Assembly (NCBI GenBank): GCA_022711765.1
Contig: JAKLEB010000001.1
Coordinates: 1,186 to 65,185, forward strand
Reading direction: 5' to 3'
Length of the DNA stretch: 64,000 nucleotides
DNA from: Candidatus Krumholzibacteriota bacterium
GTDB taxonomy: Bacteria; Krumholzibacteriota; Krumholzibacteriia; LZORAL124-64-63
This document shows, one piece after another, positions 1 to 64,000 of the stretch. The notes under the pieces were generated by a model. It was not told where the DNA came from, did no database searches, and worked only from the letters and a program-made list of their open reading frames with translations. The translations under genes were made by a program, and so were the position numbers. Positions within the stretch are counted from its first letter, which is position 1. The number at the start of each line of letters is the position of its first letter.

Positions 1-43
1 TGCACTCCGCCGTCCCGACCGAACACACGCGAGGAGGCAGAGC

Positions 44-331
44 ATGGCCATCTCTATCAAGCCCCTGGCCGACCGCGTCATCGTCCAGCCCATCGAGGGC
101 GAGACGATGAAGGGCGGCATCATCATTCCGGACACCGCCAAGGAAAAGCCGCAGCAGGGCAAGATCATCGCCGTGGGTCCTGGCCGCATCGACGACAACG
201 GCAAGCGCGTGACCCCCGAGGTCAAGAAGGGCGACACGGTCCTCTACGGCAAGTACGCCGGCACCGAGGTCACCGTCGCGGGCACGGACTACTTGATCCT
301 GCGCGAGGGCGATATCCTCGCCATCCTGTAG
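44..331 (+). CDS. groES: Co-chaperonin GroES (10 kDa chaperonin)
   Basis: 95-aa ORF. The sequence [15 protein letters not shown]...GKYAGTEV...[14 protein letters not shown] is an unmistakable GroES fold. A GAGGAGG ribosome-binding site lies 7 nt upstream. groEL follows 58 nt downstream. Confidence 0.95.
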
Positions 332-386
332 TCCCATTCGAGAATCCGCGGCCGGCGCGTCCGGACGCAGCCATAAAGGAGATTGA

Positions 387-2030
<1,644 letters not shown>

Positions 2031-2140
2031 GTCCAGCGCGACTGGCCGCCGAAGGCACGAGACGGCCCCCCTCGGCTCGCGAGGGGGGCCGTCGCCGTTC
2101 CGCCTTCCTTCGCGCCGGGACGTGCGCTAGATTCGCCACC

Positions 2141-3304
2141 ATGCGCATCCTGCACGTCGGCAAGTACTACGCGCCGGTCAAGGGCGGCATGGAGACGGCT
2201 CTCAGGCATATCGCCGAGGGGCTGCTCGACCTCGGCGTCGAGGTCCGCGTGATCGTCGCTGGCCAGGCCGGTCGCTCGACCCGCGAGGACCTGGGCGCGG
2301 CGCCGGGCGCCCTCGTCCGCGCCGGCGTCTGGGGAACCTGGCACAGCCAGCCGCTCGTCGCGCGCCTGCCGTCCCTGCTCGCCGCGGAGCTCCGGACCTT
2401 TCGGCCCGACATCGTCCACCTGCACCTGCCGAACCCCCTGGCGTGCTGGGCGTGGCGGCGCGCCGCGCCCGTCGCCGCACACCTCGGTACCCGCCTCGCA
2501 GTCTGGCATCACTCGGACATCGTCCGCCAGCGGCTGGGAGGCCGGCTCGTGGCGCCGCTGGTAGGTCGCTGCCTCGGCGACGCGGCCGGCATCTGCGTGT
2601 CGAGCGAGTCTCTCCGCGAATCCGCGCGGTCGCTCGCGCGGTGGCGCGACCGCGTCCGCGTGATCCCGTTCGGGATCGACCCGGCGCCGTTCCTGGCGGC
2701 GACTCCGGCCGGCGATGGACCGTTCCTGTTCGTCGGACGGCTGGTCCGCTACAAGGGGCTCGACGTCCTGCTCGAGGCGATGGCCGGCCTGCCGGGCGCT
2801 CGCCTGGACATCGCCGGCACCGGACCGCGCCGCGCCGAGCTCGCGGCGCGGATCGAGGGCGCGGATCTCCGCGGGCGCGTCCGCCTGCTCGGCGAGATCC
2901 CCGACAGCGAGCTGCCGGCCATGCTCGCGGGCGGCCGTGCGCTGGTCCTGCCGAGCCGGGACCGCAGCGAGACCTTCGGACTGATCCTGCTCGAGGCCAT
3001 GGCGGCCGGACTGCCGCTGGTCACGAGCGATCTCGCGACCGGCGTGAGCGAGGTGAACCAGCCCGGCGAGACCGGTTGGGTCGCGGCGCCGGGCGACCCC
3101 GTTGACCTCCGGCGGGCGCTGGCGGCCGTTCTCGCCGAGCCGGGCGAAGCGCGCCGGCGAGGATGCGCCGGGCGGGCGCTCGTCCTCGCTCGGTTCACCC
3201 GGGACCGGATGGCGCGGGACCTGGTCGGATGGTACGGCGAGCTCAGGGCGGGCCGAATGCGCGGAACCGTTACGGTGAATCCTGGTTCCAGTGATCAAGC
3301 GTGA
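2141..3304 (+). CDS. Glycosyltransferase family 1 (GT4-type, retaining)
   Basis: The ATG at 2141 lies inside the longer artefactual 383..3304 frame. N-terminus MRILHVGKYYAPVKGGMET. The C-terminal half carries an EXFG-type segment (SETFGLILLEAMAAGLPLV), typical of GT1/GT4 enzymes. Confidence 0.8.
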   Translation: MRILHVGKYYAPVKGGMETALRHIAEGLLDLGVEVRVIVAGQAGRSTREDLGAAPGALVRAGVWGTWHSQPLVARLPSLLAAELRTFRPDIVHLHLPNPLACWAWRRAAPVAAHLGTRLAVWHHSDIVRQRLGGRLVAPLVGRCLGDAAGICVSSESLRESARSLARWRDRVRVIPFGIDPAPFLAATPAGDGPFLFVGRLVRYKGLDVLLEAMAGLPGARLDIAGTGPRRAELAARIEGADLRGRVRLLGEIPDSELPAMLAGGRALVLPSRDRSETFGLILLEAMAAGLPLVTSDLATGVSEVNQPGETGWVAAPGDPVDLRRALAAVLAEPGEARRRGCAGRALVLARFTRDRMARDLVGWYGELRAGRMRGTVTVNPGSSDQA

Positions 3305-3327
3305 CCAAGGTGCGATCGGTCGGGCAA

Positions 3328-3356
3328 TTGACAGTCGCCCGCAGGTAGTCTATCGT
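3328..3356 (+). promoter_or_regulatory. Sigma70-like promoter TTGACA-N17-TATCGT upstream of the TPR gene
   Basis: TTGACA at 3328-3333, then a 17-nt spacer, then TATCGT at 3351-3356, in the 95-nt intergenic region before the CDS at 3400. The same -10 hexamer recurs at 39409. Confidence 0.35.
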
Positions 3357-3399
3357 TGCAGCACCCGGTCGCGCCGGGTTTTACGTTGATGTCCGCAAT

Positions 3400-4599
3400 G
3401 TGGAAAACCGGAGGTCACTAGTGCGTATCTCCATGTTTTGCCGGACGTTAGCGGCTGCGGCGGCCGTGGTCGCGGCGCTGCCGGGGTCCGCCGCCCTCGC
3501 GACCGCGGCATGCTCCGAGGGTCAGATGGCGGAGGCCCAGCTCCAGTTCCAGGGGGCGCAGCAGCTGCTCGAAACCGGGCAATGGGACCAGGCGATCGCG
3601 AACCTCAAGTCGATCGTCGAATTCTGCCCCGAGTACTACCCGGCGCTGCGCGGACTCGGCAAGGCTTACCAGGAGACCGGTCAGCTCGACCTCGCGGCCG
3701 ACGTCTACCAGAAGGTCATCGACGTCCTCGCGGAAGAGACCGAGGCTGCCGACTACGGGAACCTCGGCCTCGTCTTCACGAAGCAGAAGAAGTACCGCGA
3801 AGCCCGCGCCGAGTATCTGAAGGCCAAGACCCGAGATCCGGAGAATTGCAGCGTCCTCGTGAACCTCGGGATCCTCCACAACGCCGCCGGCTTCCCGATC
3901 CAGGCGGTCGAGACCCTCGAGGACGCCCAGATGTTCTGCCCGGACCTGGTCGACAAGATCACGCCGCGACTCGCCGAGGCGTGCTCGGCGGCTGCCGCGC
4001 AACAGAAGCAGATCGGCAACGCCGACAAGGCCGCGATGTACCAGGCCAAGGCGCGCGAGTACGGCGGCACCGTCGGCGGGACGACGGCGTACCAGCAGAT
4101 CCAGGCCAAGATGAAGACTGGGGACTATGCCAGCGCCGTCGATCTCTGCGACGAACTCCTCGCGTCGGATCCTGGTCACGCCAACGCCTGGCTGACCAAG
4201 GCGCGCGCGACGGATTCCTTGAATCGCAAGGACGAGAGCATCGCCGCCTACCGGCAATACCTGACGCTGAAGCCCGACAACATGGACGAGACCGCTGCCA
4301 TGATCATCGTCATGGCGGAAGCGGGCCAGTGCGCGGCCGCCCTCGCGGCGAGCCGCGAGGCGCTCGAGAAGTTCGCCGGCAACGGCGCCAAGGCTCTCGG
4401 CAAGATCCACTTCGCCTACGGCAAGGCGCATTTCTGCGCCAAGGACTACTCGTCTGCGAGGAACGAGTTCGGGACGGCGGCTCAGAGTGGCGATCCGAAG
4501 TGGGCGGAAGCGGCCCGCGAGGGGATCGGCGCATGCGAATCGTACCTCGACTACGAGAGCGCTCAGCGCCGGAAATCGGCCCAGCAGGGCGGTCGTTGA
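3400..4599 (+). CDS. Secreted TPR-repeat protein
   Basis: 399 aa. N-terminal signal peptide (FCRTLAAAAAVVAALPGSAALA). Repeated TPR-like helices (AIANLKSIVEFCPEYYPALRGLGKAYQETGQLDLAADVYQKVI...). The start is ambiguous: GTG 3400, GTG 3421 or ATG 3433. Confidence 0.7.
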   Translation: MENRRSLVRISMFCRTLAAAAAVVAALPGSAALATAACSEGQMAEAQLQFQGAQQLLETGQWDQAIANLKSIVEFCPEYYPALRGLGKAYQETGQLDLAADVYQKVIDVLAEETEAADYGNLGLVFTKQKKYREARAEYLKAKTRDPENCSVLVNLGILHNAAGFPIQAVETLEDAQMFCPDLVDKITPRLAEACSAAAAQQKQIGNADKAAMYQAKAREYGGTVGGTTAYQQIQAKMKTGDYASAVDLCDELLASDPGHANAWLTKARATDSLNRKDESIAAYRQYLTLKPDNMDETAAMIIVMAEAGQCAAALAASREALEKFAGNGAKALGKIHFAYGKAHFCAKDYSSARNEFGTAAQSGDPKWAEAAREGIGACESYLDYESAQRRKSAQQGGR

Positions 4600-4687
4600 T
4601 TCTTGCCGCGTTCATCCGGCCCCGCGGACTCCGGTCCGCGGGGCCGGTTGCGCCGGGCGGCGCCGGCCGGCCGGGAGGGTCGGTACC

Positions 4688-5842
4688 ATGGGACGACTGG
4701 ACAAGCTGCCGCCGTACCTGTTCGCCGAGATCGACGCCGCGCGGGACCGCGCGGCAGCCCAGGGCGTGGACGTGGTCGATCTCGGCGTCGGCGATCCGGA
4801 TCAACCCACGCCCAAGGCGCTCGTGGACCTCGCGGCCGCGGCCGTGCGCTTGCCAGAACATCACCGTTATCCTCCCGGCCGCGGCGACGCGCGCCTGCGT
4901 CGCGCCATCGCCGGCTTCCTGAGGCGCCGCCACGGCGTGGACGCGGATCCGGAATCGGAGATCCTGGTCCTGGTGGGGAGCAAGGAGGGCATCGCCCACC
5001 TGCCGTTGGCCCTCGTCGCCGAGGGCGACAACGTCCTGGTGCCGGACGTCGGCTACCCGGTCTACACCGAGGCGTCGATCCTGGCCGGCGCCGAGCCGCG
5101 GCTCTTCCCGCTCTCGGTCGATCGAGCGTTCCTGCCGGATCCCCGCGTGCTCGGGCGGCTGGCGGATGCTCGCACGCGGCTGCTCTGGCTCAACTACCCC
5201 AACAACCCGACCGGCGCCGAGGCCGGCGCGGGTCTCTACGCGCCGCTGGCCGAGCTTGCCGAAGCCCGCGGCTTCGTCCTCGCGAACGACGCCGCGTACC
5301 TCGAGGTCAGCCTCGACGGCCATCGTCCAGTCAGCCTCCTGGAGGCCGTGGACCATCGCCGCCAGCGGGTCATCGAGTTCCATAGCTTCTCGAAGATGTT
5401 CAACATGACCGGCTGGCGGCTCGGTTTCGCGGTGGGGAACAGCGGCGTGGTGGGCCAGCTGGCGCGCGTCAAGCAGAGCATCGACTCGGGAGCGTTCGCA
5501 GCGCTGCAGGAGGTCGCGGCCGCGGCCCTCGCGATCGGCGCCGCCGACCGGCTCCTGGTCGACGTCATGAAACCCTATGCCCAGCGGCGGCGCGCGATCG
5601 CCGCGGCGCTCGCGAAGGCCGGACTCGCCGTCTTTCCGACCCAGGCGACGTTCTACGTCTGGGCGCGGGTTCCGGCTGGCGAGACGAGCCTCGGTTTCTG
5701 CGGGCGCGTCCTGCGCGATCTGGGCGTCGTGCTCACGCCGGGTGTCGGGTTCGGGCCAGGCGGCGAGGGGTGGTTCCGGATCAGCCTGACGGCGCCCGAC
5801 GATCGCATCGCGGTCGCGGCTCGGCGCCTGGAGGATCTCTGA
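4688..5842 (+). CDS. PLP-dependent class-I aminotransferase (possibly LL-diaminopimelate/alanine aminotransferase-like)
   Basis: 385 aa from the ATG at 4688; the upstream part of the track ORF 4487..5842 is Arg-rich junk. Class-I motifs are present: KLPPYLFAEID, DLGVGDPDQPTP, NYPNNPTG and SFSKMFNMTGWRLGF (PLP lysine context). Confidence 0.8.
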   Translation: MGRLDKLPPYLFAEIDAARDRAAAQGVDVVDLGVGDPDQPTPKALVDLAAAAVRLPEHHRYPPGRGDARLRRAIAGFLRRRHGVDADPESEILVLVGSKEGIAHLPLALVAEGDNVLVPDVGYPVYTEASILAGAEPRLFPLSVDRAFLPDPRVLGRLADARTRLLWLNYPNNPTGAEAGAGLYAPLAELAEARGFVLANDAAYLEVSLDGHRPVSLLEAVDHRRQRVIEFHSFSKMFNMTGWRLGFAVGNSGVVGQLARVKQSIDSGAFAALQEVAAAALAIGAADRLLVDVMKPYAQRRRAIAAALAKAGLAVFPTQATFYVWARVPAGETSLGFCGRVLRDLGVVLTPGVGFGPGGEGWFRISLTAPDDRIAVAARRLEDL

Positions 5843-6225
5843 TGGACCGCATCGCTATGGCGGGCATCGACGTCTACGCGCACCACGGCGTGCATCCGGC
5901 CGAACGCGAGCTGGGCCAGCGATTCGTCATCGACGTCGTGCTCGAAGGCGACTGGAGCCAGGCGGCGCGCAGCGACCAGCTCGGCCACGCCCTCGACTAC
6001 GTGGCGGTCCACGGCCGGATCCGCGAGGTCACGGCGTCGACCAGCTTCCACCTGCTCGAATCGCTGGCCGAGGCGATCTGCGCCGATCTATTGCGCGCGT
6101 TCCCGGTCGAACGCGTCCAGGTGACCGTCCACAAGCCGAATCCGCCCATCCCGAATTTCCTCGGCCGCGTCTCGGTCTCGCTCGAGCGCGATCGGGCCTG
6201 GTCGGCCGCGCGCGAGCAGGGCTGA
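5842..6225 (+). CDS. folB: Dihydroneopterin aldolase
   Basis: 127 aa, MDRIAMAGIDVYAHHGVHPAERELGQRFVIDVVLE.... The ATG overlaps the upstream TGA as TGATG. folK follows immediately downstream. Confidence 0.85.
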   Translation: MDRIAMAGIDVYAHHGVHPAERELGQRFVIDVVLEGDWSQAARSDQLGHALDYVAVHGRIREVTASTSFHLLESLAEAICADLLRAFPVERVQVTVHKPNPPIPNFLGRVSVSLERDRAWSAAREQG

Positions 6226-6227
6226 CC

Positions 6228-6833
6228 GTGAACGATGCCCGAGGACACCTCACGCCGCCGCTGGTCCCGGAAGCGATCGTGCTCGGCCTCGGCGGCAACC
6301 TCGGCGACCGCCTGGACAATCTGCGCCAGGGGTTGTTCGCGCTGCTCTCGCACCCGGAGATCCGGGTCACCGGCTTCAGCCGCGTGTGGGAAACCGAGTA
6401 CGTCGGACCGGGTCGACAGGCACCGTACCTGAACCTGGTCGCGACGGCGACGACGAGCCTGGCCCCCCTCGCCCTGCTCGCAGTCTGCCAGGGCATCGAG
6501 GGGCGGCTCGGCCGCATGCCGGGCGGGCACCTCCTGCCGCGGACGCTGGACATCGACATCCTGCTGTACGGCGACCGCCGAGCCAGCGACGATGCCCTCG
6601 TGCTGCCGCATCCCCGGCTCGCGGAGCGCGGGTTCGTGCTCGGGCCGCTCGCCGAGCTCGCGCCGGACCTCCGGTTGCCGGATTCCGGGGAGACGGCGGC
6701 GGCGGCGTGGGCTAGAATCCAGGGCGCCGGCGGTCACTGGCTGCGCCCGCTGAGCGAGCCCCTGTTCGCGGCGGACGCGGTGGCCGCGGGCGAGGAGGAA
6801 TGGCGTGCTGCCCTGGCGGTATATTGTCGTTGA
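6228..6833 (+). CDS. folK: 2-amino-4-hydroxy-6-hydroxymethyldihydropteridine pyrophosphokinase (HPPK)
   Basis: 201 aa, with the IVLGLGGNLGDRLDNLRQG N-terminus and the ...DIDILLYGD... motif characteristic of HPPK. GTG start. Confidence 0.85.
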   Translation: MNDARGHLTPPLVPEAIVLGLGGNLGDRLDNLRQGLFALLSHPEIRVTGFSRVWETEYVGPGRQAPYLNLVATATTSLAPLALLAVCQGIEGRLGRMPGGHLLPRTLDIDILLYGDRRASDDALVLPHPRLAERGFVLGPLAELAPDLRLPDSGETAAAAWARIQGAGGHWLRPLSEPLFAADAVAAGEEEWRAALAVYCR

Positions 6834-7449
6834 AGGCGTCATCGGCGTCGGCAAGACGAGCCTGGTCAAGCTGCTCGCGACGCGGACGCGCGCGCGGGTG
6901 AACCTCGAGGTCGTCGAGGAGAATCCGTTCCTCGCCCGCTTCTATCAGGACCGCGCTGCGCTCGCCTTCCAGACCCAGATATTCTTCCTGCTGAGCCGGT
7001 TCCGCCAGCAGCAGGCGCTGGCGCAGCCGGAGCTCTTCAACGATCTCCTGTTCTCGGACTACCTCTTCGCCAAGGACCGCATCTTCGCCAACCTGAATCT
7101 GGCGGACGACGAGCTCGCGCTCTACGACCAGCTGGCGGGGATCCTCGAGGACCGCGTCCTCAAGCCGGACCTGGTGATCTACCTGCAGGCGAGCTCCAAC
7201 CTCCTGCTGGAGCGGATCCGCCAGCGTGGACGTCCCTACGAGCGCGGCATGGATCGCGAGTACATCGAGAGCCTGAACAAGGCGTACAACTTCTTCTTCC
7301 ACCATTACCAGGCGACGCCGCTGCTGGTGGTGGGGGCGGACCATCTCGACTACGTCGGCGTGCCGGCGGACCTCGACCTGCTGATCGACCAGTTGCGCGA
7401 GCCGTTCCACGGCACGCGCTATTTCGCCCCCCGCTCGGGCGGCGTCTGA
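6805..7449 (+). CDS. Deoxynucleoside kinase (dNK family)
   Basis: 214 aa. P-loop YIVVEGVIGVGKTS. The ERIRQRGRPYE motif resembles the dNK/dCK/dGK arginine-rich lid segment. It overlaps the 3' end of folK by 29 nt. Confidence 0.8.
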   Translation: MLPWRYIVVEGVIGVGKTSLVKLLATRTRARVNLEVVEENPFLARFYQDRAALAFQTQIFFLLSRFRQQQALAQPELFNDLLFSDYLFAKDRIFANLNLADDELALYDQLAGILEDRVLKPDLVIYLQASSNLLLERIRQRGRPYERGMDREYIESLNKAYNFFFHHYQATPLLVVGADHLDYVGVPADLDLLIDQLREPFHGTRYFAPRSGGV

Positions 7450-7460
7450 GAGGACTGCTC

Positions 7461-8336
7461 ATGGACCCGTTGCCCAGCCTCGACGTCTTCGGCCGCTCGC
7501 GACGCGAAGGTCGGCGCCTGGTTCTCGTCACCGCCTATGACGCGACGGGCGCCCGGCTCGCGGCGGCCGGCGGCGTCGACGCGCTGCTCGTCGGGGATTC
7601 GCTGGGGCAGGTCGTGCTCGGCCACGGCAGCACCCTGCCGGTGACCATGGCGGACATGCTGCACCACGCGAGGGCGGTCGCTCGCGCGCGCACTGGGTTG
7701 CCGGTGATCGTCGACCTGCCGTACGGCGCGTTCCACCTCGCTCCGCGGGAGACCGCGCGCAACGGCATCCGGCTGGTCCAGGCGGCCCGGGCGCAGGCGG
7801 TCAAGCTCGAGGGCGGGCGCCGCCGCGCGGACCACATCGCGGCCCTGCTGGATGCCGAGATCCCGGTCATGGGGCACCTCGGCCTGACGCCCCAGAGCAT
7901 CCAGCGCTTCGGCGGCTACAAGGTGCAGGGTCGCGACGAGCCGGCGGCGGAACGGCTCCTCGAGGACGCCCAGTTCCTGGCCGAGGCCGGCTGCTTCGCG
8001 CTGGTGCTCGAGTGCATTCCCGCGGGGCTCGCCGCGCAGGTGACCGCGACCGTGCCGATCCCCACGATCGGGATCGGCGCCGGGCCCGATTGTGATGGTC
8101 AAGTCCTCGTCGCGCACGACCTGCTGGGCCTCTCGGGCGATTTCCGGCCGCGATTCGTGAAACGGTACGCGGAGCTGGGCCAGGCCGCGTCCGCGGCCAT
8201 CGCGTCGTTCGCCGCAGAGGTGCGGGCCGGCACGTTCCCGACGCCCGACCACGCCTACGGCGCCGGCCGGAGAGCCGAGGCGGCGGCCGGCCCGGACGCC
8301 GTTTCGCGGGCCGACGCGGCGCCGGGGGATGACTGA
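7461..8336 (+). CDS. panB: 3-methyl-2-oxobutanoate hydroxymethyltransferase (ketopantoate hydroxymethyltransferase)
   Basis: 291 aa, with LVLVTAYDATGARLAAAGGVDALLVGDSLGQVVLGH and VKLEGG motifs. Confidence 0.9.
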   Translation: MDPLPSLDVFGRSRREGRRLVLVTAYDATGARLAAAGGVDALLVGDSLGQVVLGHGSTLPVTMADMLHHARAVARARTGLPVIVDLPYGAFHLAPRETARNGIRLVQAARAQAVKLEGGRRRADHIAALLDAEIPVMGHLGLTPQSIQRFGGYKVQGRDEPAAERLLEDAQFLAEAGCFALVLECIPAGLAAQVTATVPIPTIGIGAGPDCDGQVLVAHDLLGLSGDFRPRFVKRYAELGQAASAAIASFAAEVRAGTFPTPDHAYGAGRRAEAAAGPDAVSRADAAPGDD

Positions 8337-9225
8337 CGTGGACCTCCTGCGGACGCGCGCCGACCTGACCCGCCTCGAGCCGCTGCGCGCGGCGGCCGCT
8401 CCGCTCGTGCTGGTGCCCACGATGGGGGCGCTGCACGCTGGACACCTCGCCCTCGTCCGTCGCGCGCGCGAGCTGGGCGACCCCGTGGTCTCGATCTTCG
8501 TCAACCCGACCCAGTTCGCGGCGGGCGAGGATTTCGCCGCCTACCCGCGCGATCTCGAGCGCGATCTCGCGCTCCTGGAGCCGCTGGGTGTCGCGGCGGT
8601 CTTCGCGCCGGCGGTCGACGAGATGTACGCGCGGGACGGCGGCGTCATGGTCCAGCCGGGCCCGGCGGCGCAGGGTCTCTGCGGTGGGCGGCGGCCCGGA
8701 CACTTCGCCGGCGTGCTGACGATCGTCCTGAAACTCCTGCACCTGATCCGGCCCGAGATCGCGATCTTCGGCCGCAAGGACGCGCAGCAGTGCCTGGTCA
8801 TCGCCGAGATGGTGAGGGACCTCGACGTGCCGGTCCGGCTGCTCGACCTGCCCACGGTGCGCGAGCCGGACGGCCTGGCGATGTCGTCGCGGAATGCGTA
8901 TCTCTCGCCGGCGGGCCGGCGCCGGGCGCGCTGCCTCAGCGACGCCCTGGCCGCGGCCAGGACGGCGCTCGAGGCGGGCGAGCGGGCCCCGGCGCGCCTG
9001 GCGGCCGCCATGGCCGCGGCCCTGGCCGCCGCCGACAGCGTCGAGTACGCCGAGGTGCGGCGGGTGCCGGACCTGGCGGTCCCGGCGCGCGCGGAAGGTC
9101 GACTGCTCCTGGCCGTGGCGGCGCGGATCGAGCCGGCCCGGCTGATCGACAACCTCGTGGTGCAGGTCGACGCGGGTGGGGTCCGGGAAACCTCGCTGCT
9201 CGACGATCGGGAGGCGACCGCATGA
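8329..9225 (+). CDS. panC: Pantoate--beta-alanine ligase
   Basis: 298 aa, with PTMGALHAGHLALV (HIGH-like motif), the GHFAGVLTIVLKL segment and SSRNAYLS. It overlaps panB by 8 nt. Confidence 0.9.
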   Translation: MTDVDLLRTRADLTRLEPLRAAAAPLVLVPTMGALHAGHLALVRRARELGDPVVSIFVNPTQFAAGEDFAAYPRDLERDLALLEPLGVAAVFAPAVDEMYARDGGVMVQPGPAAQGLCGGRRPGHFAGVLTIVLKLLHLIRPEIAIFGRKDAQQCLVIAEMVRDLDVPVRLLDLPTVREPDGLAMSSRNAYLSPAGRRRARCLSDALAAARTALEAGERAPARLAAAMAAALAAADSVEYAEVRRVPDLAVPARAEGRLLLAVAARIEPARLIDNLVVQVDAGGVRETSLLDDREATA

Positions 9226-9971
9226 CCGGGCGAACCCTGGTGGACGCCGTGGTACTGGCGGCGGGCAAGGGCACGCGGATGAAGAGCGACCTGCCGAAGG
9301 TCCTGCACGAGCTCGCCGGCCGGCCCCTGCTCGCGCACGTCCTCGCGACGGCGCGCGCGGCGGGCGTCGAACGGACGGTCGTGGTGGTCGGGCACCAGGC
9401 GGATCGCGTACGCGAGCTCTGCGCGGCACCGGACCTCGTGTTCGTGGTCCAGGAGCCGCAGCTCGGCACCGGCCACGCGGTCCAGGTCGCGGCGCCGGCG
9501 CTGCGCGACGGCGGCTGGACCGTGATCCTCGCGGGCGACGTGCCGCTGCTCACGGTCGCGACCCTGCGGCGTCTGATCGACGGGACCCGCGCGAGCGGCG
9601 CCGCGGCGACGGTGCTGACCTGCGTGGTGGCCGACGCCGGCGCGTACGGCCGCATCGTGAAGGACGCGCGCGGCAACCTGGTGAGGATCGTCGAGGCGCG
9701 GGACGCCACGCCGCGGGAGCTGGCGATCGGCGAATTCAACAGCGGCGTCTACTGCTTCCGGACCGACTGCCTGCGCGAGGCCCTCGCCGAGCTCACCACG
9801 GACAACGATCAGGGCGAGTACTATCTGACGGATACGCTCGGCTGGTTGGTGGCGCGCGGGGACGCGGTGAGCACCGTCACGACGAGCGACAGCGCGGAGG
9901 TGGTCGGCATCAACACCGTGGCCGAACTGGCCGCCGCCGAGCGGTTGTTCGCGGCGCGACAACGCGGGTGA
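9222..9971 (+). CDS. GlmU-like sugar-1-phosphate uridyltransferase, N-terminal nucleotidyltransferase domain only
   Basis: 249 aa from the ATG at 9222, which overlaps the panC stop as ATGA. LAAGKGTRMKSDLPKVLH is almost identical to the E. coli GlmU signature. QLGTGHA and NDQGEYYLTD motifs are present. The left-handed-helix acetyltransferase domain is absent. Confidence 0.8.
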   Translation: MTGRTLVDAVVLAAGKGTRMKSDLPKVLHELAGRPLLAHVLATARAAGVERTVVVVGHQADRVRELCAAPDLVFVVQEPQLGTGHAVQVAAPALRDGGWTVILAGDVPLLTVATLRRLIDGTRASGAAATVLTCVVADAGAYGRIVKDARGNLVRIVEARDATPRELAIGEFNSGVYCFRTDCLREALAELTTDNDQGEYYLTDTLGWLVARGDAVSTVTTSDSAEVVGINTVAELAAAERLFAARQRG

Positions 9972-9979
9972 CGGGATCC

Positions 9980-10483
9980 ATGGACCGCCTCTACACGCCC
10001 TGGAGGTACGACTACGTGACCGGTGCGTCGCCCGAGACGGGATGCGTCTTCTGCCGAGTCGGCGAATCGGCCGACGATGCCGCCAACCACGTCCTCTATC
10101 GAGGCGGCCATTGGTTCGTCATGGTCAACCGCTATCCCTACAACAACGGGCACCTCCTGCTGGTGCTCGGCCGGCACGTGCCGCTTCTGAGCGACTGTTC
10201 CGCCGGCGAGCTGGCCGAGATGGGTCGCCTGCTCGCGGCGATGGAGCGCGCCCTCGGCGAGTGCATGCATCCCCACGGCTTCAATTGCGGGTACAACGGT
10301 GGCGCGAGCGCGGGCGCGGGGATCCCGGCGCACCTGCACCTGCACCTGCTGCCGCGCTGGGCGGGCGACACCAATTTCATGACGACCGTGGGCGAGACCC
10401 GGGTCATGCCCCAGACCCTTGCGGAGGTGCAGGACCAGGTGGGCCCGGTGCTGCGCCGCATCCTCGCGAGCGGGGAGAAATAA
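9980..10483 (+). CDS. HIT-family (histidine triad) nucleotide hydrolase/transferase
   Basis: 167 aa from the ATG at 9980. Histidine-triad motif HLHLHLLPRW. It lies 8 nt downstream of the GlmU-like gene. Confidence 0.75.
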   Translation: MDRLYTPWRYDYVTGASPETGCVFCRVGESADDAANHVLYRGGHWFVMVNRYPYNNGHLLLVLGRHVPLLSDCSAGELAEMGRLLAAMERALGECMHPHGFNCGYNGGASAGAGIPAHLHLHLLPRWAGDTNFMTTVGETRVMPQTLAEVQDQVGPVLRRILASGEK

Positions 10484-10651
10484 CGCTGGCGAAAGTTTGG
10501 CGAATACGGTAGCCTGGGGCAGATTCCAGACCCGATGGTCGGAATTCCTGTTGGATGGCGCTGCCAGGCCGCTCTATATTCGCCGCGATTGCTCGAGGGT
10601 CTGGCACGGGTCGGCCTCGTGGGACCGACCCCCGGCGGGAAGACGGGACCG

Positions 10652-10918
10652 ATGCGGCAGAGCTTGGGGAGAGTGGCACTTGTCCTTTTACTGGGGGTGC
10701 TGATCGGAGCTGTCTTCAGCGAGGTGATCGGGCTGTTCTTGCGTGAAGGAAGCGTCGCGGAACAGGTCTTCGTCCGCTACCAGGACTTCGGACTCGACGT
10801 TGTCACCCTCGACCTCGTCGTGATCCACTTCACGTTCGGCCTGAAATTCCACGTCAACCTCATGAGCGTCGTGGGCGTGTTCATCGCTGCGCAGCTGCTC
10901 CGCTGGTACCGGTACTGA
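10652..10918 (+). CDS. Small membrane protein (DUF4321-like)
   Basis: 88 aa from an internal ATG (MRQSLGRVALVLLLGVLIGAVF...), with two hydrophobic helices, upstream of tatA. Start choice and family are uncertain. Confidence 0.4.
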   Translation: MRQSLGRVALVLLLGVLIGAVFSEVIGLFLREGSVAEQVFVRYQDFGLDVVTLDLVVIHFTFGLKFHVNLMSVVGVFIAAQLLRWYRY

Positions 10919-10938
10919 TTCCCCGAGCAGGAGGCATC

Positions 10939-11181
10939 ATGGATCCGTTCCTCGGTTTTCTCGGCCCCATCGGCTGGCAGGAGCTCCTGATCATCCTGGC
11001 CTTGGTCCTGATCATCTTCGGCCCGCGTAAGCTGCCGGAGATTGCCGAGGCGTTCGGCAAGTCCATCAACAAGTTCAAGGCAGCGACCAGGGATGCCTCC
11101 GATGAGGTGAAGAAGGAGCTGAAGGATGCCCGCCGCGGGGTCGAGCAGGACGACGATCCCAAGCGGCCACGAGACTCCTAG
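10939..11181 (+). CDS. tatA: Twin-arginine translocase subunit TatA/E
   Basis: 80 aa: LGPIGWQELLIILALVLIIFGPRKLPEIAEAFGKSINKFK. This is the canonical TatA transmembrane helix, hinge and amphipathic helix. Confidence 0.9.
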   Translation: MDPFLGFLGPIGWQELLIILALVLIIFGPRKLPEIAEAFGKSINKFKAATRDASDEVKKELKDARRGVEQDDDPKRPRDS

Positions 11182-11196
11182 CCCGCTCGCACCTCG

Positions 11197-13515
11197 GTGG
11201 CGCCCCGGTCGACGCCGGAGGCCGCCGTGAACCTAGCCCAGCTGCTGAGCCGACTGCGCGCCGACCCGGCGTTCTTGCGCAACGTCACGCGCTGGGAAGT
11301 CATCCCGCCGGCGCCGGCACGCCATGGCGACTGGCCGGCGGCGCTCGATCCACGGCTGGTCGCGGCGATGCGGGCCCGCGGCTGCGAGCGGCTGTACAGC
11401 CACCAGGCTGCCGCCGTCGACCAGATCCTCGCCGGTCGGTCGGTCGTGGTGGAGACGCCCACGGCGTCCGGCAAGACGCTCTGCTACAACCTCCCCGTCT
11501 TCGACGCCCTGCTGAAGAATCCCGAGACGCGGGCGCTCTATCTCTTCCCGACCAAGGCCCTCAGCCAGGACCAGATGCACGAGGCGCTCGAGGTCGTGCG
11601 CGCGCTCGGGGTCGACCTCAAGGTCCACACGTTCGACGGCGACACGCCGGAGAACGCGCGGCGGGCGATTCGCGCGAGCGGGCACATCGTGGTGACGAAT
11701 CCGGACATGCTGCACCAGGGCATCCTGCCGCACCATACGCTCTGGGTGAAGCTCTTCGAGAACCTGCGCTACGTGGTCGTCGACGAGGTTCACCAGTACC
11801 GCGGCGTCTTCGGCAGCCACGTGGCGAACGTGCTGCGCCGCCTCAAGCGTATCGCGGCGTTCTACGGGGCCCGCCCGCAGTTCATCTGCTGCTCGGCGAC
11901 GATCGCCAACCCGCGGGAACTGGCCGGTCAACTCACCGGCGAACCGCTTGTCGAGATCGCCGACAACGGCGCGCCGCGGGGAGAGAAGCACTTCATCTTC
12001 TACAACCCGCCCGTCGTCAACGCGGAGCTCGGCATCCGTCGCTCCTCGGTCAAGGAGACGCGCGCCATCGCCGAGCGATTCCTGGCGGCGGGAGCGCAGA
12101 CCATCGTCTTTGCGCGCAGCCGCATCCGCGTCGAGCTGCTGTTGACCTACCTCGAACAGGCCGGCCGCAAGGTGGGGATCCGGCAGGGCGAGGTGCGGGG
12201 CTACCGGGGCGGCTACCTGCCGACCGAGCGCCGCGCCATCGAGCAGGGGCTGCGCGACGGGTCGGTCCGGGCCGTGGTCTCGACGAACGCGCTCGAGCTC
12301 GGCATCGACATCGGGCGTCTGGACGCGTGCATCATGTGCGGGTACGCCGGCACGGTGGCGTCGACGTGGCAGCAGGCCGGCAGGGCGGGACGCCGCCACG
12401 GGCTGTCGGCGGTGGTCCTGGTCGGCACCAGCTCGCCGGCCGACCAGTACATCCTCGGCAATCCGGATTACTTCCTCGGCCGTTCCCCGGAGCACGGCAC
12501 GATCGATCCCGAAAACCTGATCATCCTGATGAGCCACCTCAAGTGCGCAGCGTTCGAGCTGCCGTTCCGCGCGGAGGAGGAGTTCGGCGAGCGGCGAGTG
12601 GCCGAGATCCTCGACTACCTCGTGGACGAGCGCGTGCTGCACCGCGCCGAGGGGCGTTACCACTGGATGGCGGACACCTATCCCGCCGAGGACGTGAGCC
12701 TGCGGGCGGCCGCGCCGGACAATGTCGTCATCGTCGACCACTCGGTGCCGGCCGGCCGGGTCATCGGCGAGATGGATCTCTTCAGCGCCCAGGAGATGCT
12801 GCACGACGAGGCGATCTACATCCACGGCGCCCAGCAGTACCACGTCGACAAGCTCGACTGGGACCGGCGCAAGGCCTACGTGCAGCCGGTCCGGGTCGAT
12901 TACTACACGGATGCGCAGCGCAAGGTCGAGCTCAAGACGCTCGAGGCCGAGGAGCACCGGCCGGACACGGTCCTCGGCGAGCTGGGCACGGGCGAGATCG
13001 GCCTCGTCGACAAGGTCACGGTCTACAAGAAGATCAAGCTGGGATCCCACGAGAACGTGGGGGCTGGCCGGGTCAACCTGCCGGAGATGGAGATGCACAC
13101 GACGAGCTTCTGGTGGCAGCTCCCCGCCACGGTGGCCGCGGAGATGGCCGCGGACGGGGTCGACCTCGGCGACGCCCTGAAGGGGCTGGCGCACCTGCTG
13201 GGGACGGTGGCGCCGGTCTTCGTGATGGCCGACGTCCGCGACCTCCATGCGCAAGCCATGCTGCGTGCGCCGTTCACCGACGCCCCGACGCTGTACCTCT
13301 ACGACTCGGTCCCGGGCGGCGTCGGATTCGCGCGGCGCATCTTCCAGCAGTGGGAGGAGATCCGGCTCGCGGCGCTCGCGCACGTGCGACGCTGTCCGTG
13401 CCATCGCGGCTGCCCGTCGTGCGTGGGAGCGGTCGTCGAATCCGGTGATCGCGCCAAGGCCGGCGCGGCCTGGCTGCTGGCGCGCGCCGCCGGTCTGCGC
13501 GCGGCGGTCGACTGA
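11197..13515 (+). CDS. DEAD/DEAH-box helicase with C-terminal DUF1998 zinc-binding domain (MrfA/YprA-like)
   Basis: 772 aa. Walker A TPTASGKT, DExH box VVDEVHQY and a helicase C domain are present. The C-terminal Cys4 cluster CPCHRGCPSC is typical of DUF1998. Confidence 0.8.
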   Translation: MAPRSTPEAAVNLAQLLSRLRADPAFLRNVTRWEVIPPAPARHGDWPAALDPRLVAAMRARGCERLYSHQAAAVDQILAGRSVVVETPTASGKTLCYNLPVFDALLKNPETRALYLFPTKALSQDQMHEALEVVRALGVDLKVHTFDGDTPENARRAIRASGHIVVTNPDMLHQGILPHHTLWVKLFENLRYVVVDEVHQYRGVFGSHVANVLRRLKRIAAFYGARPQFICCSATIANPRELAGQLTGEPLVEIADNGAPRGEKHFIFYNPPVVNAELGIRRSSVKETRAIAERFLAAGAQTIVFARSRIRVELLLTYLEQAGRKVGIRQGEVRGYRGGYLPTERRAIEQGLRDGSVRAVVSTNALELGIDIGRLDACIMCGYAGTVASTWQQAGRAGRRHGLSAVVLVGTSSPADQYILGNPDYFLGRSPEHGTIDPENLIILMSHLKCAAFELPFRAEEEFGERRVAEILDYLVDERVLHRAEGRYHWMADTYPAEDVSLRAAAPDNVVIVDHSVPAGRVIGEMDLFSAQEMLHDEAIYIHGAQQYHVDKLDWDRRKAYVQPVRVDYYTDAQRKVELKTLEAEEHRPDTVLGELGTGEIGLVDKVTVYKKIKLGSHENVGAGRVNLPEMEMHTTSFWWQLPATVAAEMAADGVDLGDALKGLAHLLGTVAPVFVMADVRDLHAQAMLRAPFTDAPTLYLYDSVPGGVGFARRIFQQWEEIRLAALAHVRRCPCHRGCPSCVGAVVESGDRAKAGAAWLLARAAGLRAAVD

Positions 13516-13529
13516 ACGGGAGGGCTCAC

Positions 13530-14732
13530 GTGGATCTCCGCAAACGGCTCGCCCGCCTGGACCAGCTGACCCGTGCGCCTGCGCCGGAGCCGCAGCGACC
13601 CGGCCCGGCGGCCGTTCGCGGCGGCGCCGCGCCCGACCGCGACCTGACGGCGGTCTTGCGCGACGACCTCGGCCTCGAGACCCGCGAGACCGGCGCGGGC
13701 CTGCTCTGGCTGCGCGAGGACGTCCGGCCGTCCCTGCGGGTGCCGGCGGTCCCGTTGCCGAGCCTGGCCGGGATCCTGTCCGCCGGCGCGCGCGGGGCGC
13801 GCGACCTCGCCTGGGAGGATCTGCTCTTCCTCGACACCGAGACCACCGGGCTCGCGGGCGGGACCGGGACCTTGCCGTTCCTGATCGGCCTGGGCTGGTG
13901 GCGGGACGGCTGCTTCACGACGCAGCAGCTCTTCCTGACCGGACCCGGCCGCGAGGGCCCGCTGCTGGCGGCGCTGGCGGAGCAGGCGGACCGCTTCGGG
14001 GCCGTCGTCACCTACAACGGCGCCGCCTTCGACCTGCCGTTGCTGCGGACCCGCGCCAGGCTCGCCCGTCGGGACGATCCTTGCGCGGGTCTCCCTTCGT
14101 GGGACCTGCTGCCTGCCGCGCGGCGACTGTGGGGACGCGGACTGCCGGACTGTCGCCAGCAGACCGTCGAGCGCTCGATCTGCGGCCGGATGCGCGGCGG
14201 GGACGACATCGAGGGAGCCCTGATCCCACCGGTCTACCTCGCGTACGTGCGCGACGGCACGGCGGGGTTGCTGCCCTCGGTGCTGCGTCACAACCGCCGC
14301 GACGTCGACGGCATGGCCCTCATGCTCGCGGCGATGGCCGGCGAGGTTGCCGCCATCGCCCGCGGACCGGCCGGCGCGGGCGACGCCTGGGCCACGGCGT
14401 GGAGTCGCGCGCTGGTCTGCGAACGGCGCCGCGAGCGGGCGCTCGCGGCGTCCTGGGCGCGCTGCCTCGGCGACGCCGCCGCGGCCGACCTGCCCCTCGC
14501 CGGTCTGCTCGACGCCGTGCGGCTGCTCAAGCGGGTCGCCGACTGGCGGGCGGTGGAGAGCCTGGTCCAGCGGGGGCTCGCCCGGTGGCCGCAGGACGTG
14601 CGCCTCAACTACGAAGCAGCGGTCCTGTACGAGCATCGCCTCGGCGATCCGCAGCGTGCTCTGCTCCACGCGACGGTGCTGCAGGATCGTGGGCGCCAGG
14701 CCAGGCTCCGCGCCCGCCTGGGCGCGACGTGA
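13530..14732 (+). CDS. DnaQ-like 3'-5' exonuclease (MrfB/YprB-like) with C-terminal TPR-like region
   Basis: 400 aa. The RNase-H-like exonuclease motif LFLDTETTGL is present. It lies 15 nt downstream of the helicase on the same strand. Confidence 0.7.
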   Translation: MDLRKRLARLDQLTRAPAPEPQRPGPAAVRGGAAPDRDLTAVLRDDLGLETRETGAGLLWLREDVRPSLRVPAVPLPSLAGILSAGARGARDLAWEDLLFLDTETTGLAGGTGTLPFLIGLGWWRDGCFTTQQLFLTGPGREGPLLAALAEQADRFGAVVTYNGAAFDLPLLRTRARLARRDDPCAGLPSWDLLPAARRLWGRGLPDCRQQTVERSICGRMRGGDDIEGALIPPVYLAYVRDGTAGLLPSVLRHNRRDVDGMALMLAAMAGEVAAIARGPAGAGDAWATAWSRALVCERRRERALAASWARCLGDAAAADLPLAGLLDAVRLLKRVADWRAVESLVQRGLARWPQDVRLNYEAAVLYEHRLGDPQRALLHATVLQDRGRQARLRARLGAT

Positions 14733-14802
14733 GCCGGCGGTTGTCGCGGGACGCGCCGTGGGCTACCATCGATCCGAGACCCCCGAGGTTCCGGGAGGGA
14801 CC

Positions 14803-15231
14803 ATGGCCGACCTCGACCGTCGCGATGCTCAACTCATCCTGGCCGCCATCCGGGTGCTCGCGCACCGCCTCGAGCGGTCGCCGCGGCCCGACGAGGTGGC
14901 AGAACTGCTGGCGTTGCCGGAGGCCACGATCCGCATCCGAGCGGCGTCGCTCCAGGACCTGGGCGCCGTGAAGCTGGTCGAGAGCGCGTTCGAGACCCAC
15001 CTGGAGGTCGGCGACCATCTCCGGGTGGAAGACCTGCCGGAGATCCGGGAGGAGGCGCTGGCGGGAGACCTCGCGGATTTCGACCGGCGCAAGCAGGCCG
15101 AGGCCGAGAAGATGGCGCGCCTCTTCGAGGACGGGACCTTCGAGGAGAAGCGGCGCGAGAAGCTCACGCAGATGGACCGGGATCTGCGCGCGTTTCCCAA
15201 GAAGCCGCGCAACCCGTTCGGCGACGACTGA
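14803..15231 (+). CDS. Hypothetical coiled-coil protein
   Basis: 142 aa from an ATG preceded by GGGAGGGA, highly charged and helical (DFDRRKQAEAEKMARLFEDGTFEEKRREK). No family recognised. Confidence 0.45.
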   Translation: MADLDRRDAQLILAAIRVLAHRLERSPRPDEVAELLALPEATIRIRAASLQDLGAVKLVESAFETHLEVGDHLRVEDLPEIREEALAGDLADFDRRKQAEAEKMARLFEDGTFEEKRREKLTQMDRDLRAFPKKPRNPFGDD

Positions 15232-15261
15232 GCGGCGGCGCGGGATCCCCGCCGGCGCCGC

Positions 15262-17076
15262 TCAGGCTCCCGCGAGCACGTCGTCCCTCCAGTCCTCGAT
15301 TTCCGCCTCGGCGATCCGCGCCTGGAACCATGCCTCGAGCGCCTGGCTCTGCTTGCGTTGCAGCAACGCCTGCCGGTACTGCGGGCGGTTCGCGGCGTAG
15401 TCCGCCTCGTCGAACTCCGCTTGCCACAGGATCCGGAGCGCGAACACGCCGCGGCTGGTCGCGACCTCGGGGACGAGTTCCCCCACCTTCGCCTCGAGAG
15501 CGACGAGGTTGAACGCCGTGGCGTAGCCGGCCTCGGGGACGTTGCTCGTCGCCATGAGGGTGTCGGAGACCGCGTGCAGCAAGCCCAGGTCGGCGGCGAC
15601 CGCCGCCATCTCCTCGCCCGCGCGCACCCTGGCCACGGCCGGCGCGAGCCGGGCGCTCGCCTCCTCCTTCTGGCGCTCGCGCTTGAGCGCGAGGACGACC
15701 TGGCTGCGGACCGCCTCGAGCGGCTGCGGACCGGCCGGCTCGACGCCTTCGGCCAGGACCACGTAGACCTGTTCGTCCGTGTAGTAGAGAGGACTGATGT
15801 CGCCGGCCGCTGCCCGGAACACGAAGCGGCTTCCCGCGCCCGATTGCTGCAGTCCGGTGAGGTCGCGGCCCTCGCCGACCGACTGGGGGCTGAGCAGGGT
15901 GCAGCTCGTGTCCGCTTCCGCGAGGGTCACGAAGTTCTCGGCGGTCGCCCGTTCGCGAAAGGCGGCTGCGCGCTCGTAGACATCCTCCCGCGAGGCCTCG
16001 CCGGGCGAGACCCGCAACAGGATGTGTCGCGCACGGACCCTGGCGACGGCGCCGTCGGCGAACTCCTGCTCGAGGACCTCGATCAGGTGGAAGCCGAACG
16101 GCGTCTGCACGGGCTCGCTGAGTTGTCCGACGGGCAGGCTGAACGCGGCCTCGGAAAACGGCGCGACCATCCGATTGCGGTCGATGAACCCCAGATCGCC
16201 GCCGTTGCTGGCCGATCCGTCCTCGCTGTAGATCGCGGCTGCTTCCACGAAGGTCTTGGCGCCCGAGGCGATCTCGTCGCGGATCTCGAGCACGAGCGCG
16301 CGGACCTCGGCGAAGTCGGCCGCCGAGGGTTCGATGTCCCAGACCGCGACCTTGGCCCGGCCGCGGGCCGTCTGCCGGTACTCGCCGGCGTGCGCCGCGT
16401 AGTAAGCTTGCACCGCCGCGTCGTCGGGCTCGTAGCTGGCCGCGAGTTCGGGCAGCGCGAGGCCCATGTATTCGACCACTCCGCGACCGGTCTGCTGCCG
16501 GTAGAGCTCGCGGATCTCCATCTCGTTCACGGTGACGCCCGCGGTGACCAGCTGGGCCAGCTTCTGCCGCGGCACGCTCTGCCGGACCCAGGCCTCGACC
16601 TGGGGCCAGTTGATCCCGACATCCTGGCGCCCCAGCGCCGCGTAGTAGGCTTCGAGATCGGGCTGGCCGGTCGAGTCGGCGAAGGCGGCGAGCACCTCGG
16701 GCGGCGGGGTCTCGCGGAAGATCCGCAGGATCTCCTCGTCGCTCACCCGGAGCCCGAGTCTGCGGACCTCGGCGAGCATGATCTGCTCGCGGACGAGCTG
16801 ATCCCACGCCTGGTCGCGCACCATGGCGGTCTGGTTGGCCGTCAGGACCCGATCCGGATTGTTCCGCCGCATCCCGGCCTGGAGTTCCTGGACGGTTCGC
16901 TCGTAGGCGAGGGTCGAGATCTTCTCGCCGTCGACCGAGCCGATGGTATCGCCGCGCTGCGGGCCGGACCGGCTGCCGGCGACGTCCATGCCCCAGGCTA
17001 CGAAGATGAAGGCGATGAACGTCGCGGCGATGATCCAGTAGAAGAATTTCGCGTTGGAGCGGAGGAATTTGAACAT
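15262..17076 (-). CDS. ppiD: Periplasmic chaperone / peptidyl-prolyl cis-trans isomerase PpiD
   Basis: 604 aa on the minus strand. N-terminal membrane anchor FFYWIIAATFIAFIFVAWG. A SurA-N-like domain is followed by a PPIC-type rotamase segment (GDLGFIDRNRMVAPFSEAAFSLPVGQLSEPVQTPFGFHLIEV). Confidence 0.85.
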   Translation of the reverse strand: MFKFLRSNAKFFYWIIAATFIAFIFVAWGMDVAGSRSGPQRGDTIGSVDGEKISTLAYERTVQELQAGMRRNNPDRVLTANQTAMVRDQAWDQLVREQIMLAEVRRLGLRVSDEEILRIFRETPPPEVLAAFADSTGQPDLEAYYAALGRQDVGINWPQVEAWVRQSVPRQKLAQLVTAGVTVNEMEIRELYRQQTGRGVVEYMGLALPELAASYEPDDAAVQAYYAAHAGEYRQTARGRAKVAVWDIEPSAADFAEVRALVLEIRDEIASGAKTFVEAAAIYSEDGSASNGGDLGFIDRNRMVAPFSEAAFSLPVGQLSEPVQTPFGFHLIEVLEQEFADGAVARVRARHILLRVSPGEASREDVYERAAAFRERATAENFVTLAEADTSCTLLSPQSVGEGRDLTGLQQSGAGSRFVFRAAAGDISPLYYTDEQVYVVLAEGVEPAGPQPLEAVRSQVVLALKRERQKEEASARLAPAVARVRAGEEMAAVAADLGLLHAVSDTLMATSNVPEAGYATAFNLVALEAKVGELVPEVATSRGVFALRILWQAEFDEADYAANRPQYRQALLQRKQSQALEAWFQARIAEAEIEDWRDDVLAGA

Positions 17077-17331
17077 CGTCGGAAACTCCCGAGACTGCGC
17101 CGCGTCAGGCGGCAGTCAGGCGGCAGATCGTCCGGCTTTGGCCGGCGCAAAACGACCCGAACGGCGGCCTGAGCCGATCCGGCCGGGAAATCCGGGACGC
17201 GCAGCGGTGCCCTCAAGATAACATCGCGTGGCCGGATTTCTCAAGTCCCGGCTTGCGCCGGCTGCGGCGGCGGGCGAATCCGTGTAGATTGCGGGGCGTT
17301 CTGACCGTTCCCTCGCCCCCCATCCCAAAGG

Positions 17332-18741
17332 ATGCCGTCCATGAGCCGACCGAAATCCATCGACCATACCCGCACCTACGCCGACGGCGTGATTGCCGCC
17401 GAGCCCGAGCGTCAGGCCCTGTTTCGCCGCATGGAGAACGATGGCGTCAAGTTCCTGCGGCTGATCTTCACGGACATCCTCGGCGCCAGCAAGAACGTGG
17501 AGGTGCCCGCCAGCCAGTTCGAGAAGGCCCTGCGCGGCGAGATCATGTTCGATGGATCGTCGATCGAGGGCTTCAGCCGCATCGAGGAATCCGACATGCT
17601 CCTGGTGCCGGACCTCGAGACCTACGCCGTGTTCCCGTTCCAGTATGATGGGGCCGTCCGCGTCGGCCGGATCATCTGCGATTGCTACACCGCCAGCCAC
17701 GAGCCGTTCGCCGGGTGCCCGCGGCTGGCGCTCAAGCGCACCCTGCGGGCGTACGACGCCCTGGGCCTGCAGCCGGTCTGCGGCCCCGAGCTCGAGTTCT
17801 TCCTGTTCCAGCTCCGCGAGAACGGCGATCCGAGCGTCGTGACCCACGACCGGGGCGGCTACTTCGACCTGGCGCCGGTCGATCGCGGTGAGGCGGCGCG
17901 CCGGCAGATGGTCCTGCACCTCGAGGGGATGGGATTCGAGATCGAGGCGGCTCACCACGAGGTCGCGCCGGGCCAGCACGAGATCGACTTCAAGTACGCC
18001 GAGGCGCTCGCGACCGCCGACCGGGTGATCACCTTCAAGCAGCTCGTCAAGAAGGTCGCGGTCGATCACGGGCTGCACGCGACCTTCATGCCGAAGCCGC
18101 TGGCCGGGGTCAACGGCTCGGGCATGCACGTGCACCAGTCGCTGTTTCGCCGGGACGGCGACCAGCTGGTCAACGTGTTCCACGATCCGAAGGCCGAGAA
18201 CGAGCTGAGCGACCTGATGCGCTGGTACATCGGCGGCATCCTCAAGCATGCCCCGGCGTTCGTGGCCATCACGAATCCGCTGGTCAACAGCTACAAGCGG
18301 CTCGTTCCGGGCTACGAGGCGCCCGTGAACATCGCCTGGTCGGACCACAACCGGTCTCCGCTGGTCCGCGTGCCGGCAAGACGCGGGTCCGGCACCCGCT
18401 GCGAGGTCCGCGTGCCCGATCCCAGCTGCAACCCGTATCTGGCGTTCCTGGTGATGCTGCAGTCGGGTCTCGACGGGATCCGCAACAAGCTCGATCCCGG
18501 ACCGGCCGTGAATCTGAACATCTTCCACCTGAACGAGCTCGAGAAGCAGGAGCGGGGCATCAAGCAGCTGCCCGGCGATCTGTGGGCTTCGCTGCAGGAG
18601 CTGCGCAGCGACGAGATCTTGCGGGAGGCCCTGGGCGAGCACATCTTCGACAACTACCTGCGGGCCAAGGAAACCACCTGGCGCGAGTACGCTGCGCAGG
18701 TCCACCCGTGGGAGTTGGAGCGTTACCTGGCGACGTACTAG
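17332..18741 (+). CDS. glnA: Glutamine synthetase type I
   Basis: 469 aa, with FLRLIFTDILGASKNVEVP, the GS signature region and the C-terminal ...ELEKQERGIKQLPGDLWASL. Confidence 0.9.
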   Translation: MPSMSRPKSIDHTRTYADGVIAAEPERQALFRRMENDGVKFLRLIFTDILGASKNVEVPASQFEKALRGEIMFDGSSIEGFSRIEESDMLLVPDLETYAVFPFQYDGAVRVGRIICDCYTASHEPFAGCPRLALKRTLRAYDALGLQPVCGPELEFFLFQLRENGDPSVVTHDRGGYFDLAPVDRGEAARRQMVLHLEGMGFEIEAAHHEVAPGQHEIDFKYAEALATADRVITFKQLVKKVAVDHGLHATFMPKPLAGVNGSGMHVHQSLFRRDGDQLVNVFHDPKAENELSDLMRWYIGGILKHAPAFVAITNPLVNSYKRLVPGYEAPVNIAWSDHNRSPLVRVPARRGSGTRCEVRVPDPSCNPYLAFLVMLQSGLDGIRNKLDPGPAVNLNIFHLNELEKQERGIKQLPGDLWASLQELRSDEILREALGEHIFDNYLRAKETTWREYAAQVHPWELERYLATY

Positions 18742-18773
18742 CGACCCGCAAGCGGCGAGAGCCGGATGGGGAC

Positions 18774-19193
18774 ATGTTGACCGCGGGCGTCCTGGCGATC
18801 CTCAGCGGGCTCACCGCGCAGGCGTTGAAGGTCCTGCTCGAGCTGCTCGTGCATCGGTCCTGGCAGCCCCGGCTGTTCGTGCGCAACGGGGGCATGCCGT
18901 CGTCGCATACCGCGTCGGTCGTGACGCTCGCCATCCTGGTCGGCCAGGAAGCGGGAGTGCGATCGCCGGTGTTCAGCCTCGTGGTGGTCTTCGGGCTCTA
19001 CGTGATCTTCGAGGCGACGGGGCTGCGGCAGGAGGTTGGCGAACAGGCTCGCCTCCTGAACGACCTCGTCGAGACCATGCGCCGGACCCATCACCTGGCT
19101 GCGCAGGACCTCCGGGAATTCGTGGGGCACACCTGGGCCGAGGTGGCGGTGGGCGCGGTCTGCGGGACCCTGTTCGCGGTGCCGTTCCTCTGA
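18774..19193 (+). CDS. DUF212 / divergent PAP2 (acid phosphatase/vanadium haloperoxidase-related) membrane protein
   Basis: 139 aa from the ATG at 18774, with GMPSSHTASVVTLAILVG and multiple transmembrane helices (YuiD-like). Confidence 0.7.
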   Translation: MLTAGVLAILSGLTAQALKVLLELLVHRSWQPRLFVRNGGMPSSHTASVVTLAILVGQEAGVRSPVFSLVVVFGLYVIFEATGLRQEVGEQARLLNDLVETMRRTHHLAAQDLREFVGHTWAEVAVGAVCGTLFAVPFL

Positions 19194-19379
19194 AATGTAC
19201 CGGATCGTAATACTCCAGTAAAGATCCCATTATCTCTTGACAGACCGTTCTTAATCCGTCGAATCTCGCCCCGATACGCGCGGGATCCTGTCCCCCGCAA
19301 GCCACGGACTGCCGGGATCCAGGGATGGACAAGGGCATCCGGGTCGACACCGCTGCCGGCTTCATGACGAAAGGATTTC

Positions 19380-20456
19380 GTGATGAGAGTCATCGCCCTG
19401 GTCAACCAGAAGGGCGGCTGCGGCAAAACCACCACCGCCGTCAACCTAGCGGCCGCGCTCACGAGGATCGGCCAACGAGTCCTGCTCGTCGACAACGATC
19501 CTCAAGGCCACGCCAGCCTCGCGCTCGGCCTCACCGAACGCGATTTCACCCTGTCGACCTTCGACCTCTACCTCACCACCGACATCCTCGTCGAAGACGC
19601 GCGCGTCGAGATCGGGCCCCGATTGCATCTGGTTCCCGCGGGCGTCGAGCTCACCGCGGTCGAGCCGAAGCTCGCGGGCGTCGACGGACACGAGAAGCGG
19701 TTGCGCGACAATTTCCTGCGATCCGAGCTGCCCTACGACGTCATCCTGATCGACTGCCCGCCCGCCGTCGGACTTCTGACCCTCAATGCGCTGCTCGCGA
19801 GCGGCGAAGCGCTGGTGCCGCTCGACGCGAGCGCCTTCAGCCGCCAGGCGGTCGCCAAGCTGTACGAGACCCTGGCCGTCGTCCGCGATCGGCGTGGCCA
19901 CGAGGTCGTGCCGCGCCTGCTCCTGGCCAATTACGACCTGCGGTCCCGGTTCGCCCGCGACCTGCGGCAGGAGCTGGGGGCGGCGTACGACGGGGCCTTG
20001 CTCGAGACGATCGTCCACCCGACCATCCGCCTGCGCGAGGCGGCGGCGGCCGGGCGATCGATCCTCGACCACGACCCGGGTTCGCGCGCGGCGAGAGATT
20101 ACCAGGACCTGGCCCGCGAGATCGCCGGGCAGGCGGTGGACCTGTCCGTGTCGGCCCTCGACCACTGGACGGCGCTGCTGCACGGGCCGGAGGCGACGCC
20201 CGAGGGCGTGCATTTCGTCGTCGATCTCCCGCGGGCCCGAGACGTGCGGCTCACCGGTTCCTTCTGCGGCTGGTCTCGCGAAGGGCTGCCGCTCAGGCGC
20301 CGCCAGGACGGGCGGTGGGAATGCGTGGTCGAGATCGGCCCGGGCGCGCACGAGTACCGCTACATCGTGGACGGGACCTGGTTGCCCGACCCGCACAACG
20401 CCAACAACGTGACCAACGAGTTCGGCGGCGCCAACAGTCTGGTCACGGTGGCCTGA
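19380..20456 (+). CDS. ParA/MinD-family ATPase fused to a C-terminal AMPK-beta glycogen-binding (CBM48) domain
   Basis: 358 aa. Deviant Walker A NQKGGCGKTTTAVNLAAAL; ParA fold to about residue 260. The C-terminal 80 aa (VRLTGSFCGWSREGLPLRR...GAHEYRYIVDGTWLPDPHNANNVTNEFGGANSLVTV) match the AMPK1_CBM / CBM48 pattern closely. An AAAGGA ribosome-binding site precedes the start. Confidence 0.8.
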   Translation: MMRVIALVNQKGGCGKTTTAVNLAAALTRIGQRVLLVDNDPQGHASLALGLTERDFTLSTFDLYLTTDILVEDARVEIGPRLHLVPAGVELTAVEPKLAGVDGHEKRLRDNFLRSELPYDVILIDCPPAVGLLTLNALLASGEALVPLDASAFSRQAVAKLYETLAVVRDRRGHEVVPRLLLANYDLRSRFARDLRQELGAAYDGALLETIVHPTIRLREAAAAGRSILDHDPGSRAARDYQDLAREIAGQAVDLSVSALDHWTALLHGPEATPEGVHFVVDLPRARDVRLTGSFCGWSREGLPLRRRQDGRWECVVEIGPGAHEYRYIVDGTWLPDPHNANNVTNEFGGANSLVTVA

Positions 20457-20457
20457 C

Positions 20458-21012
20458 GTGGTCCAGGCCGGCGACTCCGCGTCCAGGCATCGCTTCGACG
20501 CGGTGGCCGAGGCGTTCCTCCCCGCGGCGCGCACGGGTCACGAGCCAGCGCGCGATCGGGCCGGCTGCCTGTACGCCGCGGCTCCTGGCGCGGTGGATAC
20601 GGCCGCGATCCTGGCCAGCTTCGGATCCGCTGCCGGGACTGCTCCGCGCTTCGATCTGGGCGGTGAGGTCTGGACGCGGCTCGCCCGCTGGGAACGCACG
20701 GGCTGGCGGGCGCCGTTTCCGGCCGACCAGGCGATCCTGCTCTGGTGCCCCCGAGCCGCCGAGGGGACGTCGCTCACCGCGTCCATGGTCCTCGGACGGC
20801 TGGGGGCGTTGATTCGTCCCCGGCGGCTCACCATCCTCTGGCACTGGGGCGAGTCGCGCCCGCCCGGGCGATTGCCCGACGCGGTCCAGCGAGCTCGCGC
20901 CGAGTCGCTGGCCGGAGCTGCGGTCCCCGGGGCCGCCGTGACCCTGCATTGCGTCGGCTGGATCTCGACCGTCGCTTCCGATCTCGGCGACCTGGCGCAG
21001 CGGTACCGGTGA
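20458..21012 (+). CDS. Hypothetical protein immediately downstream of the ParA-CBM48 gene
   Basis: 184-aa GTG-start ORF beginning 2 nt after the parA-like stop. No recognisable domains. It could be a partner protein or a GC-bias ORF. Confidence 0.3.
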   Translation: MVQAGDSASRHRFDAVAEAFLPAARTGHEPARDRAGCLYAAAPGAVDTAAILASFGSAAGTAPRFDLGGEVWTRLARWERTGWRAPFPADQAILLWCPRAAEGTSLTASMVLGRLGALIRPRRLTILWHWGESRPPGRLPDAVQRARAESLAGAAVPGAAVTLHCVGWISTVASDLGDLAQRYR

Positions 21013-21081
21013 GGCGGCGCGCGGCGGCCGAGCGCCACCCTCGGCTTGCCAGGCGCCGGCCCCCGGCGTAAGGTCCGCGGC

Positions 21082-21603
21082 ATGAAGGCGCCCCGTCACG
21101 CTCGCCGAGTCGCGATCGGCGCCGGTCTCGCCGTCCTGCTGGGCGGCCTCCCGGCCGCGGGCGGACCGGTCCTGCTGGTCATCGAGGCCGCGCGGGACAC
21201 GACCGCCGGCTTCGTGGCGTTGCCGCTGCCGGAGCTGGGACGGCGCGCCCTGGCCTGGCCGGACGGGGTCGTCACGTTGCCGGACACGACGGAATGGCTG
21301 GAAGAAGGTCCGCGAGGACTCGCCTTCCGGCTCGAGTCGCCGTCGCTCGTGGGCGTGGCGGCCGGGGGGCGATTCGCCTGCGAGCCGGGGAGCTACCGGC
21401 TCGACGCGCCGCTCGTCCTCGCCGACGGGGCGGTCGTCGCCTGCCTCTCCGCGGGCAGCCTCGACGTCACGGGGGAGCGGATCACCTACCGGCAGCCGCC
21501 GGCGCGGCGCGACCAGCGGGGGAACTACCTGATCCTGGCCGGACTGCTGATCGCGACGGCGGTCATGCTGCGCGGCGTCCGGCGACGGCACAAGTCGGCA
21601 TGA
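21082..21603 (+). CDS. Hypothetical secreted/membrane-anchored protein
   Basis: 173 aa from the ATG at 21082. Signal peptide (AIGAGLAVLLGGLPAAG) and a C-terminal transmembrane helix (YLILAGLLIATAVML). Its stop overlaps the start of the next gene. Confidence 0.45.
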   Translation: MKAPRHARRVAIGAGLAVLLGGLPAAGGPVLLVIEAARDTTAGFVALPLPELGRRALAWPDGVVTLPDTTEWLEEGPRGLAFRLESPSLVGVAAGGRFACEPGSYRLDAPLVLADGAVVACLSAGSLDVTGERITYRQPPARRDQRGNYLILAGLLIATAVMLRGVRRRHKSA

Positions 21604-22979
21604 GACGGCTCGCCGCCGCGGACGGCTGCTACGGCGCCGCTCTGGTCACGATGCCGTTGATCGGCGTCGACCTGATCCGCCTCGCCGCCGGCCGTGATCT
21701 GGGACTGGGCCTGCAGCCGGCCTACCTGCTGCTCGCGGTCGCCTGGCTCCTGCGGCTGGTCTCGTCCCTCACGGCGGCGGGAGCGCGGGACCGCCGCCGT
21801 CACCGGGCGGCCGGGATCCGGCCGTGGTCGGGCTGGGCGCTCGCGGCCGTGGGCGCGGTCGCGCTGTCCAGTCTGGGTCTCGCGCTGGCGCCGGCGCCGC
21901 TGCTTCGCCACGAGGCGTGGCCGCGCTTCGCCAAGCAGGTCGCGCAGCTCGCGGTGATGGGCGCCTTCCTGGCCTATCCGGCGCTCTGGACCCGCGGCGG
22001 GCAGCGCTGGCGGTGGACCATGCGGCTGGTCGCCTGGACCACGGGACTCCAGCTGGTCTACGCGCTGGCCCAGGGGCTCGCGACGCGCGGCGACCTCGCC
22101 GCGCTGGCCGCCGTCGAGCGGATCGTCACGAGCAATCGCGCGATCCTCTCCGGATCGGACCGGCTGTACCTCGGCGGGTTCACGGACCTGCCGCGGCTGC
22201 GGGGGACCATGTGCGAGCCGCTGTACCTCGGCAGCTACCTCATCGGCGTGTTGCCCTGGCTGCTCTGGAGCGGCAGGCGCTGGCTGGCCGGCGCGACGGT
22301 CGCGGCGCTCCTGGCGACCTGGTCCCGGGGAGCGTGGGTCGCCGGCCTCGCCAGCCTCGGGCTGTTGATGGTCTGGCGTTGGCGCGCCGGGCTGCCTCGT
22401 CCGTCCCGCGGGACGCTCGGAGCCGCCGCCGCCGTGCTGGCGGCGGTCGCGGCCGGGCTGCTCGTCGTGTCGGGCCCGGATTCGCTCACCTGGCCGGTCC
22501 GCCGGCTCCTGCAGACGTTCGATCGGAGCGACTGGTCGAACCTGACCCGTTTTTACAGCGGACAGGCGGCGTGGCGGGCGTTCCTCGCGTCGCCGCTGGT
22601 CGGCGTCGGCTGGGGGCAGTTCCCCTACCACTTCTATGCGCTCGTGGATCTGCCGGGGCTCGAGAGCCAGTTCGCCTGGCCGGTCGTCAACAGCGCGCCG
22701 CTGCTGGTGCTGTGCGAGACGGGATTGATCGGGGCCGGCGTCTGGCTCGGCGCACTCGGGACGGCCTTCGCGCGCACGTGGCGGCGGCTGGCGGCGGACG
22801 CCCCGGCCGCGGCGCGCGCCAGGCTCGCCGCGGCGGCGGCGGCCAGTTGCGCCGTGGGCCTGCACCTGTGCATCTTTTCCCAGTACAACCTGCCGCACCT
22901 CTGGATCCTGCCGGGGCTCTGGCTCGCCGCGCTGGCGGAGGTCCGCATCGGTTCCGGCACGGAGAGACGACGGACGTGA
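21600..22979 (+). CDS. O-antigen ligase / Wzy_C-family polysaccharide polymerase-like membrane protein
   Basis: 459 aa from the ATG at 21600. About 10 predicted transmembrane helices. A Wzy_C-like core (WSRGAWVAGLASLGLL...GVGWGQFPYHF) is present. Confidence 0.65.
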   Translation: MRRLAAADGCYGAALVTMPLIGVDLIRLAAGRDLGLGLQPAYLLLAVAWLLRLVSSLTAAGARDRRRHRAAGIRPWSGWALAAVGAVALSSLGLALAPAPLLRHEAWPRFAKQVAQLAVMGAFLAYPALWTRGGQRWRWTMRLVAWTTGLQLVYALAQGLATRGDLAALAAVERIVTSNRAILSGSDRLYLGGFTDLPRLRGTMCEPLYLGSYLIGVLPWLLWSGRRWLAGATVAALLATWSRGAWVAGLASLGLLMVWRWRAGLPRPSRGTLGAAAAVLAAVAAGLLVVSGPDSLTWPVRRLLQTFDRSDWSNLTRFYSGQAAWRAFLASPLVGVGWGQFPYHFYALVDLPGLESQFAWPVVNSAPLLVLCETGLIGAGVWLGALGTAFARTWRRLAADAPAAARARLAAAAAASCAVGLHLCIFSQYNLPHLWILPGLWLAALAEVRIGSGTERRRT

Positions 22980-24112
22980 CGCGGCCACTGATCGTCCTCG
23001 ACGCCTTGTTGCTGCGCCCGCAACCCACGGGCGTCGGGCAGGCGATCATCGAATTGACGCGAGCGCTCGCCGCGACGGACCGGTGGTTCGATGTCGCGGT
23101 CCTCTGCACGAGCCCGGAACTCCTGCCGGAACTGGCGGACCGAGCCGGGTGGCGGATCGTCCCGTGTCCCGGCGCGGCCGGCGGCACCCTGCGCAAGGCC
23201 CTCTGGACGCAGCTGGTCATGCCGCGAGTGCTGCGCCGGCTGGGAGCGGATCTGCTGCATTGCCTGCAATTCGTCGCGCCGCTGCGGCTCCCGTGTCCGT
23301 CGGTCGTCACCGTGCACGATCTCGGCTATCTGCGGTTCCCGCACACGATCGAGCAGCCACGCCGCCTGTATTACGACCGGCTCGTCCCGGCGTCGTTGCG
23401 GCGGGCGCGCGCCGTGGTCTGCAACTCGCGGGCGACCGCCGACGACGTGGTGGCCTGGTTCCCGGAGGTCGCGAACCGGGTGTGGGTGACCCCCTTCGGC
23501 GCACCGCAGTGGGTCCGGGGCCGGCCGGTCGCGTCGCCGGATCGCGGAGGCGCCGCGCCGTTCCTCTTCGTGGGCACGCTGGAGCCGCGGAAGAACGTCG
23601 AGGGGTTGCTGCGCGCCTACGAGCGATTCGTCGCGGAACGGGAGGCTGCGGGCCTCGACTGCCCGCAGCTAGTGCTGGCCGGCGGCCGCGGCTGGCGGGA
23701 TACTGCGATCCGCAGCCGCCTGGCGGCGCTGGCAGCATCCGGCAGGGTGATCGTCGAGGACTACTGTAATCCAGACGAATTATGGCAACATTACAGCTTG
23801 GCGCGGGCCTTGCTCTTGCCCAGCTTGCACGAAGGCTTCGGATTCCCGATTCTGGAAGCCATGGCCGCAGGATTGCCGGTGTTGACCAGTGATCGCGGCG
23901 CGATGGCGGAAGTCGGGGGCGACGCGACTCTTCGAGTGGATCCGGAGGATCAACGGGCGCTGGTGGCGGGAATGCACCGGTTGACCGACGATGTGCGTCT
24001 CCGCCGGGACCTCGTCCGACGCGGACACGCCAACCTCGCCCGGTGGACCTGGGAGGAGACCGCCCGCACCACTGGCGAGGTCTACGAGCGCGTCCTCGGC
24101 GGGCATCGCTGA
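22976..24112 (+). CDS. Glycosyltransferase family 1
   Basis: 378 aa from a GTG overlapping the upstream stop. The GT1 C-terminal domain contains SLHEGFGFPILEAMAAGLPVLTSDRG (EX7E-like). Confidence 0.75.
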   Translation: MTRPLIVLDALLLRPQPTGVGQAIIELTRALAATDRWFDVAVLCTSPELLPELADRAGWRIVPCPGAAGGTLRKALWTQLVMPRVLRRLGADLLHCLQFVAPLRLPCPSVVTVHDLGYLRFPHTIEQPRRLYYDRLVPASLRRARAVVCNSRATADDVVAWFPEVANRVWVTPFGAPQWVRGRPVASPDRGGAAPFLFVGTLEPRKNVEGLLRAYERFVAEREAAGLDCPQLVLAGGRGWRDTAIRSRLAALAASGRVIVEDYCNPDELWQHYSLARALLLPSLHEGFGFPILEAMAAGLPVLTSDRGAMAEVGGDATLRVDPEDQRALVAGMHRLTDDVRLRRDLVRRGHANLARWTWEETARTTGEVYERVLGGHR

Positions 24113-24223
24113 GCCGGCGCGCGGCAACGAGTTCGGTGTTGCCCTCGCCGGGACGTTGCGATACTTTCGGGCAGCTCAGGAGAGCCACGCTTCGAGGGAA
24201 CGGAGCAAGCCAACGGAGGGGTC

Positions 24224-25522
24224 GTGGAGCGAGGGATCGTACCTCTGGTCAGTTTCGGCGTCGCATTCGTCATGTCGTGGTTGGTCCAGCCGCATTTTCG
24301 CAACCTGGGTTTTCTCACCGAAATCGTGGACCATCCCGGCGGCCGGCGGCCGCATCGCGAGCCGGTGCCGCGAACTGGCGGCATGGCGATCTTCATCTCC
24401 TTCTTCTGCGCGCTCTACTTCCTCGAGAATTTCGTGCTGCGCATGGCTCTGCCCTGGCCCTGGCTCATGATCCTGATCGGCGCCGGCCTGGTGATCCTGG
24501 CCCTGGGCGTCGGCGACGATCGGTTCGGCATCCACGCGGAGAAGAAGCTCTACGGCCAGCTGATCATCATCCTCGGCCTCATGCTGCTCGGGCAGCGGTT
24601 CGAATCCGTGACGCTTCCCGGCCTCGGCCGCGTCGAGCTCGGCGGCTGGTCCTGGCCGTTCACCCTTTTCTGGTACCTGGGCTTCATCAACTCGATGAAC
24701 CTCATCGACGGCCTTGATGGCCTCGCGAGCGGGATCAGCGTCCTCGCGTCCCTGTTCCTGGCGGTCCTGGCGCTCGCCGCCGGAGAAGCGACGTCGGCGC
24801 TCCTGGCGACGACCCTGGCCGGGTCGACGATGGCCTTCCTCTACTGGAACGTCAGCAGTCGCAAGATCTTCCTGGGCGATTCGGGGAGCATGTGGATGGG
24901 CCTCGTCCTGGCGACCCTCATGCTCAACCTGAGCCGCAACGCCGCCGTCCCGCTGCCCGTGCTCCTGGCGCCCATGACCGTGCCGATCTGGGACACGGCG
25001 ACCACGATCGTCCGCCGCTATCGTCAGCGGACCTCGATCTTCCAGGCGGACGACAACCACTTGCACCACCGTCTCGTCCGGCTCGGCTTCAGTCCCGCGC
25101 GGGCCGTCGCCGCGCTGCTCCTGGTGACGGGCGGCTCGGGCCTCTTCGCGCTCAGTGACTTCCTGGACTCCGCCTGGCTCGGCCTGCCGGCCATGGCGGC
25201 GTGGATGGGCGCCGCCCAGCTGGGGGCCCTCCAGCACCTGAGGAACCGGCACACGGGTTGGGACCTTTTCTCGGAAGTCTCGTACGCGCTGGGGTTCGAC
25301 GACGGGCTCGTCGACCGGACGGGTCTGGTGGATCGTCGCGTGGCCGAGGTCATCGATCTGCAGGCGGCCCGCGGACCCCTCCGGCCGGTCCAGAAAGTCG
25401 CGGGCGGCGAGCTGGCGATCATCCCGGACGATGACGAGGGCGTCGCGAAGTCCAGGCCGGCCCGGATGTCGGAAGGGGCGGACGCGAATGTCGTTTTCCC
25501 CACTTCCCGCGACCTTCATTGA
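24224..25522 (+). CDS. Polyprenyl-phosphate N-acetylhexosamine-1-phosphate transferase (WecA/MraY family, GT4 fold family) with C-terminal extension
   Basis: 432 aa, with multiple transmembrane helices, a DD-x-x-G motif (GVGDDRFG) and NLIDGLDGLASG. About 100 aa of non-membrane C-terminal extension lie beyond the usual length. Confidence 0.8.
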   Translation: MERGIVPLVSFGVAFVMSWLVQPHFRNLGFLTEIVDHPGGRRPHREPVPRTGGMAIFISFFCALYFLENFVLRMALPWPWLMILIGAGLVILALGVGDDRFGIHAEKKLYGQLIIILGLMLLGQRFESVTLPGLGRVELGGWSWPFTLFWYLGFINSMNLIDGLDGLASGISVLASLFLAVLALAAGEATSALLATTLAGSTMAFLYWNVSSRKIFLGDSGSMWMGLVLATLMLNLSRNAAVPLPVLLAPMTVPIWDTATTIVRRYRQRTSIFQADDNHLHHRLVRLGFSPARAVAALLLVTGGSGLFALSDFLDSAWLGLPAMAAWMGAAQLGALQHLRNRHTGWDLFSEVSYALGFDDGLVDRTGLVDRRVAEVIDLQAARGPLRPVQKVAGGELAIIPDDDEGVAKSRPARMSEGADANVVFPTSRDLH

Positions 25523-26150
25523 CGACCTGCGGCGATCGTCGGCCGCCGGCGTGCTCGAGCTCGGCAGCGGCGACGGCTCCTTCACTGCGGTGATCCGCGA
25601 GCTCGGACGGGAGCCGCTCACCGTGGACCGCAGCTGCTGGCCGGCGGGTTCGCGACCGCGGATCCGCGGTGATGCGCTCGCACCGCCGTTGCGGCGGCGC
25701 TTCGACGTCGTGGTCGCCGCGAACCTCCTGCGCCAGCTGTGGCGTGACCTTCCGGCGGCCGGGCCGGGCGTCTGGCGGGACCTCGTCGATCGCGACGGCA
25801 GCCTCTGGATCTTCGAGGACGAGCCGCTCGCGTCGCCGCGGGCGGCCCGGAACTATCGCGACCTGCAGGCAATGCTGGCCCAGGCCGGCGCGACTGGCAG
25901 GCGCGAGCTGGTGCCGCTGGCCGAGTTCCGGCGCCGTCGCCGGGTGTGGGCGTGGAACGGCGAATGGACGTGCGGACAGGCCGTGAACGAATGGGAGGTC
26001 GCGGCCGCCGGCGTGATCGCCTGGCTCGCGTCCGGGGATCCGGAGCCGGCCACCGAGATGGCTTGTTTGATGCAACGGATCCAGCGCGACGGTCTCAGTT
26101 ACGGATGCTACTGGTGGGCGCGCTGGCGCCCGGAGGCAGCGGGATGTTGA
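25488..26150 (+). CDS. Putative class-I SAM-dependent methyltransferase
   Basis: 220 aa from an internal ATG, with a glycine-rich VLELGSGDGSF motif. Overlaps the previous gene by 35 nt. Weak assignment. Confidence 0.4.
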   Translation: MSFSPLPATFIDDLRRSSAAGVLELGSGDGSFTAVIRELGREPLTVDRSCWPAGSRPRIRGDALAPPLRRRFDVVVAANLLRQLWRDLPAAGPGVWRDLVDRDGSLWIFEDEPLASPRAARNYRDLQAMLAQAGATGRRELVPLAEFRRRRRVWAWNGEWTCGQAVNEWEVAAAGVIAWLASGDPEPATEMACLMQRIQRDGLSYGCYWWARWRPEAAGC

Positions 26151-27478
26151 GGCGACTCGCCGTCACGGTCGCGATCGGGGGCGCCGCGCTCGTCGTCGCA
26201 GCGGGCGTGCTGTGGGGTCGCAGTCCGGCGGCAGTCGAGTGGCGCAGAGCCCGCACGATCTGCATCGAGAGCGACGACTGGGGCCTCTGCGGATTCCTGC
26301 CCGACACGTCCGCGCTCGCCGGGCTGGACCGCAAGGTCCTGGCTCCCGGCCAGTTCCCCGAGGTCTACTGGCACTCGACGCTCGAGGATAGCGCCATGGT
26401 CGCCGAGCTGGCGGCGGTCTTCGCCGCTCACCGCGGCCGCGACGGACTGCCGGCGGTGCTTCAGCCGAACTACATCCTCGCGTCGTTCTCGCTGGAGCCG
26501 GACCCGCTCGACTCGACGGATCGCTGGATCGTGCGGGACATGCCGGCGACTCCACCGGGGTACGACCGGCCAGGGCTGTGGCACGCGGTGCGCGACGCGC
26601 AACAGGCCGGCGTCTGGCACCCGGAGCTCCACGGGCGCTGGCATTACGATCCGGAACTCCGCCGGCGGCGCGCGAGCGAGGAGCCGGCGGTTCGCGCGGC
26701 AGCGGCCCTGCAGATCCTGCCGTTCCCCGAGAGCGAACGCGCCTGGGAGCTCGGTGCGTGGCGGGACCTCGCCGTGATCGCTGACGAGCTGGACCGCAAT
26801 CTCGTCGTGTTCCGGCAGCTCTTCGGCTACTCGCCGCGTTCGGTGATCGCGCCCGACTACGTCTGGAATGACCGGCACGAGCAGCTCTGGTGCGAGCGGG
26901 ATCTGCGCGTGATCCAGGGCCAGCGGCAGCAGAGGCAGAGTCGCTGGCGGGGCCTCTCGGGTCGCCTGCTCAAGGTCTGGCATCGCGCATGGACGCGGTG
27001 GTATCGGCAGGACCGGGTCTACCTCGACCGCAACTGCCTGTTCGAGCCGGTCCAGCAGCATGCGCCCAGGGCGATCACCGAGGCGGCTGTGCGGGATGTC
27101 GACGCCGCCTGGCGGCGGCGCGAAGCCGCGATAGTCGAAGCCCACCGGATCAATTTCGCCCACCTGGATCCCGCCGTGCACGAGCTGGGCCGTGCCGAGC
27201 TCGCCCACCTGCTCGGCGAGTTCGCGACCCGTGGGCCGCTCTTCGTGGTCGACAGTGAGCTGGCGGATCTGCAGCGGCGAGGCACGTCCTGGGTGGTCCG
27301 CGGCGACCGGATCGTGGTCCGGAACCTGACCCGCGCGCGCCGCCTGGTCGTCGTCCCGCCGGAGGCGGCGGCCGCCGGTCAAGAGCGCGAGCCGTCGGCC
27401 GGGGCCGAGCCTCTCGTCCTGGTTCTCGAACCTGGCGAGACCAGGACCTTGCCCGCCGATGGCTCGATGAGCAACTAA
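26144..27478 (+). CDS. Hypothetical exported protein in glycan cluster
   Basis: 444 aa from the ATG at 26144, which overlaps the upstream stop. N-terminal transmembrane/signal segment (LAVTVAIGGAALVVAAGVLWG). No confident family. Confidence 0.5.
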   Translation: MLRRLAVTVAIGGAALVVAAGVLWGRSPAAVEWRRARTICIESDDWGLCGFLPDTSALAGLDRKVLAPGQFPEVYWHSTLEDSAMVAELAAVFAAHRGRDGLPAVLQPNYILASFSLEPDPLDSTDRWIVRDMPATPPGYDRPGLWHAVRDAQQAGVWHPELHGRWHYDPELRRRRASEEPAVRAAAALQILPFPESERAWELGAWRDLAVIADELDRNLVVFRQLFGYSPRSVIAPDYVWNDRHEQLWCERDLRVIQGQRQQRQSRWRGLSGRLLKVWHRAWTRWYRQDRVYLDRNCLFEPVQQHAPRAITEAAVRDVDAAWRRREAAIVEAHRINFAHLDPAVHELGRAELAHLLGEFATRGPLFVVDSELADLQRRGTSWVVRGDRIVVRNLTRARRLVVVPPEAAAAGQEREPSAGAEPLVLVLEPGETRTLPADGSMSN

Positions 27479-27491
27479 AAAACTCCTCAAT

Positions 27492-27520
27492 TAGACTCAT
27501 TTCTTTATCTATGGTAAGAT
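27492..27520 (+). promoter_or_regulatory. AT-rich sigma70-like promoter TAGACT-N17-TAAGAT for giant gene copy 1
   Basis: AT-rich island (AAAAAACTCCTCAATTAGACTCATTTCTTTATCTATGGTAAGATCA) in otherwise 70% GC DNA. The -35 hexamer is at 27492-27497 and the -10 at 27515-27520, with a 17-nt spacer. Confidence 0.5.
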
Positions 27521-27609
27521 CATCTCCTTGGTTTGCCCAGGAACGGTCGTCACCGGGCGATCGCGTCTACGGCTCGATCCGCATGCACGCGCGACCCAGG
27601 AGGATAGGC

Positions 27610-30600
27610 ATGAGCCGCCGCATGGTCGTAACCCCGCTCATCGTCATCGCCGTCTCGCTCAGTTCCCTGGTCCTGGCCGCGCAGGGTCCTGTGCTCTACG
27701 AAGGAACGTTGGAACCGGATCAGTTCGCCTGGACCGAGCTGGCCGATGGGTCGTACCGGCTCGACCTCGGCGGTGGTCGCTCGCTCGGGGTCACGGACCT
27801 GGCGGACCTGCCGGCGATCGACCTCCTGTTGCTCGTGCCCGCCGACCTGGCGATCGCCGGCGTCGAGGTCGAACCGCTCGCGATCCGCTCGATCGTTGCG
27901 CCCGGCCGCCTGGCGCTGGCGGGCGCCCTGGCGTCGAGCGCCGGCGACCTCCTGCCGCAGCGTGACCTGGAGCCGGCCGGTGGCATGTTCCCGCCGAGCT
28001 GGGGCGCCTTCGGCGGCGTTCACAGCTGGCGGGGCTACCGGTTGCTCGCCGTGACCGTGCACCCGGCGCGCCTGCGCGACGGCGATCCCGGGTCGCCCGC
28101 GCGCCTGGACGTGCTGGAGCGGTTCGCGATCCGCGCGGTCTCGACCGGCGCGCCCGCCGCGAGCCCGCCCCTCGCTCGCGAGCGTCTCGTCGCCGGGGAG
28201 CGCAGCCGCCTGGAACGGCTGTTGCGCCCGCTCGTGGCGAATCCGGAGGCGGTGACGAGCTATCAGCGCGAGGACGGGGCTGCGCTCGACAAGTCGGGCG
28301 CTCCCTTCCTGCCCACGCCCAACCCCAGCCTCGAAGGAAGCGGGATCCGGTACCTGATCGTGACGTCGGCGGCGCTGGCGCCCGAGTTCCAGCGCCTGGC
28401 GGACCACCGCACGCGCCAGGGATTGCCGGCGCTCGTGGTGACGCGCGAGTGGATCTCCGCGAATTTCCGTCGCGGCGTCGATTTCCAGGAGACCCTGAGG
28501 ATGTTCCTGCAGGACGCGTACGCCAAGTGGGGCGTGGAGTACCTGCTGCTCGGCGGGGACACGGAGATCGTGCCGACCCGCACGATCCGGAGCAACTTCT
28601 ATCCGTACGGCGGGCACACGGACATCCCGACCGACACGTACTACGCCGCGCTCGATGGGAACTGGGGCGCCGACGGCGACGGCTGGCTCGGCGAGCCGTA
28701 CGTCACGGAGGGCAACCCCGGCGACAACGCCGATCTCGCGCCGGAACTCGCCGTGGCGCGGGCGCCGGTGCGCAGCCTCCTCGGCGCCCAGCAGTTCGTG
28801 GACAAGGTGCTGGGCTACGAGGCGACGCCGGCCGGCGCGCTCTGGGCGAACCGGATCCTCTTCGCCGCGGAGGTGCTCTTCCCGTCGCCCTGGCATCCGG
28901 GCGAACCCATCACGCTCGATGGCGCCCAGTACGCGCAGACCTTGATCGACACCATCATCGAGTCGTGCTCGACCATGTCCTATGTGCGCATGTACGAGAC
29001 CGCGCAGCTCTATCCGCGCGACGCTCCGCTGACCCGCGCGGCCCTGATCGACTCGCTCAACACCGGCCACTACGGCCACGTGGACCAGTTCGGCCACGGG
29101 CACTACTTCAACATGTCGGTCGGCGACGCGAACTTCACGGTGTCCGACGCGGACGCTCTCCACAATCCGCATCACTTCCTGCTCTTCGCCGTGAACTGCG
29201 CGTCGGGCGCGTTCGATTTCTCGTGCTTGATGGAGCGGTTCGTCGAGAATCCCGACGGCGGCGCGATCGTCTCGGTCAGCGCCGCGCGTGAAGCATTCCC
29301 CTCCAATTCCTTCGGCTACCAGTCGACGTTCTACGGCGCCATGGTCTGCGACGGCGTGCTCCGCGTCCCCGACGCGTTCAACGTGGCGCGCCTGCAGTTC
29401 ATCGGCAACACGTCGCGCAACACGGTCGACCGCTGGACGCAGCTCAATGCGGCGATCATCGGCGATCCCGCGACCGGCATCTGGTGCGGTCCGCCGCTGG
29501 CGCCCTCGATCACGGCGCCCGCCAATCTCGCCGTTGGCGAGCAGACGGTGCAGGTCCAGGTCGTGGCGGGCGGTCGGCCGGCGGTCGGCGCCGACGTCTG
29601 TCTGGTCAAGGACGGCGAGACGTACGCGTGGGCCGTCACCGATCCGGCGGGTCAGGCGTCGCTGACGATCGTCCCGCAGACGGCGGGCACGGTCACCTTG
29701 ACGGTTTCGGGCGCCAACCTCGTGCGGACGACCCGCACGATCCCGGTCGCCGGCAGCGCGACGTACGTGGCCATGACCGGATTCGGGATCGGCGACCAGT
29801 CGCCCAACGGCAACGGCAACGGCGTCGCCGAGGCCGGCGAGACGATTTCGCTGGCGCTGCAGTTGCAGGATCTCGGCGGCGGCGGCGCGACCGGGCTGAA
29901 TGTCACGTTGACCAGCGACGATCCGCAGCTCGTGGTGCTCGACGGCACGGCGAGCGCGGGCAACATCGCGCCGGGCGGATCGACCACCAACCTGGACCCG
30001 CTCGTGGTCAAGCCGCAGACCATCATGCGTGACGGTTTGCGCATCGCGATGCGGATCGTCGTGACGGCGAACGGCGGCGGCAGCTGGGTCAGCAACGGCC
30101 TGCTCGAGGTGCGGGTGCCCGAGCCGGAGGTCGCGCGCCTCGTCGTCGACGACTCCGTCTACGGCGACGGCGACGGCGTGGCGGAGAGCAACGAACGCCT
30201 GGTCCTGCGTCCGTACGTGAAGAACTACGGCAGCGGACGACTCGACCAGCTCGTCGCGCAGGTGACGAACGCGGCGGCGGGGGTCACGGTGCACAGCGCC
30301 TTCGCGTTCTACGCCAACGTCGACCTGCTGGAGGAGGAGACCTACCAGTCGGGCGAGCTCTCGGTGACCCTGGCCAACATCGGGCAGCTCCAGCCGTGCC
30401 GCGTCGATTTCCAGGACAACTACGGGCGCACCTTCACCCAGCCGCTCGAATTCAACGAGCCGGCGGCTCCCGGCCTGCCGGCCGCCGACGCGACGATCGC
30501 GTCGGACGCGATCGCGCTGCGCTGGGACCCGGTCGGCGGGGCGGCGACCCTGGGCTACCACGTCTATCGCGCGGCGGCCGAGGCGGGGCCGTTCAGCCGG

Positions 30601-32406
30601 GCCAACCCCGACCTGCTGCAGGGGATCGCGTACTTCGAGGACCGCGGACTCATGCAGCTGACGCCGTACTGGTACAAGGTCACCGCCGTGGACACGTTCC
30701 TGCAGGAGAGCGATTTCTCGCCGGTCGTGACCCAGGGGACCATGCCGCCCGAGCTCACCAATTTCCCGCTGGAGTTCCAGTTGCAGACGAGCGGCCACAT
30801 CGCCGTGGGGGACATCGACGGGGACGGGCGGTTGGAGATCGTCCTCGCGTCGGACGAGGTCTACGCGTGGAACGAGGACGGCAGCGAGCTCGTCGACGGG
30901 GACAACGACGCCCAGACCACCGGTCCTTTGACGGGAGTCGACGGTCAGTTCGAGCCGTCCGGCGTGGTCCTGGCGGACCTCGACGGTGAGCCGGGGCTGG
31001 AGATCATCGCGAGCGAGCGCCTGAACGCGCGCCAGATCCACGTCTTCAGGGCGGACGGCAGCGAGCTTCCGGGCTGGCCGCGGACCATGCAGAACTCCTG
31101 GAACTGGGCGACGCCGGCGGTCGGCGACGTCGACGGCGACGGCGACAACGAGGTCGTGGTCAACGATACGGCCGGGCGCACGTTCGTCTGGCACCATACC
31201 GGAGTCGAGCTGCGCGACGGGGACAGCAACCCCGCCACCAACGGCGTGTTCGTCGATCGCGACGAGAGCTGGGGCTACTCGTCGCCCGCGCTCTTCGACC
31301 TGGACGGGGACGGCGCCTGCGAGATCATCTTCGGCACGCGCTACTTCACGCCGGGCAACGCGCTGCTCGCGTATCGTTACAACGGCAGTCAGGCGCAGAA
31401 CTTCCCGTTCACGACGGGCAGCGCGCAGATCATCTGCGCGCCGGCGATCGCCGATCTCGATCGGGACGGCGACAAGGAGATCGTCTTCTTCACGACCGCT
31501 CACTACCTCTACGCGATCCACCACAACGCGGCGGCGTACCCGGGCTTCCCGGTCTTCTTCAACACGAACTGGGACGACTCTCCGGGCCCCAGCCCGGCGG
31601 TCGGCAATTTCGACGGCGACAACGACCTGGAGATCCTCTGGCCGGTCAACGGCGGTTCGTTCCGCCTGGACCTGATCGCGGTCGACACGGGCCGCTTCGA
31701 CGGCACGACCGGCGACATCATGGCGGGCTGGCCGGTGCAGCTGCCGGCGAACTCGGAGGGCAGTCCGGTCGTGGGCGACATCAACGGCGACGGCCTCTCG
31801 GATGTCGTGCAGCCCGTCGGCAGCGACGAGACCGAAACGCCGGACCTCATCTTCGCCGTCGACCACGCGGGAGAGGGGATCCCGGGCTTCCCGATCCGGC
31901 TCGACGGGATCCCGCGCTCGACGCCGGTGATCTGCGACCTGGATCTCGACGGCGACGTGGAGGTCGTGTACGGGTCGTGGGACCGGTTGCTCCACGCCTG
32001 GGACCTGCCGGCGCCCTTCGACGCCGCGAACGTGCCGTGGCCGACCTTCCACGGCAATCCGCAGCGGACCGGCGTCGCCGTGCAGGTGAGCATCACCGGC
32101 GTCGACGATCCGGTGGTGCCGAGCATCTTCACCGTCATGCCGCCGCACCCCAATCCGTTCAATCCGGTCACCACTCTGCGCCTCTACGTGGCGCCGGGAC
32201 CGGACCGCCGGCTCGACGTGGCGGTGTACGACCTGCGGGGCCGCCGGATCCGGCAGCTGCACGCGGGCGACGCCGCGGCGGGGTGGCACGACCTGACCTG
32301 GGACGGGCGCGACGACACGGGTCGCGGCCAGGCCAGCGGCGTGTACTTCGTCCGCGCGCAGCAGGCGGCAGAGTCGCGGACCTTCAAGCTGACGCTCGTG
32401 AAATAG
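27610..32406 (+). CDS. Giant secreted protein, copy 1: gingipain-like C25 cysteine peptidase + CARDB/Ig-like + FN3 + 7x FG-GAP beta-propeller + T9SS C-terminal sorting domain
   Basis: 1598 aa from the ATG at 27610, after an AGGAGG ribosome-binding site. Signal peptide MSRRMVVTPLIVIAVSLSSLVLAAQG. The C25-like catalytic region shows His (QFGHGHYFNMSVGD) and Cys (LLFAVNCASGAFD) in a gingipain-like arrangement. NGNGNGVAEAGETISL CARDB-like repeats are present. An FN3 domain is present (LRWDPVGG...YHVYRAA...YWYKVTAVD). There are seven FG-GAP-type calcium-binding repeats (GDIDGDGRLEIV, GDVDGDGDNEVVV, FDLDGDGACEIIFG, ADLDRDGDKEIVF, GNFDGDNDLEILW, GDINGDGLSDVV, CDLDLDGDVEVVYG). The C-terminus (PNPFNPVTTLRLYV...VAVYDLRGRRIRQL...WDGRDDTGRGQASGVYFVRAQ...RTFKLTLVK) matches the T9SS type-A sorting domain. 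Confidence 0.8.
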   Translation: MSRRMVVTPLIVIAVSLSSLVLAAQGPVLYEGTLEPDQFAWTELADGSYRLDLGGGRSLGVTDLADLPAIDLLLLVPADLAIAGVEVEPLAIRSIVAPGRLALAGALASSAGDLLPQRDLEPAGGMFPPSWGAFGGVHSWRGYRLLAVTVHPARLRDGDPGSPARLDVLERFAIRAVSTGAPAASPPLARERLVAGERSRLERLLRPLVANPEAVTSYQREDGAALDKSGAPFLPTPNPSLEGSGIRYLIVTSAALAPEFQRLADHRTRQGLPALVVTREWISANFRRGVDFQETLRMFLQDAYAKWGVEYLLLGGDTEIVPTRTIRSNFYPYGGHTDIPTDTYYAALDGNWGADGDGWLGEPYVTEGNPGDNADLAPELAVARAPVRSLLGAQQFVDKVLGYEATPAGALWANRILFAAEVLFPSPWHPGEPITLDGAQYAQTLIDTIIESCSTMSYVRMYETAQLYPRDAPLTRAALIDSLNTGHYGHVDQFGHGHYFNMSVGDANFTVSDADALHNPHHFLLFAVNCASGAFDFSCLMERFVENPDGGAIVSVSAAREAFPSNSFGYQSTFYGAMVCDGVLRVPDAFNVARLQFIGNTSRNTVDRWTQLNAAIIGDPATGIWCGPPLAPSITAPANLAVGEQTVQVQVVAGGRPAVGADVCLVKDGETYAWAVTDPAGQASLTIVPQTAGTVTLTVSGANLVRTTRTIPVAGSATYVAMTGFGIGDQSPNGNGNGVAEAGETISLALQLQDLGGGGATGLNVTLTSDDPQLVVLDGTASAGNIAPGGSTTNLDPLVVKPQTIMRDGLRIAMRIVVTANGGGSWVSNGLLEVRVPEPEVARLVVDDSVYGDGDGVAESNERLVLRPYVKNYGSGRLDQLVAQVTNAAAGVTVHSAFAFYANVDLLEEETYQSGELSVTLANIGQLQPCRVDFQDNYGRTFTQPLEFNEPAAPGLPAADATIASDAIALRWDPVGGAATLGYHVYRAAAEAGPFSRANPDLLQGIAYFEDRGLMQLTPYWYKVTAVDTFLQESDFSPVVTQGTMPPELTNFPLEFQLQTSGHIAVGDIDGDGRLEIVLASDEVYAWNEDGSELVDGDNDAQTTGPLTGVDGQFEPSGVVLADLDGEPGLEIIASERLNARQIHVFRADGSELPGWPRTMQNSWNWATPAVGDVDGDGDNEVVVNDTAGRTFVWHHTGVELRDGDSNPATNGVFVDRDESWGYSSPALFDLDGDGACEIIFGTRYFTPGNALLAYRYNGSQAQNFPFTTGSAQIICAPAIADLDRDGDKEIVFFTTAHYLYAIHHNAAAYPGFPVFFNTNWDDSPGPSPAVGNFDGDNDLEILWPVNGGSFRLDLIAVDTGRFDGTTGDIMAGWPVQLPANSEGSPVVGDINGDGLSDVVQPVGSDETETPDLIFAVDHAGEGIPGFPIRLDGIPRSTPVICDLDLDGDVEVVYGSWDRLLHAWDLPAPFDAANVPWPTFHGNPQRTGVAVQVSITGVDDPVVPSIFTVMPPHPNPFNPVTTLRLYVAPGPDRRLDVAVYDLRGRRIRQLHAGDAAAGWHDLTWDGRDDTGRGQASGVYFVRAQQAAESRTFKLTLVK

Positions 32407-32424
32407 GCGTCGGCTCGGAGCACA

Positions 32425-32460
32425 GCGCCGGGACCCGCCAGCGGCGGGCCCGGCGCTTCT
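32425..32460 (+). terminator. GC-rich stem-loop (putative intrinsic terminator) after copy 1
   Basis: GCGCCGGGaCCCGCC-agc-GGCGGGCCCGGCGC forms a 14-bp stem with one bulge. It is followed by TTCT, a weak U-tract. It is duplicated at 37600..37635. Confidence 0.4.
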
Positions 32461-32666
32461 GCGCGCGCCGACCCGTCCGGTCCGCTCGATCGCGAATCTG
32501 GGAGACCGGCCGGCGCTCGTGCTGGCGCCTACATGTGCTGACCGGTCTTGTCGGATCTCGCGGCGCGGGAGTTCTCGGGCGCCGGACGCTGCGACGCATA
32601 ATTCCGGAGAATACCGGGCTGATCGACCCTGTCGACGACTCCATTGGCAACTTCGATTCTCCTGAT

Positions 32667-32695
32667 TTGACTCGTTTCTTTATTTGTGGTAAGAT
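32667..32695 (+). promoter_or_regulatory. AT-rich sigma70-like promoter TTGACT-N17-TAAGAT for giant gene copy 2
   Basis: -35 TTGACT at 32667-32672, 17-nt spacer, -10 TAAGAT at 32690-32695. It is homologous to the copy-1 promoter but with a better -35 hexamer. Confidence 0.5.
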
Positions 32696-32784
32696 CATCT
32701 CCTTGGTTTGCCCAGGAACGGTCGTCACCGGGCGATCGCGTCTACGGCTCGATCCGCATGCACGCGCGACCCAGGAGGATAGGC

Positions 32785-35700
32785 ATGAGCCGCCGCATGG
32801 TCGTAACCCCGCTCATCGTCATCGCCGTCTCGCTCAGTTCCCTGGTCCTGGCCGCGCAGGGTCCTGTGCTCTACGAAGGAACGTTGGAACCGGATCAGTT
32901 CGCCTGGACCGAGCTGGCCGATGGGTCGTACCGGCTCGACCTCGGCGGTGGTCGCTCGCTCGGGGTCACGGACCTGGCGGACCTGCCGGCGATCGACCTC
33001 CTGTTGCTCGTGCCCGCCGACCTGGCGATCGCCGGCGTCGAGGTCGAACCGCTCGCGATCCGCTCGATCGTTGCGCCCGGCCGCCTGGCGCTGGCGGGCG
33101 CCCTGGCGTCGAGCGCCGGCGACCTCCTGCCGCAGCGTGACCTGGAGCCGGCCGGTGGCATGTTCCCGCCGAGCTGGGGCGCCTTCGGCGGCGTTCACAG
33201 CTGGCGGGGCTACCGGTTGCTCGCCGTGACCGTGCACCCGGCGCGCCTGCGCGACGGCGATCCCGGGTCGCCCGCGCGCCTGGACGTGCTGGAGCGGTTC
33301 GCGATCCGCGCGGTCTCGACCGGCGCGCCCGCCGCGAGCCCGCCCCTCGCTCGCGAGCGTCTCGTCGCCGGGGAGCGCAGCCGCCTGGAACGGCTGTTGC
33401 GCCCGCTCGTGGCGAATCCGGAGGCGGTGACGAGCTATCAGCGCGAGGACGGGGCTGCGCTCGACAAGTCGGGCGCTCCCTTCCTGCCCACGCCCAACCC
33501 CAGCCTCGAAGGAAGCGGGATCCGGTACCTGATCGTGACGTCGGCGGCGCTGGCGCCCGAGTTCCAGCGCCTGGCGGACCACCGCACGCGCCAGGGATTG
33601 CCGGCGCTCGTGGTGACGCGCGAGTGGATCTCCGCGAATTTCCGTCGCGGCGTCGATTTCCAGGAGACCCTGAGGATGTTCCTGCAGGACGCGTACGCCA
33701 AGTGGGGCGTGGAGTACCTGCTGCTCGGCGGGGACACGGAGATCGTGCCGACCCGCACGATCCGGAGCAACTTCTATCCGTACGGCGGGCACACGGACAT
33801 CCCGACCGACACGTACTACGCCGCGCTCGATGGGAACTGGGGCGCCGACGGCGACGGCTGGCTCGGCGAGCCGTACGTCACGGAGGGCAACCCCGGCGAC
33901 AACGCCGATCTCGCGCCGGAACTCGCCGTGGCGCGGGCGCCGGTGCGCAGCCTCCTCGGCGCCCAGCAGTTCGTGGACAAGGTGCTGGGCTACGAGGCGA
34001 CGCCGGCCGGCGCGCTCTGGGCGAACCGGATCCTCTTCGCCGCGGAGGTGCTCTTCCCGTCGCCCTGGCATCCGGGCGAACCCATCACGCTCGATGGCGC
34101 CCAGTACGCGCAGACCTTGATCGACACCATCATCGAGTCGTGCTCGACCATGTCCTATGTGCGCATGTACGAGACCGCGCAGCTCTATCCGCGCGACGCT
34201 CCGCTGACCCGCGCGGCCCTGATCGACTCGCTCAACACCGGCCACTACGGCCACGTGGACCAGTTCGGCCACGGGCACTACTTCAACATGTCGGTCGGCG
34301 ACGCGAACTTCACGGTGTCCGACGCGGACGCTCTCCACAATCCGCATCACTTCCTGCTCTTCGCCGTGAACTGCGCGTCGGGCGCGTTCGATTTCTCGTG
34401 CTTGATGGAGCGGTTCGTCGAGAATCCCGACGGCGGCGCGATCGTCTCGGTCAGCGCCGCGCGTGAAGCATTCCCCTCCAATTCCTTCGGCTACCAGTCG
34501 ACGTTCTACGGCGCCATGGTCTGCGACGGCGTGCTCCGCGTCCCCGACGCGTTCAACGTGGCGCGCCTGCAGTTCATCGGCAACACGTCGCGCAACACGG
34601 TCGACCGCTGGACGCAGCTCAATGCGGCGATCATCGGCGATCCCGCGACCGGCATCTGGTGCGGTCCGCCGCTGGCGCCCTCGATCACGGCGCCCGCCAA
34701 TCTCGCCGTTGGCGAGCAGACGGTGCAGGTCCAGGTCGTGGCGGGCGGTCGGCCGGCGGTCGGCGCCGACGTCTGTCTGGTCAAGGACGGCGAGACGTAC
34801 GCGTGGGCCGTCACCGATCCGGCGGGTCAGGCGTCGCTGACGATCGTCCCGCAGACGGCGGGCACGGTCACCTTGACGGTTTCGGGCGCCAACCTCGTGC
34901 GGACGACCCGCACGATCCCGGTCGCCGGCAGCGCGACGTACGTGGCCATGACCGGATTCGGGATCGGCGACCAGTCGCCCAACGGCAACGGCAACGGCGT
35001 CGCCGAGGCCGGCGAGACGATTTCGCTGGCGCTGCAGTTGCAGGATCTCGGCGGCGGCGGCGCGACCGGGCTGAATGTCACGTTGACCAGCGACGATCCG
35101 CAGCTCGTGGTGCTCGACGGCACGGCGAGCGCGGGCAACATCGCGCCGGGCGGATCGACCACCAACCTGGACCCGCTCGTGGTCAAGCCGCAGACCATCA
35201 TGCGTGACGGTTTGCGCATCGCGATGCGGATCGTCGTGACGGCGAACGGCGGCGGCAGCTGGGTCAGCAACGGCCTGCTCGAGGTGCGGGTGCCCGAGCC
35301 GGAGGTCGCGCGCCTCGTCGTCGACGACTCCGTCTACGGCGACGGCGACGGCGTGGCGGAGAGCAACGAACGCCTGGTCCTGCGTCCGTACGTGAAGAAC
35401 TACGGCAGCGGACGACTCGACCAGCTCGTCGCGCAGGTGACGAACGCGGCGGCGGGGGTCACGGTGCACAGCGCCTTCGCGTTCTACGCCAACGTCGACC
35501 TGCTGGAGGAGGAGACCTACCAGTCGGGCGAGCTCTCGGTGACCCTGGCCAACATCGGGCAGCTCCAGCCGTGCCGCGTCGATTTCCAGGACAACTACGG
35601 GCGCACCTTCACCCAGCCGCTCGAATTCAACGAGCCGGCGGCTCCCGGCCTGCCGGCCGCCGACGCGACGATCGCGTCGGACGCGATCGCGCTGCGCTGG

Positions 35701-37581
35701 GACCCGGTCGGCGGGGCGGCGACCCTGGGCTACCACGTCTATCGCGCGGCGGCCGAGGCGGGGCCGTTCAGCCGGGCCAACCCCGACCTGCTGCAGGGGA
35801 TCGCGTACTTCGAGGACCGCGGACTCATGCAGCTGACGCCGTACTGGTACAAGGTCACCGCCGTGGACACGTTCCTGCAGGAGAGCGATTTCTCGCCGGT
35901 CGTGACCCAGGGGACCATGCCGCCCGAGCTCACCAATTTCCCGCTGGAGTTCCAGTTGCAGACGAGCGGCCACATCGCCGTGGGGGACATCGACGGGGAC
36001 GGGCGGTTGGAGATCGTCCTCGCGTCGGACGAGGTCTACGCGTGGAACGAGGACGGCAGCGAGCTCGTCGACGGGGACAACGACGCCCAGACCACCGGTC
36101 CTTTGACGGGAGTCGACGGTCAGTTCGAGCCGTCCGGCGTGGTCCTGGCGGACCTCGACGGTGAGCCGGGGCTGGAGATCATCGCGAGCGAGCGCCTGAA
36201 CGCGCGCCAGATCCACGTCTTCAGGGCGGACGGCAGCGAGCTTCCGGGCTGGCCGCGGACCATGCAGAACTCCTGGAACTGGGCGACGCCGGCGGTCGGC
36301 GACGTCGACGGCGACGGCGACAACGAGGTCGTGGTCAACGATACGGCCGGGCGCACGTTCGTCTGGCACCATACCGGAGTCGAGCTGCGCGACGGGGACA
36401 GCAACCCCGCCACCAACGGCGTGTTCGTCGATCGCGACGAGAGCTGGGGCTACTCGTCGCCCGCGCTCTTCGACCTGGACGGGGACGGCGCCTGCGAGAT
36501 CATCTTCGGCACGCGCTACTTCACGCCGGGCAACGCGCTGCTCGCGTATCGTTACAACGGCAGTCAGGCGCAGAACTTCCCGTTCACGACGGGCAGCGCG
36601 CAGATCATCTGCGCGCCGGCGATCGCCGATCTCGATCGGGACGGCGACAAGGAGATCGTCTTCTTCACGACCGCTCACTACCTCTACGCGATCCACCACA
36701 ACGCGGCGGCGTACCCGGGCTTCCCGGTCTTCTTCAACACGAACTGGGACGACTCTCCGGGCCCCAGCCCGGCGGTCGGCAATTTCGACGGCGACAACGA
36801 CCTGGAGATCCTCTGGCCGGTCAACGGCGGTTCGTTCCGCCTGGACCTGATCGCGGTCGACACGGGCCGCTTCGACGGCACGACCGGCGACATCATGGCG
36901 GGCTGGCCGGTGCAGCTGCCGGCGAACTCGGAGGGCAGTCCGGTCGTGGGCGACATCAACGGCGACGGCCTCTCGGATGTCGTGCAGCCCGTCGGCAGCG
37001 ACGAGACCGAAACGCCGGACCTCATCTTCGCCGTCGACCACGCGGGAGAGGGGATCCCGGGCTTCCCGATCCGGCTCGACGGGATCCCGCGCTCGACGCC
37101 GGTGATCTGCGACCTGGATCTCGACGGCGACGTGGAGGTCGTGTACGGGTCGTGGGACCGGTTGCTCCACGCCTGGGACCTGCCGGCGCCCTTCGACGCC
37201 GCGAACGTGCCGTGGCCGACCTTCCACGGCAATCCGCAGCGGACCGGCGTCGCCGTGCAGGTGAGCATCACCGGCGTCGACGATCCGGTGGTGCCGAGCA
37301 TCTTCACCGTCATGCCGCCGCACCCCAATCCGTTCAATCCGGTCACCACTCTGCGCCTCTACGTGGCGCCGGGACCGGACCGCCGGCTCGACGTGGCGGT
37401 GTACGACCTGCGGGGCCGCCGGATCCGGCAGCTGCACGCGGGCGACGCCGCGGCGGGGTGGCACGACCTGACCTGGGACGGGCGCGACGACACGGGTCGC
37501 GGCCAGGCCAGCGGCGTGTACTTCGTCCGTGCGCAGCAGGCGGCAGAGTCGCGGACGTTCAAGCTGACGCTCGTGAAATAG
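32785..37581 (+). CDS. Giant secreted protein, copy 2 (identical protein): C25 peptidase + CARDB + FN3 + FG-GAP propeller + T9SS CTD
   Basis: 1598 aa. The protein is identical to copy 1. At the DNA level there are only two synonymous differences near the 3' end (CGC to CGT, ACC to ACG). Confidence 0.8.
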   Translation: MSRRMVVTPLIVIAVSLSSLVLAAQGPVLYEGTLEPDQFAWTELADGSYRLDLGGGRSLGVTDLADLPAIDLLLLVPADLAIAGVEVEPLAIRSIVAPGRLALAGALASSAGDLLPQRDLEPAGGMFPPSWGAFGGVHSWRGYRLLAVTVHPARLRDGDPGSPARLDVLERFAIRAVSTGAPAASPPLARERLVAGERSRLERLLRPLVANPEAVTSYQREDGAALDKSGAPFLPTPNPSLEGSGIRYLIVTSAALAPEFQRLADHRTRQGLPALVVTREWISANFRRGVDFQETLRMFLQDAYAKWGVEYLLLGGDTEIVPTRTIRSNFYPYGGHTDIPTDTYYAALDGNWGADGDGWLGEPYVTEGNPGDNADLAPELAVARAPVRSLLGAQQFVDKVLGYEATPAGALWANRILFAAEVLFPSPWHPGEPITLDGAQYAQTLIDTIIESCSTMSYVRMYETAQLYPRDAPLTRAALIDSLNTGHYGHVDQFGHGHYFNMSVGDANFTVSDADALHNPHHFLLFAVNCASGAFDFSCLMERFVENPDGGAIVSVSAAREAFPSNSFGYQSTFYGAMVCDGVLRVPDAFNVARLQFIGNTSRNTVDRWTQLNAAIIGDPATGIWCGPPLAPSITAPANLAVGEQTVQVQVVAGGRPAVGADVCLVKDGETYAWAVTDPAGQASLTIVPQTAGTVTLTVSGANLVRTTRTIPVAGSATYVAMTGFGIGDQSPNGNGNGVAEAGETISLALQLQDLGGGGATGLNVTLTSDDPQLVVLDGTASAGNIAPGGSTTNLDPLVVKPQTIMRDGLRIAMRIVVTANGGGSWVSNGLLEVRVPEPEVARLVVDDSVYGDGDGVAESNERLVLRPYVKNYGSGRLDQLVAQVTNAAAGVTVHSAFAFYANVDLLEEETYQSGELSVTLANIGQLQPCRVDFQDNYGRTFTQPLEFNEPAAPGLPAADATIASDAIALRWDPVGGAATLGYHVYRAAAEAGPFSRANPDLLQGIAYFEDRGLMQLTPYWYKVTAVDTFLQESDFSPVVTQGTMPPELTNFPLEFQLQTSGHIAVGDIDGDGRLEIVLASDEVYAWNEDGSELVDGDNDAQTTGPLTGVDGQFEPSGVVLADLDGEPGLEIIASERLNARQIHVFRADGSELPGWPRTMQNSWNWATPAVGDVDGDGDNEVVVNDTAGRTFVWHHTGVELRDGDSNPATNGVFVDRDESWGYSSPALFDLDGDGACEIIFGTRYFTPGNALLAYRYNGSQAQNFPFTTGSAQIICAPAIADLDRDGDKEIVFFTTAHYLYAIHHNAAAYPGFPVFFNTNWDDSPGPSPAVGNFDGDNDLEILWPVNGGSFRLDLIAVDTGRFDGTTGDIMAGWPVQLPANSEGSPVVGDINGDGLSDVVQPVGSDETETPDLIFAVDHAGEGIPGFPIRLDGIPRSTPVICDLDLDGDVEVVYGSWDRLLHAWDLPAPFDAANVPWPTFHGNPQRTGVAVQVSITGVDDPVVPSIFTVMPPHPNPFNPVTTLRLYVAPGPDRRLDVAVYDLRGRRIRQLHAGDAAAGWHDLTWDGRDDTGRGQASGVYFVRAQQAAESRTFKLTLVK

Positions 37582-37599
37582 GCGTCGGCTCGGAGCACA

Positions 37600-37635
37600 G
37601 CGCCGGGACCCGCCAGCGGCGGGCCCGGCGCTTCT
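37600..37635 (+). terminator. GC-rich stem-loop (putative intrinsic terminator) after copy 2
   Basis: Identical hairpin to 32425..32460. Confidence 0.4.
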
Positions 37636-37730
37636 GCGCGCGCTCCCCGCGAACGCGACCGATCGCCTCATCACTTGACCGGGATCGCCGCGGCCACCTA
37701 GCATCACGGCAAGCCGAGCGAGGAGTTCGC

Positions 37731-39371
37731 ATGAGATCGATCGCGCCGGGCGACCGCTCAGGGTGGCTGGTCGCCGTCGTTTTGGGAATGGTGGCGGGCT
37801 GCCAGGGGGATGCGCCGCAGCCTGCGCCTCCGGCGGACGCGACCGCCGCGCCGTCGCGCGGCGGAACGGTCGTCGTGGCGCTGCCCGACGAGCCGGATGT
37901 CCTCAATTCCCTGATCCGCACGTCCGCAGTCGCCGGTTCGGTGCTCTCGCTGCTGCAGGCGGGGCTCGCGGAGATGGGTGAGGATCTGCAGTGGTACCCG
38001 ATGATCGCCGAGCGCTGGGAGGTCGCGCCGGACAGCCTCGCGATCACCTACCACCTGCGCCCGTGGACCTGGGAGGACGGGACGCCGCTGACCGCCGACG
38101 ACGTGCGGGCGAGCTACGAGCTCCTGACCGATCCGCGCATCGCCAGCCCGCGCGCCGATCAGCTGCGACCCGTTGTCAGGGTGACGACGCCGGACCTCGC
38201 GACGGTCCGGTATGAATTCGCGGCGCCCCAGGCGCAGGCAGTCCAGACGACCGTCCACTCGCTGTTGCCGGCTCACCGCGTGCGCTCGCTGGATCCGAGC
38301 GCCGTCGCGACCTGGCCGTTGAATCGATCGCCGCTCGCGTCCGGCCCATTCCGGCTCGAATCGTGGGAACCGGGACGCCAGCTCGTGCTGGCGCCGAATC
38401 CACACTATCCTCTGGCGGCTCCCTGGCTCGATCGCGTCATCCTGCGCATCGTGCCCGACGAGACGGCGCGCGTCATGGCGCTGGAGACCGGCGAGATCGA
38501 TCTCGTCTTCGACGTGCCGGCGACGGCCGCGGCGCGCCTGGCGACGGATCCGCAGCTGCGGGTCGTGGAAGTCCCGGGTCGCGTCTTCGCCTTCCTGATG
38601 TGGAACGTGCGCCGACCGGTCCTGCGGGATCCGGCGGTCCGTCGCGCACTGTCCCTGGCCCTGGATCGCGAGCGGTTCGTGGCCGCCCTGACGGGCGGTT
38701 TCGGCGCGCCGGCCGCGTCCTACTTGCCGCCGGCGCTCTGGAACCACCACCGCGGGCTGGTGCCCGATCCCTGCCGGCCCGATTCGGCCGCCGCCCTGCT
38801 CGCCGCGGCGGGGTGGGTGGACCACGACGGCGACGGCGTGCGGGAACGATCGGGCGTGCCGTTGCGCCTGGAGGTGATCTTCCGGGGCGGCGACACCGCG
38901 CGGGAAAACGGCGTTGCGCTCGTGCGCCGGTATCTGACCGCGGTCGGCGTCGATGTCTCGTTGCGTGCGCTGGAGCTGGCGACGGCGCTCGAGTTCCTGC
39001 GCGCGGGTCGTTTCGACGCGTATTTCGGAGAATACCAGGCCAACCTCTACGCGGACCCCTCGCCGCTCGTGCGGTCCGGCGCGAGCGATCGCTTCAATTT
39101 CGGCGGCTACGCGAACGCGCGCGTCGATTCCCTGCTCGACCGCGCGCTCGCGGAGCCGGACCGGACGCGAAGTCTGCCCATCTGGTACGCGGTGCAGGAA
39201 GCGCTGGTCGCCGACCCGCCGGCCGCGGTGCTGTATTATCCGCGCCAGCTGGTCGCCTACAATCGACGTGTGCGCGACGTGCGCCCACACCTGCTCTCGC
39301 CGCTCAACAATCTCGCGGAGTGGTGGATCGCACCCGCGGACCGCCGCTGGGCGGATTCCAGTTCGCGGTAA
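37731..39371 (+). CDS. ABC-transporter solute-binding protein family 5 (oligopeptide/nickel-type), lipoprotein, orphan
   Basis: 546 aa from the ATG at 37731, after a GAGGAG ribosome-binding site. Lipoprotein signal with lipobox (VAVVLGMVAGC). SBP_bac_5-like throughout. No permease or ATPase genes are adjacent. Confidence 0.75.
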   Translation: MRSIAPGDRSGWLVAVVLGMVAGCQGDAPQPAPPADATAAPSRGGTVVVALPDEPDVLNSLIRTSAVAGSVLSLLQAGLAEMGEDLQWYPMIAERWEVAPDSLAITYHLRPWTWEDGTPLTADDVRASYELLTDPRIASPRADQLRPVVRVTTPDLATVRYEFAAPQAQAVQTTVHSLLPAHRVRSLDPSAVATWPLNRSPLASGPFRLESWEPGRQLVLAPNPHYPLAAPWLDRVILRIVPDETARVMALETGEIDLVFDVPATAAARLATDPQLRVVEVPGRVFAFLMWNVRRPVLRDPAVRRALSLALDRERFVAALTGGFGAPAASYLPPALWNHHRGLVPDPCRPDSAAALLAAAGWVDHDGDGVRERSGVPLRLEVIFRGGDTARENGVALVRRYLTAVGVDVSLRALELATALEFLRAGRFDAYFGEYQANLYADPSPLVRSGASDRFNFGGYANARVDSLLDRALAEPDRTRSLPIWYAVQEALVADPPAAVLYYPRQLVAYNRRVRDVRPHLLSPLNNLAEWWIAPADRRWADSSSR

Positions 39372-39379
39372 TATTACTG
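39366..39379. promoter_or_regulatory. Palindromic operator-like site CGGTAATATTACTG (core GTAATATTAC), upstream copy
   Basis: The 10-bp core is a perfect palindrome and AT-rich in GC-rich DNA. An identical 14-mer recurs at 39423..39436. The two bracket a TTGACA-N17-TATCGT promoter. Confidence 0.5.
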
Positions 39380-39385
39380 CCGTTG

Positions 39386-39414
39386 TTGACACTTCCGGAC
39401 GATCGGATTATCGT
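39386..39414 (+). promoter_or_regulatory. Sigma70-like promoter TTGACA-N17-TATCGT for the H1-like gene
   Basis: TTGACA at 39386-39391 and TATCGT at 39409-39414. An AAGGAG ribosome-binding site lies at 39461 and the ATG at 39472. Confidence 0.45.
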
Positions 39415-39422
39415 GCGCGGGA

Positions 39423-39436
39423 CGGTAATATTACTG
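39423..39436. promoter_or_regulatory. Palindromic operator-like site CGGTAATATTACTG, downstream copy
   Basis: Second identical 14-mer. It is positioned just downstream of the -10 element. Confidence 0.5.
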
Positions 39437-39471
39437 GTCACCGCGCGAGCCGTGCGAGAAAAGGAGTCTCC

Positions 39472-40053
39472 ATGCCGACGAATCTGACCCGATTGCTCTC
39501 CAGACTGAGCCGCGCCGACCTACACAGGCTGCTCGTGGCCAAGGAGGAGATCGAGCACCTGGAGGAGCGGCGCACCGAGCTCGCGAGCGAACTGGCCGAG
39601 GTCGACCAGAAGCTGGACCGCCTCATCGGACGGGTGGCAGGCACCCGCCGCGGCCCGGGCCGGCCCGCCGGCCGGAGGTCCGGCAGGAAGGTCGGCCGGA
39701 GAACCGTCAAGAAGGCCGCGAAGAAGACCGCCAGACGAGCTGCCAGGACGACCGCCGGGAAGGCGGCGAAGACGGCGGCCAGGAAGACCGCGACGAAGAC
39801 CGCGCGGAAGGGCGGCGAGCGCCCCGCGCCGCGCGGCCGGCGGACCGGCGGGCAGCGGGCCACTCTCGAGAACGTGGTGATCGGCGTCCTCGCGAACAAA
39901 GGGGAGCCGATGAGCTTCAAGGCGATCCTCGAGACGATCACGGCCGGCAAGCTGTTCCGCAGCCGCAGCCGCGACTTCTCGAACGTCCTGAGACGGACCC
40001 TGTCCACGAGTCGTCGCGTGAAGCGGGTCTCGCGCGGGGTGTACGGGACCTGA
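39472..40053 (+). CDS. Histone H1-like / lysine-alanine-rich nucleoid-associated protein with C-terminal winged-helix (HARE-HTH / linker-histone-like) domain
   Basis: 193 aa. N-terminal coiled coil (EEIEHLEERRTELASELAEVDQKLDRL). A central low-complexity basic tract (KKAAKKTARRAARTTAGKAAKTAARKTATKTARK) follows. The C-terminal 60-aa globular domain (GEPMSFKAILETITAGKLFRS...VKRVSRGVYGT) is winged-helix-like. Confidence 0.6.
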   Translation: MPTNLTRLLSRLSRADLHRLLVAKEEIEHLEERRTELASELAEVDQKLDRLIGRVAGTRRGPGRPAGRRSGRKVGRRTVKKAAKKTARRAARTTAGKAAKTAARKTATKTARKGGERPAPRGRRTGGQRATLENVVIGVLANKGEPMSFKAILETITAGKLFRSRSRDFSNVLRRTLSTSRRVKRVSRGVYGT

Positions 40054-40060
40054 GCCGCCC

Positions 40061-40405
40061 TCAACCCGGCGGCCAGCCGAGCGCGCGGCCGCCGAGCACG
40101 TGCAGATGGAGGTGCGGCACGGTCTGGCAAGCGTCGCGGCCGCAGTTGATGACGAACCGGTAACCCGTTTCGGCGAGACCGAGCTTGGCCGCCACCTGGG
40201 CCGCCGTCACCTGCAGCCGGCCGACGAGATCGGCGTCGGCGCCGGTGAGGTCGGTGAGCGCGGCGACGTGCCGGCGCGGGATCACCAGGAAATGGACCGG
40301 CGCCTGCGGATTCAAGTCGCGGAACGCGACGAAGTCGGTGTCGGCGTGGACCTCCCGGCAGGGGATGTCCCCGGCGGCGATGCGGCAGAAGATGCAGTCG
40401 GCCAT
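40061..40405 (-). CDS. HIT-family protein (Hint-like)
   Basis: 114 aa on the minus strand from MADCIFCRIAAGDIP. The histidine triad HLHLHVLGG is present. GGAGG ribosome-binding site. The track ORF is longer through an upstream GTG. Confidence 0.75.
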   Translation of the reverse strand: MADCIFCRIAAGDIPCREVHADTDFVAFRDLNPQAPVHFLVIPRRHVAALTDLTGADADLVGRLQVTAAQVAAKLGLAETGYRFVINCGRDACQTVPHLHLHVLGGRALGWPPG

Positions 40406-40494
40406 CGCGGCTCCTTCGGGCGCCGCACGCTCGCGGCGCCGATTGAGGTCACGGCAAGCTAGCACGACCCGGCGCGCCGCGGCAAGGAGCGGGC

Positions 40495-41433
40495 GTGGAC
40501 ATCCTCGTGGTCGGTTACAACGCCTTCGACATCACGGTGCCGACGGCCGGATTGCCCGCGCTCGACAGCAAGCACGAGGTGACCGAGATCTACCACGGCG
40601 GCGGCGGCCCGGGCGCCACCGCCGCCGTCTGCCTCGCACGGTTGGGCGCGCGAGTGCGGCTCGTGACGGTGTTCGGCGACGACGAGGGCGCCGCGGTGCA
40701 GCGCCGCGAGTTGCTCGAAGCGGGCGTCGACCTCTCGCTGTCGGTCGCCGCCGGCGGGCACCGCTCGCCGCGCGCGGTGATCCTGGTCGATCCCGCGGCG
40801 GCGACACGGACGGTTTTCTGGTCCCGCGGCACCTTGCCCGCGCTCGCGCCGGACGCGATGGACCCCGCCTGGCTCGACTCCTGCGACCTCCTGTATTGCG
40901 ACGGTCACGAGCCGCCGGCGGCGGAGCGCCTCGCGGCGGCCGCCCGGGCCCGCGGTCTGCCCGTCGTGCTCGACGCCGGATCGGTCCGGGCGGGGGCGTC
41001 CGAGCTGGTCGCCCGTTGCACCGACGTGATCGCTTCGCCCGGGTTCGCCGCGAGCCTGACCGGCGAGAGCGGGCCCGTCGCCGGGTTGCGGGCGCTGCGG
41101 GCCCGGGGGCCGGGTCGCGTCGCGATCACCTACGGCGAGGCCGGCGTCCTCGCGCTCGACGAGACCGGCGGCGGCGTCTTCCACGTCCCAGCCTGCGCGG
41201 TCGAGGTCCGCGACACGACCGGCGCCGGCGACGCCTTTCACGCCGGCTACGCGTTCGCCCGGGCGCGCGGCGACAGCTGGCCCGCCGGTCTCGCGCTGGG
41301 CGCCGCCGTAGCGGCGCTCAAATGCCGCGACTGGGGCGGCCGGCGGGGGTTGCCCACCCTGGACGAGGCGATGCGCCTGCGGGCGAACGGCCCCTGGCGG
41401 CAAGCGGTGCCGCCAGGCTGGTCCGGGGCCTGA
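40495..41433 (+). CDS. PfkB-family carbohydrate kinase (ribokinase-like)
   Basis: 312 aa. N-terminal ILVVGYNAFDI. C-terminal motif DTTGAGDAFHAGYAFA (PfkB signature 2). Confidence 0.8.
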   Translation: MDILVVGYNAFDITVPTAGLPALDSKHEVTEIYHGGGGPGATAAVCLARLGARVRLVTVFGDDEGAAVQRRELLEAGVDLSLSVAAGGHRSPRAVILVDPAAATRTVFWSRGTLPALAPDAMDPAWLDSCDLLYCDGHEPPAAERLAAAARARGLPVVLDAGSVRAGASELVARCTDVIASPGFAASLTGESGPVAGLRALRARGPGRVAITYGEAGVLALDETGGGVFHVPACAVEVRDTTGAGDAFHAGYAFARARGDSWPAGLALGAAVAALKCRDWGGRRGLPTLDEAMRLRANGPWRQAVPPGWSGA

Positions 41434-41512
41434 TTTCCGGCTGGACATTCGCCGATTTTTCGCCTAACGTGGGCGAACACCCAGCGAAGCCGGTTCCGGC
41501 CGGGAGGTCGCC

Positions 41513-42118
41513 ATGTCGCTGACGCGTCGCCAAGCGGAGATCCTGGACTTCATCCGCGCCTTCTCGGCCGAGAACCACTATGCGCCGACTCTCCAGGAGA
41601 TCGGCGACCGGTTCGGACTGTCCTCGGTCGCCACGGTGCACAAGCACGTCAGCCAGCTGGTGGGCAAGGGATACCTCAAACGGGAGCGCCGCAACGCCAG
41701 CCGGGACCTCGCCGTCGTGACCGGCGGTCGGGACGCGGCGGCGGTCCTGATCCCGCTGCTCGGCACGGTGGCGGCCGGTATGCCGATCGAGGCCCTGCCG
41801 GAGGCGGAAGAGATCGCCCTGCCCGAGCAGTGGCTGGGGCGCCGGCGAACGTTCGCTCTCCGCGTGCGCGGCGACTCGATGATCGAGGAGCAGATCCGCG
41901 ACGGGGACGTCGTCGTCGTCGAGGAACGCGAGACCGCGCGCAACGGCGAGACCGTGATCGCCCTCGTCGACGGCGAGAACGCCACGGTCAAGCAATACCA
42001 CCGGCAAGGCGCGTTGATCCGCCTCGTGCCCGCGAATCCCCGGCTCTCGCCCCTGGAGTACGACGAGGCGAGGGTCCGGATCCAGGGCGTCGTCATCGGC
42101 GTCCTGCGCCGCTTCTGA
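41513..42118 (+). CDS. lexA: LexA repressor
   Basis: 201 aa. The N-terminal winged helix-turn-helix is LTRRQAEILDFIRAF...PTLQEIGDRFGLSSVATVHKHVSQLVGKGYL. The cleavage site AAG lies in VAAGMP. The catalytic Ser is in RGDSMIE and the catalytic Lys in TVKQY. Confidence 0.9.
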   Translation: MSLTRRQAEILDFIRAFSAENHYAPTLQEIGDRFGLSSVATVHKHVSQLVGKGYLKRERRNASRDLAVVTGGRDAAAVLIPLLGTVAAGMPIEALPEAEEIALPEQWLGRRRTFALRVRGDSMIEEQIRDGDVVVVEERETARNGETVIALVDGENATVKQYHRQGALIRLVPANPRLSPLEYDEARVRIQGVVIGVLRRF

Positions 42119-42223
42119 CGCCACCCTGGACCGTCCCCGCTGCCGGTCGCGCCGGAGGATCCGTGTCCGGCGGCCGCGGCCATCGGCGGCGCGCGGCTTA
42201 CCCGCCGGCGGGGATGCCCCATG

Positions 42224-42249
42224 TTGACGGTCGCCTGATCGACCGTTAA
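42224..42249. promoter_or_regulatory. Inverted repeat TTGACGGTCG-N6-CGACCGTTAA upstream of hsp20-lon (candidate heat-shock operator)
   Basis: 10-bp arms with 9 of 10 positions complementary, 56 nt upstream of the hsp20 ATG. It overlaps a TTGACG -35-like hexamer. It does not match CIRCE or HAIR consensus sequences. Confidence 0.4.
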
Positions 42250-42305
42250 GGTTGCCGAGGCGCCCGTTTTCGGCGCGCGACGGCAAGACCCGGCGGAGGC
42301 GGACG

Positions 42306-42740
42306 ATGGCGCGACCCGGCCGCAAGAGCGAACTCGAAGAGATCTTCGAGATCCTGGTGACCTCGTACAGCCAGAAGGGGGGCGCCGTACCGGCCGAGGG
42401 CGACCTCTGCTGGCGCCCCGCGACCGACGTCTACGAGACCGAGGCCAGCCTCGTGATCCAGATGGACCTCGCTGGCATGGATCCTGCCCAGATCGAGGTG
42501 ATCTGCGACGGCCAGTGCCTGGTGGTCCGCGGCATCCGGCCGGAGTCCTCGCAACCCGGGCGCAAGCACTTTCACACGATGGAGATCAACGTCGGCCCCT
42601 TCGTGAGGCGGGTCCCGCTTTTGGTCGACATCGATCCGACGAGCGCCACCGCCCGGTACCGGGGCGGTTTTCTCTACGTCACGTTCCGCAAGGGTGAACC
42701 GCAGCCGGTGCAACGGCGCCAGATCGAGGTGGATCGGTGA
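42306..42740 (+). CDS. Small heat-shock protein, Hsp20/alpha-crystallin family
   Basis: 144 aa from the ATG at 42306. The alpha-crystallin domain runs from WRPATDVYETEASLVIQMDLAGMDPAQIEV to FLYVTFRK. The N-terminus of the track ORF is Arg-rich junk. Confidence 0.8.
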   Translation: MARPGRKSELEEIFEILVTSYSQKGGAVPAEGDLCWRPATDVYETEASLVIQMDLAGMDPAQIEVICDGQCLVVRGIRPESSQPGRKHFHTMEINVGPFVRRVPLLVDIDPTSATARYRGGFLYVTFRKGEPQPVQRRQIEVDR

Positions 42741-45154
42741 TGCGGCGGAGGAGCCAGCCCAGGTCCGAAGGCGTGATCGGCAGTCCGCAGGAGCAATCGA
42801 CCCAGGGCGTGGTCTTGCCGGCGACGTTGCCGATCCTGCCGATCAGCGAGGCCGTCATCTTCCCGTTCATGATGGTGCCGCTCGTTCTGAGCGATGCCAA
42901 CCTGATCAAGCTGGCGGACGAGTGTCTGGCGGGCGACAAGATCCTCGGCGCCTTCGCCCAGCGCCCCGACCCGCCCGAGGGAGAGCCGGACCATGCCGAC
43001 GCGGCGCCGACCAGCGACGCCGAGCAGATCTACCAGGTCGGCACCGCCGTGCGGATCCAGAAGATGCTGCGCTTCCCGGACGGCAGCATGCGGCTGCTCG
43101 GCCAGGGGATCGCCCGCTGCCGGATCGAGGCCATCCTTCAGGAGGAGCCCTACCTGCGTGCGGCGATTTCCGCCGTGCACGAGGAGACGGCCGACGACTC
43201 GCAGACCCTCGCCTACATGCGCGGCGTCGCGAACAATTTCCTGAAGATCATCGACGCGAGCGAGCACCTGTCCGACGAGCTGAAGGTCGTCGTGATGAAC
43301 ATCGACGATCCCGGCCGGCTCGCGGACCTCATCGCGACGAATCTCGACATCGACGTCGCGGAGAAGCAGGCCGTGCTCGAGGAGGCCTCGCCGCGCAAGC
43401 GGCTGCAGCTGCTCTCGAAGGTCGTCATTCGCGAGCTCGACGTGCTGGAACTCGGTCAGCAGTTGCAGACGAAGGTGCGCAAGTCCATCGACAAGGACCA
43501 GCGCGAATATTACCTGCGCCAGCAGTTGAAGGCGATCCGCCGCGAGCTGGGAGACGAGGACGAAGGCTCCGTCGAGCTGGAGGAAATCCGGGAACGCCTG
43601 AACCAGATCGCGTTGCCGGAGAAGGTGGGGGCGGCGGCCGAGCGCGAGTACGACCGGCTCTCGCGGATGTCGCCGGGCGCGAGCGAGTACACGGTCAGCA
43701 AGACCTATCTCGAGTGGATCCTCGATCTGCCGTGGCTCGTCTCGAGCGAGGACAAGCTGGACCTCGGCCGCGCCGAGGAGATCCTCGAGCGGGACCATTA
43801 CGGTCTCGAGGACGTCAAGGAACGGATCCTCGAGTTCCTCTCGGTGCGCAAGCTCAAAGGCGACCACCGCGGGCCGATCCTCTGCCTCCAGGGGCCGCCC
43901 GGGGTCGGCAAGACGTCGCTGGGCCGCAGCATCGCGGAGGCGGTCGGTCGCAAGTTCTTCCGCTTCTCGCTCGGCGGCATGCGCGACGAGGCGGAGATCC
44001 GCGGGCACCGGCGCACCTACGTCGGCGCGATGCCGGGCCGCATCATCGCCGGCATCCGGGATTGCGGGACCAATAATCCGCTCATCATGCTCGACGAGAT
44101 CGACAAGCTGGGCCAGGACTTCCGCGGCGATCCGGCGAGCGCGCTGCTCGAGGTCCTCGATCCGGAACAGAACCACGGATTCACCGATCACTACCTGGCG
44201 CTGGCGTTCGACCTCTCGAAGGTGATGTTCATCACGACCGCGAACATGCTCGACACGATTCCGCGTCCGCTGCTCGACCGCATGGAAACGATCCAGCTGC
44301 CGGGCTACACCAACCTCGAGAAGCTGCAGATCGCGAAGCGCTACCTCGTGCCGCGGCAGATCGCCGAGAACGGCCTCAATCGCCGGAAGATCCGGTTCAC
44401 CGATTCCGGAATCCTGCACATCATCGAGGACCACACGCGCGAAGCCGGCGTCCGGGAGCTCGAGCGCAAGATCGGCGGCGTCTGCCGCAAGGCCGCGCGC
44501 AAGGTGGCGCGCGGTGGGCGCCGGCCGCACGCGATCACTGCCAAGAACCTCGCCGACTACCTGGGCCCGCCGACGTACACCGGGGACAGCCTGCGCCGCC
44601 GCGCGCTGGTCGGCGTGGTCACCGGCCTGGCCTGGACTCCGGTCGGCGGCAAGATCCTGAGCATCGAGGGGCTCAGCCTGCCCGGCGGCGGCGGCAACCT
44701 GAAACTCACCGGCCAGCTCGGCAGCGTGATGCAGGAATCGGCATCGGCCGCCTTCAGCTACCTGCGCAGCCGGTTCGGCGGCGACGAGAAGCACGCGGAC
44801 TTCTTCTCGCGCGACGTTCACATCCACGTGCCGGCCGGGGCAATCCCGAAGGACGGTCCGTCCGCCGGCATCGCGATGGCGACGGTCCTGCTGTCGCTGC
44901 TGCTCGCCAAGCCGGTGGACCGCCGCACCGCGATGACGGGCGAGATCACCTTGACCGGCGAGGTGCTGCCGATCGGCGGGCTCCTGGAGAAAGTCCTGGC
45001 GGCCCATCGCGTCGGGATCCGGCGAGTCATCATCCCGGACGCCAATATCACCGATCTGGATCACATCCCGGAGGAAGTCCGCGCTGCGGTGGAATTCTTG
45101 CCGGTGGCGCACGTGGACCAGGTGTGGCAAGCTGTGTTCCCGGGAGCGTTGTAG
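42740..45154 (+). CDS. lon: ATP-dependent Lon protease
   Basis: About 804 aa. The ATG at 42740 overlaps the hsp20 stop as TGATG; an alternative GTG lies at 42737. LON N-domain. AAA+ Walker A GPPGVGKTS. The C-terminal protease domain carries the catalytic Ser in PKDGPSAGIAMATVL. Confidence 0.95.
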   Translation: MRRRSQPRSEGVIGSPQEQSTQGVVLPATLPILPISEAVIFPFMMVPLVLSDANLIKLADECLAGDKILGAFAQRPDPPEGEPDHADAAPTSDAEQIYQVGTAVRIQKMLRFPDGSMRLLGQGIARCRIEAILQEEPYLRAAISAVHEETADDSQTLAYMRGVANNFLKIIDASEHLSDELKVVVMNIDDPGRLADLIATNLDIDVAEKQAVLEEASPRKRLQLLSKVVIRELDVLELGQQLQTKVRKSIDKDQREYYLRQQLKAIRRELGDEDEGSVELEEIRERLNQIALPEKVGAAAEREYDRLSRMSPGASEYTVSKTYLEWILDLPWLVSSEDKLDLGRAEEILERDHYGLEDVKERILEFLSVRKLKGDHRGPILCLQGPPGVGKTSLGRSIAEAVGRKFFRFSLGGMRDEAEIRGHRRTYVGAMPGRIIAGIRDCGTNNPLIMLDEIDKLGQDFRGDPASALLEVLDPEQNHGFTDHYLALAFDLSKVMFITTANMLDTIPRPLLDRMETIQLPGYTNLEKLQIAKRYLVPRQIAENGLNRRKIRFTDSGILHIIEDHTREAGVRELERKIGGVCRKAARKVARGGRRPHAITAKNLADYLGPPTYTGDSLRRRALVGVVTGLAWTPVGGKILSIEGLSLPGGGGNLKLTGQLGSVMQESASAAFSYLRSRFGGDEKHADFFSRDVHIHVPAGAIPKDGPSAGIAMATVLLSLLLAKPVDRRTAMTGEITLTGEVLPIGGLLEKVLAAHRVGIRRVIIPDANITDLDHIPEEVRAAVEFLPVAHVDQVWQAVFPGAL

Positions 45155-45186
45155 CGCGGAGTCGCCGGTCCGCGGAAGGGAAGTCC

Positions 45187-46311
45187 GTGCTCGAGAAACT
45201 GAAGCAGTCGCTCCGCGGGCGCAAGGAGACCGCCGCCTTCCGGGTGCCGGGACAGATCAGCGACAGCTCGCGCATTCTCGCGCTCGCGTCCCTGGACCTC
45301 AGCGACCTGCTGTTCCACGTGCCCCTGCTGTCCGCGATCCGCCGGACCTGGCCGGGCGCCAGCCTCGATTTCCTGGTGCCCGACGCGTTCGCGCCGCTCG
45401 TGATCCCGAGCGGCCTCGCCCGCCAGGTCATGGTCTACTCCGAGAAGCAGCTCGTCGGCTGGAAGCCGGCCTTGCGCAACCTGCAGCGGTCGCTGGCCGG
45501 CGGCCGCTACGACGCCAGCTTCGTGCTCTCGCTGGAGCCGGCGCCGGTGCTCGAGGATCTCGGGCTCACGAGCGGCGCCGTCCTGCGCTGCGGTCCCTCC
45601 CATCCCGGCGCCTGGCCCGCCGTCAATCTCGAGCTGCGCCGCGGCGACGAGGCGACCGGCTACGGTGGCGACAGCCTCGCGCGGCTGGCGCCGTTCCTCG
45701 GACTCGACCCCGGGATCATCCGCACCGCCTGGCCGTTGCCGACCGACAAGCTGCGCCAGGTCGCGCAGCTCGTCCATTTCAACAAGCCGCGCCCGGAGGA
45801 GGTGCTGGTCGGCATCGATCCCGGCCCGGACAAGGCGGGCCGGGCGCTCTCCGTGGCCAATCTGGTGTTCCTCGTCCAGCAGCTCAAGACCCAGCTGACC
45901 TGCCGCATCCTGCCCCTCGCGGGGCCCGGCGGCGAGGACCGCCTGCGCGAGTTCGAGACCGCGCTCGGGGCGCCGGTCCCGCCCGCCTTCAACCGCGACA
46001 CCCTCCTCGAGACCATCCTGTTGCTGTGCCAGTGCGATCTCTTCGTGGCGGGCAACACGGATCTCTTCCACGTCGCGGTTGCCGAGGGCGTGCCGACGGT
46101 CGGCCTGTTCGGCTCGGCCGTGGATCCGCGCTGGCAGCCGCGGAACCGGCGGCGCTGCGCGGTGCTCAACGCCAGCCGCGGCGAGAAGGTGGACATGGCG
46201 ACGCTCATGGACGCCGTCAACGCGGTGCGGGCGCCGGAGCCCGGGCGCGACACCGCGCCCGCGCCTGGCGACGGCGCGGTGCCCGGCCCAATCCCCGCTC
46301 CGGGCGCATGA
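45187..46311 (+). CDS. Glycosyltransferase family 9 (ADP-heptose:LPS heptosyltransferase-like), paralogue 1
   Basis: 374 aa from the GTG at 45187. GT9 C-terminal region (DLFVAGNTDLFHVAVAEGVPTVGLFG). Confidence 0.65.
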   Translation: MLEKLKQSLRGRKETAAFRVPGQISDSSRILALASLDLSDLLFHVPLLSAIRRTWPGASLDFLVPDAFAPLVIPSGLARQVMVYSEKQLVGWKPALRNLQRSLAGGRYDASFVLSLEPAPVLEDLGLTSGAVLRCGPSHPGAWPAVNLELRRGDEATGYGGDSLARLAPFLGLDPGIIRTAWPLPTDKLRQVAQLVHFNKPRPEEVLVGIDPGPDKAGRALSVANLVFLVQQLKTQLTCRILPLAGPGGEDRLREFETALGAPVPPAFNRDTLLETILLLCQCDLFVAGNTDLFHVAVAEGVPTVGLFGSAVDPRWQPRNRRRCAVLNASRGEKVDMATLMDAVNAVRAPEPGRDTAPAPGDGAVPGPIPAPGA

Positions 46312-47414
46312 TCACCGACGGCCGTCAGGGGCTGCGCGTGCTCGTGGTCCTGCCGAACTGGTTGGGCGACGTCGTCATGGCGACGCCGCTGCTCGACGTG
46401 TTGCACGAGACTCGTGACGATCGGGGCCGGCCGCTCGCCATCGTCGCGAGCGTCCGTCGCCGCTGGGCGCCGCTGCTGGCGCGCGATCCCCGGCTCGCCA
46501 AGGTGGTCCTCTACGAGCGCACCGGCTGTCACGCCGGCGTGCGCGGGATTCCGCGTCTGGCGGCGACCTGGCGCGCCGCCGGCGCCGCCGCCGTCGTCGT
46601 GTGTCCGCCATCGTTGCGGTCGGCGCTGGTGGCCAGGCTCGCGCGGATCCCGCGGCGGATCGGCTACGCCGGCGAGGGGCGCAGCGCGCTCTTGACCCTG
46701 CCGCTCGCGCCGGTCCGTCCGCGCGGCAGCGTCCACCACGTGGACGAGCTGCGCCGCCTGGGTCTCGTGTTGCTGGAGTCGCTCGGGCTGCCGCAAGCGG
46801 AGGCCGGCGCGGCGATGCCCCGGCTGCCGGGGCTGGACGACCTGTACCCGGCGTCGATCGGCTCCGGCCCGCCGCTGTGGATCTTCGCGCCAGGCGCCAC
46901 GTACGGCCCGGCCAAGACGTGGACCGTCGAGCGCGCCGCCGAGTTCACTGCACTCGCGGTGCGCGAGGAAGGCGTCCGGCTCGCGGTGGTCGGCGACACG
47001 GCGACCGCGGGCTTCCTGGCCGCCCTGCGCCGGCGCGTGCCGGACCTGCCGTGGCGGCGGGAACTGGCCGGGCCGGCCGGCGTGATCGACCTGGTCGGCG
47101 GCACGACGGTGCTGGATCTGGCGGCGCTGATCAAGCGGAGCCGCGGGTTCGTCGGCAACGACAGCGGCGTGATGCACCTCGCCGCCGCGCTCGGGGTGCC
47201 GACGGTCGGGCTGTTCGGCTCGAGCAGCACGGCCTGGACCGGACCGCGCGGGGCGTGCACGCGAGCGCTGGTCGCGAGCGGCTTCCCGTGCCAGCCCTGC
47301 TACCGCCGGACCTGCAACCAGCCCGTCTTCTGCCTCGACACGCTGTCGGGCCAGCAGGTGCTGGCCGCGCTGAAGGATCTCAGGGATGCGACGTCGCCCG
47401 GAGCCCGCCCATGA
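46308..47414 (+). CDS. Glycosyltransferase family 9 heptosyltransferase (WaaF/RfaF-like), paralogue 2
   Basis: 368 aa. ATGA overlap with the upstream stop. N-terminus LRVLVVLPNWLGDVVMATPLL is classic GT9. A GNDSGVMHLAAALGVPTVGLFG motif is also present. Confidence 0.8.
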   Translation: MITDGRQGLRVLVVLPNWLGDVVMATPLLDVLHETRDDRGRPLAIVASVRRRWAPLLARDPRLAKVVLYERTGCHAGVRGIPRLAATWRAAGAAAVVVCPPSLRSALVARLARIPRRIGYAGEGRSALLTLPLAPVRPRGSVHHVDELRRLGLVLLESLGLPQAEAGAAMPRLPGLDDLYPASIGSGPPLWIFAPGATYGPAKTWTVERAAEFTALAVREEGVRLAVVGDTATAGFLAALRRRVPDLPWRRELAGPAGVIDLVGGTTVLDLAALIKRSRGFVGNDSGVMHLAAALGVPTVGLFGSSSTAWTGPRGACTRALVASGFPCQPCYRRTCNQPVFCLDTLSGQQVLAALKDLRDATSPGARP

Positions 47415-48001
47415 GCCGCTGGTCGTTCGCGAACGCGCGTCCGCCCGCCTCGCGCGGCGTCCCGGCCCTGTTCGTCGACCGCGACGGCGTGATCGTCGTC
47501 GAGCGGGATTACCTCGGCGATCCGGCGCAGCTGCTCCTGGTGCCCGGCGCCACGTCCGCGCTGCGCGCCGCCCGCGCAGCGGGCTTCCTCCTGGTCGGCG
47601 TCTCGAACCAGTCGGGACTCGGACGGGGGCGTATCACGCACGCCCAGTTCGCCGCCGTGATGCGGCGGTTCGAGGACGTGCTCGCCGCCGAGGACTGCCT
47701 GCTCGACGGGTTCTTCTACTGCCCTCACGCTCCCGGTGACGGTTGCCGGTGCCGCAAGCCCGCGCCGGGCCTGCTCGAGGAGGCGGCCGAGGTCTTCGCC
47801 TGGGACCCGACTCGCTCGTGGATCGTCGGCGACAAGGTCTCCGACGTCGACCTGGCCCTGGCGGCCGGCCTGCGGCCGGCACTCGTGCGGACGGGCTACG
47901 GTCGCGTCGAGGAGACGCGGCTCGGCGAGCGGCGTCCGGTCCTGGTGGCCGACGACCTCGCGGCGGTCGTTGCGGCCATCCTCGCCGAGGCCGCGCCGTG
48001 A
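47411..48001 (+). CDS. gmhB: D-glycero-D-manno-heptose 1,7-bisphosphate phosphatase (HAD family)
   Basis: 196 aa. HAD motif I FVDRDGVI. The zinc-binding CPHAPGDGCRCRKP motif is typical of GmhB. ATGA overlap with the upstream gene. Confidence 0.85.
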   Translation: MSRWSFANARPPASRGVPALFVDRDGVIVVERDYLGDPAQLLLVPGATSALRAARAAGFLLVGVSNQSGLGRGRITHAQFAAVMRRFEDVLAAEDCLLDGFFYCPHAPGDGCRCRKPAPGLLEEAAEVFAWDPTRSWIVGDKVSDVDLALAAGLRPALVRTGYGRVEETRLGERRPVLVADDLAAVVAAILAEAAP

Positions 48002-49161
48002 GCTGGACGCTGGACGGCCGTCCGGTGCGGCGCGTCCTCGTGACGCGGCTGCGCTATCTCGGCGACATCGCCATGGCGACGGTCGTGCCGGCGGCGCTCC
48101 GTCGCGGCGATCCCGGGCTCGAGCTGGGATTCCTCTGCGAGGCCGCCTACGCACCGCTTCTGACCGGCCAGCCGGACCTCACGCGGGTGCACGCCCTCGG
48201 CGCCCGCCGGCGGGGCCCTGACGCGGCGGCGCGCCGGGCCGGGCACGATGGCGGCGAGACCGGACGCGCCGGCGGGACCCTGGCCATGGTCCGCGAGCTG
48301 CGAGACGCGCGCTACGACCTCGCGGTCGACCTGTTCTTCAACCCGCGCAGCGCCTGGCTGCTGCGCCTGGCCGGGATCCCGGCGCGGATCGGCGGCGCGA
48401 CGAGCGCCAGCCGGCGCTGGCTCTACACGCATCGCGCGACAGCGCCGCCGATCGCCGAGCGCCCTCGGTTCCATGCCGCGGCCGGCGGCGGCCTGGGGGA
48501 GCACTTGGGCCGACTCGGGCCCCTGCGCCACGGGGACGGGCGCCCGTTCCTCGACTGGTTCGAGGATATGGTCCCGCCCGGGACGGCAGCCCCCCGCGTG
48601 GCGCGGCCGCCGCTCGGACCGCGGCTGCGGGCGATGCTGGCCGGGCTCGGCGCCAGGCCCGGCGGCTACCTGCTGCTGGCCCCGGCCGCGACGTGGCCCG
48701 CCAAGGAATGGCCGGCCGAGCACTGGCGTACGCTCGCCGCGCTGCTCGCGGACGCCGGGCGAATCGTCGTCGTGCTGAGCCCTCCCGGCGGACCCGGGCG
48801 CTGGGCGCCTCTCGCCGCGGCGATCCCGGGCGGATGCGGCGGCCTCCTGGCGCCGTTGCCCCTGGCCGACGCGCTCGCCGTGGTCGGCGCCGCTCGCGCC
48901 CTCGTGAGCGTGGACGGCGGAGTCATGCACGCGGCGGTGGCCATGGGCATCCCGACCGTCGCGCTCTTCGGGCCGACGGACCCCGCGATCTGGTTCCCGT
49001 ACGGGGAGCTGGGCCCGTACCGGGTCCTCGCGATCCGGCCGCACTGCCATCCCTGCGATCGGCATTCCTGCGATCGGTTCGTGTGCCTGCCTGACCTCGC
49101 GCCGGCGCGGGTCTTCGACGCCGTCGCGGCGATCGTGGCCGACGTCCGCGGAGGCGCATGA
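47998..49161 (+). CDS. Glycosyltransferase family 9 heptosyltransferase, paralogue 3
   Basis: 387 aa from a GTG overlapping the gmhB stop. VLVTRLRYLGDIAMATV... and VDGGVMHAAVAMGIPTVALFGPTDP motifs. Confidence 0.75.
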   Translation: MSWTLDGRPVRRVLVTRLRYLGDIAMATVVPAALRRGDPGLELGFLCEAAYAPLLTGQPDLTRVHALGARRRGPDAAARRAGHDGGETGRAGGTLAMVRELRDARYDLAVDLFFNPRSAWLLRLAGIPARIGGATSASRRWLYTHRATAPPIAERPRFHAAAGGGLGEHLGRLGPLRHGDGRPFLDWFEDMVPPGTAAPRVARPPLGPRLRAMLAGLGARPGGYLLLAPAATWPAKEWPAEHWRTLAALLADAGRIVVVLSPPGGPGRWAPLAAAIPGGCGGLLAPLPLADALAVVGAARALVSVDGGVMHAAVAMGIPTVALFGPTDPAIWFPYGELGPYRVLAIRPHCHPCDRHSCDRFVCLPDLAPARVFDAVAAIVADVRGGA

Positions 49162-50234
49162 TGGAACGCGCGCGGCCGATCCGGCGCATCCTGGTCATCC
49201 GGCGCAAGGCCCTCGGCGATGTCCTGGTGACCCTGCCCGCGGTGCAGCACCTCGCCGCCGCGTTTCCGGACGCGCGGCTCGATCTCGTGGTCGATCGCCC
49301 GTACGCGCCGCTGCTGCAGAATCTGGCCCATGGTCTGGAGGTCGTCGCGTGGCCGCCCACGACGGGGGCGGGGCCGTGGCTCGGACGCCTGCGAGCCGCT
49401 GGCTACGATCTCGTGCTCGATTACCTCGGCAGTCCGCGCACGGCGCTGTGGACCGCGCTCTGCGGGGCCCCGCTGCGGATCGGCTACGATCTGCCCCTCC
49501 GCCGCTGGGCGTACAACCTGCGCGTGGCCCGCAATCGCGCCGGCGCGCGGGGTGTCGTCCAGTTCGCCGGCGAGGCGTTCCTGGACCCGCTGCGCGCCCT
49601 GGGCCTCGCGCCGCCGCCCTGGCGGCCCGGCGCGGCGGCCGGTTCGGCGCCGGCGGCCGAGGCAGGCCTCGGCCCTGCGTATCGCGACTGGGCGGCGGCG
49701 TGGCGGCGGGAGATCCGGCCGCGGGCGGCGCTCATGTTCAGCGCGACCTGGCCGGCGAAGGCGTGGCCCGCTCGCGAGGGAGCGGCGCTCTACCGCCGGC
49801 TGGAAGCGGCTGGTCTCGCTCCGATCCTGGTCACCGGCCCGGGCGACCAGGCGCTCGCCGCCGCCCTGCGCGAGGCGGCGCCGGACGCGCGGTTCGCGCC
49901 GCCGACCACCCTGCCGGAGCTGGCCGACCTCGTGGCCGGTTGCGCGGTTTTCGTCGGCACCGACAACGGCGCCCGCCACCTCGCGGCGCTGCTGGGCCTG
50001 CCGACCGTGACGGTCTTCGGGCCCACGGATCCCCGCGGGTGGAACCCGGACGACCCGCGCCATGTTGCCGTGACCCAGCCGGTCCCCTGCGCGCCGTGCG
50101 ACCTGACCCGCTGCCCGGTGCCGGGGCACCCCTGCCTCGACAGCCTCGCGGCCGATCGCGTCGCCGCAGCGGTGCTGCGCGTGGTGGGCAGGGTGAGCGA
50201 GTCGAGTCCCGTCGCCGTGAAGGAGAGACCATGA
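49158..50234 (+). CDS. Glycosyltransferase family 9 heptosyltransferase, paralogue 4
   Basis: 358 aa. ILVIRRKALGDVLVTLPAV... and GTDNGARHLAALLGLPTVTVFGPTDP motifs. ATGA overlap with the upstream gene. Confidence 0.8.
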   Translation: MMERARPIRRILVIRRKALGDVLVTLPAVQHLAAAFPDARLDLVVDRPYAPLLQNLAHGLEVVAWPPTTGAGPWLGRLRAAGYDLVLDYLGSPRTALWTALCGAPLRIGYDLPLRRWAYNLRVARNRAGARGVVQFAGEAFLDPLRALGLAPPPWRPGAAAGSAPAAEAGLGPAYRDWAAAWRREIRPRAALMFSATWPAKAWPAREGAALYRRLEAAGLAPILVTGPGDQALAAALREAAPDARFAPPTTLPELADLVAGCAVFVGTDNGARHLAALLGLPTVTVFGPTDPRGWNPDDPRHVAVTQPVPCAPCDLTRCPVPGHPCLDSLAADRVAAAVLRVVGRVSESSPVAVKERP

Positions 50235-51067
50235 ACCACGCGGTCCGCCTGCTGCTCGCGGCGCTCGTGGCGGCGCTCGCGGGGTCGTCGCTGGCGGCGG
50301 GCGCCGCCGGCCAGGCCCTACCGGACTCGACGTCGCGCAGCGACGTCGAGTCCGATTCCACGACGGTGCGCGCACTGGCGGCGCCGCCGTTCGCGATCGG
50401 CGAGCGGCTCGTCTTCTCCCTGGATTACGGTCCGGTGAACGCGGGCGAGGGCGTGCTCGAGGTGGTCGGCCTGGTCGACGTGCAGGGCCGGCCGTGCTAC
50501 CGGATCGAGAGCACGGCGACCAGCAACCGGTTCTTCTCCGGCTTCTACAAGGTGCGCGACAAGGTGATCAGCTACGTCGACCGCGAGGGTCTGTTCAGCC
50601 GGTACTTCATGAAGCGCCTGCGCGAGGGGACGTACCGCAAGACGGAGGAGATCGAGTTCGACCACGCGGCCGGCCTGGCGCGCTACGACAACGGCAAGGT
50701 GTACGACATCACGCCGGGCGTCCACGACGTCCTGTCGGCCTTCTACTTCGTGCGAACGCTGGACCTCGAGGTGGGGCGGGACGTATTCTTGTCCGCGCAC
50801 AGCTCGCGGAAGACCTACGACATGCGGGTCATCGTCCATCGCCAGGAGGCGGTGGAAACGGATTTCGGGACGTTCGACTGCTTCGTGATCCAGCCGATCA
50901 TGATGGACGAGGGTCTCTTCAAGCACGAAGGCGATCTGATGATCTACCTGACCGCGGACGACCGCCGGATCCCGGTGTTGATGACCACCAAGCTGCCGGT
51001 CGGCAACATCGCGGCCCACCTGCGCGAGCACGAGCCGGGTCGGCCCGCCGGCGGCGAGGGGGATTGA
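50231..51067 (+). CDS. DUF3108-domain exported protein
   Basis: 278 aa. AGGAGAG ribosome-binding site. Signal peptide. The DUF3108-like core (GERLVFSLDYGPVNAGEGVLEV...YRIESTATSNRFFSGFYKVRDKV...) is a family often found in envelope/LPS loci. Confidence 0.6.
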   Translation: MNHAVRLLLAALVAALAGSSLAAGAAGQALPDSTSRSDVESDSTTVRALAAPPFAIGERLVFSLDYGPVNAGEGVLEVVGLVDVQGRPCYRIESTATSNRFFSGFYKVRDKVISYVDREGLFSRYFMKRLREGTYRKTEEIEFDHAAGLARYDNGKVYDITPGVHDVLSAFYFVRTLDLEVGRDVFLSAHSSRKTYDMRVIVHRQEAVETDFGTFDCFVIQPIMMDEGLFKHEGDLMIYLTADDRRIPVLMTTKLPVGNIAAHLREHEPGRPAGGEGD

Positions 51068-51071
51068 CGGC

Positions 51072-52652
51072 GTGGGCGCTCGCGATCGCACGTTCGACGT
51101 TCCGGCGCTTTCCCGCGCCTGGCTGGAGCCCGCCGATCCCGTGGCCGCCACGCCGGGCGTCCGGTACCTGATGCTCGTCGGATCGCTGGCCCTCGTCCTG
51201 CGGCTCTGGCGCCTCGACGCGATGTCCCTGTGGGTCGACGAGGTGTTCACCTGGGAGCTGGTCGCGCCGGGGCGCGGCTTTCGATTCGTCCCGCACATCC
51301 TCGCCGCCTACCAGGGGCCGCTCTATCACGCCGCGGTCTGGCCGCTCGTCCGCCTGCAGGACTCGGCCTTCCTGCTGCGGCTGCCCGCCGCGGTCGCCGG
51401 CGTGCTCGCCGTGCCCTGCCTCGGCGTGTTCACAGCCCGGCTCTGGGGGAGGCAGGCCGGGCGGCTGGCGGCGCTGCTCCTGGCGGTCAGCCCGTTCGCG
51501 ATCTGGTACTCGCAGGAGGCGCGCGGCTACAGCTTCCTGATCCTGTTCGCGGTCGCGGCCGGCATCGTCCTGGTCGATGCGCTCCGCTTGGGGATCACGC
51601 GCGGCCGCGCGGTCGCGCTCGCGCTGCTCGGGTTCGGCGGGCTGGGCAGCAACTTCGCATTCGTCTTCCTGCTGGCCGCCTTCGCGCTCACGGTGGCCGC
51701 GATCGCCAGACCGCAGCGGCCGGGGCAGTGGCTCTGGTGGGCGATCGCCTGCGGCGGCGGCTTCGTGCTCGCGGCGCCCTGGCTGCTGGAAGCGGCCGGG
51801 ATCTGGGAGGTGGGGCGCGTGATCCCGGGCACGGCGACCGGCGAAGCGCTGCGAGGGTCGACGACGTTCGATCCGTGGGCGCTGCCGTTCACGGGGTTCG
51901 CGCTGTTCTACGGATTCAGCCTGGGGCCCTCGCTCGCCGACCTGCACGGCGCCGATCCGCTCGCGGCGGTCCGCGCCAACCTGCCGGTCATCGGCGCCGG
52001 CGTGGTCGCGGCCGCCGCGGCGCTCCTGCCGGCCCTGGCGCGGCTCGACCGGCGGCGGTGGGTGGTCGCGCTGTGGGTGGTGGTCCCGCTGCTGGGCGTC
52101 GTGCTGCTCGCGGTGCGGAACGTGAAACCGTACAACGTCCGCTATGCGGCGACCGTGTTCCCCTGGCTGCTCGCCCTGACGGCGGCCGGGATCGGCCGGT
52201 ACGGGCGCCGCGGCCGGGCGATCGTGAGCGTTGCCCTGCTCGCGCTCTGCGGCGCCTCGCTCGCCGGCTATTATGGCCAGGACCGTTACGCCAAGGAGGA
52301 CGTCCGGGGCGCCGTGGCGGCCCTGGATCCGAGGGAGGCGCCCGGCCGGCCGATCCTCGCGCCGACCGTCGGACCGGTGGTCCGCCACTACTGGCGCGGT
52401 CGGGGCCCTGTCCTCGGCTGCTGGGACGAGCCGCAGGTTCGGGACGCGGCGATGGCCGATCGACTCGTCGCCCGGCAGCTCGGCGACCATGACTCGGCCT
52501 GGATCGTCACCGCCCGGCCGTGGTTCCAGGACCCGCAACGGCTGTTGCCCGACGCGCTCGCTCGCGCCGGCACCCTGGAGCGGATCCACGACGGTCCGGG
52601 CGTCGCGGTGGACCTCTGGCGCCGGCGCGGCGATCCGGGGGGCGCGCCGTGA
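51072..52652 (+). CDS. GT39/GT83-like glycosyltransferase (ArnT / PMT family, polyprenyl-phosphate sugar dependent)
   Basis: 526 aa with about 11 transmembrane helices. The N-terminal loop carries the DE motif (SLWVDEVFTWE). The SPFAIWYSQEARGYSF region is ArnT-like. The start is uncertain. Confidence 0.65.
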   Translation: MGARDRTFDVPALSRAWLEPADPVAATPGVRYLMLVGSLALVLRLWRLDAMSLWVDEVFTWELVAPGRGFRFVPHILAAYQGPLYHAAVWPLVRLQDSAFLLRLPAAVAGVLAVPCLGVFTARLWGRQAGRLAALLLAVSPFAIWYSQEARGYSFLILFAVAAGIVLVDALRLGITRGRAVALALLGFGGLGSNFAFVFLLAAFALTVAAIARPQRPGQWLWWAIACGGGFVLAAPWLLEAAGIWEVGRVIPGTATGEALRGSTTFDPWALPFTGFALFYGFSLGPSLADLHGADPLAAVRANLPVIGAGVVAAAAALLPALARLDRRRWVVALWVVVPLLGVVLLAVRNVKPYNVRYAATVFPWLLALTAAGIGRYGRRGRAIVSVALLALCGASLAGYYGQDRYAKEDVRGAVAALDPREAPGRPILAPTVGPVVRHYWRGRGPVLGCWDEPQVRDAAMADRLVARQLGDHDSAWIVTARPWFQDPQRLLPDALARAGTLERIHDGPGVAVDLWRRRGDPGGAP

Positions 52653-53338
52653 GCCGCGGGAACATCTACGACGGCCGCGGCGGCTACGAGGCCTATATCG
52701 CGGAGGTCAGCGCGGGGTACGATCGCCCGGAAGGATGGTGGTACCGGTTCGCCAAGCGGACCGTCGACCTGATCGCCGCCCTCTTCGGCCTGCTCCTGTT
52801 GATCCCGCTCCTGCCGTTCATCATCGCGATGATCAAGCTCGAGACGAGCGGCCCGGTGCTGTTCAACCAGGTGCGCGTGGGCAAGCGAGGCCGCCTCTTC
52901 TGCTGCCACAAGTTCCGTTCGATGAGCGTGGACGCGGAGGCGCGGAAGGACGAGCTCGCGCACCTCAACGAGGCGACCGGGGCGGCGTTCAAGATCAAGA
53001 ACGACCCGCGCGTGACGCGGGTCGGCCGGTTCCTGCGCCGCAGCAGCCTCGACGAGTTTCCGCAGCTGTGGAACGTCCTTCGCGGCGAGATGTCGATCGT
53101 CGGACCCCGGCCGCAGATCCCCGACGAGGTCGCGGAGTACACTCCGCAGCAGGCGCTCCGCCTGCTCGCCACGCCCGGTCTGACCTGCCTCTGGCAGGTG
53201 TCCGGCCGTAGCCACCTCGATTTCGCCGAGTGGATGGCGCTCGACCAGGAGTACGTCCGCAAGCGCGGGTTGCGCTACGAGCTGGGCATCCTGCTGCGGA
53301 CCCTGCCCGCGGTGATCGAGCGCAAGGGGGCGTACTGA
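52649..53338 (+). CDS. Monotopic phosphoglycosyl transferase (bacterial sugar transferase, PglC/WbaP C-terminal type)
   Basis: 229 aa from a GTG overlapping the upstream stop. One re-entrant helix (LIAALFGLLLLIPLLPFIIAMI). Catalytic motifs KFRSM, DELPQ-like (DEFPQLWNVLRGEMSIVGPRP) and PGLTCLWQVSGR. Confidence 0.85.
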   Translation: MSRGNIYDGRGGYEAYIAEVSAGYDRPEGWWYRFAKRTVDLIAALFGLLLLIPLLPFIIAMIKLETSGPVLFNQVRVGKRGRLFCCHKFRSMSVDAEARKDELAHLNEATGAAFKIKNDPRVTRVGRFLRRSSLDEFPQLWNVLRGEMSIVGPRPQIPDEVAEYTPQQALRLLATPGLTCLWQVSGRSHLDFAEWMALDQEYVRKRGLRYELGILLRTLPAVIERKGAY

Positions 53339-53715
53339 TGGGCGTCGCCGGCCTCGGCACGGACATCATCCGGGTCGACCGCATCGCGGCGATCGTCGAG
53401 CGGCATGGCGACCGGTTCCTGCGCAGGGTCTACCGGCCGGACGAGCTGGCGGTGCTCACGCGGGTCGGCGCGGCCGCCTACGCGGCGCTCGCCGCTCGCT
53501 GGGCGGCCAAGGAGGCCTTCCTCAAGGCTCTGGGACCACGCTCGGCGAACGTCCCGTATCGGGACGTGGAGGTGGTCCGGGGCGCGGCGGGAGAGCCGTG
53601 GCTCCGCCTGCACGGCGCCGCGGCGCGCGCCCTCGCGGATCTCGGCGCCACGAGGGCGCTGGTGTCGCTGAGCCACGAGGGGGACCACGCCGTCGCCACC
53701 GTGATCCTCGTCTGA
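53338..53715 (+). CDS. acpS: Holo-[acyl-carrier-protein] synthase
   Basis: 125 aa, MGVAGLGTDIIRVDRI...WAAKEAFLKALG. The ATG overlaps the upstream TGA. Confidence 0.85.
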   Translation: MGVAGLGTDIIRVDRIAAIVERHGDRFLRRVYRPDELAVLTRVGAAAYAALAARWAAKEAFLKALGPRSANVPYRDVEVVRGAAGEPWLRLHGAAARALADLGATRALVSLSHEGDHAVATVILV

Positions 53716-53837
53716 GACCGGCGGGATGCCCGCCGCCGCGCCGCCGGGCAAACCTGTTGTCTTCACCCCGCCAAGATCCTATGCTACCGTCCCGTTGTCC
53801 GCTGGCGCGGTGTCGCGCCGGCGAGGAGCCTGGAACC

Positions 53838-54752
53838 GTGACCCAGCTGGAATTCCTGCTCATCGATGTCTTCACGGACCGCCCCTTCGGAGGCAGCCGG
53901 CTGACGGTCTTTCCCGATGCCGGCAGTCTCCCGTCCGTCGTCATGCAGCAGCTCGCGCAGGAGCTCGGCCAGGGCGAGACGGCGTTCGTGCTGGGGTCTG
54001 TCCCGGCGAACGCCCTGCGAGCGCCCCTGCGGGTCTTCACGCCGCAGGTGGAGATCCCCTTCGGCGGCCACTCGCTGCTCGGCGCGGCGTTCGCGATGGA
54101 CGTCCTGGGGCGGCGATCGGCCGCCGATCCGTCCGTGCCGCGCGTGTGGGAGCTCGAGGCGGGCCATTACGAGGTGACGACCCGCGGCACCGGCCAGGGC
54201 ATGATCTACAGCCTGCGCGTGGATCCGCCCGCGTTTCTCGGCGAGTACTACCACCGGGGCAAGGTCGCGCGTGCGCTCGGACTCGAGGAGAGCGAGCTCG
54301 CCATCACGGGCCTGCCCTGCGAGATCATCTCGACGGGCCTGCCCATCCACATCGTGCCGGTCGGCTCGCTGAGCGCGGTGAAGCGGGCGCGGCTGCGGCA
54401 GCGGGAGGCGGAGGCGATCGCGCGCGACCTCGGCTTCGGCGATCTGTTCCTCTTCACCTTCGAGACCGAAAGCCCCGAGGCCACCGTGCACTGCCGGATG
54501 TTCGCGCCCAACTTCGGCATCCCCGAAGACCCCGCCAGCGGCACGGCCTTCGGGTCGCTGGCCGCCTACCTCGTGAAGCACCGGCTGGCGCGCGCGAGCG
54601 AGACCCTGGCGTTCGTCGGCGAGCAAGGCCTGGAGATGGGACGCTCCAGCCGCCTGTTCGTCGAGGCTTCGATCCGCGGCGGCCGGGCTGTCGACATCCG
54701 CGTGGGCGGCCAGTGCGTCCTCGTGGGCAGCGGCCACTTGCAGCTGCCCTGA
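53838..54752 (+). CDS. PhzF-family (diaminopimelate-epimerase-fold) isomerase-like protein
   Basis: 304 aa from the GTG at 53838. N-terminus LEFLLIDVFTDRPFGGSRLTVF, GETAFVL, and the second-half motif MFAPNFGIPEDPASGTAFGSLAAYL. Confidence 0.75.
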   Translation: MTQLEFLLIDVFTDRPFGGSRLTVFPDAGSLPSVVMQQLAQELGQGETAFVLGSVPANALRAPLRVFTPQVEIPFGGHSLLGAAFAMDVLGRRSAADPSVPRVWELEAGHYEVTTRGTGQGMIYSLRVDPPAFLGEYYHRGKVARALGLEESELAITGLPCEIISTGLPIHIVPVGSLSAVKRARLRQREAEAIARDLGFGDLFLFTFETESPEATVHCRMFAPNFGIPEDPASGTAFGSLAAYLVKHRLARASETLAFVGEQGLEMGRSSRLFVEASIRGGRAVDIRVGGQCVLVGSGHLQLP

Positions 54753-54814
54753 GACTTGGTGGCCCCTGAGACTTGGCGGCCGCCGAGACGTGGCGGCCCC
54801 TGAGACCTGGCGAC
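54747..54814. repeat. Imperfect 17-bp tandem repeat x4 (consensus CCCTGAGACTTGGCGGC)
   Basis: The four units are CCCTGAGACTTGGTGGC, CCCTGAGACTTGGCGGC, CGCCGAGACGTGGCGGC and CCCTGAGACCTGGCGAC. The array begins inside the PhzF stop codon and ends 43 nt before the acyl-CoA dehydrogenase ATG. Confidence 0.8.
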
Positions 54815-54857
54815 CGGCGGCGGCGGTTTCGCCGCGGCGACGACACGGAGGATCCCC

Positions 54858-56513
54858 ATGACCAGACCAGCCGGACTGGCGCCCGAGATGACGGACATGA
54901 TGGTGCAGACGCTCAGACAGGTCGTGCAGCGCGAGCTGCCCGACGCGAGGGTCCTCGAGCTCGACGAGAAGGACCTCTTCCCGCACGACCTCATCGAGAA
55001 GCTCCTGTCGCCGGAGGTCGGCCTGCACCTGATCTTCCTGCCCGAATCCGCGGGCGGCCTCGGAGGCGGCGCGCGCGATATCTGCCGGGTCAGCGAGGAG
55101 ATGGCGGCCGTGGACCTCGGGGTCGCCACGGCCTTCCTCGCGATCTGCCTGGGCACGGACCCGATCCTGGTCGGCGGCACCGAGGCCCAGAAGAACCTGT
55201 GGCTGCCCAGGATCGCGCAGGGCCTGATCGTGGCGTACGGCGTGACCGAGCCCGAGGCCGGCAGCAACGTCGCGGCGCTGAAGACGATCGCCGAGCCGGT
55301 CGCGGACGCGGCCGGCCGCGTCACCGCCTATCGGCTCAACGGCGCCAAGCAGTGGATCACGAACGGCGGCGTGGCGCAGCTGTACACGATCCTCGCCAAG
55401 GCGCCGGGCGGTCCGACCTTCTTCATCGTCGAGCGCGGCACGCCGGGCCTCTCGGCGGGAAAGAAGGAGGAGAAGCACGGGATCCGGGCCTCCAACACCG
55501 CCTCGGTCATCCTCGAGGACGTCGTGGTCCCGGCCGAGAACCTGGTCGGCGGCGTGGAGGGCGAGGGTCTCAAGCAGGCCAACGCCGTCTTCGGCTACAC
55601 GCGCCTGATGGTGGGAGCGTTCGGTCTCGGCTGCGGTCAGGGCGCCCTCGATCGCGCGCTGCGCTACGGGAAGGAGCGCATCCAGTTCGGGGCGCCGCTC
55701 GTGGAGAAGGAGGGCTACCTGCTCAAGCTCATCGTCCCGCCCTGGATCGACCTGTGCGCCGGTCGCGCCTACGTCGAGGACATCGCCCTGCGGATCGACG
55801 GCGGCGAGGACGGATTGCAGGTCGAGGGGTCGATCGCCAAGCTCTGGTGCACCGAGGCGGGCAACCGCGCGGCCGATGCCGCGATCCAGGCGCTGGGCGG
55901 CTACGGGTACAGCCGGGAATACATGGTCGAGAAGATGCGGCGCGACGTGCGCATCACCTCGATCTACGAGGGGACGAGCGAGATCCAGCAGAACATCATC
56001 GGCGTGTTCCGCTGGAAGGAGACCGTGCGCGGCAAGGGCGAGATCTACGCCGCCATGGCGGCGGCCTGCGACGACGCCCATGCGGCGCGTCCCGACTGCG
56101 GCGGCGACCTCGCCGCGGCGGCCCTGCGCGGCCTCGGCGACGTGATCCTCGACGCGCACGAGACGAAGGCGATCCGCCACCAGATCGTCCAGTTCTCGCT
56201 CGCCGACGTGGCCTGCCGCTGCGAGGTCGCGTCCGCGCTCGCGCGCAAGGCGGTACGCCTCGCGGCGGCGGGCGACGCCGAGGCGACCCTGTTCGCTGCC
56301 GCGAGCCGGGTCTTCGCCCGCCAGGCGGTCCAGGCGGTCGCGGCCGCCGCGGTCGCGGTCGCGACCGGGTTCTCGACGGGCGACGACCTGGCGAACGTCC
56401 GGCGTGGCCGCGATCTCGCGGCCCGGATCGAGGGCCGGATCGGGCCCGGAGCGCTTGCCGGGCTCTGGACGGACCTGACCGTCGTGGGTGACCTGCTGAA
56501 GCAGCGCGGCTGA
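54858..56513 (+). CDS. Acyl-CoA dehydrogenase with about 150-aa C-terminal extension
   Basis: 551 aa. GGAGG ribosome-binding site. Acyl-CoA dehydrogenase N/M/C domains (YGVTEPEAGSNVAALKTIAE, QWITNGGVA, and the catalytic-base region IYEGTSEIQQNII) are followed by an Ala-rich helical extension. Confidence 0.85.
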   Translation: MTRPAGLAPEMTDMMVQTLRQVVQRELPDARVLELDEKDLFPHDLIEKLLSPEVGLHLIFLPESAGGLGGGARDICRVSEEMAAVDLGVATAFLAICLGTDPILVGGTEAQKNLWLPRIAQGLIVAYGVTEPEAGSNVAALKTIAEPVADAAGRVTAYRLNGAKQWITNGGVAQLYTILAKAPGGPTFFIVERGTPGLSAGKKEEKHGIRASNTASVILEDVVVPAENLVGGVEGEGLKQANAVFGYTRLMVGAFGLGCGQGALDRALRYGKERIQFGAPLVEKEGYLLKLIVPPWIDLCAGRAYVEDIALRIDGGEDGLQVEGSIAKLWCTEAGNRAADAAIQALGGYGYSREYMVEKMRRDVRITSIYEGTSEIQQNIIGVFRWKETVRGKGEIYAAMAAACDDAHAARPDCGGDLAAAALRGLGDVILDAHETKAIRHQIVQFSLADVACRCEVASALARKAVRLAAAGDAEATLFAAASRVFARQAVQAVAAAAVAVATGFSTGDDLANVRRGRDLAARIEGRIGPGALAGLWTDLTVVGDLLKQRG

Positions 56514-56515
56514 CC

Positions 56516-58645
56516 ATGGACCGGGATGCCGTCAACCTGCCGGCGGGCCTGTCCCCGGAGGACGACCGCGACCTCGCGCGGCTGGCTCGCGGCATCGCGG
56601 AGCGCGGGCTCACGGCGCCCGCGATCGTCGCTCTGAGCTGCCTGAAGCCGGCCGCCTTCCTGGGCGGCCAGGCCCTGCGGTTCATCGCGCCGCTCTTGAC
56701 GACGGCGGCCGGAGGCCGGGACTGGGATCGCTTCGCCCAGCTCCTCGAGGTCCGCGGCTCGGTCGAGCGCCTGCTCGCCCATCTCGAGGCCCTGCCGCTG
56801 GCGCTCGCGGAGCGCGAGCCCCGCCCGATCCCGGCGGGTTCCGCCTACGTGATCGTCGATTGCGGCTCGACCACGACGAAAGCGGTGCTGCTCGCCCACC
56901 GTGAGGGACGCTACCGGCTCGCCGGTCGGGCGGAGGCGCCGACCACGGTCGAGGCGCCGGTCGAGGACGTGATGGTCGGCGTACGCGCCGCCCTGCGCCT
57001 GCTGCAGGACCAGACGGGCCACGTGATCCTCGCGGACGACGGGACCGGCCTCGCTGCGGCCCGCGGTCCGGCTGCCGGCGTCGGCGCGTTCCTGGCGACC
57101 AGCAGCGCCGGCGGCGGGCTGCAGATGCTGGTCGTCGGGCTCGTGCGGGCCATGACCGCCGCGAGCGCCGAGCGCGCGGCCCTCGGCGCCGGCGCCATCG
57201 TGATCGACGTCGTCGCCTGGAACGACGATGAGGACGCCTCCTCGCGGCTCCGGCGGCTCCGGCGTTGCCGGCCCGACATGGTCCTGCTCGCCGGCGGCGC
57301 CGACGACGGAGCGGTCACCCAGGTGGTGGCGCTCGCCGAACTCCTCGTGGCCGCCGATCTGCGCCCGCGCTGGGGCGACGGACCGCTGCCCGTCGTGTTC
57401 GCCGGCAACCGGCACGCCGCCCCGGCCGTGATCGCGACCTTCGGCGAGCGGGCTGAGGTCGCGGTCGCGGCGAACCTGCGGCCGGATCTGGAGACGGAGC
57501 GGCTGCAGCCGGTGCGCCGCGTCCTGCACGACGTGTTCCTGCGCCACGTCATGGCGCGGGCTCCCGGGTACCCGGATCTGCAACGGCTATGCACGGCGCC
57601 GGTCGTGCCGACGCCGGCCGCGTTCGGCGAGGCGCTCGACCTGTTGGCCGACAGCCAGGGCGGCCAGGCCGTCGCCGTCGACCTGGGCGGCGCCACCTGC
57701 GACGTCTTCAGCGTGCGCGACGGACAGGTCTTCCGCAGCGTGTCGGCCAATCTCGGCCTCAGCTTCAGCCTGGGCGCGGTCTGCCAGCGCGCGGGCTGGG
57801 GAAACGTGGCCCGCTGGCTGCCGTTTGCCGTCGACGAGGGGGATCTGCGCGACCGCGTCCGCAACAAGATGATCCGGCCGACCACGCTGCCCCAGACTCC
57901 CGAGGACCTCCTGCTCGAGCAAGCCGCGGCGCGCGAGGCGCTGCGGCTCGCGCTCCTCGACCATGACCGGGCGTTGCAGCCGCTCCGCGGCGGACGCGAC
58001 GGACCGACCGGGGTGGACGCGCTGCTCGAGCCCGAGTCGCCGCCGACCGGGGTGAGCTGGCCGGCGGTGCGGCTCCTGCTGGGCTCCGGCGGGCCGCTCG
58101 CTCACGCGCCGGCGCGGCGGCAAGCGGCGGCGATCCTGATCGACGCCTGTCGTCCCGAGGGAGTCACCGAGCTGGCGGTCGACTCGGTCTTCGTGCTGCC
58201 GCACCTCGGCGTCCTGCGCCAGGTGGATGCCGACGCGGCGGCCGTGGTGCTCGCCGCCGACGCCATCGTCGGGCTGGGCACCTGCATCGCGCCGGTCGGC
58301 GACCGGCCGGCGCCGGCGAACGCGCTGCTCGCGGACGTCTCGATCGCGGACGCGCAGGGCGGCGGCGATCCGGTCACGCTGATCCTGCACGGAGGCGAGC
58401 TGATTCGCGTCGCGCTCGACGCGGGCGAGGAACGGCAGGTCGAGGTCGCTCCGCGAGCGGGCTGGGATTTCGGCGCCGGGCCGGGCCGCGCGGTCCAGGC
58501 GCTCGTGCGTGGCGGCGAGGCCGGGCTCGTGCTCGACGGCCGCGGCCGAGAGCTGCCGTGGCCGGCCGCGGAACTCGACCGCCGGACGCTGGCGCGGTCC
58601 TGGCTGGCGGCGCTGTCCGCGCTGCCGGAAGGGATGTCCGCATGA
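56516..58645 (+). CDS. Actin-fold (ASKHA) ATPase, GlmL/MutL- or BadF/BcrAD-activase-like, with N- and C-terminal extensions
   Basis: 709 aa. The ATG lies 3 nt after the acyl-CoA dehydrogenase stop. Two ASKHA phosphate-binding loops are present (YVIVDCGSTTTKAVLL and VAVDLGGATCDVFSV), plus LLAGGADDG. The fold is a glutamate-mutase-L-like duplicated actin fold. Confidence 0.6.
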   Translation: MDRDAVNLPAGLSPEDDRDLARLARGIAERGLTAPAIVALSCLKPAAFLGGQALRFIAPLLTTAAGGRDWDRFAQLLEVRGSVERLLAHLEALPLALAEREPRPIPAGSAYVIVDCGSTTTKAVLLAHREGRYRLAGRAEAPTTVEAPVEDVMVGVRAALRLLQDQTGHVILADDGTGLAAARGPAAGVGAFLATSSAGGGLQMLVVGLVRAMTAASAERAALGAGAIVIDVVAWNDDEDASSRLRRLRRCRPDMVLLAGGADDGAVTQVVALAELLVAADLRPRWGDGPLPVVFAGNRHAAPAVIATFGERAEVAVAANLRPDLETERLQPVRRVLHDVFLRHVMARAPGYPDLQRLCTAPVVPTPAAFGEALDLLADSQGGQAVAVDLGGATCDVFSVRDGQVFRSVSANLGLSFSLGAVCQRAGWGNVARWLPFAVDEGDLRDRVRNKMIRPTTLPQTPEDLLLEQAAAREALRLALLDHDRALQPLRGGRDGPTGVDALLEPESPPTGVSWPAVRLLLGSGGPLAHAPARRQAAAILIDACRPEGVTELAVDSVFVLPHLGVLRQVDADAAAVVLAADAIVGLGTCIAPVGDRPAPANALLADVSIADAQGGGDPVTLILHGGELIRVALDAGEERQVEVAPRAGWDFGAGPGRAVQALVRGGEAGLVLDGRGRELPWPAAELDRRTLARSWLAALSALPEGMSA

Positions 58646-59784
58646 GCGTCGGCCGCACCGGTCCCTTCCTCGAGCCGTGCGCCGTGCTGAGCCGGCGGCG
58701 CTGTTTGCCGATGCCTGGCGAGGTCCTGCTCGAGATCGGCGACCGCGTGCTGGGCGACACCGTGGTCGCGCGCGCGCCCGGACGCGGCGAGCTCCACGCG
58801 GTGAATGCGGTCAGAGCCCTGGACATCCTGCCCGCGGAGCTCCCGGCCGCGCTCGTGGTGAAGGTCGGCGACCGCGTCGAGGCGGGCGCGCCGCTGGCGC
58901 GGACTCGCGGCCTGTGGGGTCTCTTCCGGGCGGTCTGCCGCGCGCCGGTCGCGGGCACGGTGGCGGCGGTGTCCGCCCACACGGGGCGCGTCCTGCTCGA
59001 GGAACCGGCCATGGCGCACGAGGTGCGCGCGTTCCTGCCGGGCGTCGTCACGGCCGTCGAGCCGGGACGCGGGGTGACGGTGGCGGGCTGGGCGGCGCGG
59101 GCCGCCGGAGTGTTCGGAGTGGGCGACGAGCGCAGCGGGCCGCTCCTGCCCGTCGTGGGCCGGCCGGACGCCACGCTCGACGCCGCGCAGATCGGCAGCG
59201 ACGTGGCCGGCTGCGTCCTGCTGGGAGGCGCCGTGGTCACGGCGGACGCCCTGACGCGCGCGGCGGCCCTCGGTGCGCACGGCGTGATCACCGGCGGCAT
59301 CCGCGACGTCGATCTCGCCTCATGGCTGGGGTGCGAGACCGTGCTCGCCGACACGACCGGCCTGTCCCCGCCGCTCACCCTGGTCGTCATCGGCGGCTTC
59401 GGCCGCGTGCCCATGGACGCCGAGACCTTCGCCCTGTTGCACCGGTTCGCCGGGCGCCGCGCGTGCGTGGTGGGGCGCACGCGGGTCCGCGCCAGCGCGG
59501 AACGGCCCGAGGTGATCGTCCCGCTCTCGCCCGAGCCGGAGACGACGCCGAGCCCGCCGGCGCCGGCGTCGACCCTGCGGGTCGGCAGCCGGGTGCTCGT
59601 GGTGAGTCGGCCCTGGTTCGGCCTGCACGGGCGGGTGGGCCGGTTGCCGGCCGAGCCGTGCCGGATCGAGACCGGCGCGCGCTGCCTCGTGGCGGAGGTC
59701 GACCTCGCGAACGGACGCACGGTCCGCGTGCCGCGCGCGAACCTGGAGATCCTGGCGGATCCCGAGCGGGAGGTCGGCCCGTGA
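58642..59784 (+). CDS. Hypothetical soluble protein (possible barrel-sandwich-hybrid and KOW-like segments)
   Basis: 381 aa from an ATG overlapping the upstream stop (ATGA). VVKVGDRVEAGAPLA is hybrid-motif-like. The C-terminal LRVGSRVLVVSRPWFGLHGRVGRL is KOW-like. No confident family. Confidence 0.45.
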   Translation: MSVGRTGPFLEPCAVLSRRRCLPMPGEVLLEIGDRVLGDTVVARAPGRGELHAVNAVRALDILPAELPAALVVKVGDRVEAGAPLARTRGLWGLFRAVCRAPVAGTVAAVSAHTGRVLLEEPAMAHEVRAFLPGVVTAVEPGRGVTVAGWAARAAGVFGVGDERSGPLLPVVGRPDATLDAAQIGSDVAGCVLLGGAVVTADALTRAAALGAHGVITGGIRDVDLASWLGCETVLADTTGLSPPLTLVVIGGFGRVPMDAETFALLHRFAGRRACVVGRTRVRASAERPEVIVPLSPEPETTPSPPAPASTLRVGSRVLVVSRPWFGLHGRVGRLPAEPCRIETGARCLVAEVDLANGRTVRVPRANLEILADPEREVGP

Positions 59785-60590
59785 CCGGCTGGTGGGACCC
59801 CGCGGTCTGGAACCTCGGCGTGATCATCGCCGCGATGGCCGCGGCGATCCTGTGGGGCATCCACCGCGCGCGGCGCGGCAGCCTGCTGCGCGTGCGCAGG
59901 ATCGCGGGCGTGGAGGCCATGGCGGATGCGGTCGGCCGGGCCACCGAACTCGGGCGGCCGGTCCTCTACGTGGCCGGCGTCACGGATCTCGACGACGTCC
60001 AGACGATCGCGAGCCTCGGCATCCTCGGCGCGGTGGGCCGCCAGACCGCGCGCCACGGCTGCCGGCTCGTGATGCCGACCGACCGCAGCCTGGTCCTCGC
60101 GGCCGCGCGCGAGGTGCTTCGCGAGAGCTACACGGCCGCCGGGCGACCCGACGGCTACACGCCGGACATGGTGACCTACATCTCGGACGACCAGTTCGGC
60201 TTCGCCGCGCGCGTCGACGGCATCATCGCCCGCGACCGGCCAGCGGCGTGTTTCCTGCAGGGCGCCTTCTACGCCGAGTCGCTCCTGGTGGCGGAGGCGG
60301 GCGCCCAGGCCGGGGCGGTGCAGGTCGCCGGCACCGCGATGAGTCACCAGCTGCCGTTCCTCGTGGCGGCCTGCGACCACGTGCTGATCGGCGAGGAGTT
60401 CTTCGCGGCGGAGGCCTACCTCTCGGGCGACCGCGACAAGCTGGGCAGCCTGCGCGGCCAGGACGTGGTGAAGGACCTCGCGCTCGGCCTGGTTCTGATC
60501 GGCGCGGCGCTCGTGACCCTCGCCGCGGCGACCGGCGCCGGCTGGCTCGCGGTCGCGCGCGACGGCATGTTGAGGCTGCTGCAACCGTGA
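59781..60590 (+). CDS. Hypothetical membrane protein
   Basis: 269 aa from a GTG overlapping the upstream stop. N-terminal transmembrane helix (VWNLGVIIAAMAAAILWGI) and C-terminal transmembrane helix (LALGLVLIGAALVTLAAATGAGWLAV). Confidence 0.45.
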   Translation: MTGWWDPAVWNLGVIIAAMAAAILWGIHRARRGSLLRVRRIAGVEAMADAVGRATELGRPVLYVAGVTDLDDVQTIASLGILGAVGRQTARHGCRLVMPTDRSLVLAAAREVLRESYTAAGRPDGYTPDMVTYISDDQFGFAARVDGIIARDRPAACFLQGAFYAESLLVAEAGAQAGAVQVAGTAMSHQLPFLVAACDHVLIGEEFFAAEAYLSGDRDKLGSLRGQDVVKDLALGLVLIGAALVTLAAATGAGWLAVARDGMLRLLQP

Positions 60591-60612
60591 CGCTGCGGAG
60601 GTCGAGGACGCG

Positions 60613-61323
60613 ATGAAACGGCTCGTGCCGCGGGTGATCACCTCGTTCGTCGGGATCCTCCTGATCCTGACTGCGTTCGGCGCGCGCCCCGGCCCCGACG
60701 GCGGCGGCGTGTGGCCAGTGCGCGCGTTCGATTACGTCGACCGCAACTTCTCGGTCTGGTTCAACATCCTGGCGGTCTTCGCCTTCATCCTCGGCGGGGC
60801 GAGCCTGCTGAAGAGCCACGTCGCCAAGGTGGCGCACCGGCGGCCGGACTGGCCTTACTCGGCCGTGACCCTGGTCTCGTTCGTCGGCGTGCTCGCGATC
60901 GGGATGCTCAAGCTCGGCGGGCCGCCCGGCCTGCAGGGCGAGGTGACCGATCCCGGCGCCTGGTTCCAGATCGTCTTCGACGCGATCTACGATCCCCTGC
61001 TCGCGACGCTCTACGCGCTGCTGGCCTTCTTCATCACCTCGGCGGCCTACCGCGCGTTCCGGCTGCGTTCGCCGCAGGCGGCGATCCTGCTCGCGTCCGC
61101 GTTCATCGTCCTGCTCGGCCGCACGCCGCTGGGGACCTGGCTCAGCGACCCGGTGCCGCCGAGCCTCGGCTTCCTCCGATTGGACGCACTCAGCGTGTGG
61201 ATCATGAGCGTCCCGAACCTGGCCGGCCAGCGCGCCGTGCTGATCGGGATCGCGGTCGGGGTGACCGCCCTGACGCTGCGGATCCTCGCGGGCCGCGGCG
61301 AGGTCGACGGAGGTGGCGCATGA
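60613..61323 (+). CDS. Hypothetical polytopic membrane protein
   Basis: 236 aa. GGAGG ribosome-binding site. Five or more predicted transmembrane helices. Confidence 0.5.
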   Translation: MKRLVPRVITSFVGILLILTAFGARPGPDGGGVWPVRAFDYVDRNFSVWFNILAVFAFILGGASLLKSHVAKVAHRRPDWPYSAVTLVSFVGVLAIGMLKLGGPPGLQGEVTDPGAWFQIVFDAIYDPLLATLYALLAFFITSAAYRAFRLRSPQAAILLASAFIVLLGRTPLGTWLSDPVPPSLGFLRLDALSVWIMSVPNLAGQRAVLIGIAVGVTALTLRILAGRGEVDGGGA

Positions 61324-62210
61324 ACGGCGCGGCGCGCGGCGACGTCCTGCAGCGGCTGGGCCGCCTGGACCGCCGGTGGCTCTACCTCGCGCTGTTCGCC
61401 TGCCTGGCGGCGACTCTCTGGCGGCAGCCGCTGTTCCGCGACGGCCTCTCGACCTTCTCGCGTCCCGTCTTCGAGCGGATCGAGGCGTTGCCTCCGGGGG
61501 CGCCGGTCCTGGTGTCGCTGGACTACAGCCCGGCTTCGGCTCCGGAGGTCGAGCCCATGGCGCTCGCGCTGACGCGACACCTCCTGCTGCGCGGCGCGCG
61601 GCCGGTCTTCGTCACGCTCTATCCCGAGGGCAACAACATGCTGCAGCGCCTGCGGGACCAGGCGATCGACGCCGACTTCCCCGAGAGCCGCGAGGGCCGC
61701 GACTGGGTGGCCCTGGGCTACAAGGCGGGCCGGCAGATGGTGATCAACGCCCTGCGGCAGGACCTCGCGACGATGTACTCGGCGGACCTGCGGGGCGCGC
61801 CGATCGATTCCCTGCCGGCGCTCGCGGGTGTCCGGCGGCTCGACGACTTCGCGATCATCCTCGCCCTGTCGAGCGGCACGCCGGGCCTCAAGGAGTGGAT
61901 CCTCTACGGCGGCGATCCGACCGGGACGCCCGTGGCGGGAGGCTGCACCGGCATCGGCGCGCCGGAGTTCCTGGCGTACTTCCCGGGTCAGCTCGTCGGC
62001 CTCCTGGGCGGGCTCAAGGGAGCGAGCGAATACGAAGCCGCGCTCGCCGACCGCTATCCCGAGCGCGCGTTCCCCCGGCGCGCGCAGCTCGCCATGGGTC
62101 CGCAGACCGTGGCGCACGCTCTGATCCTGCTCTTCCTGGTCCTGGGCAACCTGTCCTACCTGCGGCCCCGCCGGCGTTCGCCGGGCCGGCGCGAAGGGAG
62201 GACCGCGTGA
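61320..62210 (+). CDS. Hypothetical bitopic membrane protein with large periplasmic domain
   Basis: 296 aa from an ATG overlapping the upstream stop. Transmembrane helices at both termini (WLYLALFACLAATLW ... VAHALILLFLVLGNLSYL). Confidence 0.45.
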   Translation: MNGAARGDVLQRLGRLDRRWLYLALFACLAATLWRQPLFRDGLSTFSRPVFERIEALPPGAPVLVSLDYSPASAPEVEPMALALTRHLLLRGARPVFVTLYPEGNNMLQRLRDQAIDADFPESREGRDWVALGYKAGRQMVINALRQDLATMYSADLRGAPIDSLPALAGVRRLDDFAIILALSSGTPGLKEWILYGGDPTGTPVAGGCTGIGAPEFLAYFPGQLVGLLGGLKGASEYEAALADRYPERAFPRRAQLAMGPQTVAHALILLFLVLGNLSYLRPRRRSPGRREGRTA

Positions 62211-62881
62211 GCAGCAGCCTCGAGGTCTGGATCGCCGCGGCGCTCTCCCTGATGGTGCTGAGCTTCCTGTGGCGCGACAATCCGGCCTACAAGTTCGCCG
62301 AGCACCTCTTCGTCGGCGTCTCGGCCGGTTACTGGATGGTCATGGGCTTCTGGTCCACGCTCTGGCCCAACGCCGTGGTCAAGCTCGTCCCGAGCGCGGC
62401 CAGGCTCACCGAACCCGCCGGCCCCGTGCCGGCGCGCGAGCCCCTGGTGCTGGTGCCGCTCGTGCTCGGCATCCTGATGCTCCTGCGGCTGTGGCCCCGC
62501 CTGTCGTGGCTGGCTCGCTGGCCGACGGCCTTCGCCGTCGGCACCACTCTCGGCTACAATCTCGTGCGGTACGTGCGCTCGGACTTCCTCGCGCAGATCC
62601 ACGCGACGGTGGCGCCAGGACTGCTCGTGACGAGCGGCGGCGCCGTGAACTGGGTGGCGACCTGCAATCAGTGGCTGATCGTGGCAGGCACCGCGAGCGG
62701 CGTCGTGTACTTCACGTACACGCGGGGCGGAGCCGGCCTGCGCGGCGGCGTTGCGCGCGGCGGCCTGGTCGTGCTGATGGTGGCGTTCGGCGCCAGCTTC
62801 GCGTACGCGGTCATGGCCCGCGTCGCGGTGCTCGTCGGCAGGCTGCAGTTCCTTTTGGGCGACTGGCTCGGACTCGTCTGA
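62207..62881 (+). CDS. Hypothetical polytopic membrane protein
   Basis: 224 aa from a GTG overlapping the upstream stop. Six or more transmembrane helices (VWIAAALSLMVLSFLW, LFVGVSAGYWMVMGFW...). Confidence 0.45.
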   Translation: MSSSLEVWIAAALSLMVLSFLWRDNPAYKFAEHLFVGVSAGYWMVMGFWSTLWPNAVVKLVPSAARLTEPAGPVPAREPLVLVPLVLGILMLLRLWPRLSWLARWPTAFAVGTTLGYNLVRYVRSDFLAQIHATVAPGLLVTSGGAVNWVATCNQWLIVAGTASGVVYFTYTRGGAGLRGGVARGGLVVLMVAFGASFAYAVMARVAVLVGRLQFLLGDWLGLV

Positions 62882-62975
62882 GCCGCAAGTTGCGTCTCGC
62901 GTCTTGCTTCGAGTGGTCCGTGACGCTACACTAGTCGCCCGCTCGCAGAGCGATGGCGACCACACCGGAGCCGAC

Positions 62976-63878
62976 ATGAGCACTCAAGGACCCGATCCAG
63001 CCGCCCAGATCGCCCACTTCGAGAACCGACTCCAGGCCGACCCGCGGTCGCGCGCGTTCCTGCCGCTCGCGGACCTCTACCGGCGGACCGGCCAGCTGGA
63101 CCGCGCGCGCCAGGTCCTGGAGCGCGGCCTCGAGATCCACCCGCATCTCGTGATCGCGCGGGCTGCCTTCGGCCAGGTCCTCGCCGAACTCGGGGAACCG
63201 GCGGCGGCCACGGACGCGCTGCTCGCGGTCGTCGCCCAGGATCCTGACAATGTGCTCGCGATTCGCCTGCTCGCGCAGTGCGCCGCGGCGCGTGACGACT
63301 GGCCGGCGGCCTGCGAGTGCGGCGAGCGGCTGCTCCGGCTCGAGCCGGACGACCCGGGCGCTCGCGAGACCGTGCGCGAGGCCAGGCGGCGCCTGGGGAC
63401 CGCGGCGCCCGCGCCCGACGCGCCGCGGCCGCCATCGACGCCGTCGGCGCCGTCGCCGGCCCGCGCGGCGCCCTCCCCGGCCCCTGACCCCGCCGGCGGG
63501 GTCAGGCCGGAATCCGGCCGGCTGCGGGTCGGCGACGGTTTCGAGACGCCGACCCTCGCCGATCTCTACCTCCGGCAGGGTCATCCGGAGAAGGCTCGCG
63601 CCATCCTCGAACGCATCCTGGCGGCCGAGCCGGATCGCGCGGACGCGCTCGAGGTCATGGCCCGGCTGGAGGCGCGGAGGCCTCCGCTCTCGATCCGTCC
63701 CGGGGCCCAACCACCGGGCGGCGACGGGAGCGAGAAGCCGGTCCAGGCGCCGCCCCGGACGGAGCCCCCGCCGCCTCCCGCGGAGCCGACCCCGGCGCCT
63801 GGCGGTCGCGGGCAGGATCTCGATCGATTCCGGGCCTGGCTGGATACCGCGGCCGAGCCGCGCGACACCGCGGGCTGA
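62976..63878 (+). CDS. TPR-repeat protein with Pro/Ala-rich linker
   Basis: 300 aa from the ATG at 62976. TPR helices (LADLYRRTGQLDRARQVLERGLEIHP...; LADLYLRQGHPEKARAILERILAAEP) flank a PAPDAPRPPSTPSAPSPARAAPSPAPDP low-complexity linker. Confidence 0.6.
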   Translation: MSTQGPDPAAQIAHFENRLQADPRSRAFLPLADLYRRTGQLDRARQVLERGLEIHPHLVIARAAFGQVLAELGEPAAATDALLAVVAQDPDNVLAIRLLAQCAAARDDWPAACECGERLLRLEPDDPGARETVREARRRLGTAAPAPDAPRPPSTPSAPSPARAAPSPAPDPAGGVRPESGRLRVGDGFETPTLADLYLRQGHPEKARAILERILAAEPDRADALEVMARLEARRPPLSIRPGAQPPGGDGSEKPVQAPPRTEPPPPPAEPTPAPGGRGQDLDRFRAWLDTAAEPRDTAG

Positions 63879-64000
63879 GCCCCCGCATCCGGTTGCCGCC
63901 GACATCGGCGCGGATTATCCTTGTGCGTCCCCGTGCGCGTGGGCGCCAGCGTTCGTGACCAGAGCAAAGCGAGGCGAGCGTGGCTGACACCAGTGACTTC

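What the first reader, a model, noticed from the sequence alone, without database searches (positions are those of the whole stretch)
19380..21012. ParA/MinD-type positioning ATPase fused to an AMPK-beta/CBM48 glycogen-binding domain
A deviant-Walker-A ParA ATPase (KGGCGKTT) carries a C-terminal 80-aa domain matching the AMPK beta-subunit / CBM48 starch-glycogen-binding module (GSFCGWS...LPL...HEYRYIVDGTW..DP). ParA-like ATPases position plasmids, carboxysomes (McdA), PHB granules and chemoreceptor arrays using a cargo-binding partner. Here the cargo-recognition module appears built into the ATPase itself and points to alpha-glucan (glycogen) granules. A ParA that segregates or positions glycogen granules has not, to my knowledge, been described. 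The 184-aa ORF that follows 2 nt downstream (20458..21012) could be an McdB-like adaptor or could be spurious. There is no adjacent parB, which is consistent with an orphan, non-chromosome-segregation ParA.
Basis: partly seen in the sequence, partly recalled or inferred. Interest (0 to 1): 0.75.

Follow-up and report, generated by a model that had tools for sequence, protein, structure and literature searches.

The report
ParA ATPase with built-in glycogen-binding module
This gene encodes a ParA-type positioning ATPase permanently fused to a glycogen-binding module and paired with a partner carrying a ParB-like activating peptide; the uncharacterised two-gene system occurs in at least ten bacterial phyla and probably tethers or distributes glycogen, a cargo not known for this motor family.

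Summary
Window 19383-20456 (+) encodes a 357-aa protein from a Candidatus Krumholzibacteria genome. It has a Soj-like deviant-Walker-A ATPase (KGGCGKTT), a flexible linker and an AMPK-beta-type CBM48, all above Pfam cut-offs. The AMPK glycogen-contact residues are conserved: both Trp in 81/81 members and the Lys as R/K in 77/81. The catalytic Asp residues and the non-specific-DNA-binding Arg are conserved too.

The fusion is not a one-off. Full-length copies occur in 80 of 80 retained GTDB species loci, spanning Krumholzibacteriota, Omnitrophota, Planctomycetota, Myxococcota, Desulfobacterota, Acidobacteriota and others, and in 133 of the 150 best 50%-identity cluster representatives.

The downstream 184-aa ORF is real. 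It is a diverged member of a partner family, usually a degenerate ParA/MinD fold, whose constant feature is an N-terminal peptide (consensus LGRGLEDVSHLFLS) resembling ParB's ParA-activating motif. No ParB lies within 10 kb in any of 85 loci. Alpha-glucan enzymes (GH57, GlgB, GH13+CBM) recur nearby in 6 of 24 sequence clusters, though not in the window's own clade.

Best reading: a two-component ParA system acting on cytoplasmic alpha-glucan, with cargo binding built into the ATPase. I found no published description. Function remains inferred.

The parts
19383..20456 (+). ParA-CBM48 coding sequence (357 aa plus stop).
   Evidence: ORF. Exact match to P0001. AAGGA at 19371-19375 lies 7 nt before the ATG. 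GC3 is 0.90.
19383..20132 (+). Soj-like ParA/MinD ATPase domain (aa 1-250).
   Evidence: AAA_31 at 143 bits. Foldseek TM about 0.9 to Soj/ParA structures 9a6n, 8ray and 2bek. AF2 pLDDT is mostly above 85. Invariant in the family: K10, K15, D37, D39 (MxParA D60) and D124 (Walker B). R216 (MxParA R238, nsDNA binding) is K/R in 75/81 members.
19410..19433 (+). Deviant Walker A, KGGCGKTT, with a family-typical Cys.
   Evidence: KGGCGKT occurs in 122 of 133 fusion representatives.
20133..20189 (+). Interdomain linker (aa 251-269). It contains the clade-specific invariant motif LDHWxALLHGP.
   Evidence: Invariant in alignment A2, yet pLDDT is below 50 for aa 255-266. In other phyla the linker varies in sequence and spans 8-366 aa.
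20190..20453 (+). AMPK-beta-type CBM48 carbohydrate-binding module (aa 270-357).
   Evidence: AMPK1_CBM 46.1 bits and CBM_48 34 bits. E=7e-10 to rat AMPK beta-1 CBM structures 1z0m and 4yef. Predicted all-beta. W297 and W333 are invariant in 81/81, R326 is R/K in 77/81, N351 is N/D in 81/81.
20458..21012 (+). Partner gene X (184 aa; GTG start 1 nt after the ParA stop, so probably translationally coupled). It is a short, fast-evolving member of the tag-bearing partner family.
20485..20523 (+). Conserved N-terminal peptide of X (aa 10-22, RHRFDAVAEAFLP). It is the clade variant of the LGRGLxx[IV]SHLFLS tag and the putative ParA-activating motif.
   Evidence: The tag is found 20-400 nt downstream of the ATPase gene in 46/85 loci, against 10/2973 background ORFs. 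Its spacing matches M. xanthus ParB L11, R13, L15 and L18 (PMC12462528).
21082..21603 (+). Gene Y (173 aa), a predicted membrane-anchored protein with hydrophobic N- and C-terminal segments. It is conserved only in the window's clade, and whether it belongs to the system is uncertain.
   Evidence: Called in L001-L003 and homologous to L006 12088-12654. No Pfam hit. Its stop overlaps the start of the Wzy_C gene.
18774..19193 (+). DUF212 (divergent PAP2) gene immediately upstream. This is conserved synteny within Krumholzibacteriota only and is listed as context.
   Evidence: PF02681 at 127.6 bits. It is upstream in 21 loci, including the second Krumholzibacteriota clade.

Best explanation
This is a two-component ParA-type system that acts on cytoplasmic alpha-glucan (glycogen) particles. 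The ATPase is a Soj-like ParA. Inferred step: ATP-bound dimers sit on the nucleoid through a conserved basic residue. Each subunit carries, on a flexible 8-366-aa tether, an AMPK-beta-type CBM48 that binds glycogen, so a dimer links glycogen particles to the nucleoid. The gene immediately downstream encodes the partner. Its constant feature is an N-terminal peptide (consensus K-x-LGRGLED[IV]SHLFLS; RHRFDAVAEAFLP in the window) that mimics the ParA-binding motif of chromosomal ParB. Inferred step: this peptide docks in the conserved hydrophobic pocket next to Walker B, triggers ATP hydrolysis and releases the ATPase. The cycle of binding and release would tether glycogen to the chromosome and distribute it, so that both daughter cells inherit it. 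Compared with ParABS or McdAB the logic is inverted: cargo recognition is built into the ATPase, while the tagged partner has interchangeable bodies (degenerate ParA fold, AAA_22, HTH+RodZ_C, or a single-pass membrane protein). Shown here: the domain architecture, residue conservation, the partner family and its tag, the phyletic spread, and the neighbourhood links to alpha-glucan enzymes. Inferred: glycogen binding, DNA binding, ATPase activation by the tag, and the cellular outcome.
For: Architecture and folds. The glycogen-contact residues of AMPK beta-1, whose mutation abolishes or reduces binding (PMC6274970), align to W297, R326, W333, F347 and N351. They are conserved in 81 members from about ten phyla, while the linker is free to vary. 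ATPase residues and the equivalent of MxParA R238 are conserved; R238E abolishes nsDNA binding in M. xanthus ParA (PMC12462528). The pocket residues MxParA L150/L152/L155 correspond to V129/L131/L134 and are hydrophobic in at least 80/81 members. Partner: an HMM family lies directly downstream on the same strand in 37 loci (E from 1e-14 to 1e-70). It is homologous to the ParA fold (hhalign 98.2%, E=4e-14), with a degenerate or classical Walker A that lacks the signature Lys. The tag occurs in 46/85 loci against 0.3% of background ORFs, and with other partner bodies. Distribution: 80/80 retained GTDB loci are full length, and 133/150 50%-identity representatives carry both domains. Alpha-glucan enzymes lie within 7 kb in 24/80 loci, which is 6/24 sequence clusters: GH57 adjacent in 17 Omnitrophota-type loci; a GH57 branching enzyme plus a stand-alone CBM48 in L043; GlgB in L066; GH13 with AMPK1_CBM in L025, L028 and L030. 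No ParB-box motif in 1.23 Mb of flanks. A Krumholzibacteriota MAG is reported to be rich in starch/glycogen glycoside hydrolases (PMC10936416).
Against: Nothing here is experimental. In the window's own clade no alpha-glucan gene lies within 10 kb. The gene instead heads a tightly packed run, X-Y-Wzy_C-GT4-WecA-like-methyltransferase, which suggests co-transcription with envelope-polysaccharide genes. Eighteen of 24 sequence clusters show no glucan neighbour. If the ATPase binds the cargo directly, the usual diffusion-ratchet, in which the activator sits on the cargo, does not follow automatically; the system may only tether. The window's X is very diverged: BLASTP to L004 gives E=1.1, family-HMM E-values for clade members are only 0.003-0.2, and hhalign covers 55 columns. 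Its fold match is generic. The invariance of the Walker A and DxD motifs is partly an ascertainment effect of the scan patterns used. Whether these uncultured organisms accumulate glycogen granules is unknown.
Confidence: 0.5

Rival explanations
1. Glycogen-sensing regulator. As in AMPK, the CBM48 would not carry a cargo but would report the glycogen state to the ATPase. Glycogen binding would change ParA dimerisation, DNA binding or ATP turnover. The ATPase with its tagged partner would then control another process, such as cell division, nucleoid organisation, or whatever the variable partner body contacts.
For: The module is of the AMPK-beta type (PF16561 scores above PF02922), and in AMPK glycogen binding inhibits the kinase (PMC2642990 and PMC6274970). 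Partner bodies are heterogeneous (ParA-like, AAA_22, HTH+RodZ_C, membrane protein), which suggests outputs other than glycogen. Most loci have no glucan genes nearby. The window clade has an invariant linker motif with low pLDDT that could be a regulatory contact.
Against: The linker is highly variable in length (8-366 aa) and sequence across the family. That fits a passive tether better than an allosteric connection. No second cargo or process is consistently encoded nearby. Sensing and tethering are not mutually exclusive.
Confidence: 0.17
2. Organiser of a polysaccharide synthesis or export machine, analogous to BcsQ. The ATPase would localise or regulate an envelope glycan, or an exported alpha-glucan. 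The CBM48 would hold the nascent chain or a glucan primer at the cytoplasmic face of the membrane.
For: In the window clade the gene is followed within one tight gene run by Wzy_C, GT4 and WecA-like glycosyltransferases. Omnitrophota-type loci combine an Alginate_exp-type outer-membrane porin, GH57 and a tag-bearing single-pass membrane protein immediately upstream of the ATPase. The protein passes the Pfam CBP_BcsQ threshold (51 bits), and BcsQ structures are among the fold hits.
Against: The Wzy cluster is not conserved even within the phylum. The second Krumholzibacteriota clade has an M10/fn3 protein there instead, and other phyla lack it. The NCBIfam BcsQ equivalog score is 95, against a cut-off of 158. 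Any ParA hits the Pfam BcsQ model. The ATPase keeps the nsDNA-binding Arg/Lys and has no membrane-targeting helix, because its C-terminus is the CBM. The recurrent glucan neighbours (GlgB, GH57 branching enzyme, amylase) are enzymes of intracellular glycogen metabolism.
Confidence: 0.13
3. It is simply the chromosomal partition ATPase (Soj) of these lineages, with an accessory domain added, working with a ParB encoded elsewhere.
For: The closest structures and sequences are chromosomal ParA/Soj. The DNA-binding Arg and the ParB-peptide pocket are conserved. The partner's tag resembles the ParB motif, so cross-talk with a real ParB is conceivable. Absence of a second parAB in the genome could not be tested.
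Against: No ParB-box motif lies within 10 kb in 85 loci, whereas parA and parB are normally adjacent (own knowledge). The gene has its own conserved tag-bearing partner directly downstream. The NCBIfam ParA_partition score of 118.5 is below the 180 cut-off. There are no origin markers and no skew inversion in the window. The family forms a distinct KGGCGKT clade spanning phyla that generally have canonical ParABS, such as Myxococcota (own knowledge; PMC12462528).
Confidence: 0.04

Closest known systems
Chromosomal ParABS (Soj/ParA with Spo0J/ParB), e.g. M. xanthus ParA (PDB 8RAY) and T. thermophilus Soj (1WCV/2BEK)
   Same: The ATPase domain is the closest relative in both sequence and structure (147 and 130 bits; TM about 0.9). 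It has the deviant Walker A with signature Lys, the catalytic Asp, the nsDNA-binding Arg and the hydrophobic peptide pocket next to Walker B. The partner carries an LGRGL-type N-terminal peptide with the same spacing as ParB L11/R13/L15/L18.
   Different: There is no ParB/Srx CTPase partner, no parS and no adjacent parB. The ATPase has an extra C-terminal CBM48. The partner's body is a degenerate ParA fold or another unrelated domain. The NCBIfam partition-ParA cut-off is not reached.
McdAB carboxysome-positioning system, and other orphan ParA/MinD cargo systems (PomXYZ, ParC/ParP, PpfA/TlpT)
   Same: It is a two-gene module of a ParA-type ATPase plus a fast-evolving partner that contacts the ATPase through a short N-terminal peptide. 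The presumed matrix is the nucleoid. The cargo is a non-DNA cytoplasmic body.
   Different: In those systems the partner binds the cargo and the ATPase does not. Here the cargo-binding module is fused to the ATPase and the partner body varies. The presumed cargo is a polysaccharide, not a protein assembly. X shows no sequence similarity to McdB.
AMPK/SNF1 beta-subunit carbohydrate-binding module (CBM48, PF16561)
   Same: It is the best Pfam and PDB match for the C-terminal domain. The residues corresponding to W100, K126, W133, L146 and N150 are conserved.
   Different: It is attached to a P-loop positioning ATPase, not to a kinase scaffold, and it is bacterial. Whether it senses glycogen, as in AMPK, or merely tethers it is unknown.
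CBM48-based glucan-targeting adaptors: plant PTST1 (Protein Targeting to Starch) and yeast Atg45 (glycogen autophagy receptor)
   Same: They follow the same design principle: a CBM48 module recruits a non-enzymatic effector to a storage glucan (PMC6322578 and PMC11145338, listed).
   Different: These are eukaryotic, their effectors are coiled-coil or Atg-interaction regions, and no ATPase cycle is involved.
PhaM / PhaF nucleoid tethering of PHB granules (own knowledge, not checked here)
   Same: A storage granule is attached to the nucleoid so that it is partitioned with the chromosome. This is the cellular outcome proposed here.
   Different: These are passive DNA- and granule-binding proteins with no ParA-type ATPase, no activating partner and no carbohydrate-binding module.

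Membership tests
ParA/MinD (deviant Walker A) P-loop ATPases | Deviant Walker A, xKGGxGK[ST], with the signature Lys | tested here: met
   KGGCGKTT at aa 10-17. K10 and K15 are invariant in 81 members, although the scan pattern partly selected for this motif.
ParA/MinD (deviant Walker A) P-loop ATPases | Catalytic Asp after strand 2 (MxParA D60) and Walker B Asp | tested here: met
   D39 aligns to the D60A position of 8RAY (PMC12462528). D124 lies in ILIDCPP. Both are invariant.
ParA/MinD (deviant Walker A) P-loop ATPases | Family fold | tested here: met
   AF2 pLDDT 86.3. Foldseek against Soj/ParA gives E of 1e-22 to 1e-18 and target-normalised TM of 0.88-0.93. AAA_31 scores 143 bits.
ParA/MinD (deviant Walker A) P-loop ATPases | ATP-dependent dimerisation and partner-stimulated ATPase activity | not testable with these tools
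   This needs biochemistry. Only residue conservation and the presence of a tagged partner support it.
ParA/MinD positioning systems (two-component) | Cognate partner protein with a short, positively charged N-terminal ATPase-interacting peptide, usually encoded adjacent | tested here: met
   The partner family is directly downstream in 37 loci. The tag [KR]-x-LGRGLxx[IV]SHLFLS occurs in 46/85 loci against 0.3% of background ORFs. The window variant is RHRFDAVAEAFLP. The principle is described in PMC10241942 and PMC12462528.
Chromosomal ParABS partition ATPase (Soj) | Adjacent parB (ParB/Srx CTPase) partner | tested here: not met
   No ParB-box motif in the window or in 85 loci covering 1.23 Mb. 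The neighbours are DUF212 and partner X.
Chromosomal ParABS partition ATPase (Soj) | Curated equivalog score (NCBIfam NF041546 ParA_partition) | tested here: not met
   118.5 bits against a cut-off of 180.
Chromosomal ParABS partition ATPase (Soj) | Conserved Arg for non-specific DNA binding (MxParA R238; B. subtilis Soj R189 from own knowledge) | tested here: met
   R216 aligns to R238 of 8RAY. It is K/R in 75/81 members. R238E abolishes nsDNA binding (PMC12462528).
CBM48 / AMPK-beta glycogen-binding module | Profile match above the curated threshold | tested here: met
   PF16561 at 46.1 bits (cut-off 26.8) and PF02922 at 34.0 bits (cut-off 22.4). phmmer against AMPK beta-1 CBM structures gives E=7e-10.
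CBM48 / AMPK-beta glycogen-binding module | Carbohydrate-contact residues (beta-1 W100, K126, W133, L146, N150) | tested here: met
   These align to W297, R326, W333, F347 and N351. Conservation in 81 sequences: W 81, R/K 77, W 81, F/Y 64, N/D 81. The role of W100, K126 and W133 is taken from PMC6274970. The role of L146 and N150 is from my own knowledge.
CBM48 / AMPK-beta glycogen-binding module | Beta-sandwich fold | tested here: inconclusive
   The AF2 model shows an all-beta domain (strands between aa 270 and 356, pLDDT about 87-91). No fold search of the isolated domain was possible, and Foldseek hits for the whole model were dominated by the ATPase domain.
CBM48 / AMPK-beta glycogen-binding module | Binding of glycogen or alpha-glucan | not testable with these tools
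   This needs pull-down or ITC experiments with glycogen, amylopectin or cyclodextrin.
BcsQ (cellulose-secretion ParA/MinD ATPase) | Curated equivalog score (TIGR03371) and bcs operon context | tested here: not met
   95.2 bits against a cut-off of 157.85. No bcs genes are nearby.
MinD | C-terminal amphipathic membrane-targeting helix, a MinE/MinC partner, and the equivalog score | tested here: not met
   The C-terminus is the CBM48. TIGR01968 scores 42.8 against a cut-off of 212.9.
McdAB | McdB-type partner and carboxysome (cbb/ccm) gene context | tested here: not met
   Partner X is a degenerate ParA-fold protein or a short alpha/beta domain. No carboxysome genes are in the window. McdA structures are only distant fold hits at 18-19% identity.

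The most novel reading that the evidence does not exclude
This would be a previously unrecognised, ancient and widespread branch of the ParA/MinD family with an inverted design. The motor itself carries the cargo-binding module (CBM48 for glycogen). A portable ParB-like LGRGL...SHLFLS tag, placed on interchangeable partner bodies (pseudo-ParA, AAA_22, HTH+RodZ_C, membrane anchor), decides where ATP hydrolysis is triggered. It would be the first dedicated machinery for positioning or inheriting a polysaccharide storage granule in bacteria.
Probability: 0.42. Interest if true: 0.88.

Novelty: new variant of a known kind. Interest (0 to 1): 0.8.

Why it matters
ParA/MinD ATPases are the general positioning motors of bacteria. 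The two ParA/MinD sources I checked, a 2023 multi-cargo study and a 2024 review, do not mention glycogen or any storage granule as a cargo.

How bacterial glycogen is organised in space and shared between daughter cells is, to my knowledge, essentially unstudied. A conserved ATPase that binds glycogen directly would make that question testable, using one small protein pair and a simple in-vitro readout.

The architecture also challenges the standard rule that the ATPase binds the matrix while the partner binds the cargo. In addition, it provides a natural, compact "luggage tag" peptide and a glucan-binding motor, which may interest groups that design minimal positioning systems.

Finally, these genes are currently annotated as "chromosome partitioning protein" or "AAA family ATPase" in the public records sampled. 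That annotation is probably misleading.

Tried and rejected
**Searches that gave nothing useful**
- A homolog search with the C-terminal 107 aa alone returned only four fragments, so it gave no architecture survey.
- The AFDB50 fold library was unavailable, so no named or cultured carriers could be found that way.
- A cluster-member look-up of 10 representatives gave only metagenomic sources with generic names.
- Early literature queries were swamped by the common words "para" and "mind". Stricter queries found no relevant paper.

**Partner X**
- BLASTP of window X against its positional counterpart in L004 was not significant (E=1.1).
- My first motif regex was too strict and missed the window itself. 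Collecting ORFs by position fixed this.
- The promoter and terminator scans gave nothing useful in this 70% GC region.

**Readings considered and rejected**
- BY-kinase/Wzc-like ATPase: eps_fam scores 33 bits against a cut-off of 108.
- MinD: no membrane-targeting helix.
- BcsQ: below the equivalog cut-off.
- A spurious downstream ORF: rejected.
- A recent lineage-specific fusion: rejected.

**Not possible with these tools**
- Scanning the rest of the genome for a canonical parAB or for glg genes.
- Modelling the ATPase dimer with the X peptide.
Full report
**1. The observation**

The window has about 70% G+C. The ORF reported at 19380-20456 (+) is present. The more likely start is the ATG at 19383, which lies 7 nt after an AAGGA element. 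That start gives a 357-aa protein identical to a database entry (P0001) from Candidatus Krumholzibacteria metagenome-assembled genomes. The gene lies about 20 kb from the end of contigs of 2.06-2.16 Mb.

Pfam places a ParA/MinD-type ATPase at aa 2-171 or beyond, with AAA_31 at 143 bits as well as CbiA, MipZ and BcsQ. It places a carbohydrate-binding module at the C-terminus: AMPK1_CBM at 46.1 bits against a cut-off of 26.8, and CBM_48 at 34.0 against 22.4. NCBIfam finds only sub-threshold matches to the named ParA, MinD, BcsQ and RepA equivalogs.

Against the PDB, the N-terminal 250 aa match M. xanthus ParA (8RAY, 147 bits) and T. thermophilus Soj (130 bits). The C-terminal 90 aa on their own match the AMPK beta-1 and beta-2 carbohydrate-binding modules (E=7e-10), and more weakly GlgB, pullulanase and SEX4/LSF1.

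An AlphaFold2 model built on a 23-sequence family alignment is confident (pLDDT 86.3, pTM 0.83). It shows a ParA fold, a poorly defined linker (aa 255-266) and an all-beta C-terminal domain. Foldseek puts the ATPase domain next to Soj/ParA structures, with target-normalised TM of 0.88-0.93.

**2. Functional residues**

The ATPase has the deviant Walker A KGGCGKTT, including the signature Lys. It also has the Asp that corresponds to M. xanthus ParA D60, the Walker B Asp (D124), and R216. R216 aligns with M. xanthus ParA R238, whose R238E substitution abolishes non-specific DNA binding (alignment; PMC12462528).

The hydrophobic loop after Walker B contacts the ParB peptide in M. xanthus through L150, L152 and L155. 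Here it reads V129, L131, L134.

In the CBM, the HMMER alignment to rat AMPK beta-1 (1Z0M, residues 68-163) equates W100, K126, W133, L146 and N150 with W297, R326, W333, F347 and N351. Mutating W100 or K126 abolishes glycogen binding, and mutating W133 reduces it (PMC6274970).

In an alignment of 81 family members from many phyla, conservation is as follows:

| Position | Role or equivalent | Conservation |
|---|---|---|
| W297, W333 | AMPK beta-1 W100, W133 | invariant, 81/81 |
| R326 | K126 | R/K in 77 |
| N351 | N150 | N/D in 81 |
| F347 | L146 | F/Y in 64 |
| D124 | Walker B | invariant |
| R216 | nsDNA binding | K/R in 75 |
| 129, 131, 134 | ParB-peptide pocket | hydrophobic in at least 80 |

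The linker, in contrast, is variable. The invariance of the Walker A and DxD motifs is partly imposed by the scan patterns used. The other positions are not affected by that.

**3. Distribution**

The first homolog search listed 120 clusters at 58% identity or more. Almost all are 356-367 aa long (a few reach 406), and all have the same domain content.

A scan of one genome per GTDB species, using the family-specific peptides NQKGGCGK and D[NS]DPQGHA, matched at least 599 stretches, of which 586 were confirmed by tblastn. All 80 retained loci cover query residues from 1 to at least 341 (most to 356-357), and all encode the C-terminal module. Their records are labelled Krumholzibacteriota, Omnitrophota, Planctomycetota (several orders), Myxococcota, Desulfobacterota/Thermodesulfobacteriota, Acidobacteriota, Gemmatimonadales, Nitrospirae, Eisenbacteria, Margulisiibacteriota and others. 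G+C ranges from 31 to 73%.

A profile search of 1.84 billion 50%-identity representatives returned 150 best hits. Of these, 133 carry both the ParA domain and a single CBM, with linkers of 8-366 aa (median 52), and 122 of the 133 have the KGGCGKT Walker A.

All sampled entries are metagenomic. They are named "AAA family ATPase", "ParA family protein" or "chromosome partitioning protein".

**4. The downstream ORF and the partner family**

The 184-aa ORF at 20458-21012 begins 1 nt after the ParA stop codon. It is annotated in public records and has seven homologs at 41-56% identity. It evolves much faster than its neighbour: on the same 29-kb contig the ATPase is 84% identical and X only 56%.

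I clustered all ORFs within 7 kb of the ATPase gene in 85 loci and iterated an HMM. This defined a partner family that lies immediately downstream on the same strand in 37 loci from many phyla (E from 1e-14 to 1e-70).

Profile-profile comparison shows that this family is itself a ParA/MinD-fold paralog (hhalign 98.2%, E=4e-14, 220 columns). Its P-loop is degenerate in most members. In some it is a classical GxxxxGK[ST] without the signature Lys. Pfam gives only sub-threshold CbiA/ParA hits.

The most conserved part of the family is an N-terminal peptide, for example KLGRGLSDVSHIFLS, GRGLEDVSHLFLS or RGISSIAHHFLS. A motif scan found it 20-400 nt downstream of the ATPase stop codon in 46 of 85 loci, compared with 10 of 2,973 other ORFs.

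The peptide has the same L-x-R-x-L-x-x-[LIV] spacing as the ParA-binding motif of M. xanthus ParB (L11, R13, L15, L18, I19). [quoted passage not shown]

The window's clade carries a diverged version of the tag:
- RHRFDAVAEAFLP in the window;
- RRHHLAAVADAFLS, RRSHHIDEVAHHFLS and HHIANIAHHFLS in relatives.

The same tag is also found on other partner bodies:
- an AAA_22 protein (L040);
- HTH_17 proteins, one of which also has RodZ_C (L057, L066);
- in 19 Omnitrophota-type loci, a single-pass membrane protein encoded immediately upstream of the ATPase (MDKKDIYEHLAKIYLDASSKKKK followed by a TM segment), with the same hydrophobic register.

**5. Genomic context**

In the window and its close relatives the gene order is: PpiD-like (-), [GlnA], DUF212, ParA-CBM48, X, Y (a small membrane protein), Wzy_C, GT4, WecA-like GT, methyltransferase, a hypothetical gene, and giant C25 peptidases. 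The genes from X to GT4 are tightly packed.

This arrangement is not conserved beyond the clade. The second Krumholzibacteriota clade (about 41% identity) has SBP_bac_5, DUF212, ParA-CBM48, X and then an M10/fn3 protein.

Across the distant loci, the most frequent neighbour family other than X is GH57, with 15 of 296 neighbour proteins. Verified alpha-glucan neighbours are:
- GH57 immediately upstream in 17 Omnitrophota-type loci;
- a GH57 branching enzyme (with BE_C) plus a stand-alone 101-aa CBM48 in L043;
- another stand-alone CBM48 in L057;
- GlgB in L066;
- GH13 amylases carrying an AMPK1_CBM in L025, L028 and L030.

In total, 24 of 80 loci have such a gene within 7 kb, corresponding to 6 of 24 clusters at 50% identity or more. 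My rough expectation for a random 14-kb window is 1-2%. This is an estimate of my own and was not computed.

The window itself has no glg genes, no ParB-box motif, no second ParA Walker A and no origin markers. No ParB-box motif occurs anywhere in the 1.23 Mb of flanks of the 85 loci.

**6. Interpretation**

The evidence best fits a two-component ParA-type system whose ATPase binds alpha-glucan directly.

What is shown:
- the architecture;
- purifying selection on the ATP-hydrolysis, DNA-binding and sugar-binding residues together, joined by a freely varying tether;
- a cognate partner defined by a ParB-like tag;
- the absence of ParB nearby;
- repeated and independent association with enzymes of glycogen metabolism.

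What is inferred:
- ATP-bound dimers bind the nucleoid;
- the two CBMs of a dimer hold glycogen particles;
- the partner's tag docks in the Walker-B-proximal pocket and triggers hydrolysis and release;
- the result is nucleoid-linked distribution or inheritance of glycogen.

The cargo module is on the ATPase and the partner body is interchangeable, so the design is inverted relative to ParABS and McdAB. Whether it yields true positioning or only dynamic tethering cannot be decided here.

I put 0.5 on this reading. The rivals are a glycogen-sensing regulatory role in the manner of AMPK (0.17), a BcsQ-like role in organising synthesis or export of an envelope or exported glucan (0.13), and an ordinary chromosomal Soj (0.04). 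The BcsQ-like reading is suggested by the Wzy cluster in the window's clade and by the porin, GH57 and membrane-partner arrangement in Omnitrophota.

**7. Comparison with what is known, and novelty**

The protein passes the defining tests for the ParA/MinD superfamily and for the AMPK-beta/CBM48 module. It fails the tests for membership of chromosomal ParABS (no ParB, below the equivalog cut-off), MinD, BcsQ and McdAB.

It works most like the orphan ParA cargo systems. It resembles CBM48-based targeting adaptors (PTST1, Atg45) in how it would recognise its cargo.

Neither the 2023 multi-cargo study nor the 2024 review of the ParA/MinD family mentions glycogen or storage granules. Targeted literature searches found no description of this architecture. 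The searchable library excludes most subscription-journal papers, so prior work cannot be ruled out entirely.

I classify the finding as a new variant of a known kind. It is a ParA/MinD system with a new class of presumed cargo, a cargo-binding domain fused to the motor, and a pseudo-ParA partner bearing a ParB-like tag.

**8. Verdict**

The main weaknesses are:
- there is no experimental evidence;
- the window's own clade has no glucan-gene neighbours and sits next to an envelope-polysaccharide cluster;
- the window's copy of X is extremely diverged;
- I could not examine the rest of the genome for parAB or glg genes.

Interest: 0.8.

Noticed in passing
window 27259-32406 and 32671-37581 (+): Two tandem giant proteins (1715 and 1636 aa). 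The second was scanned and has Peptidase_C25, FG-GAP repeats and a C-terminal FlgD_ig domain. Homologs lie at the same position downstream of the Wzy/GT cluster in other Krumholzibacteria loci.
   Followed up: partly
window 19410-19433, and family-wide: The deviant Walker A carries a Cys (KGGCGKT) where ParA proteins usually have Val. This holds in 122 of 133 fusion representatives. It is a family signature of unknown significance, possibly redox-related or merely phylogenetic.
   Followed up: partly
window 20157-20189 (aa 259-269): The linker motif LDHWxALLHGP is invariant in the window's clade but is modelled with pLDDT below 50 and is not conserved in other phyla. It could be a clade-specific interaction site.
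   Followed up: partly
L035, L041, L047, L048, L051, L059 and other Omnitrophota-type loci (e.g. L059 6358-12394): These loci share the gene order: Alginate_exp-type porin, GH57, tag-bearing single-pass membrane protein, ParA-CBM48, a 134-aa protein with a Lys-rich tail and an EF-Tu-domain-2-like barrel, then DUF134. The Lys-rich protein could be a second partner or a DNA-binding factor.
   Followed up: partly
L040 5536-6459; L066 1614-2966; L057 11077-11520: The same N-terminal tag (IERFSHLFLS, RRLAKVSHLFLS, RGLESVCHFFLS) is attached to unrelated bodies: an AAA_22 ATPase, an HTH_17+RodZ_C protein and a short HTH_17 protein. The tag therefore behaves as a portable module.
   Followed up: partly
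P0133 (1812 aa), P0148, P0203, P0221, P0240 (profile-search hits): These are very large proteins made of 6-18 tandem copies of a CBM closely related to the ParA-fused module, with no ATPase domain.
   Followed up: no
L013 (labelled Fibrobacteraceae) and L014 (labelled Gemmatimonadales): Both carry the Krumholzibacteria-type protein (61-62% identity) and a Krumholzibacteria-type partner tag, so the taxonomic labels of these bins are probably wrong.
   Followed up: no
window 17341-18741 (+): A glutamine synthetase gene lies between the PpiD-like gene and DUF212 in the window's subclade (L001, L007, L008) but is absent at that position in L004 and L006. This points to a local insertion or deletion within otherwise fixed synteny.
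   Followed up: no
window 56492-58645 (+): A PF13941 'MutL' protein (353 bits; by my own knowledge the glutamate-mutase-associated type, not the mismatch-repair protein) overlaps the end of an acyl-CoA dehydrogenase gene (54804-56513).
   Followed up: no
L043 6340-6642 (-) and L057 8264-8548 (+): Stand-alone CBM proteins of 95-101 aa, very similar to the ParA-fused module (E about 1e-29 against the family CBM HMM), are encoded near the ATPase gene. In L043 one lies next to a GH57 branching enzyme.
   Followed up: partly

What the first reader, a model, noticed from the sequence alone, without database searches (positions are those of the whole stretch)
27483..37643. Near-perfect tandem duplication (2 x about 5 kb) of a complete promoter, giant secreted C25-peptidase/FG-GAP/T9SS gene and hairpin
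Two copies at an exact 5175-bp offset encode byte-identical 1598-aa proteins. The copies differ only at the edges: 4 mismatches and a 1-nt indel in the 40 nt around the -35 promoter element, and two synonymous third-position changes in the last 60 nt of the CDS. A divergent-flank, identical-core pattern is what ongoing gene conversion between real paralogues produces. Purely synonymous differences argue that both copies are kept functional rather than being an assembler artefact. Each copy has its own AT-rich promoter island and GC hairpin. About 190 bp of unique DNA separates the copies. No transposase or terminal inverted repeats are present, so the duplication is not mediated by an IS element. 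Recent amplification of a giant surface protease/adhesin gene could reflect dosage selection or the first step of paralogue diversification.
Basis: seen in the sequence. Interest (0 to 1): 0.85.

Follow-up and report, generated by a model that had tools for sequence, protein, structure and literature searches.

The report
Old tandem peptidase duplication, kept near-identical
A Krumholzibacteria genome carries two back-to-back, almost identical copies of a large secreted cysteine-peptidase gene; the duplication is real and older than it looks, its copies are kept alike by gene conversion, and their apparent perfect identity is partly a short-read assembly effect, so this is an ordinary case of a known process.

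Summary
The repeat is present as described. It has two 4,979-bp units at a 5,175-bp offset, each with a promoter, a 1,598-aa C25/FG-GAP/T9SS-tail gene and a hairpin. Three points change the reading.

1. The "unique" 196-bp spacer is not unique. It consists of three abutting, collinear fragments, about 76% identical, of the oligopeptide-binding-protein gene that follows copy B. The original unit was therefore peptidase plus binding protein. The middle binding-protein copy decayed by deletion. The duplication is old, at roughly half the distance to the nearest relative. Relatives at 75%, 66% and 52% identity have one copy in the same synteny.

2. Peptidase copies that are at least 99.6% alike next to 76% remnants require homogenisation. 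This supports gene conversion more strongly than the edge SNPs do.

3. Five assemblies of this population, at least two of them SPAdes short-read, are identical over 20 kb of flanks. They differ at 16 sites inside the repeat, including six amino-acid changes. Every interior allele is written into both copies. Only variants within about 115 bp of unique DNA are ever phased. "Byte-identical proteins" is therefore probably a collapsed consensus.

This is a known phenomenon of modest interest. Copy number and true between-copy differences need long reads.

The parts
26144..27478 (+). Upstream 444-aa gene of unknown function, the left flank. Its last ~27 nt plus the following ~11 nt (27452-27489) may be the decayed left end of the original duplicated unit.
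   Evidence: Gene call and conserved synteny. No Pfam or NCBIfam hit. Similarity of 27452-27489 to 32627-32664 is about 65%, only weakly above shuffles (p about 0.01-0.03).
27490..27609 (+). Copy A promoter and 5' UTR. The -35 is TAGACT (27492-27497), followed by an extended -10 TGgTAAGAT (-10 hexamer 27515-27520) and RBS AGGAGG. Four changes relative to copy B (27493, 27499, 27509, 27511) are derived.
   Evidence: Orthologue L005 has TTGACTCG...TTTATTTGTGGTAATGT, the copy-B state at all four sites. Copy A is below the promoter-scan threshold.
27610..32406 (+). Copy A CDS, 1598 aa. It has a signal peptide, Peptidase_C25 (aa 248-622, H496/C530), a C25 C-terminal Ig domain (629-717), an undefined middle region, an FG-GAP propeller (about 1060-1460) and a T9SS type-A / FlgD_ig C-terminal domain (1514-1598).
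32425..32456 (+). GC-rich hairpin after copy A, a putative terminator without a U tract.
32469..32664 (+). Spacer. Positions 32474-32618 are three abutting collinear fragments of an SBP_bac_5 gene copy (SBP nt 608-665, 874-904, 1253-1310; 109/144 identical). Positions 32619-32664 are undefined or a possible remnant of the upstream-gene 3' end.
   Evidence: Spliced alignment scores 61, against dinucleotide shuffles at 34.2 +/- 3.7 (max 48) and 50 control targets at max 40. BLAST E = 6e-9 and 9e-7. Identity falls with phylogenetic distance: 76/63/61/48% to the window, L005, L006 and L095 SBP genes.
32665..32784 (+). Copy B promoter and 5' UTR. The -35 TTGACT (32667-32672), a 17-nt spacer and TGgTAAGAT (-10 hexamer 32690-32695) match the ancestral state.
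32785..37581 (+). Copy B CDS, 1598 aa. In this assembly it is identical in protein to copy A.
37600..37631 (+). GC-rich hairpin after copy B.
   Evidence: Identical to 32425-32456
37731..39371 (+). Intact SBP_bac_5 (Opp/Nik-type family-5 solute-binding protein) gene with its own promoter TTGACC-18-TAGCAT (37675-37704). It is the source family of the spacer fragments and the right flank.
29397..29426 (+). Variable patch, also at 34572-34601. It has 9 substitutions in 30 nt and 5 amino-acid changes (aa 597-606) in assembly ERZ795055. Further variable sites lie at 30555, 30762, 30781, 30958, 31779, 32355 and 32382, and at the same positions +5175.

Best explanation
This is a lineage-specific, chromosomal tandem duplication in a Candidatus Krumholzibacteria population. 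The original unit ran from about the 3' end of the upstream 444-aa gene, through the C25 peptidase gene, and at least 1.3 kb into the downstream oligopeptide-type binding-protein (SBP) gene.

The redundant middle SBP copy was not maintained. Deletions and substitutions reduced it to about 145 bp, which now forms most of the 196-bp spacer. Both peptidase cassettes (promoter, gene, hairpin) were retained. Homologous recombination (gene conversion) between them keeps them at least 99.6% identical.

The conversion zone ends where homology ends. On the right that is the deletion breakpoint at 32468/37643. On the left there is a short gradient (18/22 identical over 27490-27511). As a result copy A has a drifted, weaker -35 box.

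The perfect identity of the interior in any one assembly is probably a consensus. Short-read SPAdes graphs hold the 4.8-kb core as one edge walked twice. The 16 sites at which assemblies of the same population disagree are therefore most simply residual differences between the two copies.

Shown here: the repeat anatomy, the SBP origin of the spacer, the single-copy state in relatives, and repeat-confined disagreement between assemblies.

Inferred: gene conversion as the homogenising process, dosage benefit as the reason both copies are kept, and assignment of variable sites to copy A versus copy B.
For: - Repeat anatomy.
- The spacer is collinear SBP fragments (z = 7.3; no control target above 40 against 61). 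Identity to orthologous SBP columns falls with phylogenetic distance, 76 > 63 > 61 > 48%.
- At sites where the window and L005 SBP genes differ, the spacer carries the window state 22 times and the L005 state 4 times. The duplication therefore happened in this lineage, roughly midway along the branch.
- Window and L005 are 78% identical in C25 nucleotides, and 59% identical at 4-fold sites. Unconverted copies of that age should differ by hundreds of sites. At most 22 are seen (4 upstream plus up to 16 in the CDS, plus an indel).
- One copy with the same synteny is found in L005 (75% aa), L006-L009 (66%) and L095/L096 (52%, a 2.37-Mb contig). One copy in other contexts is found in L094 and L097/98.
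- The duplication with an identical spacer appears in five assemblies.
- On collapse: two assemblies have SPAdes NODE_..._cov names.
- On collapse: there are zero differences in 20,014 bp of unique DNA against 16 sites in the 4,979-bp unit (P about 6e-12 per site, or about 2.5e-6 for 8 events).
- On collapse: every interior allele is present in both copies of its assembly, and all four gametes occur between sites 207 bp apart.
- On collapse: the two 3'-edge sites appear as CC/TG (window, L003), CC/CC (L001) and TG/TG (L010, L012), which shows collapse directly.
- Outside the patch, 6 of 7 variants are synonymous, so both sequence types are under purifying selection.
Against: - No reads are available. 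No read spans either copy, and depth over the repeat is unknown.
- Copy number could exceed two, or one copy could carry an internal lesion that the assembler smoothed away.
- The variable sites could instead be polymorphism between co-existing strains or between samples. In that case the copies in each cell might really be identical.
- The left-end remnant is statistically weak, so the left breakpoint is uncertain.
- The identity of the spacer blocks is inflated by choosing the best local alignment, so the age estimate is rough.
- No conversion tract has been observed directly.
Confidence: 0.7

Rival explanations
1. Recent tandem amplification. The unit was copied recently under dosage selection. 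The copies are alike because they are young, and the spacer is filler or unrelated DNA.
For: Near-identity of the units. Single copy in all sampled relatives. Tandem amplifications are common and unstable in bacteria (general knowledge).
Against: A simple tandem duplication leaves a junction, not 196 bp of foreign DNA. The spacer is homologous to the adjacent SBP gene at only about 76% and has been cut down by at least three internal deletions. It carries window-lineage SBP states 22:4. Adjacent DNA cannot differ about 60-fold in divergence without homogenisation of the genes. Four substitutions are concentrated in the first 22 nt of the unit.
Confidence: 0.07
2. Assembly artefact in topology. 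The chromosome has one copy, and the loop through the spacer reflects a mis-traversed graph cycle, a minority variant or an excised 5.2-kb circle. Alternatively the array has three or more copies, collapsed to two.
For: The assemblies whose contig names are visible are short-read SPAdes assemblies. A 4.8-kb exact core cannot be spanned by short reads. SPAdes walks simple loops once by default (my knowledge of the assembler). Collapse is seen directly at the 3'-edge sites.
Against: The spacer joins the unit's end to the unit's start in five assemblies, with identical sequence. It has a coherent biological origin as a decayed SBP copy. It is linked to its own promoter variant, which is the ancestral one. 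A non-replicating circle would not persist across samples. A single-copy chromosome cannot contain the spacer at all. More than two copies cannot be excluded and would not change the main reading.
Confidence: 0.1
3. The copies are truly identical in each cell. The 16 variable sites are differences between co-existing or successive strains, each homogenised across both copies. This would be concerted evolution observed in near real time, or diversifying selection on a surface protein.
For: In each assembly both copies carry the same interior alleles. The five-residue patch departs from the family consensus at otherwise conserved N600, T601 and V606, which looks like an adaptive or imported change. 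Tandem repeats convert at high rates (general knowledge).
Against: It needs many independent mutation-conversion-fixation events, including all four gametes within 207 bp, in populations with no substitution in 20 kb of flanks. The same 3'-edge pair appears phased in two assemblies and collapsed to either allele in three, which is an assembler signature.
Confidence: 0.13

Closest known systems
Concerted evolution of duplicated bacterial genes by RecA-dependent gene conversion. [quoted passage not shown]
   Same: The paralogues are far more alike than the age of the duplication allows, and far more alike than either is to orthologues (at least 99.6% against 78% nt to L005). The homogenised zone ends where homology ends.
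   Different: The copies here are directly adjacent in tandem rather than dispersed. The gene is a 4.8-kb secreted peptidase rather than a core translation or pathway gene. The age is read from a decayed co-duplicated neighbour gene rather than from a species tree. Conversion itself is inferred, not observed.
Peptidase family C25: gingipains RgpB/Kgp (PDB 1CVR, 4IEF) and the T9SS sortase PorU (PDB 6ZA2).
   Same: Pfam PF01364 scores 196.8 bits. RgpB His211/Cys244 align to H496/C530, which are invariant in 45 homologues. A C25-type Ig domain follows the catalytic domain. There is a T9SS C-terminal sorting domain. The best PDB sequence hit is PorU, at E = 3e-8.
   Different: The protein is about 1600 aa, with a roughly 250-aa N-terminal region that has no family hit and a six-to-seven-blade FG-GAP propeller that gingipains and PorU lack. 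There are no haemagglutinin/adhesin domains. The PorU equivalog model scores 91.7 bits against a cutoff of 420. No activity or substrate is known.
Tandem gene amplification under dosage selection (amplification-selection models in Salmonella and E. coli; from my own knowledge).
   Same: Head-to-tail copies of a complete expression unit. A possible dosage benefit for a secreted peptidase. Copy number may be variable.
   Different: Such amplifications are young and have clean junctions. Here the junction region is an old, decayed pseudogene remnant, and the duplication is seen with an identical spacer in five assemblies.
Collapsed near-identical repeats in short-read (de Bruijn graph) metagenome assemblies.
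   Same: The interior is identical by construction. Only variants within about a k-mer or read length of unique DNA are phased. Different assemblies pick different alleles.
   Different: The repeat itself is not an artefact. Only its degree of identity and its copy number are uncertain.

Membership tests
Peptidase family C25 (Pfam PF01364; gingipain/PorU clan CD fold) | Match to the family profile above the curated threshold | tested here: met
   196.8 bits against a gathering score of 23, aa 248-622, profile positions 1-372 of 374
Peptidase family C25 (Pfam PF01364; gingipain/PorU clan CD fold) | Catalytic His-Cys dyad (RgpB His211/Cys244) present and conserved | tested here: met
   H496 and C530 align to His211 and Cys244 of 1cvr_A. 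They are invariant in 45 homologues.
Peptidase family C25 (Pfam PF01364; gingipain/PorU clan CD fold) | Proteolytic or transpeptidase activity | not testable with these tools
   Needs biochemistry
T9SS sortase PorU (NCBIfam NF033707) | Full-length match above the equivalog cutoff | tested here: not met
   91.7 bits against a cutoff of 420. Only the C25 domain aligns (aa 244-622 to profile 365-730 of 1095). The PorU2 N-terminal model scores 21 against 450.
T9SS type-A cargo (C-terminal sorting domain, TIGR04183) | C-terminal sorting domain at the extreme C terminus, plus an N-terminal signal peptide | tested here: met
   TIGR04183 scores 24.9 bits against a cutoff of 23, aa 1514-1594 of 1598. 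Pfam FlgD_ig scores 36.2 against 27. The N terminus MSRRMVVTPLIVIAVSLSSLVLAAQG reads as a Sec signal by eye. The match is marginal in score. Presence of a T9SS in this genome was not checked.
FG-GAP / VCBS beta-propeller | Repeated FG-GAP blades with DxDxDG calcium-binding motifs | tested here: met
   PF13517 scores 87.2 bits with 6 stretches on aa 1061-1520. Six 42-nt DNA repeats per copy, spaced 153-171 nt apart, encode the D-x-D-G-D motifs.
Concerted evolution by gene conversion | Paralogues more similar to each other than to orthologues | tested here: met
   At least 99.6% between copies, against 78% nt (75% aa) to the nearest orthologue L005
Concerted evolution by gene conversion | Duplication demonstrably older than the similarity of the paralogues implies | tested here: met
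   The co-duplicated SBP remnant is 76% identical and eroded by deletion. It branches within the window lineage, 22:4.
Concerted evolution by gene conversion | Phased copies showing conversion tracts or shared derived changes | not testable with these tools
   The interior of the repeat is unphased in all five assemblies. Long reads are needed.
IS- or transposon-mediated duplication | Transposase gene or terminal inverted repeats at the unit boundaries | tested here: not met
   No inverted repeats of 40 nt or more in 25000-40000. Neighbouring genes are housekeeping.
Diversity-generating retroelement target (considered for the 30-nt patch) | Substitutions confined to adenine positions of a nearby template repeat, plus a reverse transcriptase | tested here: not met
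   The nine changes involve all four bases. No second copy of either patch version was found in the window or in any fetched locus. No RT gene is in the window.

The most novel reading that the evidence does not exclude
The two copies are not redundant. Conversion keeps almost all of the gene uniform, but one copy carries a derived five-residue patch (Y597, I600, A601, T603, A606) at the end of the catalytic domain, plus S1117A. The upstream copy has a weakened -35 box. On this reading a phylum-wide, normally single-copy T9SS-secreted C25 peptidase is being split into two differently expressed, differently specific enzymes, and short-read assembly hides this. Alternatively the array may be a copy-number-variable dosage device.
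Probability: 0.12. Interest if true: 0.5.

Novelty: new member of a known kind. Interest (0 to 1): 0.3.

Why it matters
Biologically, this is a clean example of tandem paralogues of a large secreted peptidase evolving in concert in an uncultured phylum. It carries its own age marker, the decayed co-duplicated binding-protein gene. That marker shows that selection kept the peptidase copy and discarded the transporter copy.

Methodologically, it is a caution. In short-read MAGs, an 'identical core with divergent edges' pattern cannot be taken as evidence for anything, because the assembler produces it. Comparing independent assemblies of the same population exposes the hidden variation.

None of this would surprise a specialist in bacterial genome evolution.

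Tried and rejected
- The genome-contig scan with the family alignment chose generic motifs (the T9SS tail PNPFNP and an FG-GAP blade). It returned mostly unrelated T9SS cargo from many phyla, so it was useless for counting copies. I used exact-protein look-ups of six homologues instead.
- The metagenome-contig scan for a 40-nt spacer sequence found nothing. That collection apparently lacks these contigs.
- A literature search for the sample or assembly accessions, and for Krumholzibacteriota plus type IX secretion, found nothing. Sample provenance and the relation between the five assemblies remain unknown.
- I searched for a donor of the 30-nt patch in the window and in all fetched loci, allowing up to 8 mismatches. 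None was found. A DGR-like mechanism was rejected because of the base pattern and the absence of a template.
- Direct alignment of the spacer to the immediate flanks (the last 300 bp upstream and the first 300 bp downstream) was not significant. The homology appeared only when the whole downstream gene was allowed as target.
- The upstream 'U-prime' remnant is suggestive only.
- No Rfam families or tRNAs are in the window.
- Structure prediction was not run. The tools return no coordinates, so it could not place the patch relative to the active site.
Full report
**1. The observation**

A scan at a fixed offset of 5175 nt finds one long match, 27490-32468 against 32665-37643. Within it, 27512-32354 is 4843/4843 identical. 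The first 22 nt hold four mismatches (27493, 27499, 27509, 27511). The last 114 nt hold two (32355, 32382).

Reading from the ATG at 27610 / 32785, with AGGAGG 8 nt upstream, both copies give the same 1598-aa protein. The two 3' differences are synonymous third-position changes, CGC/CGT and ACC/ACG. A 196-bp spacer (32469-32664) separates the units.

No long inverted repeats and no transposase are present. Each unit ends in a strong GC hairpin. The 81-nt context folds at -54.4 kcal/mol, z = -4.3, with no U tract.

**2. What the gene is**

The domains found are:
- Peptidase_C25 (aa 248-622, 196.8 bits)
- the C25 C-terminal Ig domain
- six FG-GAP blades
- a FlgD_ig / T9SS type-A C-terminal domain (TIGR04183, 24.9 bits against a cutoff of 23)

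The catalytic His211/Cys244 of gingipain RgpB (1CVR) align to H496/C530. Both residues are invariant across 45 homologues. The best solved relative by sequence is PorU (6ZA2, E = 3e-8). However, the PorU equivalog model scores 91.7 bits against a cutoff of 420, so I do not call the protein PorU.

Homologues of about 1590-1625 aa with the same architecture are widespread in Candidatus Krumholzibacteria MAGs, at 43-75% identity.

The window is ordinary chromosome. It contains GroEL, panBC, an MrfA-like helicase, SurA-like, glnA, an envelope-glycan cluster, then the peptidase, an Opp/Nik-type family-5 binding protein, HIT, PfkB, LexA, HSP20, Lon and heptosyltransferases.

**3. Relatives have one copy**

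The same gene order (Wzy_C, GT4, Glycos_transf_4, two unknown genes, C25 peptidase, SBP_bac_5, HIT, PfkB, LexA, HSP20, Lon) occurs with a single peptidase gene in three sets of relatives:
- the nearest relative, L005, at 75% aa
- four assemblies of the next relative, L006-L009, at 66%
- a 52% relative on a 2.37-Mb contig, L095

Two further homologues in other contexts are also single-copy. The duplication is therefore specific to this lineage.

**4. The spacer is a decayed gene copy**

The spacer does not resemble the immediately adjacent flanks. It does resemble the binding-protein gene downstream of copy B. Three directly abutting blocks match in the same order and strand:

| Spacer block | SBP nt | Identical |
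|---|---|---|
| 32474-32529 | 608-665 | 42/56 |
| 32530-32560 | 874-904 | 22/31 |
| 32561-32618 | 1253-1310 | 45/57 |

A spliced alignment scores 61. Dinucleotide shuffles give 34.2 +/- 3.7 (max 48). Fifty other stretches of the window give at most 40.

Measured at the orthologous columns, identity of the spacer blocks falls with phylogenetic distance: 76% (own SBP), 63% (L005), 61% (L006), 48% (L095). Where the window and L005 SBP genes differ, the spacer has the window state 22 times and the L005 state 4 times.

So the spacer derives from this lineage's own SBP gene after the split from L005. The duplicated unit was peptidase plus at least 1.3 kb of SBP, about 6.5 kb or more in total. The middle SBP copy then lost about 700 bp at its 5' side and two internal segments of about 210 and 350 bp, and drifted to about 24% divergence. 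The right-hand end of the perfect repeat (32468/37643) is therefore a deletion breakpoint. A possible remnant of the upstream gene's 3' end lies at 32627-32664, but it is only weakly supported.

**5. Why this implies homogenisation**

Window and L005 differ at 22% of C25 nucleotides and at about 41% of 4-fold sites. The 22:4 split and the 24% divergence of the remnant place the duplication roughly midway along that branch. This is a rough inference, and the local alignment flatters the identity. Peptidase copies of that age should differ at hundreds of positions. At most about 22 differences are seen.

Adjacent DNA cannot differ that much in divergence unless the gene copies are repeatedly homogenised. 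The known process that does this is recombinational gene conversion, as in other prokaryotic cases of concerted evolution (PMC6053082). The gradient at the left edge (about 65%, then 18/22, then 100%) fits a conversion zone that stops where homology runs out.

At all four left-edge sites copy B has the state seen in L005 (TTGACT ... TTTATTTGTGG). Copy A is derived (TAGACT) and falls below the promoter-scan threshold.

**6. Why the perfect interior should not be trusted**

The exact protein occurs on several assemblies: NCBI DAOTEW010000003.1, JGI Ga0209310_1000001, ENA ERZ795055 NODE_1_length_2057935_cov_107.95, and ENA ERZ761563 NODE_12_length_432625_cov_60.8. The last two carry SPAdes short-read contig names. 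All have two copies and the identical spacer.

Compared with the window over 17610-47581, these assemblies show no difference in 20,014 bp of unique DNA. They show 16 variable sites inside the 4,979-bp unit:
- a patch of nine substitutions in 30 nt (aa 596-606; five amino-acid changes)
- S1117A
- six synonymous sites

P that all fall inside the unit is about 6e-12 per site, or 2.5e-6 counting 8 events. Every interior allele is present in both copies of the assembly that has it. Sites 207 bp apart show all four allele combinations among five assemblies.

Phasing depends only on distance from unique sequence:

| Distance from unique DNA | Assemblies that phase the variant |
|---|---|
| 4-22 nt | 5 of 5 |
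| 87-114 nt | 2 of 5 (the other three write CC/CC or TG/TG) |
| 690 nt or more | 0 of 5 |

That is the behaviour of a graph in which the core is a single edge traversed twice and bubbles are popped to one allele. The simplest reading is that the real copies differ at up to about 20 sites, including six residues, and that each assembly shows a random mosaic.

The alternative is that the variants are strain or sample differences, each homogenised across both copies. This cannot be excluded without reads. It is less parsimonious, and I give it about 0.13.

Outside the patch, 6 of 7 variants are synonymous, so both sequence types look functional. The patch version in ERZ795055 departs from the family consensus at N600, T601, R603 and V606 and has no donor in the DNA I hold.

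**7. Is the duplication itself an artefact?**

Unlikely. The spacer joins the unit's end to its start in five assemblies. It has a coherent origin as a decayed gene. It is tied to its own, ancestral-type, promoter variant.

What the assemblies cannot show is whether there are exactly two copies, or whether both are intact throughout.

**8. Verdict**

These are real paralogues under gene conversion with no IS element. It is wrong on recency and on the spacer, and it rests on evidence that the assembler would generate anyway.

This is a new example of a known phenomenon in a poorly known phylum. It has a useful internal age marker and a useful methodological lesson. Interest is about 0.3.

Noticed in passing
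window 29397-29426 and 34572-34601: In assembly ERZ795055 only, nine substitutions within 30 nt change five residues (F597Y, N600I, T601A, R603T, V606A) just before the invariant R608-W609-T610 at the end of the C25 domain. The variant departs from the family consensus. No donor sequence was found, and the base pattern is not DGR-like.
   Followed up: partly
window 21600-27478 and 37731-39371; L005, L006, L095: The peptidase gene always sits between an envelope-glycan cluster (Wzy_C-type ligase/polymerase, GT4, Glycos_transf_4, two unknown proteins of 220 and 444 aa) and an oligopeptide-type binding protein. This order is conserved down to 52% identity. It hints at a functional link: peptide uptake, or glycan anchoring of T9SS cargo.
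   Followed up: partly
They differ at seven positions per 24.8 kb, all inside the repeat.
   Followed up: partly
window 11197-14732: A DEAD/Helicase_C/WHD_HRQ1/MZB helicase is followed by an RNase_H_2-superfamily protein. This is the arrangement of the MrfA/MrfB DNA-repair pair.
   Followed up: no
window 31114-31965 and 36289-37140: Each copy holds six 42-nt direct repeats, spaced 153-171 nt apart and 74-79% identical to the reference copy. They encode the D-x-D-G-D calcium-binding loops of successive FG-GAP blades.
   Followed up: yes
window 56516-59784: A 'MutL protein' family (PF13941) gene of 709 aa is followed by a protein with a weak RnfC_N hit, downstream of an acyl-CoA dehydrogenase. 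The function is unclear.
   Followed up: no
window 1-64000: No tRNA genes and no Rfam family at gathering threshold anywhere in 64 kb. Almost all genes are on the + strand.
   Followed up: yes

Follow-up and report, generated by a model that had tools for sequence, protein, structure and literature searches.

A tandem pair of genes for gingipain-like C25 peptidases with a propeller and a candidate type IX sorting domain behind an envelope-glycan operon in Candidatus Krumholzibacteria

In the window (the whole 64-kb stretch of DNA that was analysed), an open reading frame on the forward strand (27511..32406) spans a gene for a protein of 1,598 residues, here copy A, whose true start is the ATG at 27610. 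On the basis that the Shine-Dalgarno sequence AGGAGG precedes this ATG, that the stop lies at 32406 and that GC3 is 0.93 for coding sequence 27610..32406, we regard the frame as a real gene; the local GC content is 0.69-0.70. The encoded protein is identical to NCBI HRY41323.1 and HRY41324.1, and the NCBI names of these identical proteins place it in Candidatus Krumholzibacteria, in agreement with a first-pass annotation, made from the sequence alone, that had pointed to a high-GC lineage outside the Bacteroidia. The same annotation had described a single gene and overlooked a second copy, copy B, which makes the locus a tandem pair with the following features:

19383..27478, + strand: conserved operon-like block upstream of the pair, from Pfam/NCBIfam matches; several stop and start codons overlap
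27492..27520, + strand: copy A element, AT-rich and promoter-like, read from the sequence: TAGACT-17-TAAGAT, the -10 hexamer being preceded by TG
27598..27603, + strand: Shine-Dalgarno sequence AGGAGG, 6 nt 5' of ATG 27610
27610..32406, + strand: copy A coding sequence, C25 peptidase / FG-GAP propeller / T9SS C-terminal domain protein, 1,598 aa
32425..32456, + strand: GC-rich terminator-like hairpin followed by TTCT, 3' of the copy A stop and within the repeat
32469..32664, no strand: unique 196-bp spacer between copies A and B, not significantly similar to the sequence on either side of the pair
32667..32695, + strand: sigma-70-like promoter of copy B, TTGACT-17-TAAGAT with extended -10 TG, matching at 9 of 12 positions
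32785..37581, + strand: copy B coding sequence, 1,598 aa, protein identical to that of copy A
37731..39371, + strand: orphan family-5 solute-binding lipoprotein, lipobox VAGC (PF00496, E 2.4e-81)

The promoter-like element of copy A is homologous to that of copy B but has diverged from it; with 8 of 12 positions matching, it was missed by the consensus promoter scan, which returned three sites versus 0.6 expected from shuffles. RNAfold gave -45.7 kcal/mol for the copy A hairpin region (32408-32470), and a simple terminator scan made no call at 32425..32456; the counterpart of this hairpin in copy B begins at 37600.

The repeat comprises the whole gene, the promoter-proximal region and the terminator hairpin, which recur 5,175 bp downstream (copy A, 27490-32468; copy B, 32665-37643), and within the coding sequence the copies differ at two synonymous positions only, 32355 and 32382. 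Such a pattern raises the question of an assembly artefact, with one real gene behind both copies or with true copies more diverged than shown. Those public contigs for which a record name is given are named in the NODE style of SPAdes, a 5-kb repeat is beyond phasing by short reads, and the copy-specific differences, at 32355 and 32382, all lie within ~115 nt of the unique 3' flank. Moreover, the copy interiors are identical to each other in every assembly and variants between assemblies are always common to both copies (for example 30762/35937 and 31779/36954), as expected from one graph edge traversed twice. We nevertheless consider an artefact very unlikely, because the junction of repeat end, 196-bp spacer and repeat start occurs in four public records and in at least three separate assemblies (ERZ795055, ERZ761563/GCA_035454465.1 and JGI 3300025715) and can have no origin other than at least two tandem copies. 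In addition, the promoter-proximal 45 bp are homologous but diverged between the copies, which is not an assembler product, and relatives hold diverged tandem pairs of their own (36-43% identity), the near-identical pair being specific to the species of this genome. Gene conversion or concerted evolution is not claimed here, since repeat collapse in short-read assembly explains the sharing of variants equally well.

Within copy A, the protein divides into the following segments, all on the forward strand:

27610..27684, + strand: Sec-type signal peptide, residues 1-25, MSRRMVVTPLIVIAVSLSSLVLAAQ, predicted by reading the sequence
27685..28284, + strand: N-terminal beta-sandwich prodomain (predicted), residues ~26-225
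28351..29475, + strand: C25 catalytic domain, residues 248-622 (PF01364, E 8.5e-58)
29095-29097, + strand: codon of catalytic His496 (GHGHYF)
29197-29199, + strand: codon of catalytic Cys530 (NCASG)
29494..29760, + strand: Ig-like domain that adjoins the catalytic domain on its C-terminal side, residues 629-717; RgpB and Kgp have the same arrangement
29767..30444, + strand: two beta-sandwich domains, residues 720-835 and 839-945 (AF2, pLDDT ~90)
30457..30768, + strand: FN3 domain, residues ~950-1053, from the family profile against the PDB
30787..32079, + strand: eight-bladed FG-GAP/VCBS-type beta-propeller, residues ~1060-1490, with eight DxDxDG-like motifs
32119..32403, + strand: T9SS type-A C-terminal sorting domain, residues 1504-1598 (TIGR04183, FlgD_ig)

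The predicted signal peptide is supported by the N-terminus as read (MSRRMVVTPLIVIAVSLSSLVLAAQG) and by the comparable hydrophobic N-termini of all homologues; in the AF2 model the signal-peptide helix lies at residues 9-20, with low pLDDT. In Bacteroidetes cargo, the 'Q-rule' denotes an N-terminal Gln after signal-peptide cleavage. Copy A has such a Gln (LAA before and QG after the cut), and the rule was dropped as it is not conserved among the homologues. Foldseek matched the N-terminal ~225 residues to the prodomain chains of RgpB (4ief_E/C/A/G, E 2e-7 to 5e-7, TMt 0.56-0.63, with 4ief_E at E 2e-7 and TMt 0.62), which upholds the pro-region of about 250 residues suggested beforehand, and on this model-based comparison the domain is predicted to be a gingipain-type prodomain with a putative inhibitory role. 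In the family alignment, the conserved loop that follows it has an invariant Arg190 and a near-invariant Arg192.

The catalytic assignment is supported by HMM search, by the dyad and by structure models. First, the HMM search recovered Peptidase_C25 at 196.8 bits against a cutoff of 23 over profile positions 1-372 of 374. Second, the His (GHGHYF) and Cys (NCASG) dyad that had been picked out for its gingipain spacing aligns to RgpB His211 and Cys244 (GH496G versus GH211G and NC530 versus AC244), at a distance of 34 residues here versus 33 in RgpB, and both residues are invariant in 64 of 64 homologues. Third, structure prediction confirmed the expected caspase-like fold: the N-terminal AF2 model (pLDDT 90.5) shows a caspase-haemoglobinase alpha/beta fold and then an Ig-like domain, spans the RgpB catalytic and Ig domains (TMt 0.82-0.85), and has RgpB (1cvr, E 5e-23, TMt 0.82; 4ief_D, TMt 0.85) and Kgp (4rbm, TMt 0.77) as its best PDB matches, ahead of PorU (E 7e-16). 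The profile alignment to RgpB, which extends to residue 432, also supports the Ig-like domain, on which PF03785 scored 22.9 bits, slightly below its cutoff of 25. In gingipains an acidic S1 residue (RgpB Asp163, Kgp Asp516) gives specificity for Arg or Lys. The profile alignment places RgpB Asp163 within an insertion, facing a family position that varies, and it appears to have no clearly conserved counterpart there; nearby are Asp437, found in 60 of the 64 homologues, and the invariant Glu421.

Like the dyad, Gly495, Gly497, Asn529 and Glu421 are invariant among the 64 sequences, which share 36-75% identity, and this invariance implies that the active site is under selection. In old paralogue pairs, too, each member retains the GHG and NC motifs. 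It is thus highly improbable that the protein is a catalytically silent adhesin or S-layer-like surface protein that keeps only the C25 fold, a reading that draws on the ~60% of the mature protein without a catalytic role, made up of beta-sandwiches and the propeller, whose structural neighbours are adhesin-like (Bap1, integrin alpha, SiiE and invasin).

For these non-catalytic modules, the first-pass annotation fared less evenly. Its CARDB-like Ig domains lacked HMM support, as CARDB (PF07705) gave no Pfam match at E ≤ 10 with the isolated residues 713-837 and 834-949, and two confidently predicted beta-sandwiches stand in their place, over which NCBIfam TIGR03900, matching regions of other secreted peptidases, aligned in part (E 6e-9). 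Its FN3 domain was recovered by the family profile among PDB FN3 domains (RPTP-F 6tpw, E 2.1e-8; 3mpc, E 1.6e-6; titin also), though Pfam fn3 matched neither the whole protein nor the isolated middle domains (E ≤ 10). The FG-GAP repeats were likewise retained (PF13517, 71.4 bits in six stretches; PF01839, 35.4 bits), but eight blades were found rather than seven, and the propeller is closer in look to BamB or Bap1 than to the integrin to which it had been likened. Compared with Bap1/RbmC of the Vibrio cholerae biofilm matrix (6MLT) and with BamB-type eight-bladed propellers, the propeller here differs in being a single module within a T9SS-tagged protease.

At the C-terminus, the T9SS type-A domain that had been called textbook is supported, marginally by TIGR04183 (24.8 bits against a cutoff of 23) and also by PNPFNP, G1544, W1564-x-G and G1577-Y1579, which are invariant in the family; Por_Secre_tail (PF18962) reached 17.6 bits, under its cutoff of 27. 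FlgD_ig matched the domain at 36-39 bits (top score 39.1, E 7.6e-10) against a cutoff of 27. In the model of the C-terminal half, strands over model residues 561-636 of 638 (pLDDT ~90) form a compact beta-sandwich at the extreme C-terminus, preceded by a linker at model residues 535-541 with pLDDT below 50; in the protein, the low-confidence linker covers residues 1491-1503. On the basis that TIGR04183 and FlgD_ig exceed their cutoffs, that the C-terminal motifs are invariant and that a disordered linker precedes the domain, we regard it as a likely secretion tag. The shortfall of Por_Secre_tail together with the margin of 1.8 bits for TIGR04183 counts against a secreted cargo. So do results from the window, where no T9SS machinery gene (sprA, porV, porU, gldK/L/M/N) was found among the ~45 genes scanned and an HMM built from the family C-terminal domain finds only the two copies, with no further T9SS cargo. 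In favour, published work reports that several FCB phyla other than Bacteroidota probably have a T9SS (PMC11285876). Our literature searches returned nothing on type IX secretion in Krumholzibacteriota, the papers that mention this phylum being silent on T9SS, and nothing on the combination of C25, FG-GAP and T9SS or on any family member experimentally.

Database searches showed that the fusion is not unusual. The protein, already annotated in NCBI, is a member of a widespread and annotated family rather than a one-off oddity: orthologues of ~1,600 residues with this set of Pfam domains form more than 120 clusters, and their label in NCBI and JGI is C25 / FG-GAP / FlgD_ig. MAGs assigned to Krumholzibacteriota, Latescibacteria and Eisenbacteria contain full-length relatives, and weaker relatives are found in Marinimicrobia and WOR-3. 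The FCB-superphylum proteins named 'C25 family cysteine peptidase', 'VCBS repeat-containing' or 'T9SS type A sorting domain-containing' are true orthologues (~1,590-1,625 aa, 37-75% identical, same Pfam content) with no essential difference from the protein here. Paralogue pairs and triples are present in several lineages and indicate repeated tandem duplication. Since such pairs and triples are typical of surface or secreted cargo and not of single-copy machinery, they favour a secreted cargo. Each copy also possesses a promoter-like element, a strong Shine-Dalgarno sequence and a terminator-like hairpin, which add to the case for two genes encoding a secreted protease.

The gene is an orthologue conserved across Krumholzibacteriota that lies directly 3' of an envelope-glycan operon and is repeatedly tandem-duplicated. 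The upstream block opens with a ParA-like ATPase with CBM48, two small unknowns and a Wzy_C membrane protein (O-antigen ligase/polymerase-like), continues with a GT4 glycosyltransferase, a WecA/MraY-like Glycos_transf_4 protein and a methyltransferase-like protein of 220 aa, and ends with a membrane-anchored protein of 444 aa that gave no Pfam, NCBIfam or PDB match. A NodB-like deacetylase motif seen by eye in this 444-aa protein is not claimed, as it had no tool support. The order Wzy_C-GT4-WecA-MT220-unk444-C25 recurs in ~17 loci, down to 38% C25 identity, and the upstream synteny persists even where the genes downstream of C25 differ. Such strict conservation across the phylum, in length, architecture and position beside the glycan operon, suits a housekeeping part of the envelope better than a nutritional protease and counts against the cargo reading.

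PorU, the C-terminal signal peptidase/sortase of T9SS, is itself a C25 enzyme, and PorZ consists of propellers and a C-terminal domain. The protein could on this background be a fusion of a PorU-like signal peptidase/sortase with a PorZ-like propeller, a piece of secretion/attachment machinery rather than a digestive protease, which would couple T9SS cargo to a glycolipid from the upstream WecA/GT4/Wzy_C operon; we judge both the fusion and the coupling unlikely. PorU (6ZA2, NF033707) does share the C25 core and the T9SS C-terminal domain with the protein, and PorU 6za2 is the best single-sequence PDB match (E 3e-8). The NCBIfam PorU model matches the C25 region at E 2.5e-26, yet its score of 91.7 bits falls well below the equivalog cutoff of 420 and only profile positions 365-730, the catalytic core, were aligned; profile and structure searches rank RgpB over PorU. 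The N-terminal architectures also differ: PorU latency is reportedly intermolecular and involves no prodomain, whereas a domain predicted to be a gingipain-type prodomain is present here. PorZ (5m11) is among the Foldseek matches of the C-terminal half at E 4.8e-9, but with a low TM-score of 0.15. The glycan-operon synteny, kept to 38% identity while downstream genes differ, and the length and architecture conserved across the phylum would fit such machinery; by contrast, a PorU gene would be single-copy and beside porV, while the family here is multi-copy, tandem pairs or triples being common and many genomes having two or three tandem paralogues that have diverged, and has no porV-like neighbour. 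The 444-aa protein was considered as PorV, as in porU-porV pairs, and rejected on account of its N-terminal membrane anchor, the lack of any barrel sign and the lack of family matches. A second C25 gene in the genome of a relative (L009/L063) was also considered as PorU; at only 519 aa it is no PorU candidate.

A bolder form of this proposal, which we rate as quite improbable, would make the C25-propeller proteins the Krumholzibacteriota counterpart of the Bacteroidota attachment complex, with a PorU-like transpeptidase and a PorZ-like glycan-presenting propeller in one polypeptide. An equally doubtful corollary would tie them functionally to the adjacent WecA/GT4/Wzy_C/methyltransferase/unk444 operon as the maker of the anchoring glycolipid. 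The members of paralogue pairs might in that case each serve their own cargo or glycans.

The gingipains RgpB, RgpA and Kgp of Porphyromonas gingivalis (MEROPS C25; 1CVR, 4IEF, 4RBM) follow the same domain logic as the protein here: a signal peptide, a beta-sandwich prodomain, a caspase-like domain with a His...Cys dyad 33-34 residues apart and an Ig-like domain, then the adhesin modules, which in RgpA and Kgp are haemagglutinin/adhesin domains, and finally a T9SS C-terminal domain. Foldseek TMt is 0.77-0.85 over the catalytic and Ig domains and ~0.6 over the prodomain, at a sequence identity of only 17-19%. By contrast, the adhesin region here consists of two beta-sandwiches, FN3 and an eight-bladed propeller rather than haemagglutinin/cleaved-adhesin domains, the counterpart of RgpB S1 Asp163 is not evident, and the host is a high-GC environmental Krumholzibacteria lineage rather than one of the oral Bacteroidia.

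We consider it probable that the tandem genes each encode a T9SS-exported, zymogen-type gingipain-like (MEROPS C25, clan CD) surface protease/adhesin. By analogy with RgpB and Kgp, the Sec signal peptide would take the protein to the periplasm and the type-A C-terminal domain would direct it through the type IX secretion system; the flexible linker may be the site where this domain is removed, after which the protein would be released or anchored at the cell surface. Until its removal by cleavage, the gingipain-like prodomain would maintain the latency of the His496/Cys530 site. The beta-sandwiches, FN3 and calcium-type propeller, which occupy the adhesin position of RgpA and Kgp, are most likely binding modules for substrate, matrix or glycan. 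Membership of the family, the conserved dyad, the folds, the signature of the C-terminal domain and the wide distribution of the family are results of the analysis, and it is by likeness to the gingipains that the protein is taken to be secreted, processed, attached to the surface and proteolytic, with a specificity of its own. The core of the first-pass annotation, a C25 protease with a prodomain, adhesin-like modules and a T9SS type-A C-terminal domain, is supported by HMMs, dyad and models; its CARDB and seven-blade details are not.

Gingipain-type proteases and the processing of T9SS cargo are understood almost entirely from Porphyromonas and Flavobacterium. Here uncultured FCB phyla of high GC content are seen to conserve the full gingipain plan, of prodomain, catalytic domain, Ig-like domain, adhesin modules and C-terminal sorting domain, but their adhesin set is another one, centred on an eight-bladed propeller of the calcium type. 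The copy A gene itself is ordinary and can be annotated correctly, and the value lies in the family rather than in the locus 27610..32406: more than 100 diverse sequences and confident models are available for C25 specificity and latency beyond oral pathogens. The fixed place behind an envelope-glycan operon and the repeated tandem duplication hint, in a way that can be tested, that T9SS cargo and the synthesis of surface glycans may be connected.

Downstream, the solute-binding gene had been placed next to copy A; it adjoins copy B and lies 5.3 kb past the end of copy A. There are no permease or ATPase genes near it. Its NCBIfam equivalog scores are all below cutoff (Opp4A, 153 versus 650; NikA, 126 versus 393) and do not define a ligand, and the suggestion that the lipoprotein captures released peptides is purely conjectural. 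More distant relatives (L008, L021) lack the gene at this place beside C25; it is syntenic in many relatives, and PfkB and LexA are equally so.

The first-pass annotation of a gingipain-like C25 peptidase at 27610-32406 proved largely right, and the gene (hereafter copy A) is real: it lies within an open frame at 27511..32406 on the plus strand, its GC3 of 0.93 and codon bias fit a real gene in a 70%-GC genome, and its start was placed correctly at ATG 27610, with AGGAGG at 27598-27603 and a 6-nt spacer. On the reverse strand, the long ORF 27550..32289 is a shadow frame of the kind common in high-GC DNA. The 1,598-residue product is that of NCBI HRY41323.1 and HRY41324.1, titled 'C25 family cysteine peptidase [Candidatus Krumholzibacteria bacterium]'. 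Overlooked at first was a second ORF of 1,631 codons at 32686..37581 (copy B, coding sequence 32785..37581), whose protein is identical to that of copy A. The locus is organized as follows:

27490-32468, plus strand: copy A repeat unit, at a 5,175-bp offset to copy B
32469-32664: unique 196-bp spacer between the copies, similar to neither flank
32665-37643, plus strand: copy B repeat unit, a near-perfect tandem duplicate covering the whole C25 gene

The coding sequences differ at two synonymous sites only (32355 and 32382), and the repeat also contains the promoter-proximal sequence and, past the stop codon, a GC-rich hairpin (32425-32456, -45.7 kcal/mol). In the ~45 bp that precede the near-identical part, the copies have diverged yet can still be aligned; the copy B promoter is near-consensus (TTGACT-17-TAAGAT with TG) and the promoter-like element of copy A is a weaker version of it. 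The same pair and junction are present in ENA ERZ795055 NODE_1 (2.06 Mb), ERZ761563 NODE_12 (= GCA_035454465.1) and JGI 3300025715 (2.16 Mb), and three sequence variants have consecutive NCBI accessions; the copies are therefore genuinely arranged in tandem. Their interior identity calls for caution: in the window and in four public versions of this locus, each variant in the interior is shared by both copies, and copy-specific differences are confined to the ~115 nt nearest the unique 3' flank (32355, 32382), a pattern produced either by gene conversion or by a short-read assembler walking one repeat edge twice (repeat collapse). The window is identical to no public record among those compared. 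Relative to ERZ795055 NODE_1, nine changes in 30 nt (29397-29426 in copy A, 34572-34601 in copy B) alter five residues in both copies, QYIGIASTNTADR to QFIGNTSRNTVDR, and this cluster within the catalytic domain resembles a tract of recombination or a strain-level variant.

Both AlphaFold models were confident (mean pLDDT 90.5 and 90.6), and profile and structure searches delineated these regions in the 1,598-residue protein:

Residues 1-25: signal peptide, read from the sequence
Residues 26-~225: beta-sandwich prodomain (Foldseek to the RgpB prodomain, E 2e-7, TMt 0.56-0.63)
Residues 178-247: loop and helices conserved across homologues, with Arg190 invariant
Residues 248-622: Peptidase_C25 (E 8.5e-58)
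Residues 629-717: Ig-like domain (PF03785 at 22.9 bits, just below cutoff; RgpB/Kgp structural matches cover the region)
Residues 720-835 and 839-945: two beta-sandwiches without any Pfam match
Residues ~950-1053: FN3 (family profile matches solved FN3 domains, E 2e-8; missed by Pfam)
Residues ~1060-1490: propeller
Residues 1491-1503: low-confidence linker in the AlphaFold model
Residues 1504-1598: C-terminal sorting domain (TIGR04183, FlgD_ig, invariant motifs)

The two sandwiches without a Pfam match do not bear out their former CARDB label, and the propeller has eight blades instead of the seven first counted. In Foldseek comparisons the predicted N-terminal half matched the gingipain RgpB (E 5e-23, TMt 0.82-0.85), the gingipain Kgp (TMt 0.77) and the T9SS sortase PorU (E 7e-16). 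The catalytic dyad, His496 and Cys530, aligns to RgpB His211/Cys244 and is invariant in 64/64 aligned homologues; profile alignment revealed no clear conserved counterpart of RgpB Asp163 in the family. The C-terminal domain passed TIGR04183 narrowly (24.8 vs 23) and FlgD_ig clearly, and fell below the Pfam Por_Secre_tail cutoff (17.6 vs 27). Because PNPFNP, G1544, W1564, G1577 and Y1579 are invariant across the family, there is good evidence that this domain acts as a functional sorting signal.

The best-supported model, which we consider probable, is that both copies encode the zymogen of a gingipain-type cysteine endopeptidase exported by Sec and T9SS. Family membership, active-site conservation, folds and sorting signature are direct observations; secretion, processing, attachment, activity and specificity are proposed by analogy. 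The prodomain would keep the C25 enzyme latent, the beta-sandwich, FN3 and propeller modules would bind substrate, matrix or surface glycan, and cleavage at the flexible linker would remove the C-terminal domain, possibly coupled to anchoring on a surface glycolipid as in gingipains.

That the fusion of gingipain and propeller is unusual, as first thought, does not hold. Proteins ~1,590-1,625 residues long that share this Pfam content at 37-75% identity make up more than 120 clusters (clustered at 90% identity), the few with a source name being mostly labelled Krumholzibacteria, and relatives are encoded in 451 stretches of GTDB species genomes; such fusions are thus common in uncultured FCB phyla and already annotated, at JGI as 'Peptidase family C25/FG-GAP-like repeat/FlgD Ig-like domain'. 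Full-length relatives come from MAGs labelled Krumholzibacteriota, Latescibacteria and Eisenbacteria, weaker ones from Marinimicrobia and WOR-3, and partial matches reach Zixibacteria, Bacteroidales and others. A literature search found no paper on this architecture, and the protein belongs to an extensive family that is annotated in public databases yet unstudied. Tandem pairs also occur at relatives' loci L008 (43% identity between copies), L010 (36%), L018, L020, L021 and L022, and three tandem paralogues each at L031 (Latescibacteria chromosome OY970173.1) and L037 (Eisenbacteria). The family has therefore undergone repeated expansion in several FCB phyla. Catalytic motifs are kept in all paralogues examined. 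In a neighbour-joining tree, first- and second-position copies of L008, L010, L021 and L022 form two old paralogue clades, L018 and L020 reflect a separate old duplication, and copies A and B are zero-distance sisters whose nearest clade relatives (L003, L011, L006) are single-copy, a topology indicating that duplication is recurrent and that of the window species recent or homogenised.

The window is chromosomal, with housekeeping genes (GroEL, GlnA, Lon, LexA, SurA-like). Upstream of copy A lies a compact gene block (19383-27478) whose products are, in order, a ParA-like ATPase with CBM48, two small unknowns, a Wzy_C membrane protein, a GT4 glycosyltransferase, a WecA-like transferase, a methyltransferase-like protein and a 444-aa membrane-anchored protein. 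The order from Wzy_C through GT4, WecA, methyltransferase and 444-aa protein to C25 is retained in ~17 loci, even at 38% identity with different downstream genes (L008, L021, L022, L010). The main rival to the zymogen model, an attachment enzyme of PorU/PorZ type with a functional link to this glycan operon, draws on the phylum-wide conservation of gene size and position and on similarities to PorU and PorZ, but we regard it as unlikely, given that the PorU equivalog test failed (91.7 vs 420), RgpB is a closer match than PorU, a gingipain-type prodomain is present, paralogues are frequent and the neighbour is not PorV-like. Returning to the gingipain-type zymogen, neither T9SS components nor other proteins with the same C-terminal domain were found within the 64-kb window; a recent paper on T9SS (PMC11285876) notes that the system may exist in several FCB phyla beyond Bacteroidota.

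The operon is headed by a ParA/MinD-type ATPase (AAA_31) fused to a C-terminal CBM48/AMPK glycogen-binding module (19383-20456; 41-71% identity in relatives), an unusual domain combination. The 444-aa protein (26144-27478), with an N-terminal membrane anchor, always lies directly upstream of C25 in Krumholzibacteria (34-62% identity) and has no Pfam, NCBIfam or PDB match. Downstream, a family-5 solute-binding lipoprotein (37731..39371; PF00496, E 2.4e-81) was first placed next to copy A and suggested as a possible captor of released peptides; copy B sits between them, and the link to the protease is conjecture. In most close relatives the lipoprotein gene comes after the final C25 copy, an arrangement that L008 and L021 do not share; transporter partner genes are absent nearby, and the lipoprotein received no equivalog-level assignment. 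A 193-aa protein (39472-40053), whose central part is histone-H1-like and rich in Lys, Ala and Arg and whose C terminus matches HARE-HTH weakly (E 9e-4), may be nucleoid-associated. Further envelope-glycan genes lie at 45124-50234 and 51072-53338, namely three that are GT9 heptosyltransferase-like, one for a PMT_2-like membrane glycosyltransferase and one for a Bac_transf sugar transferase, the region overall being rich in LPS and surface-polysaccharide functions.
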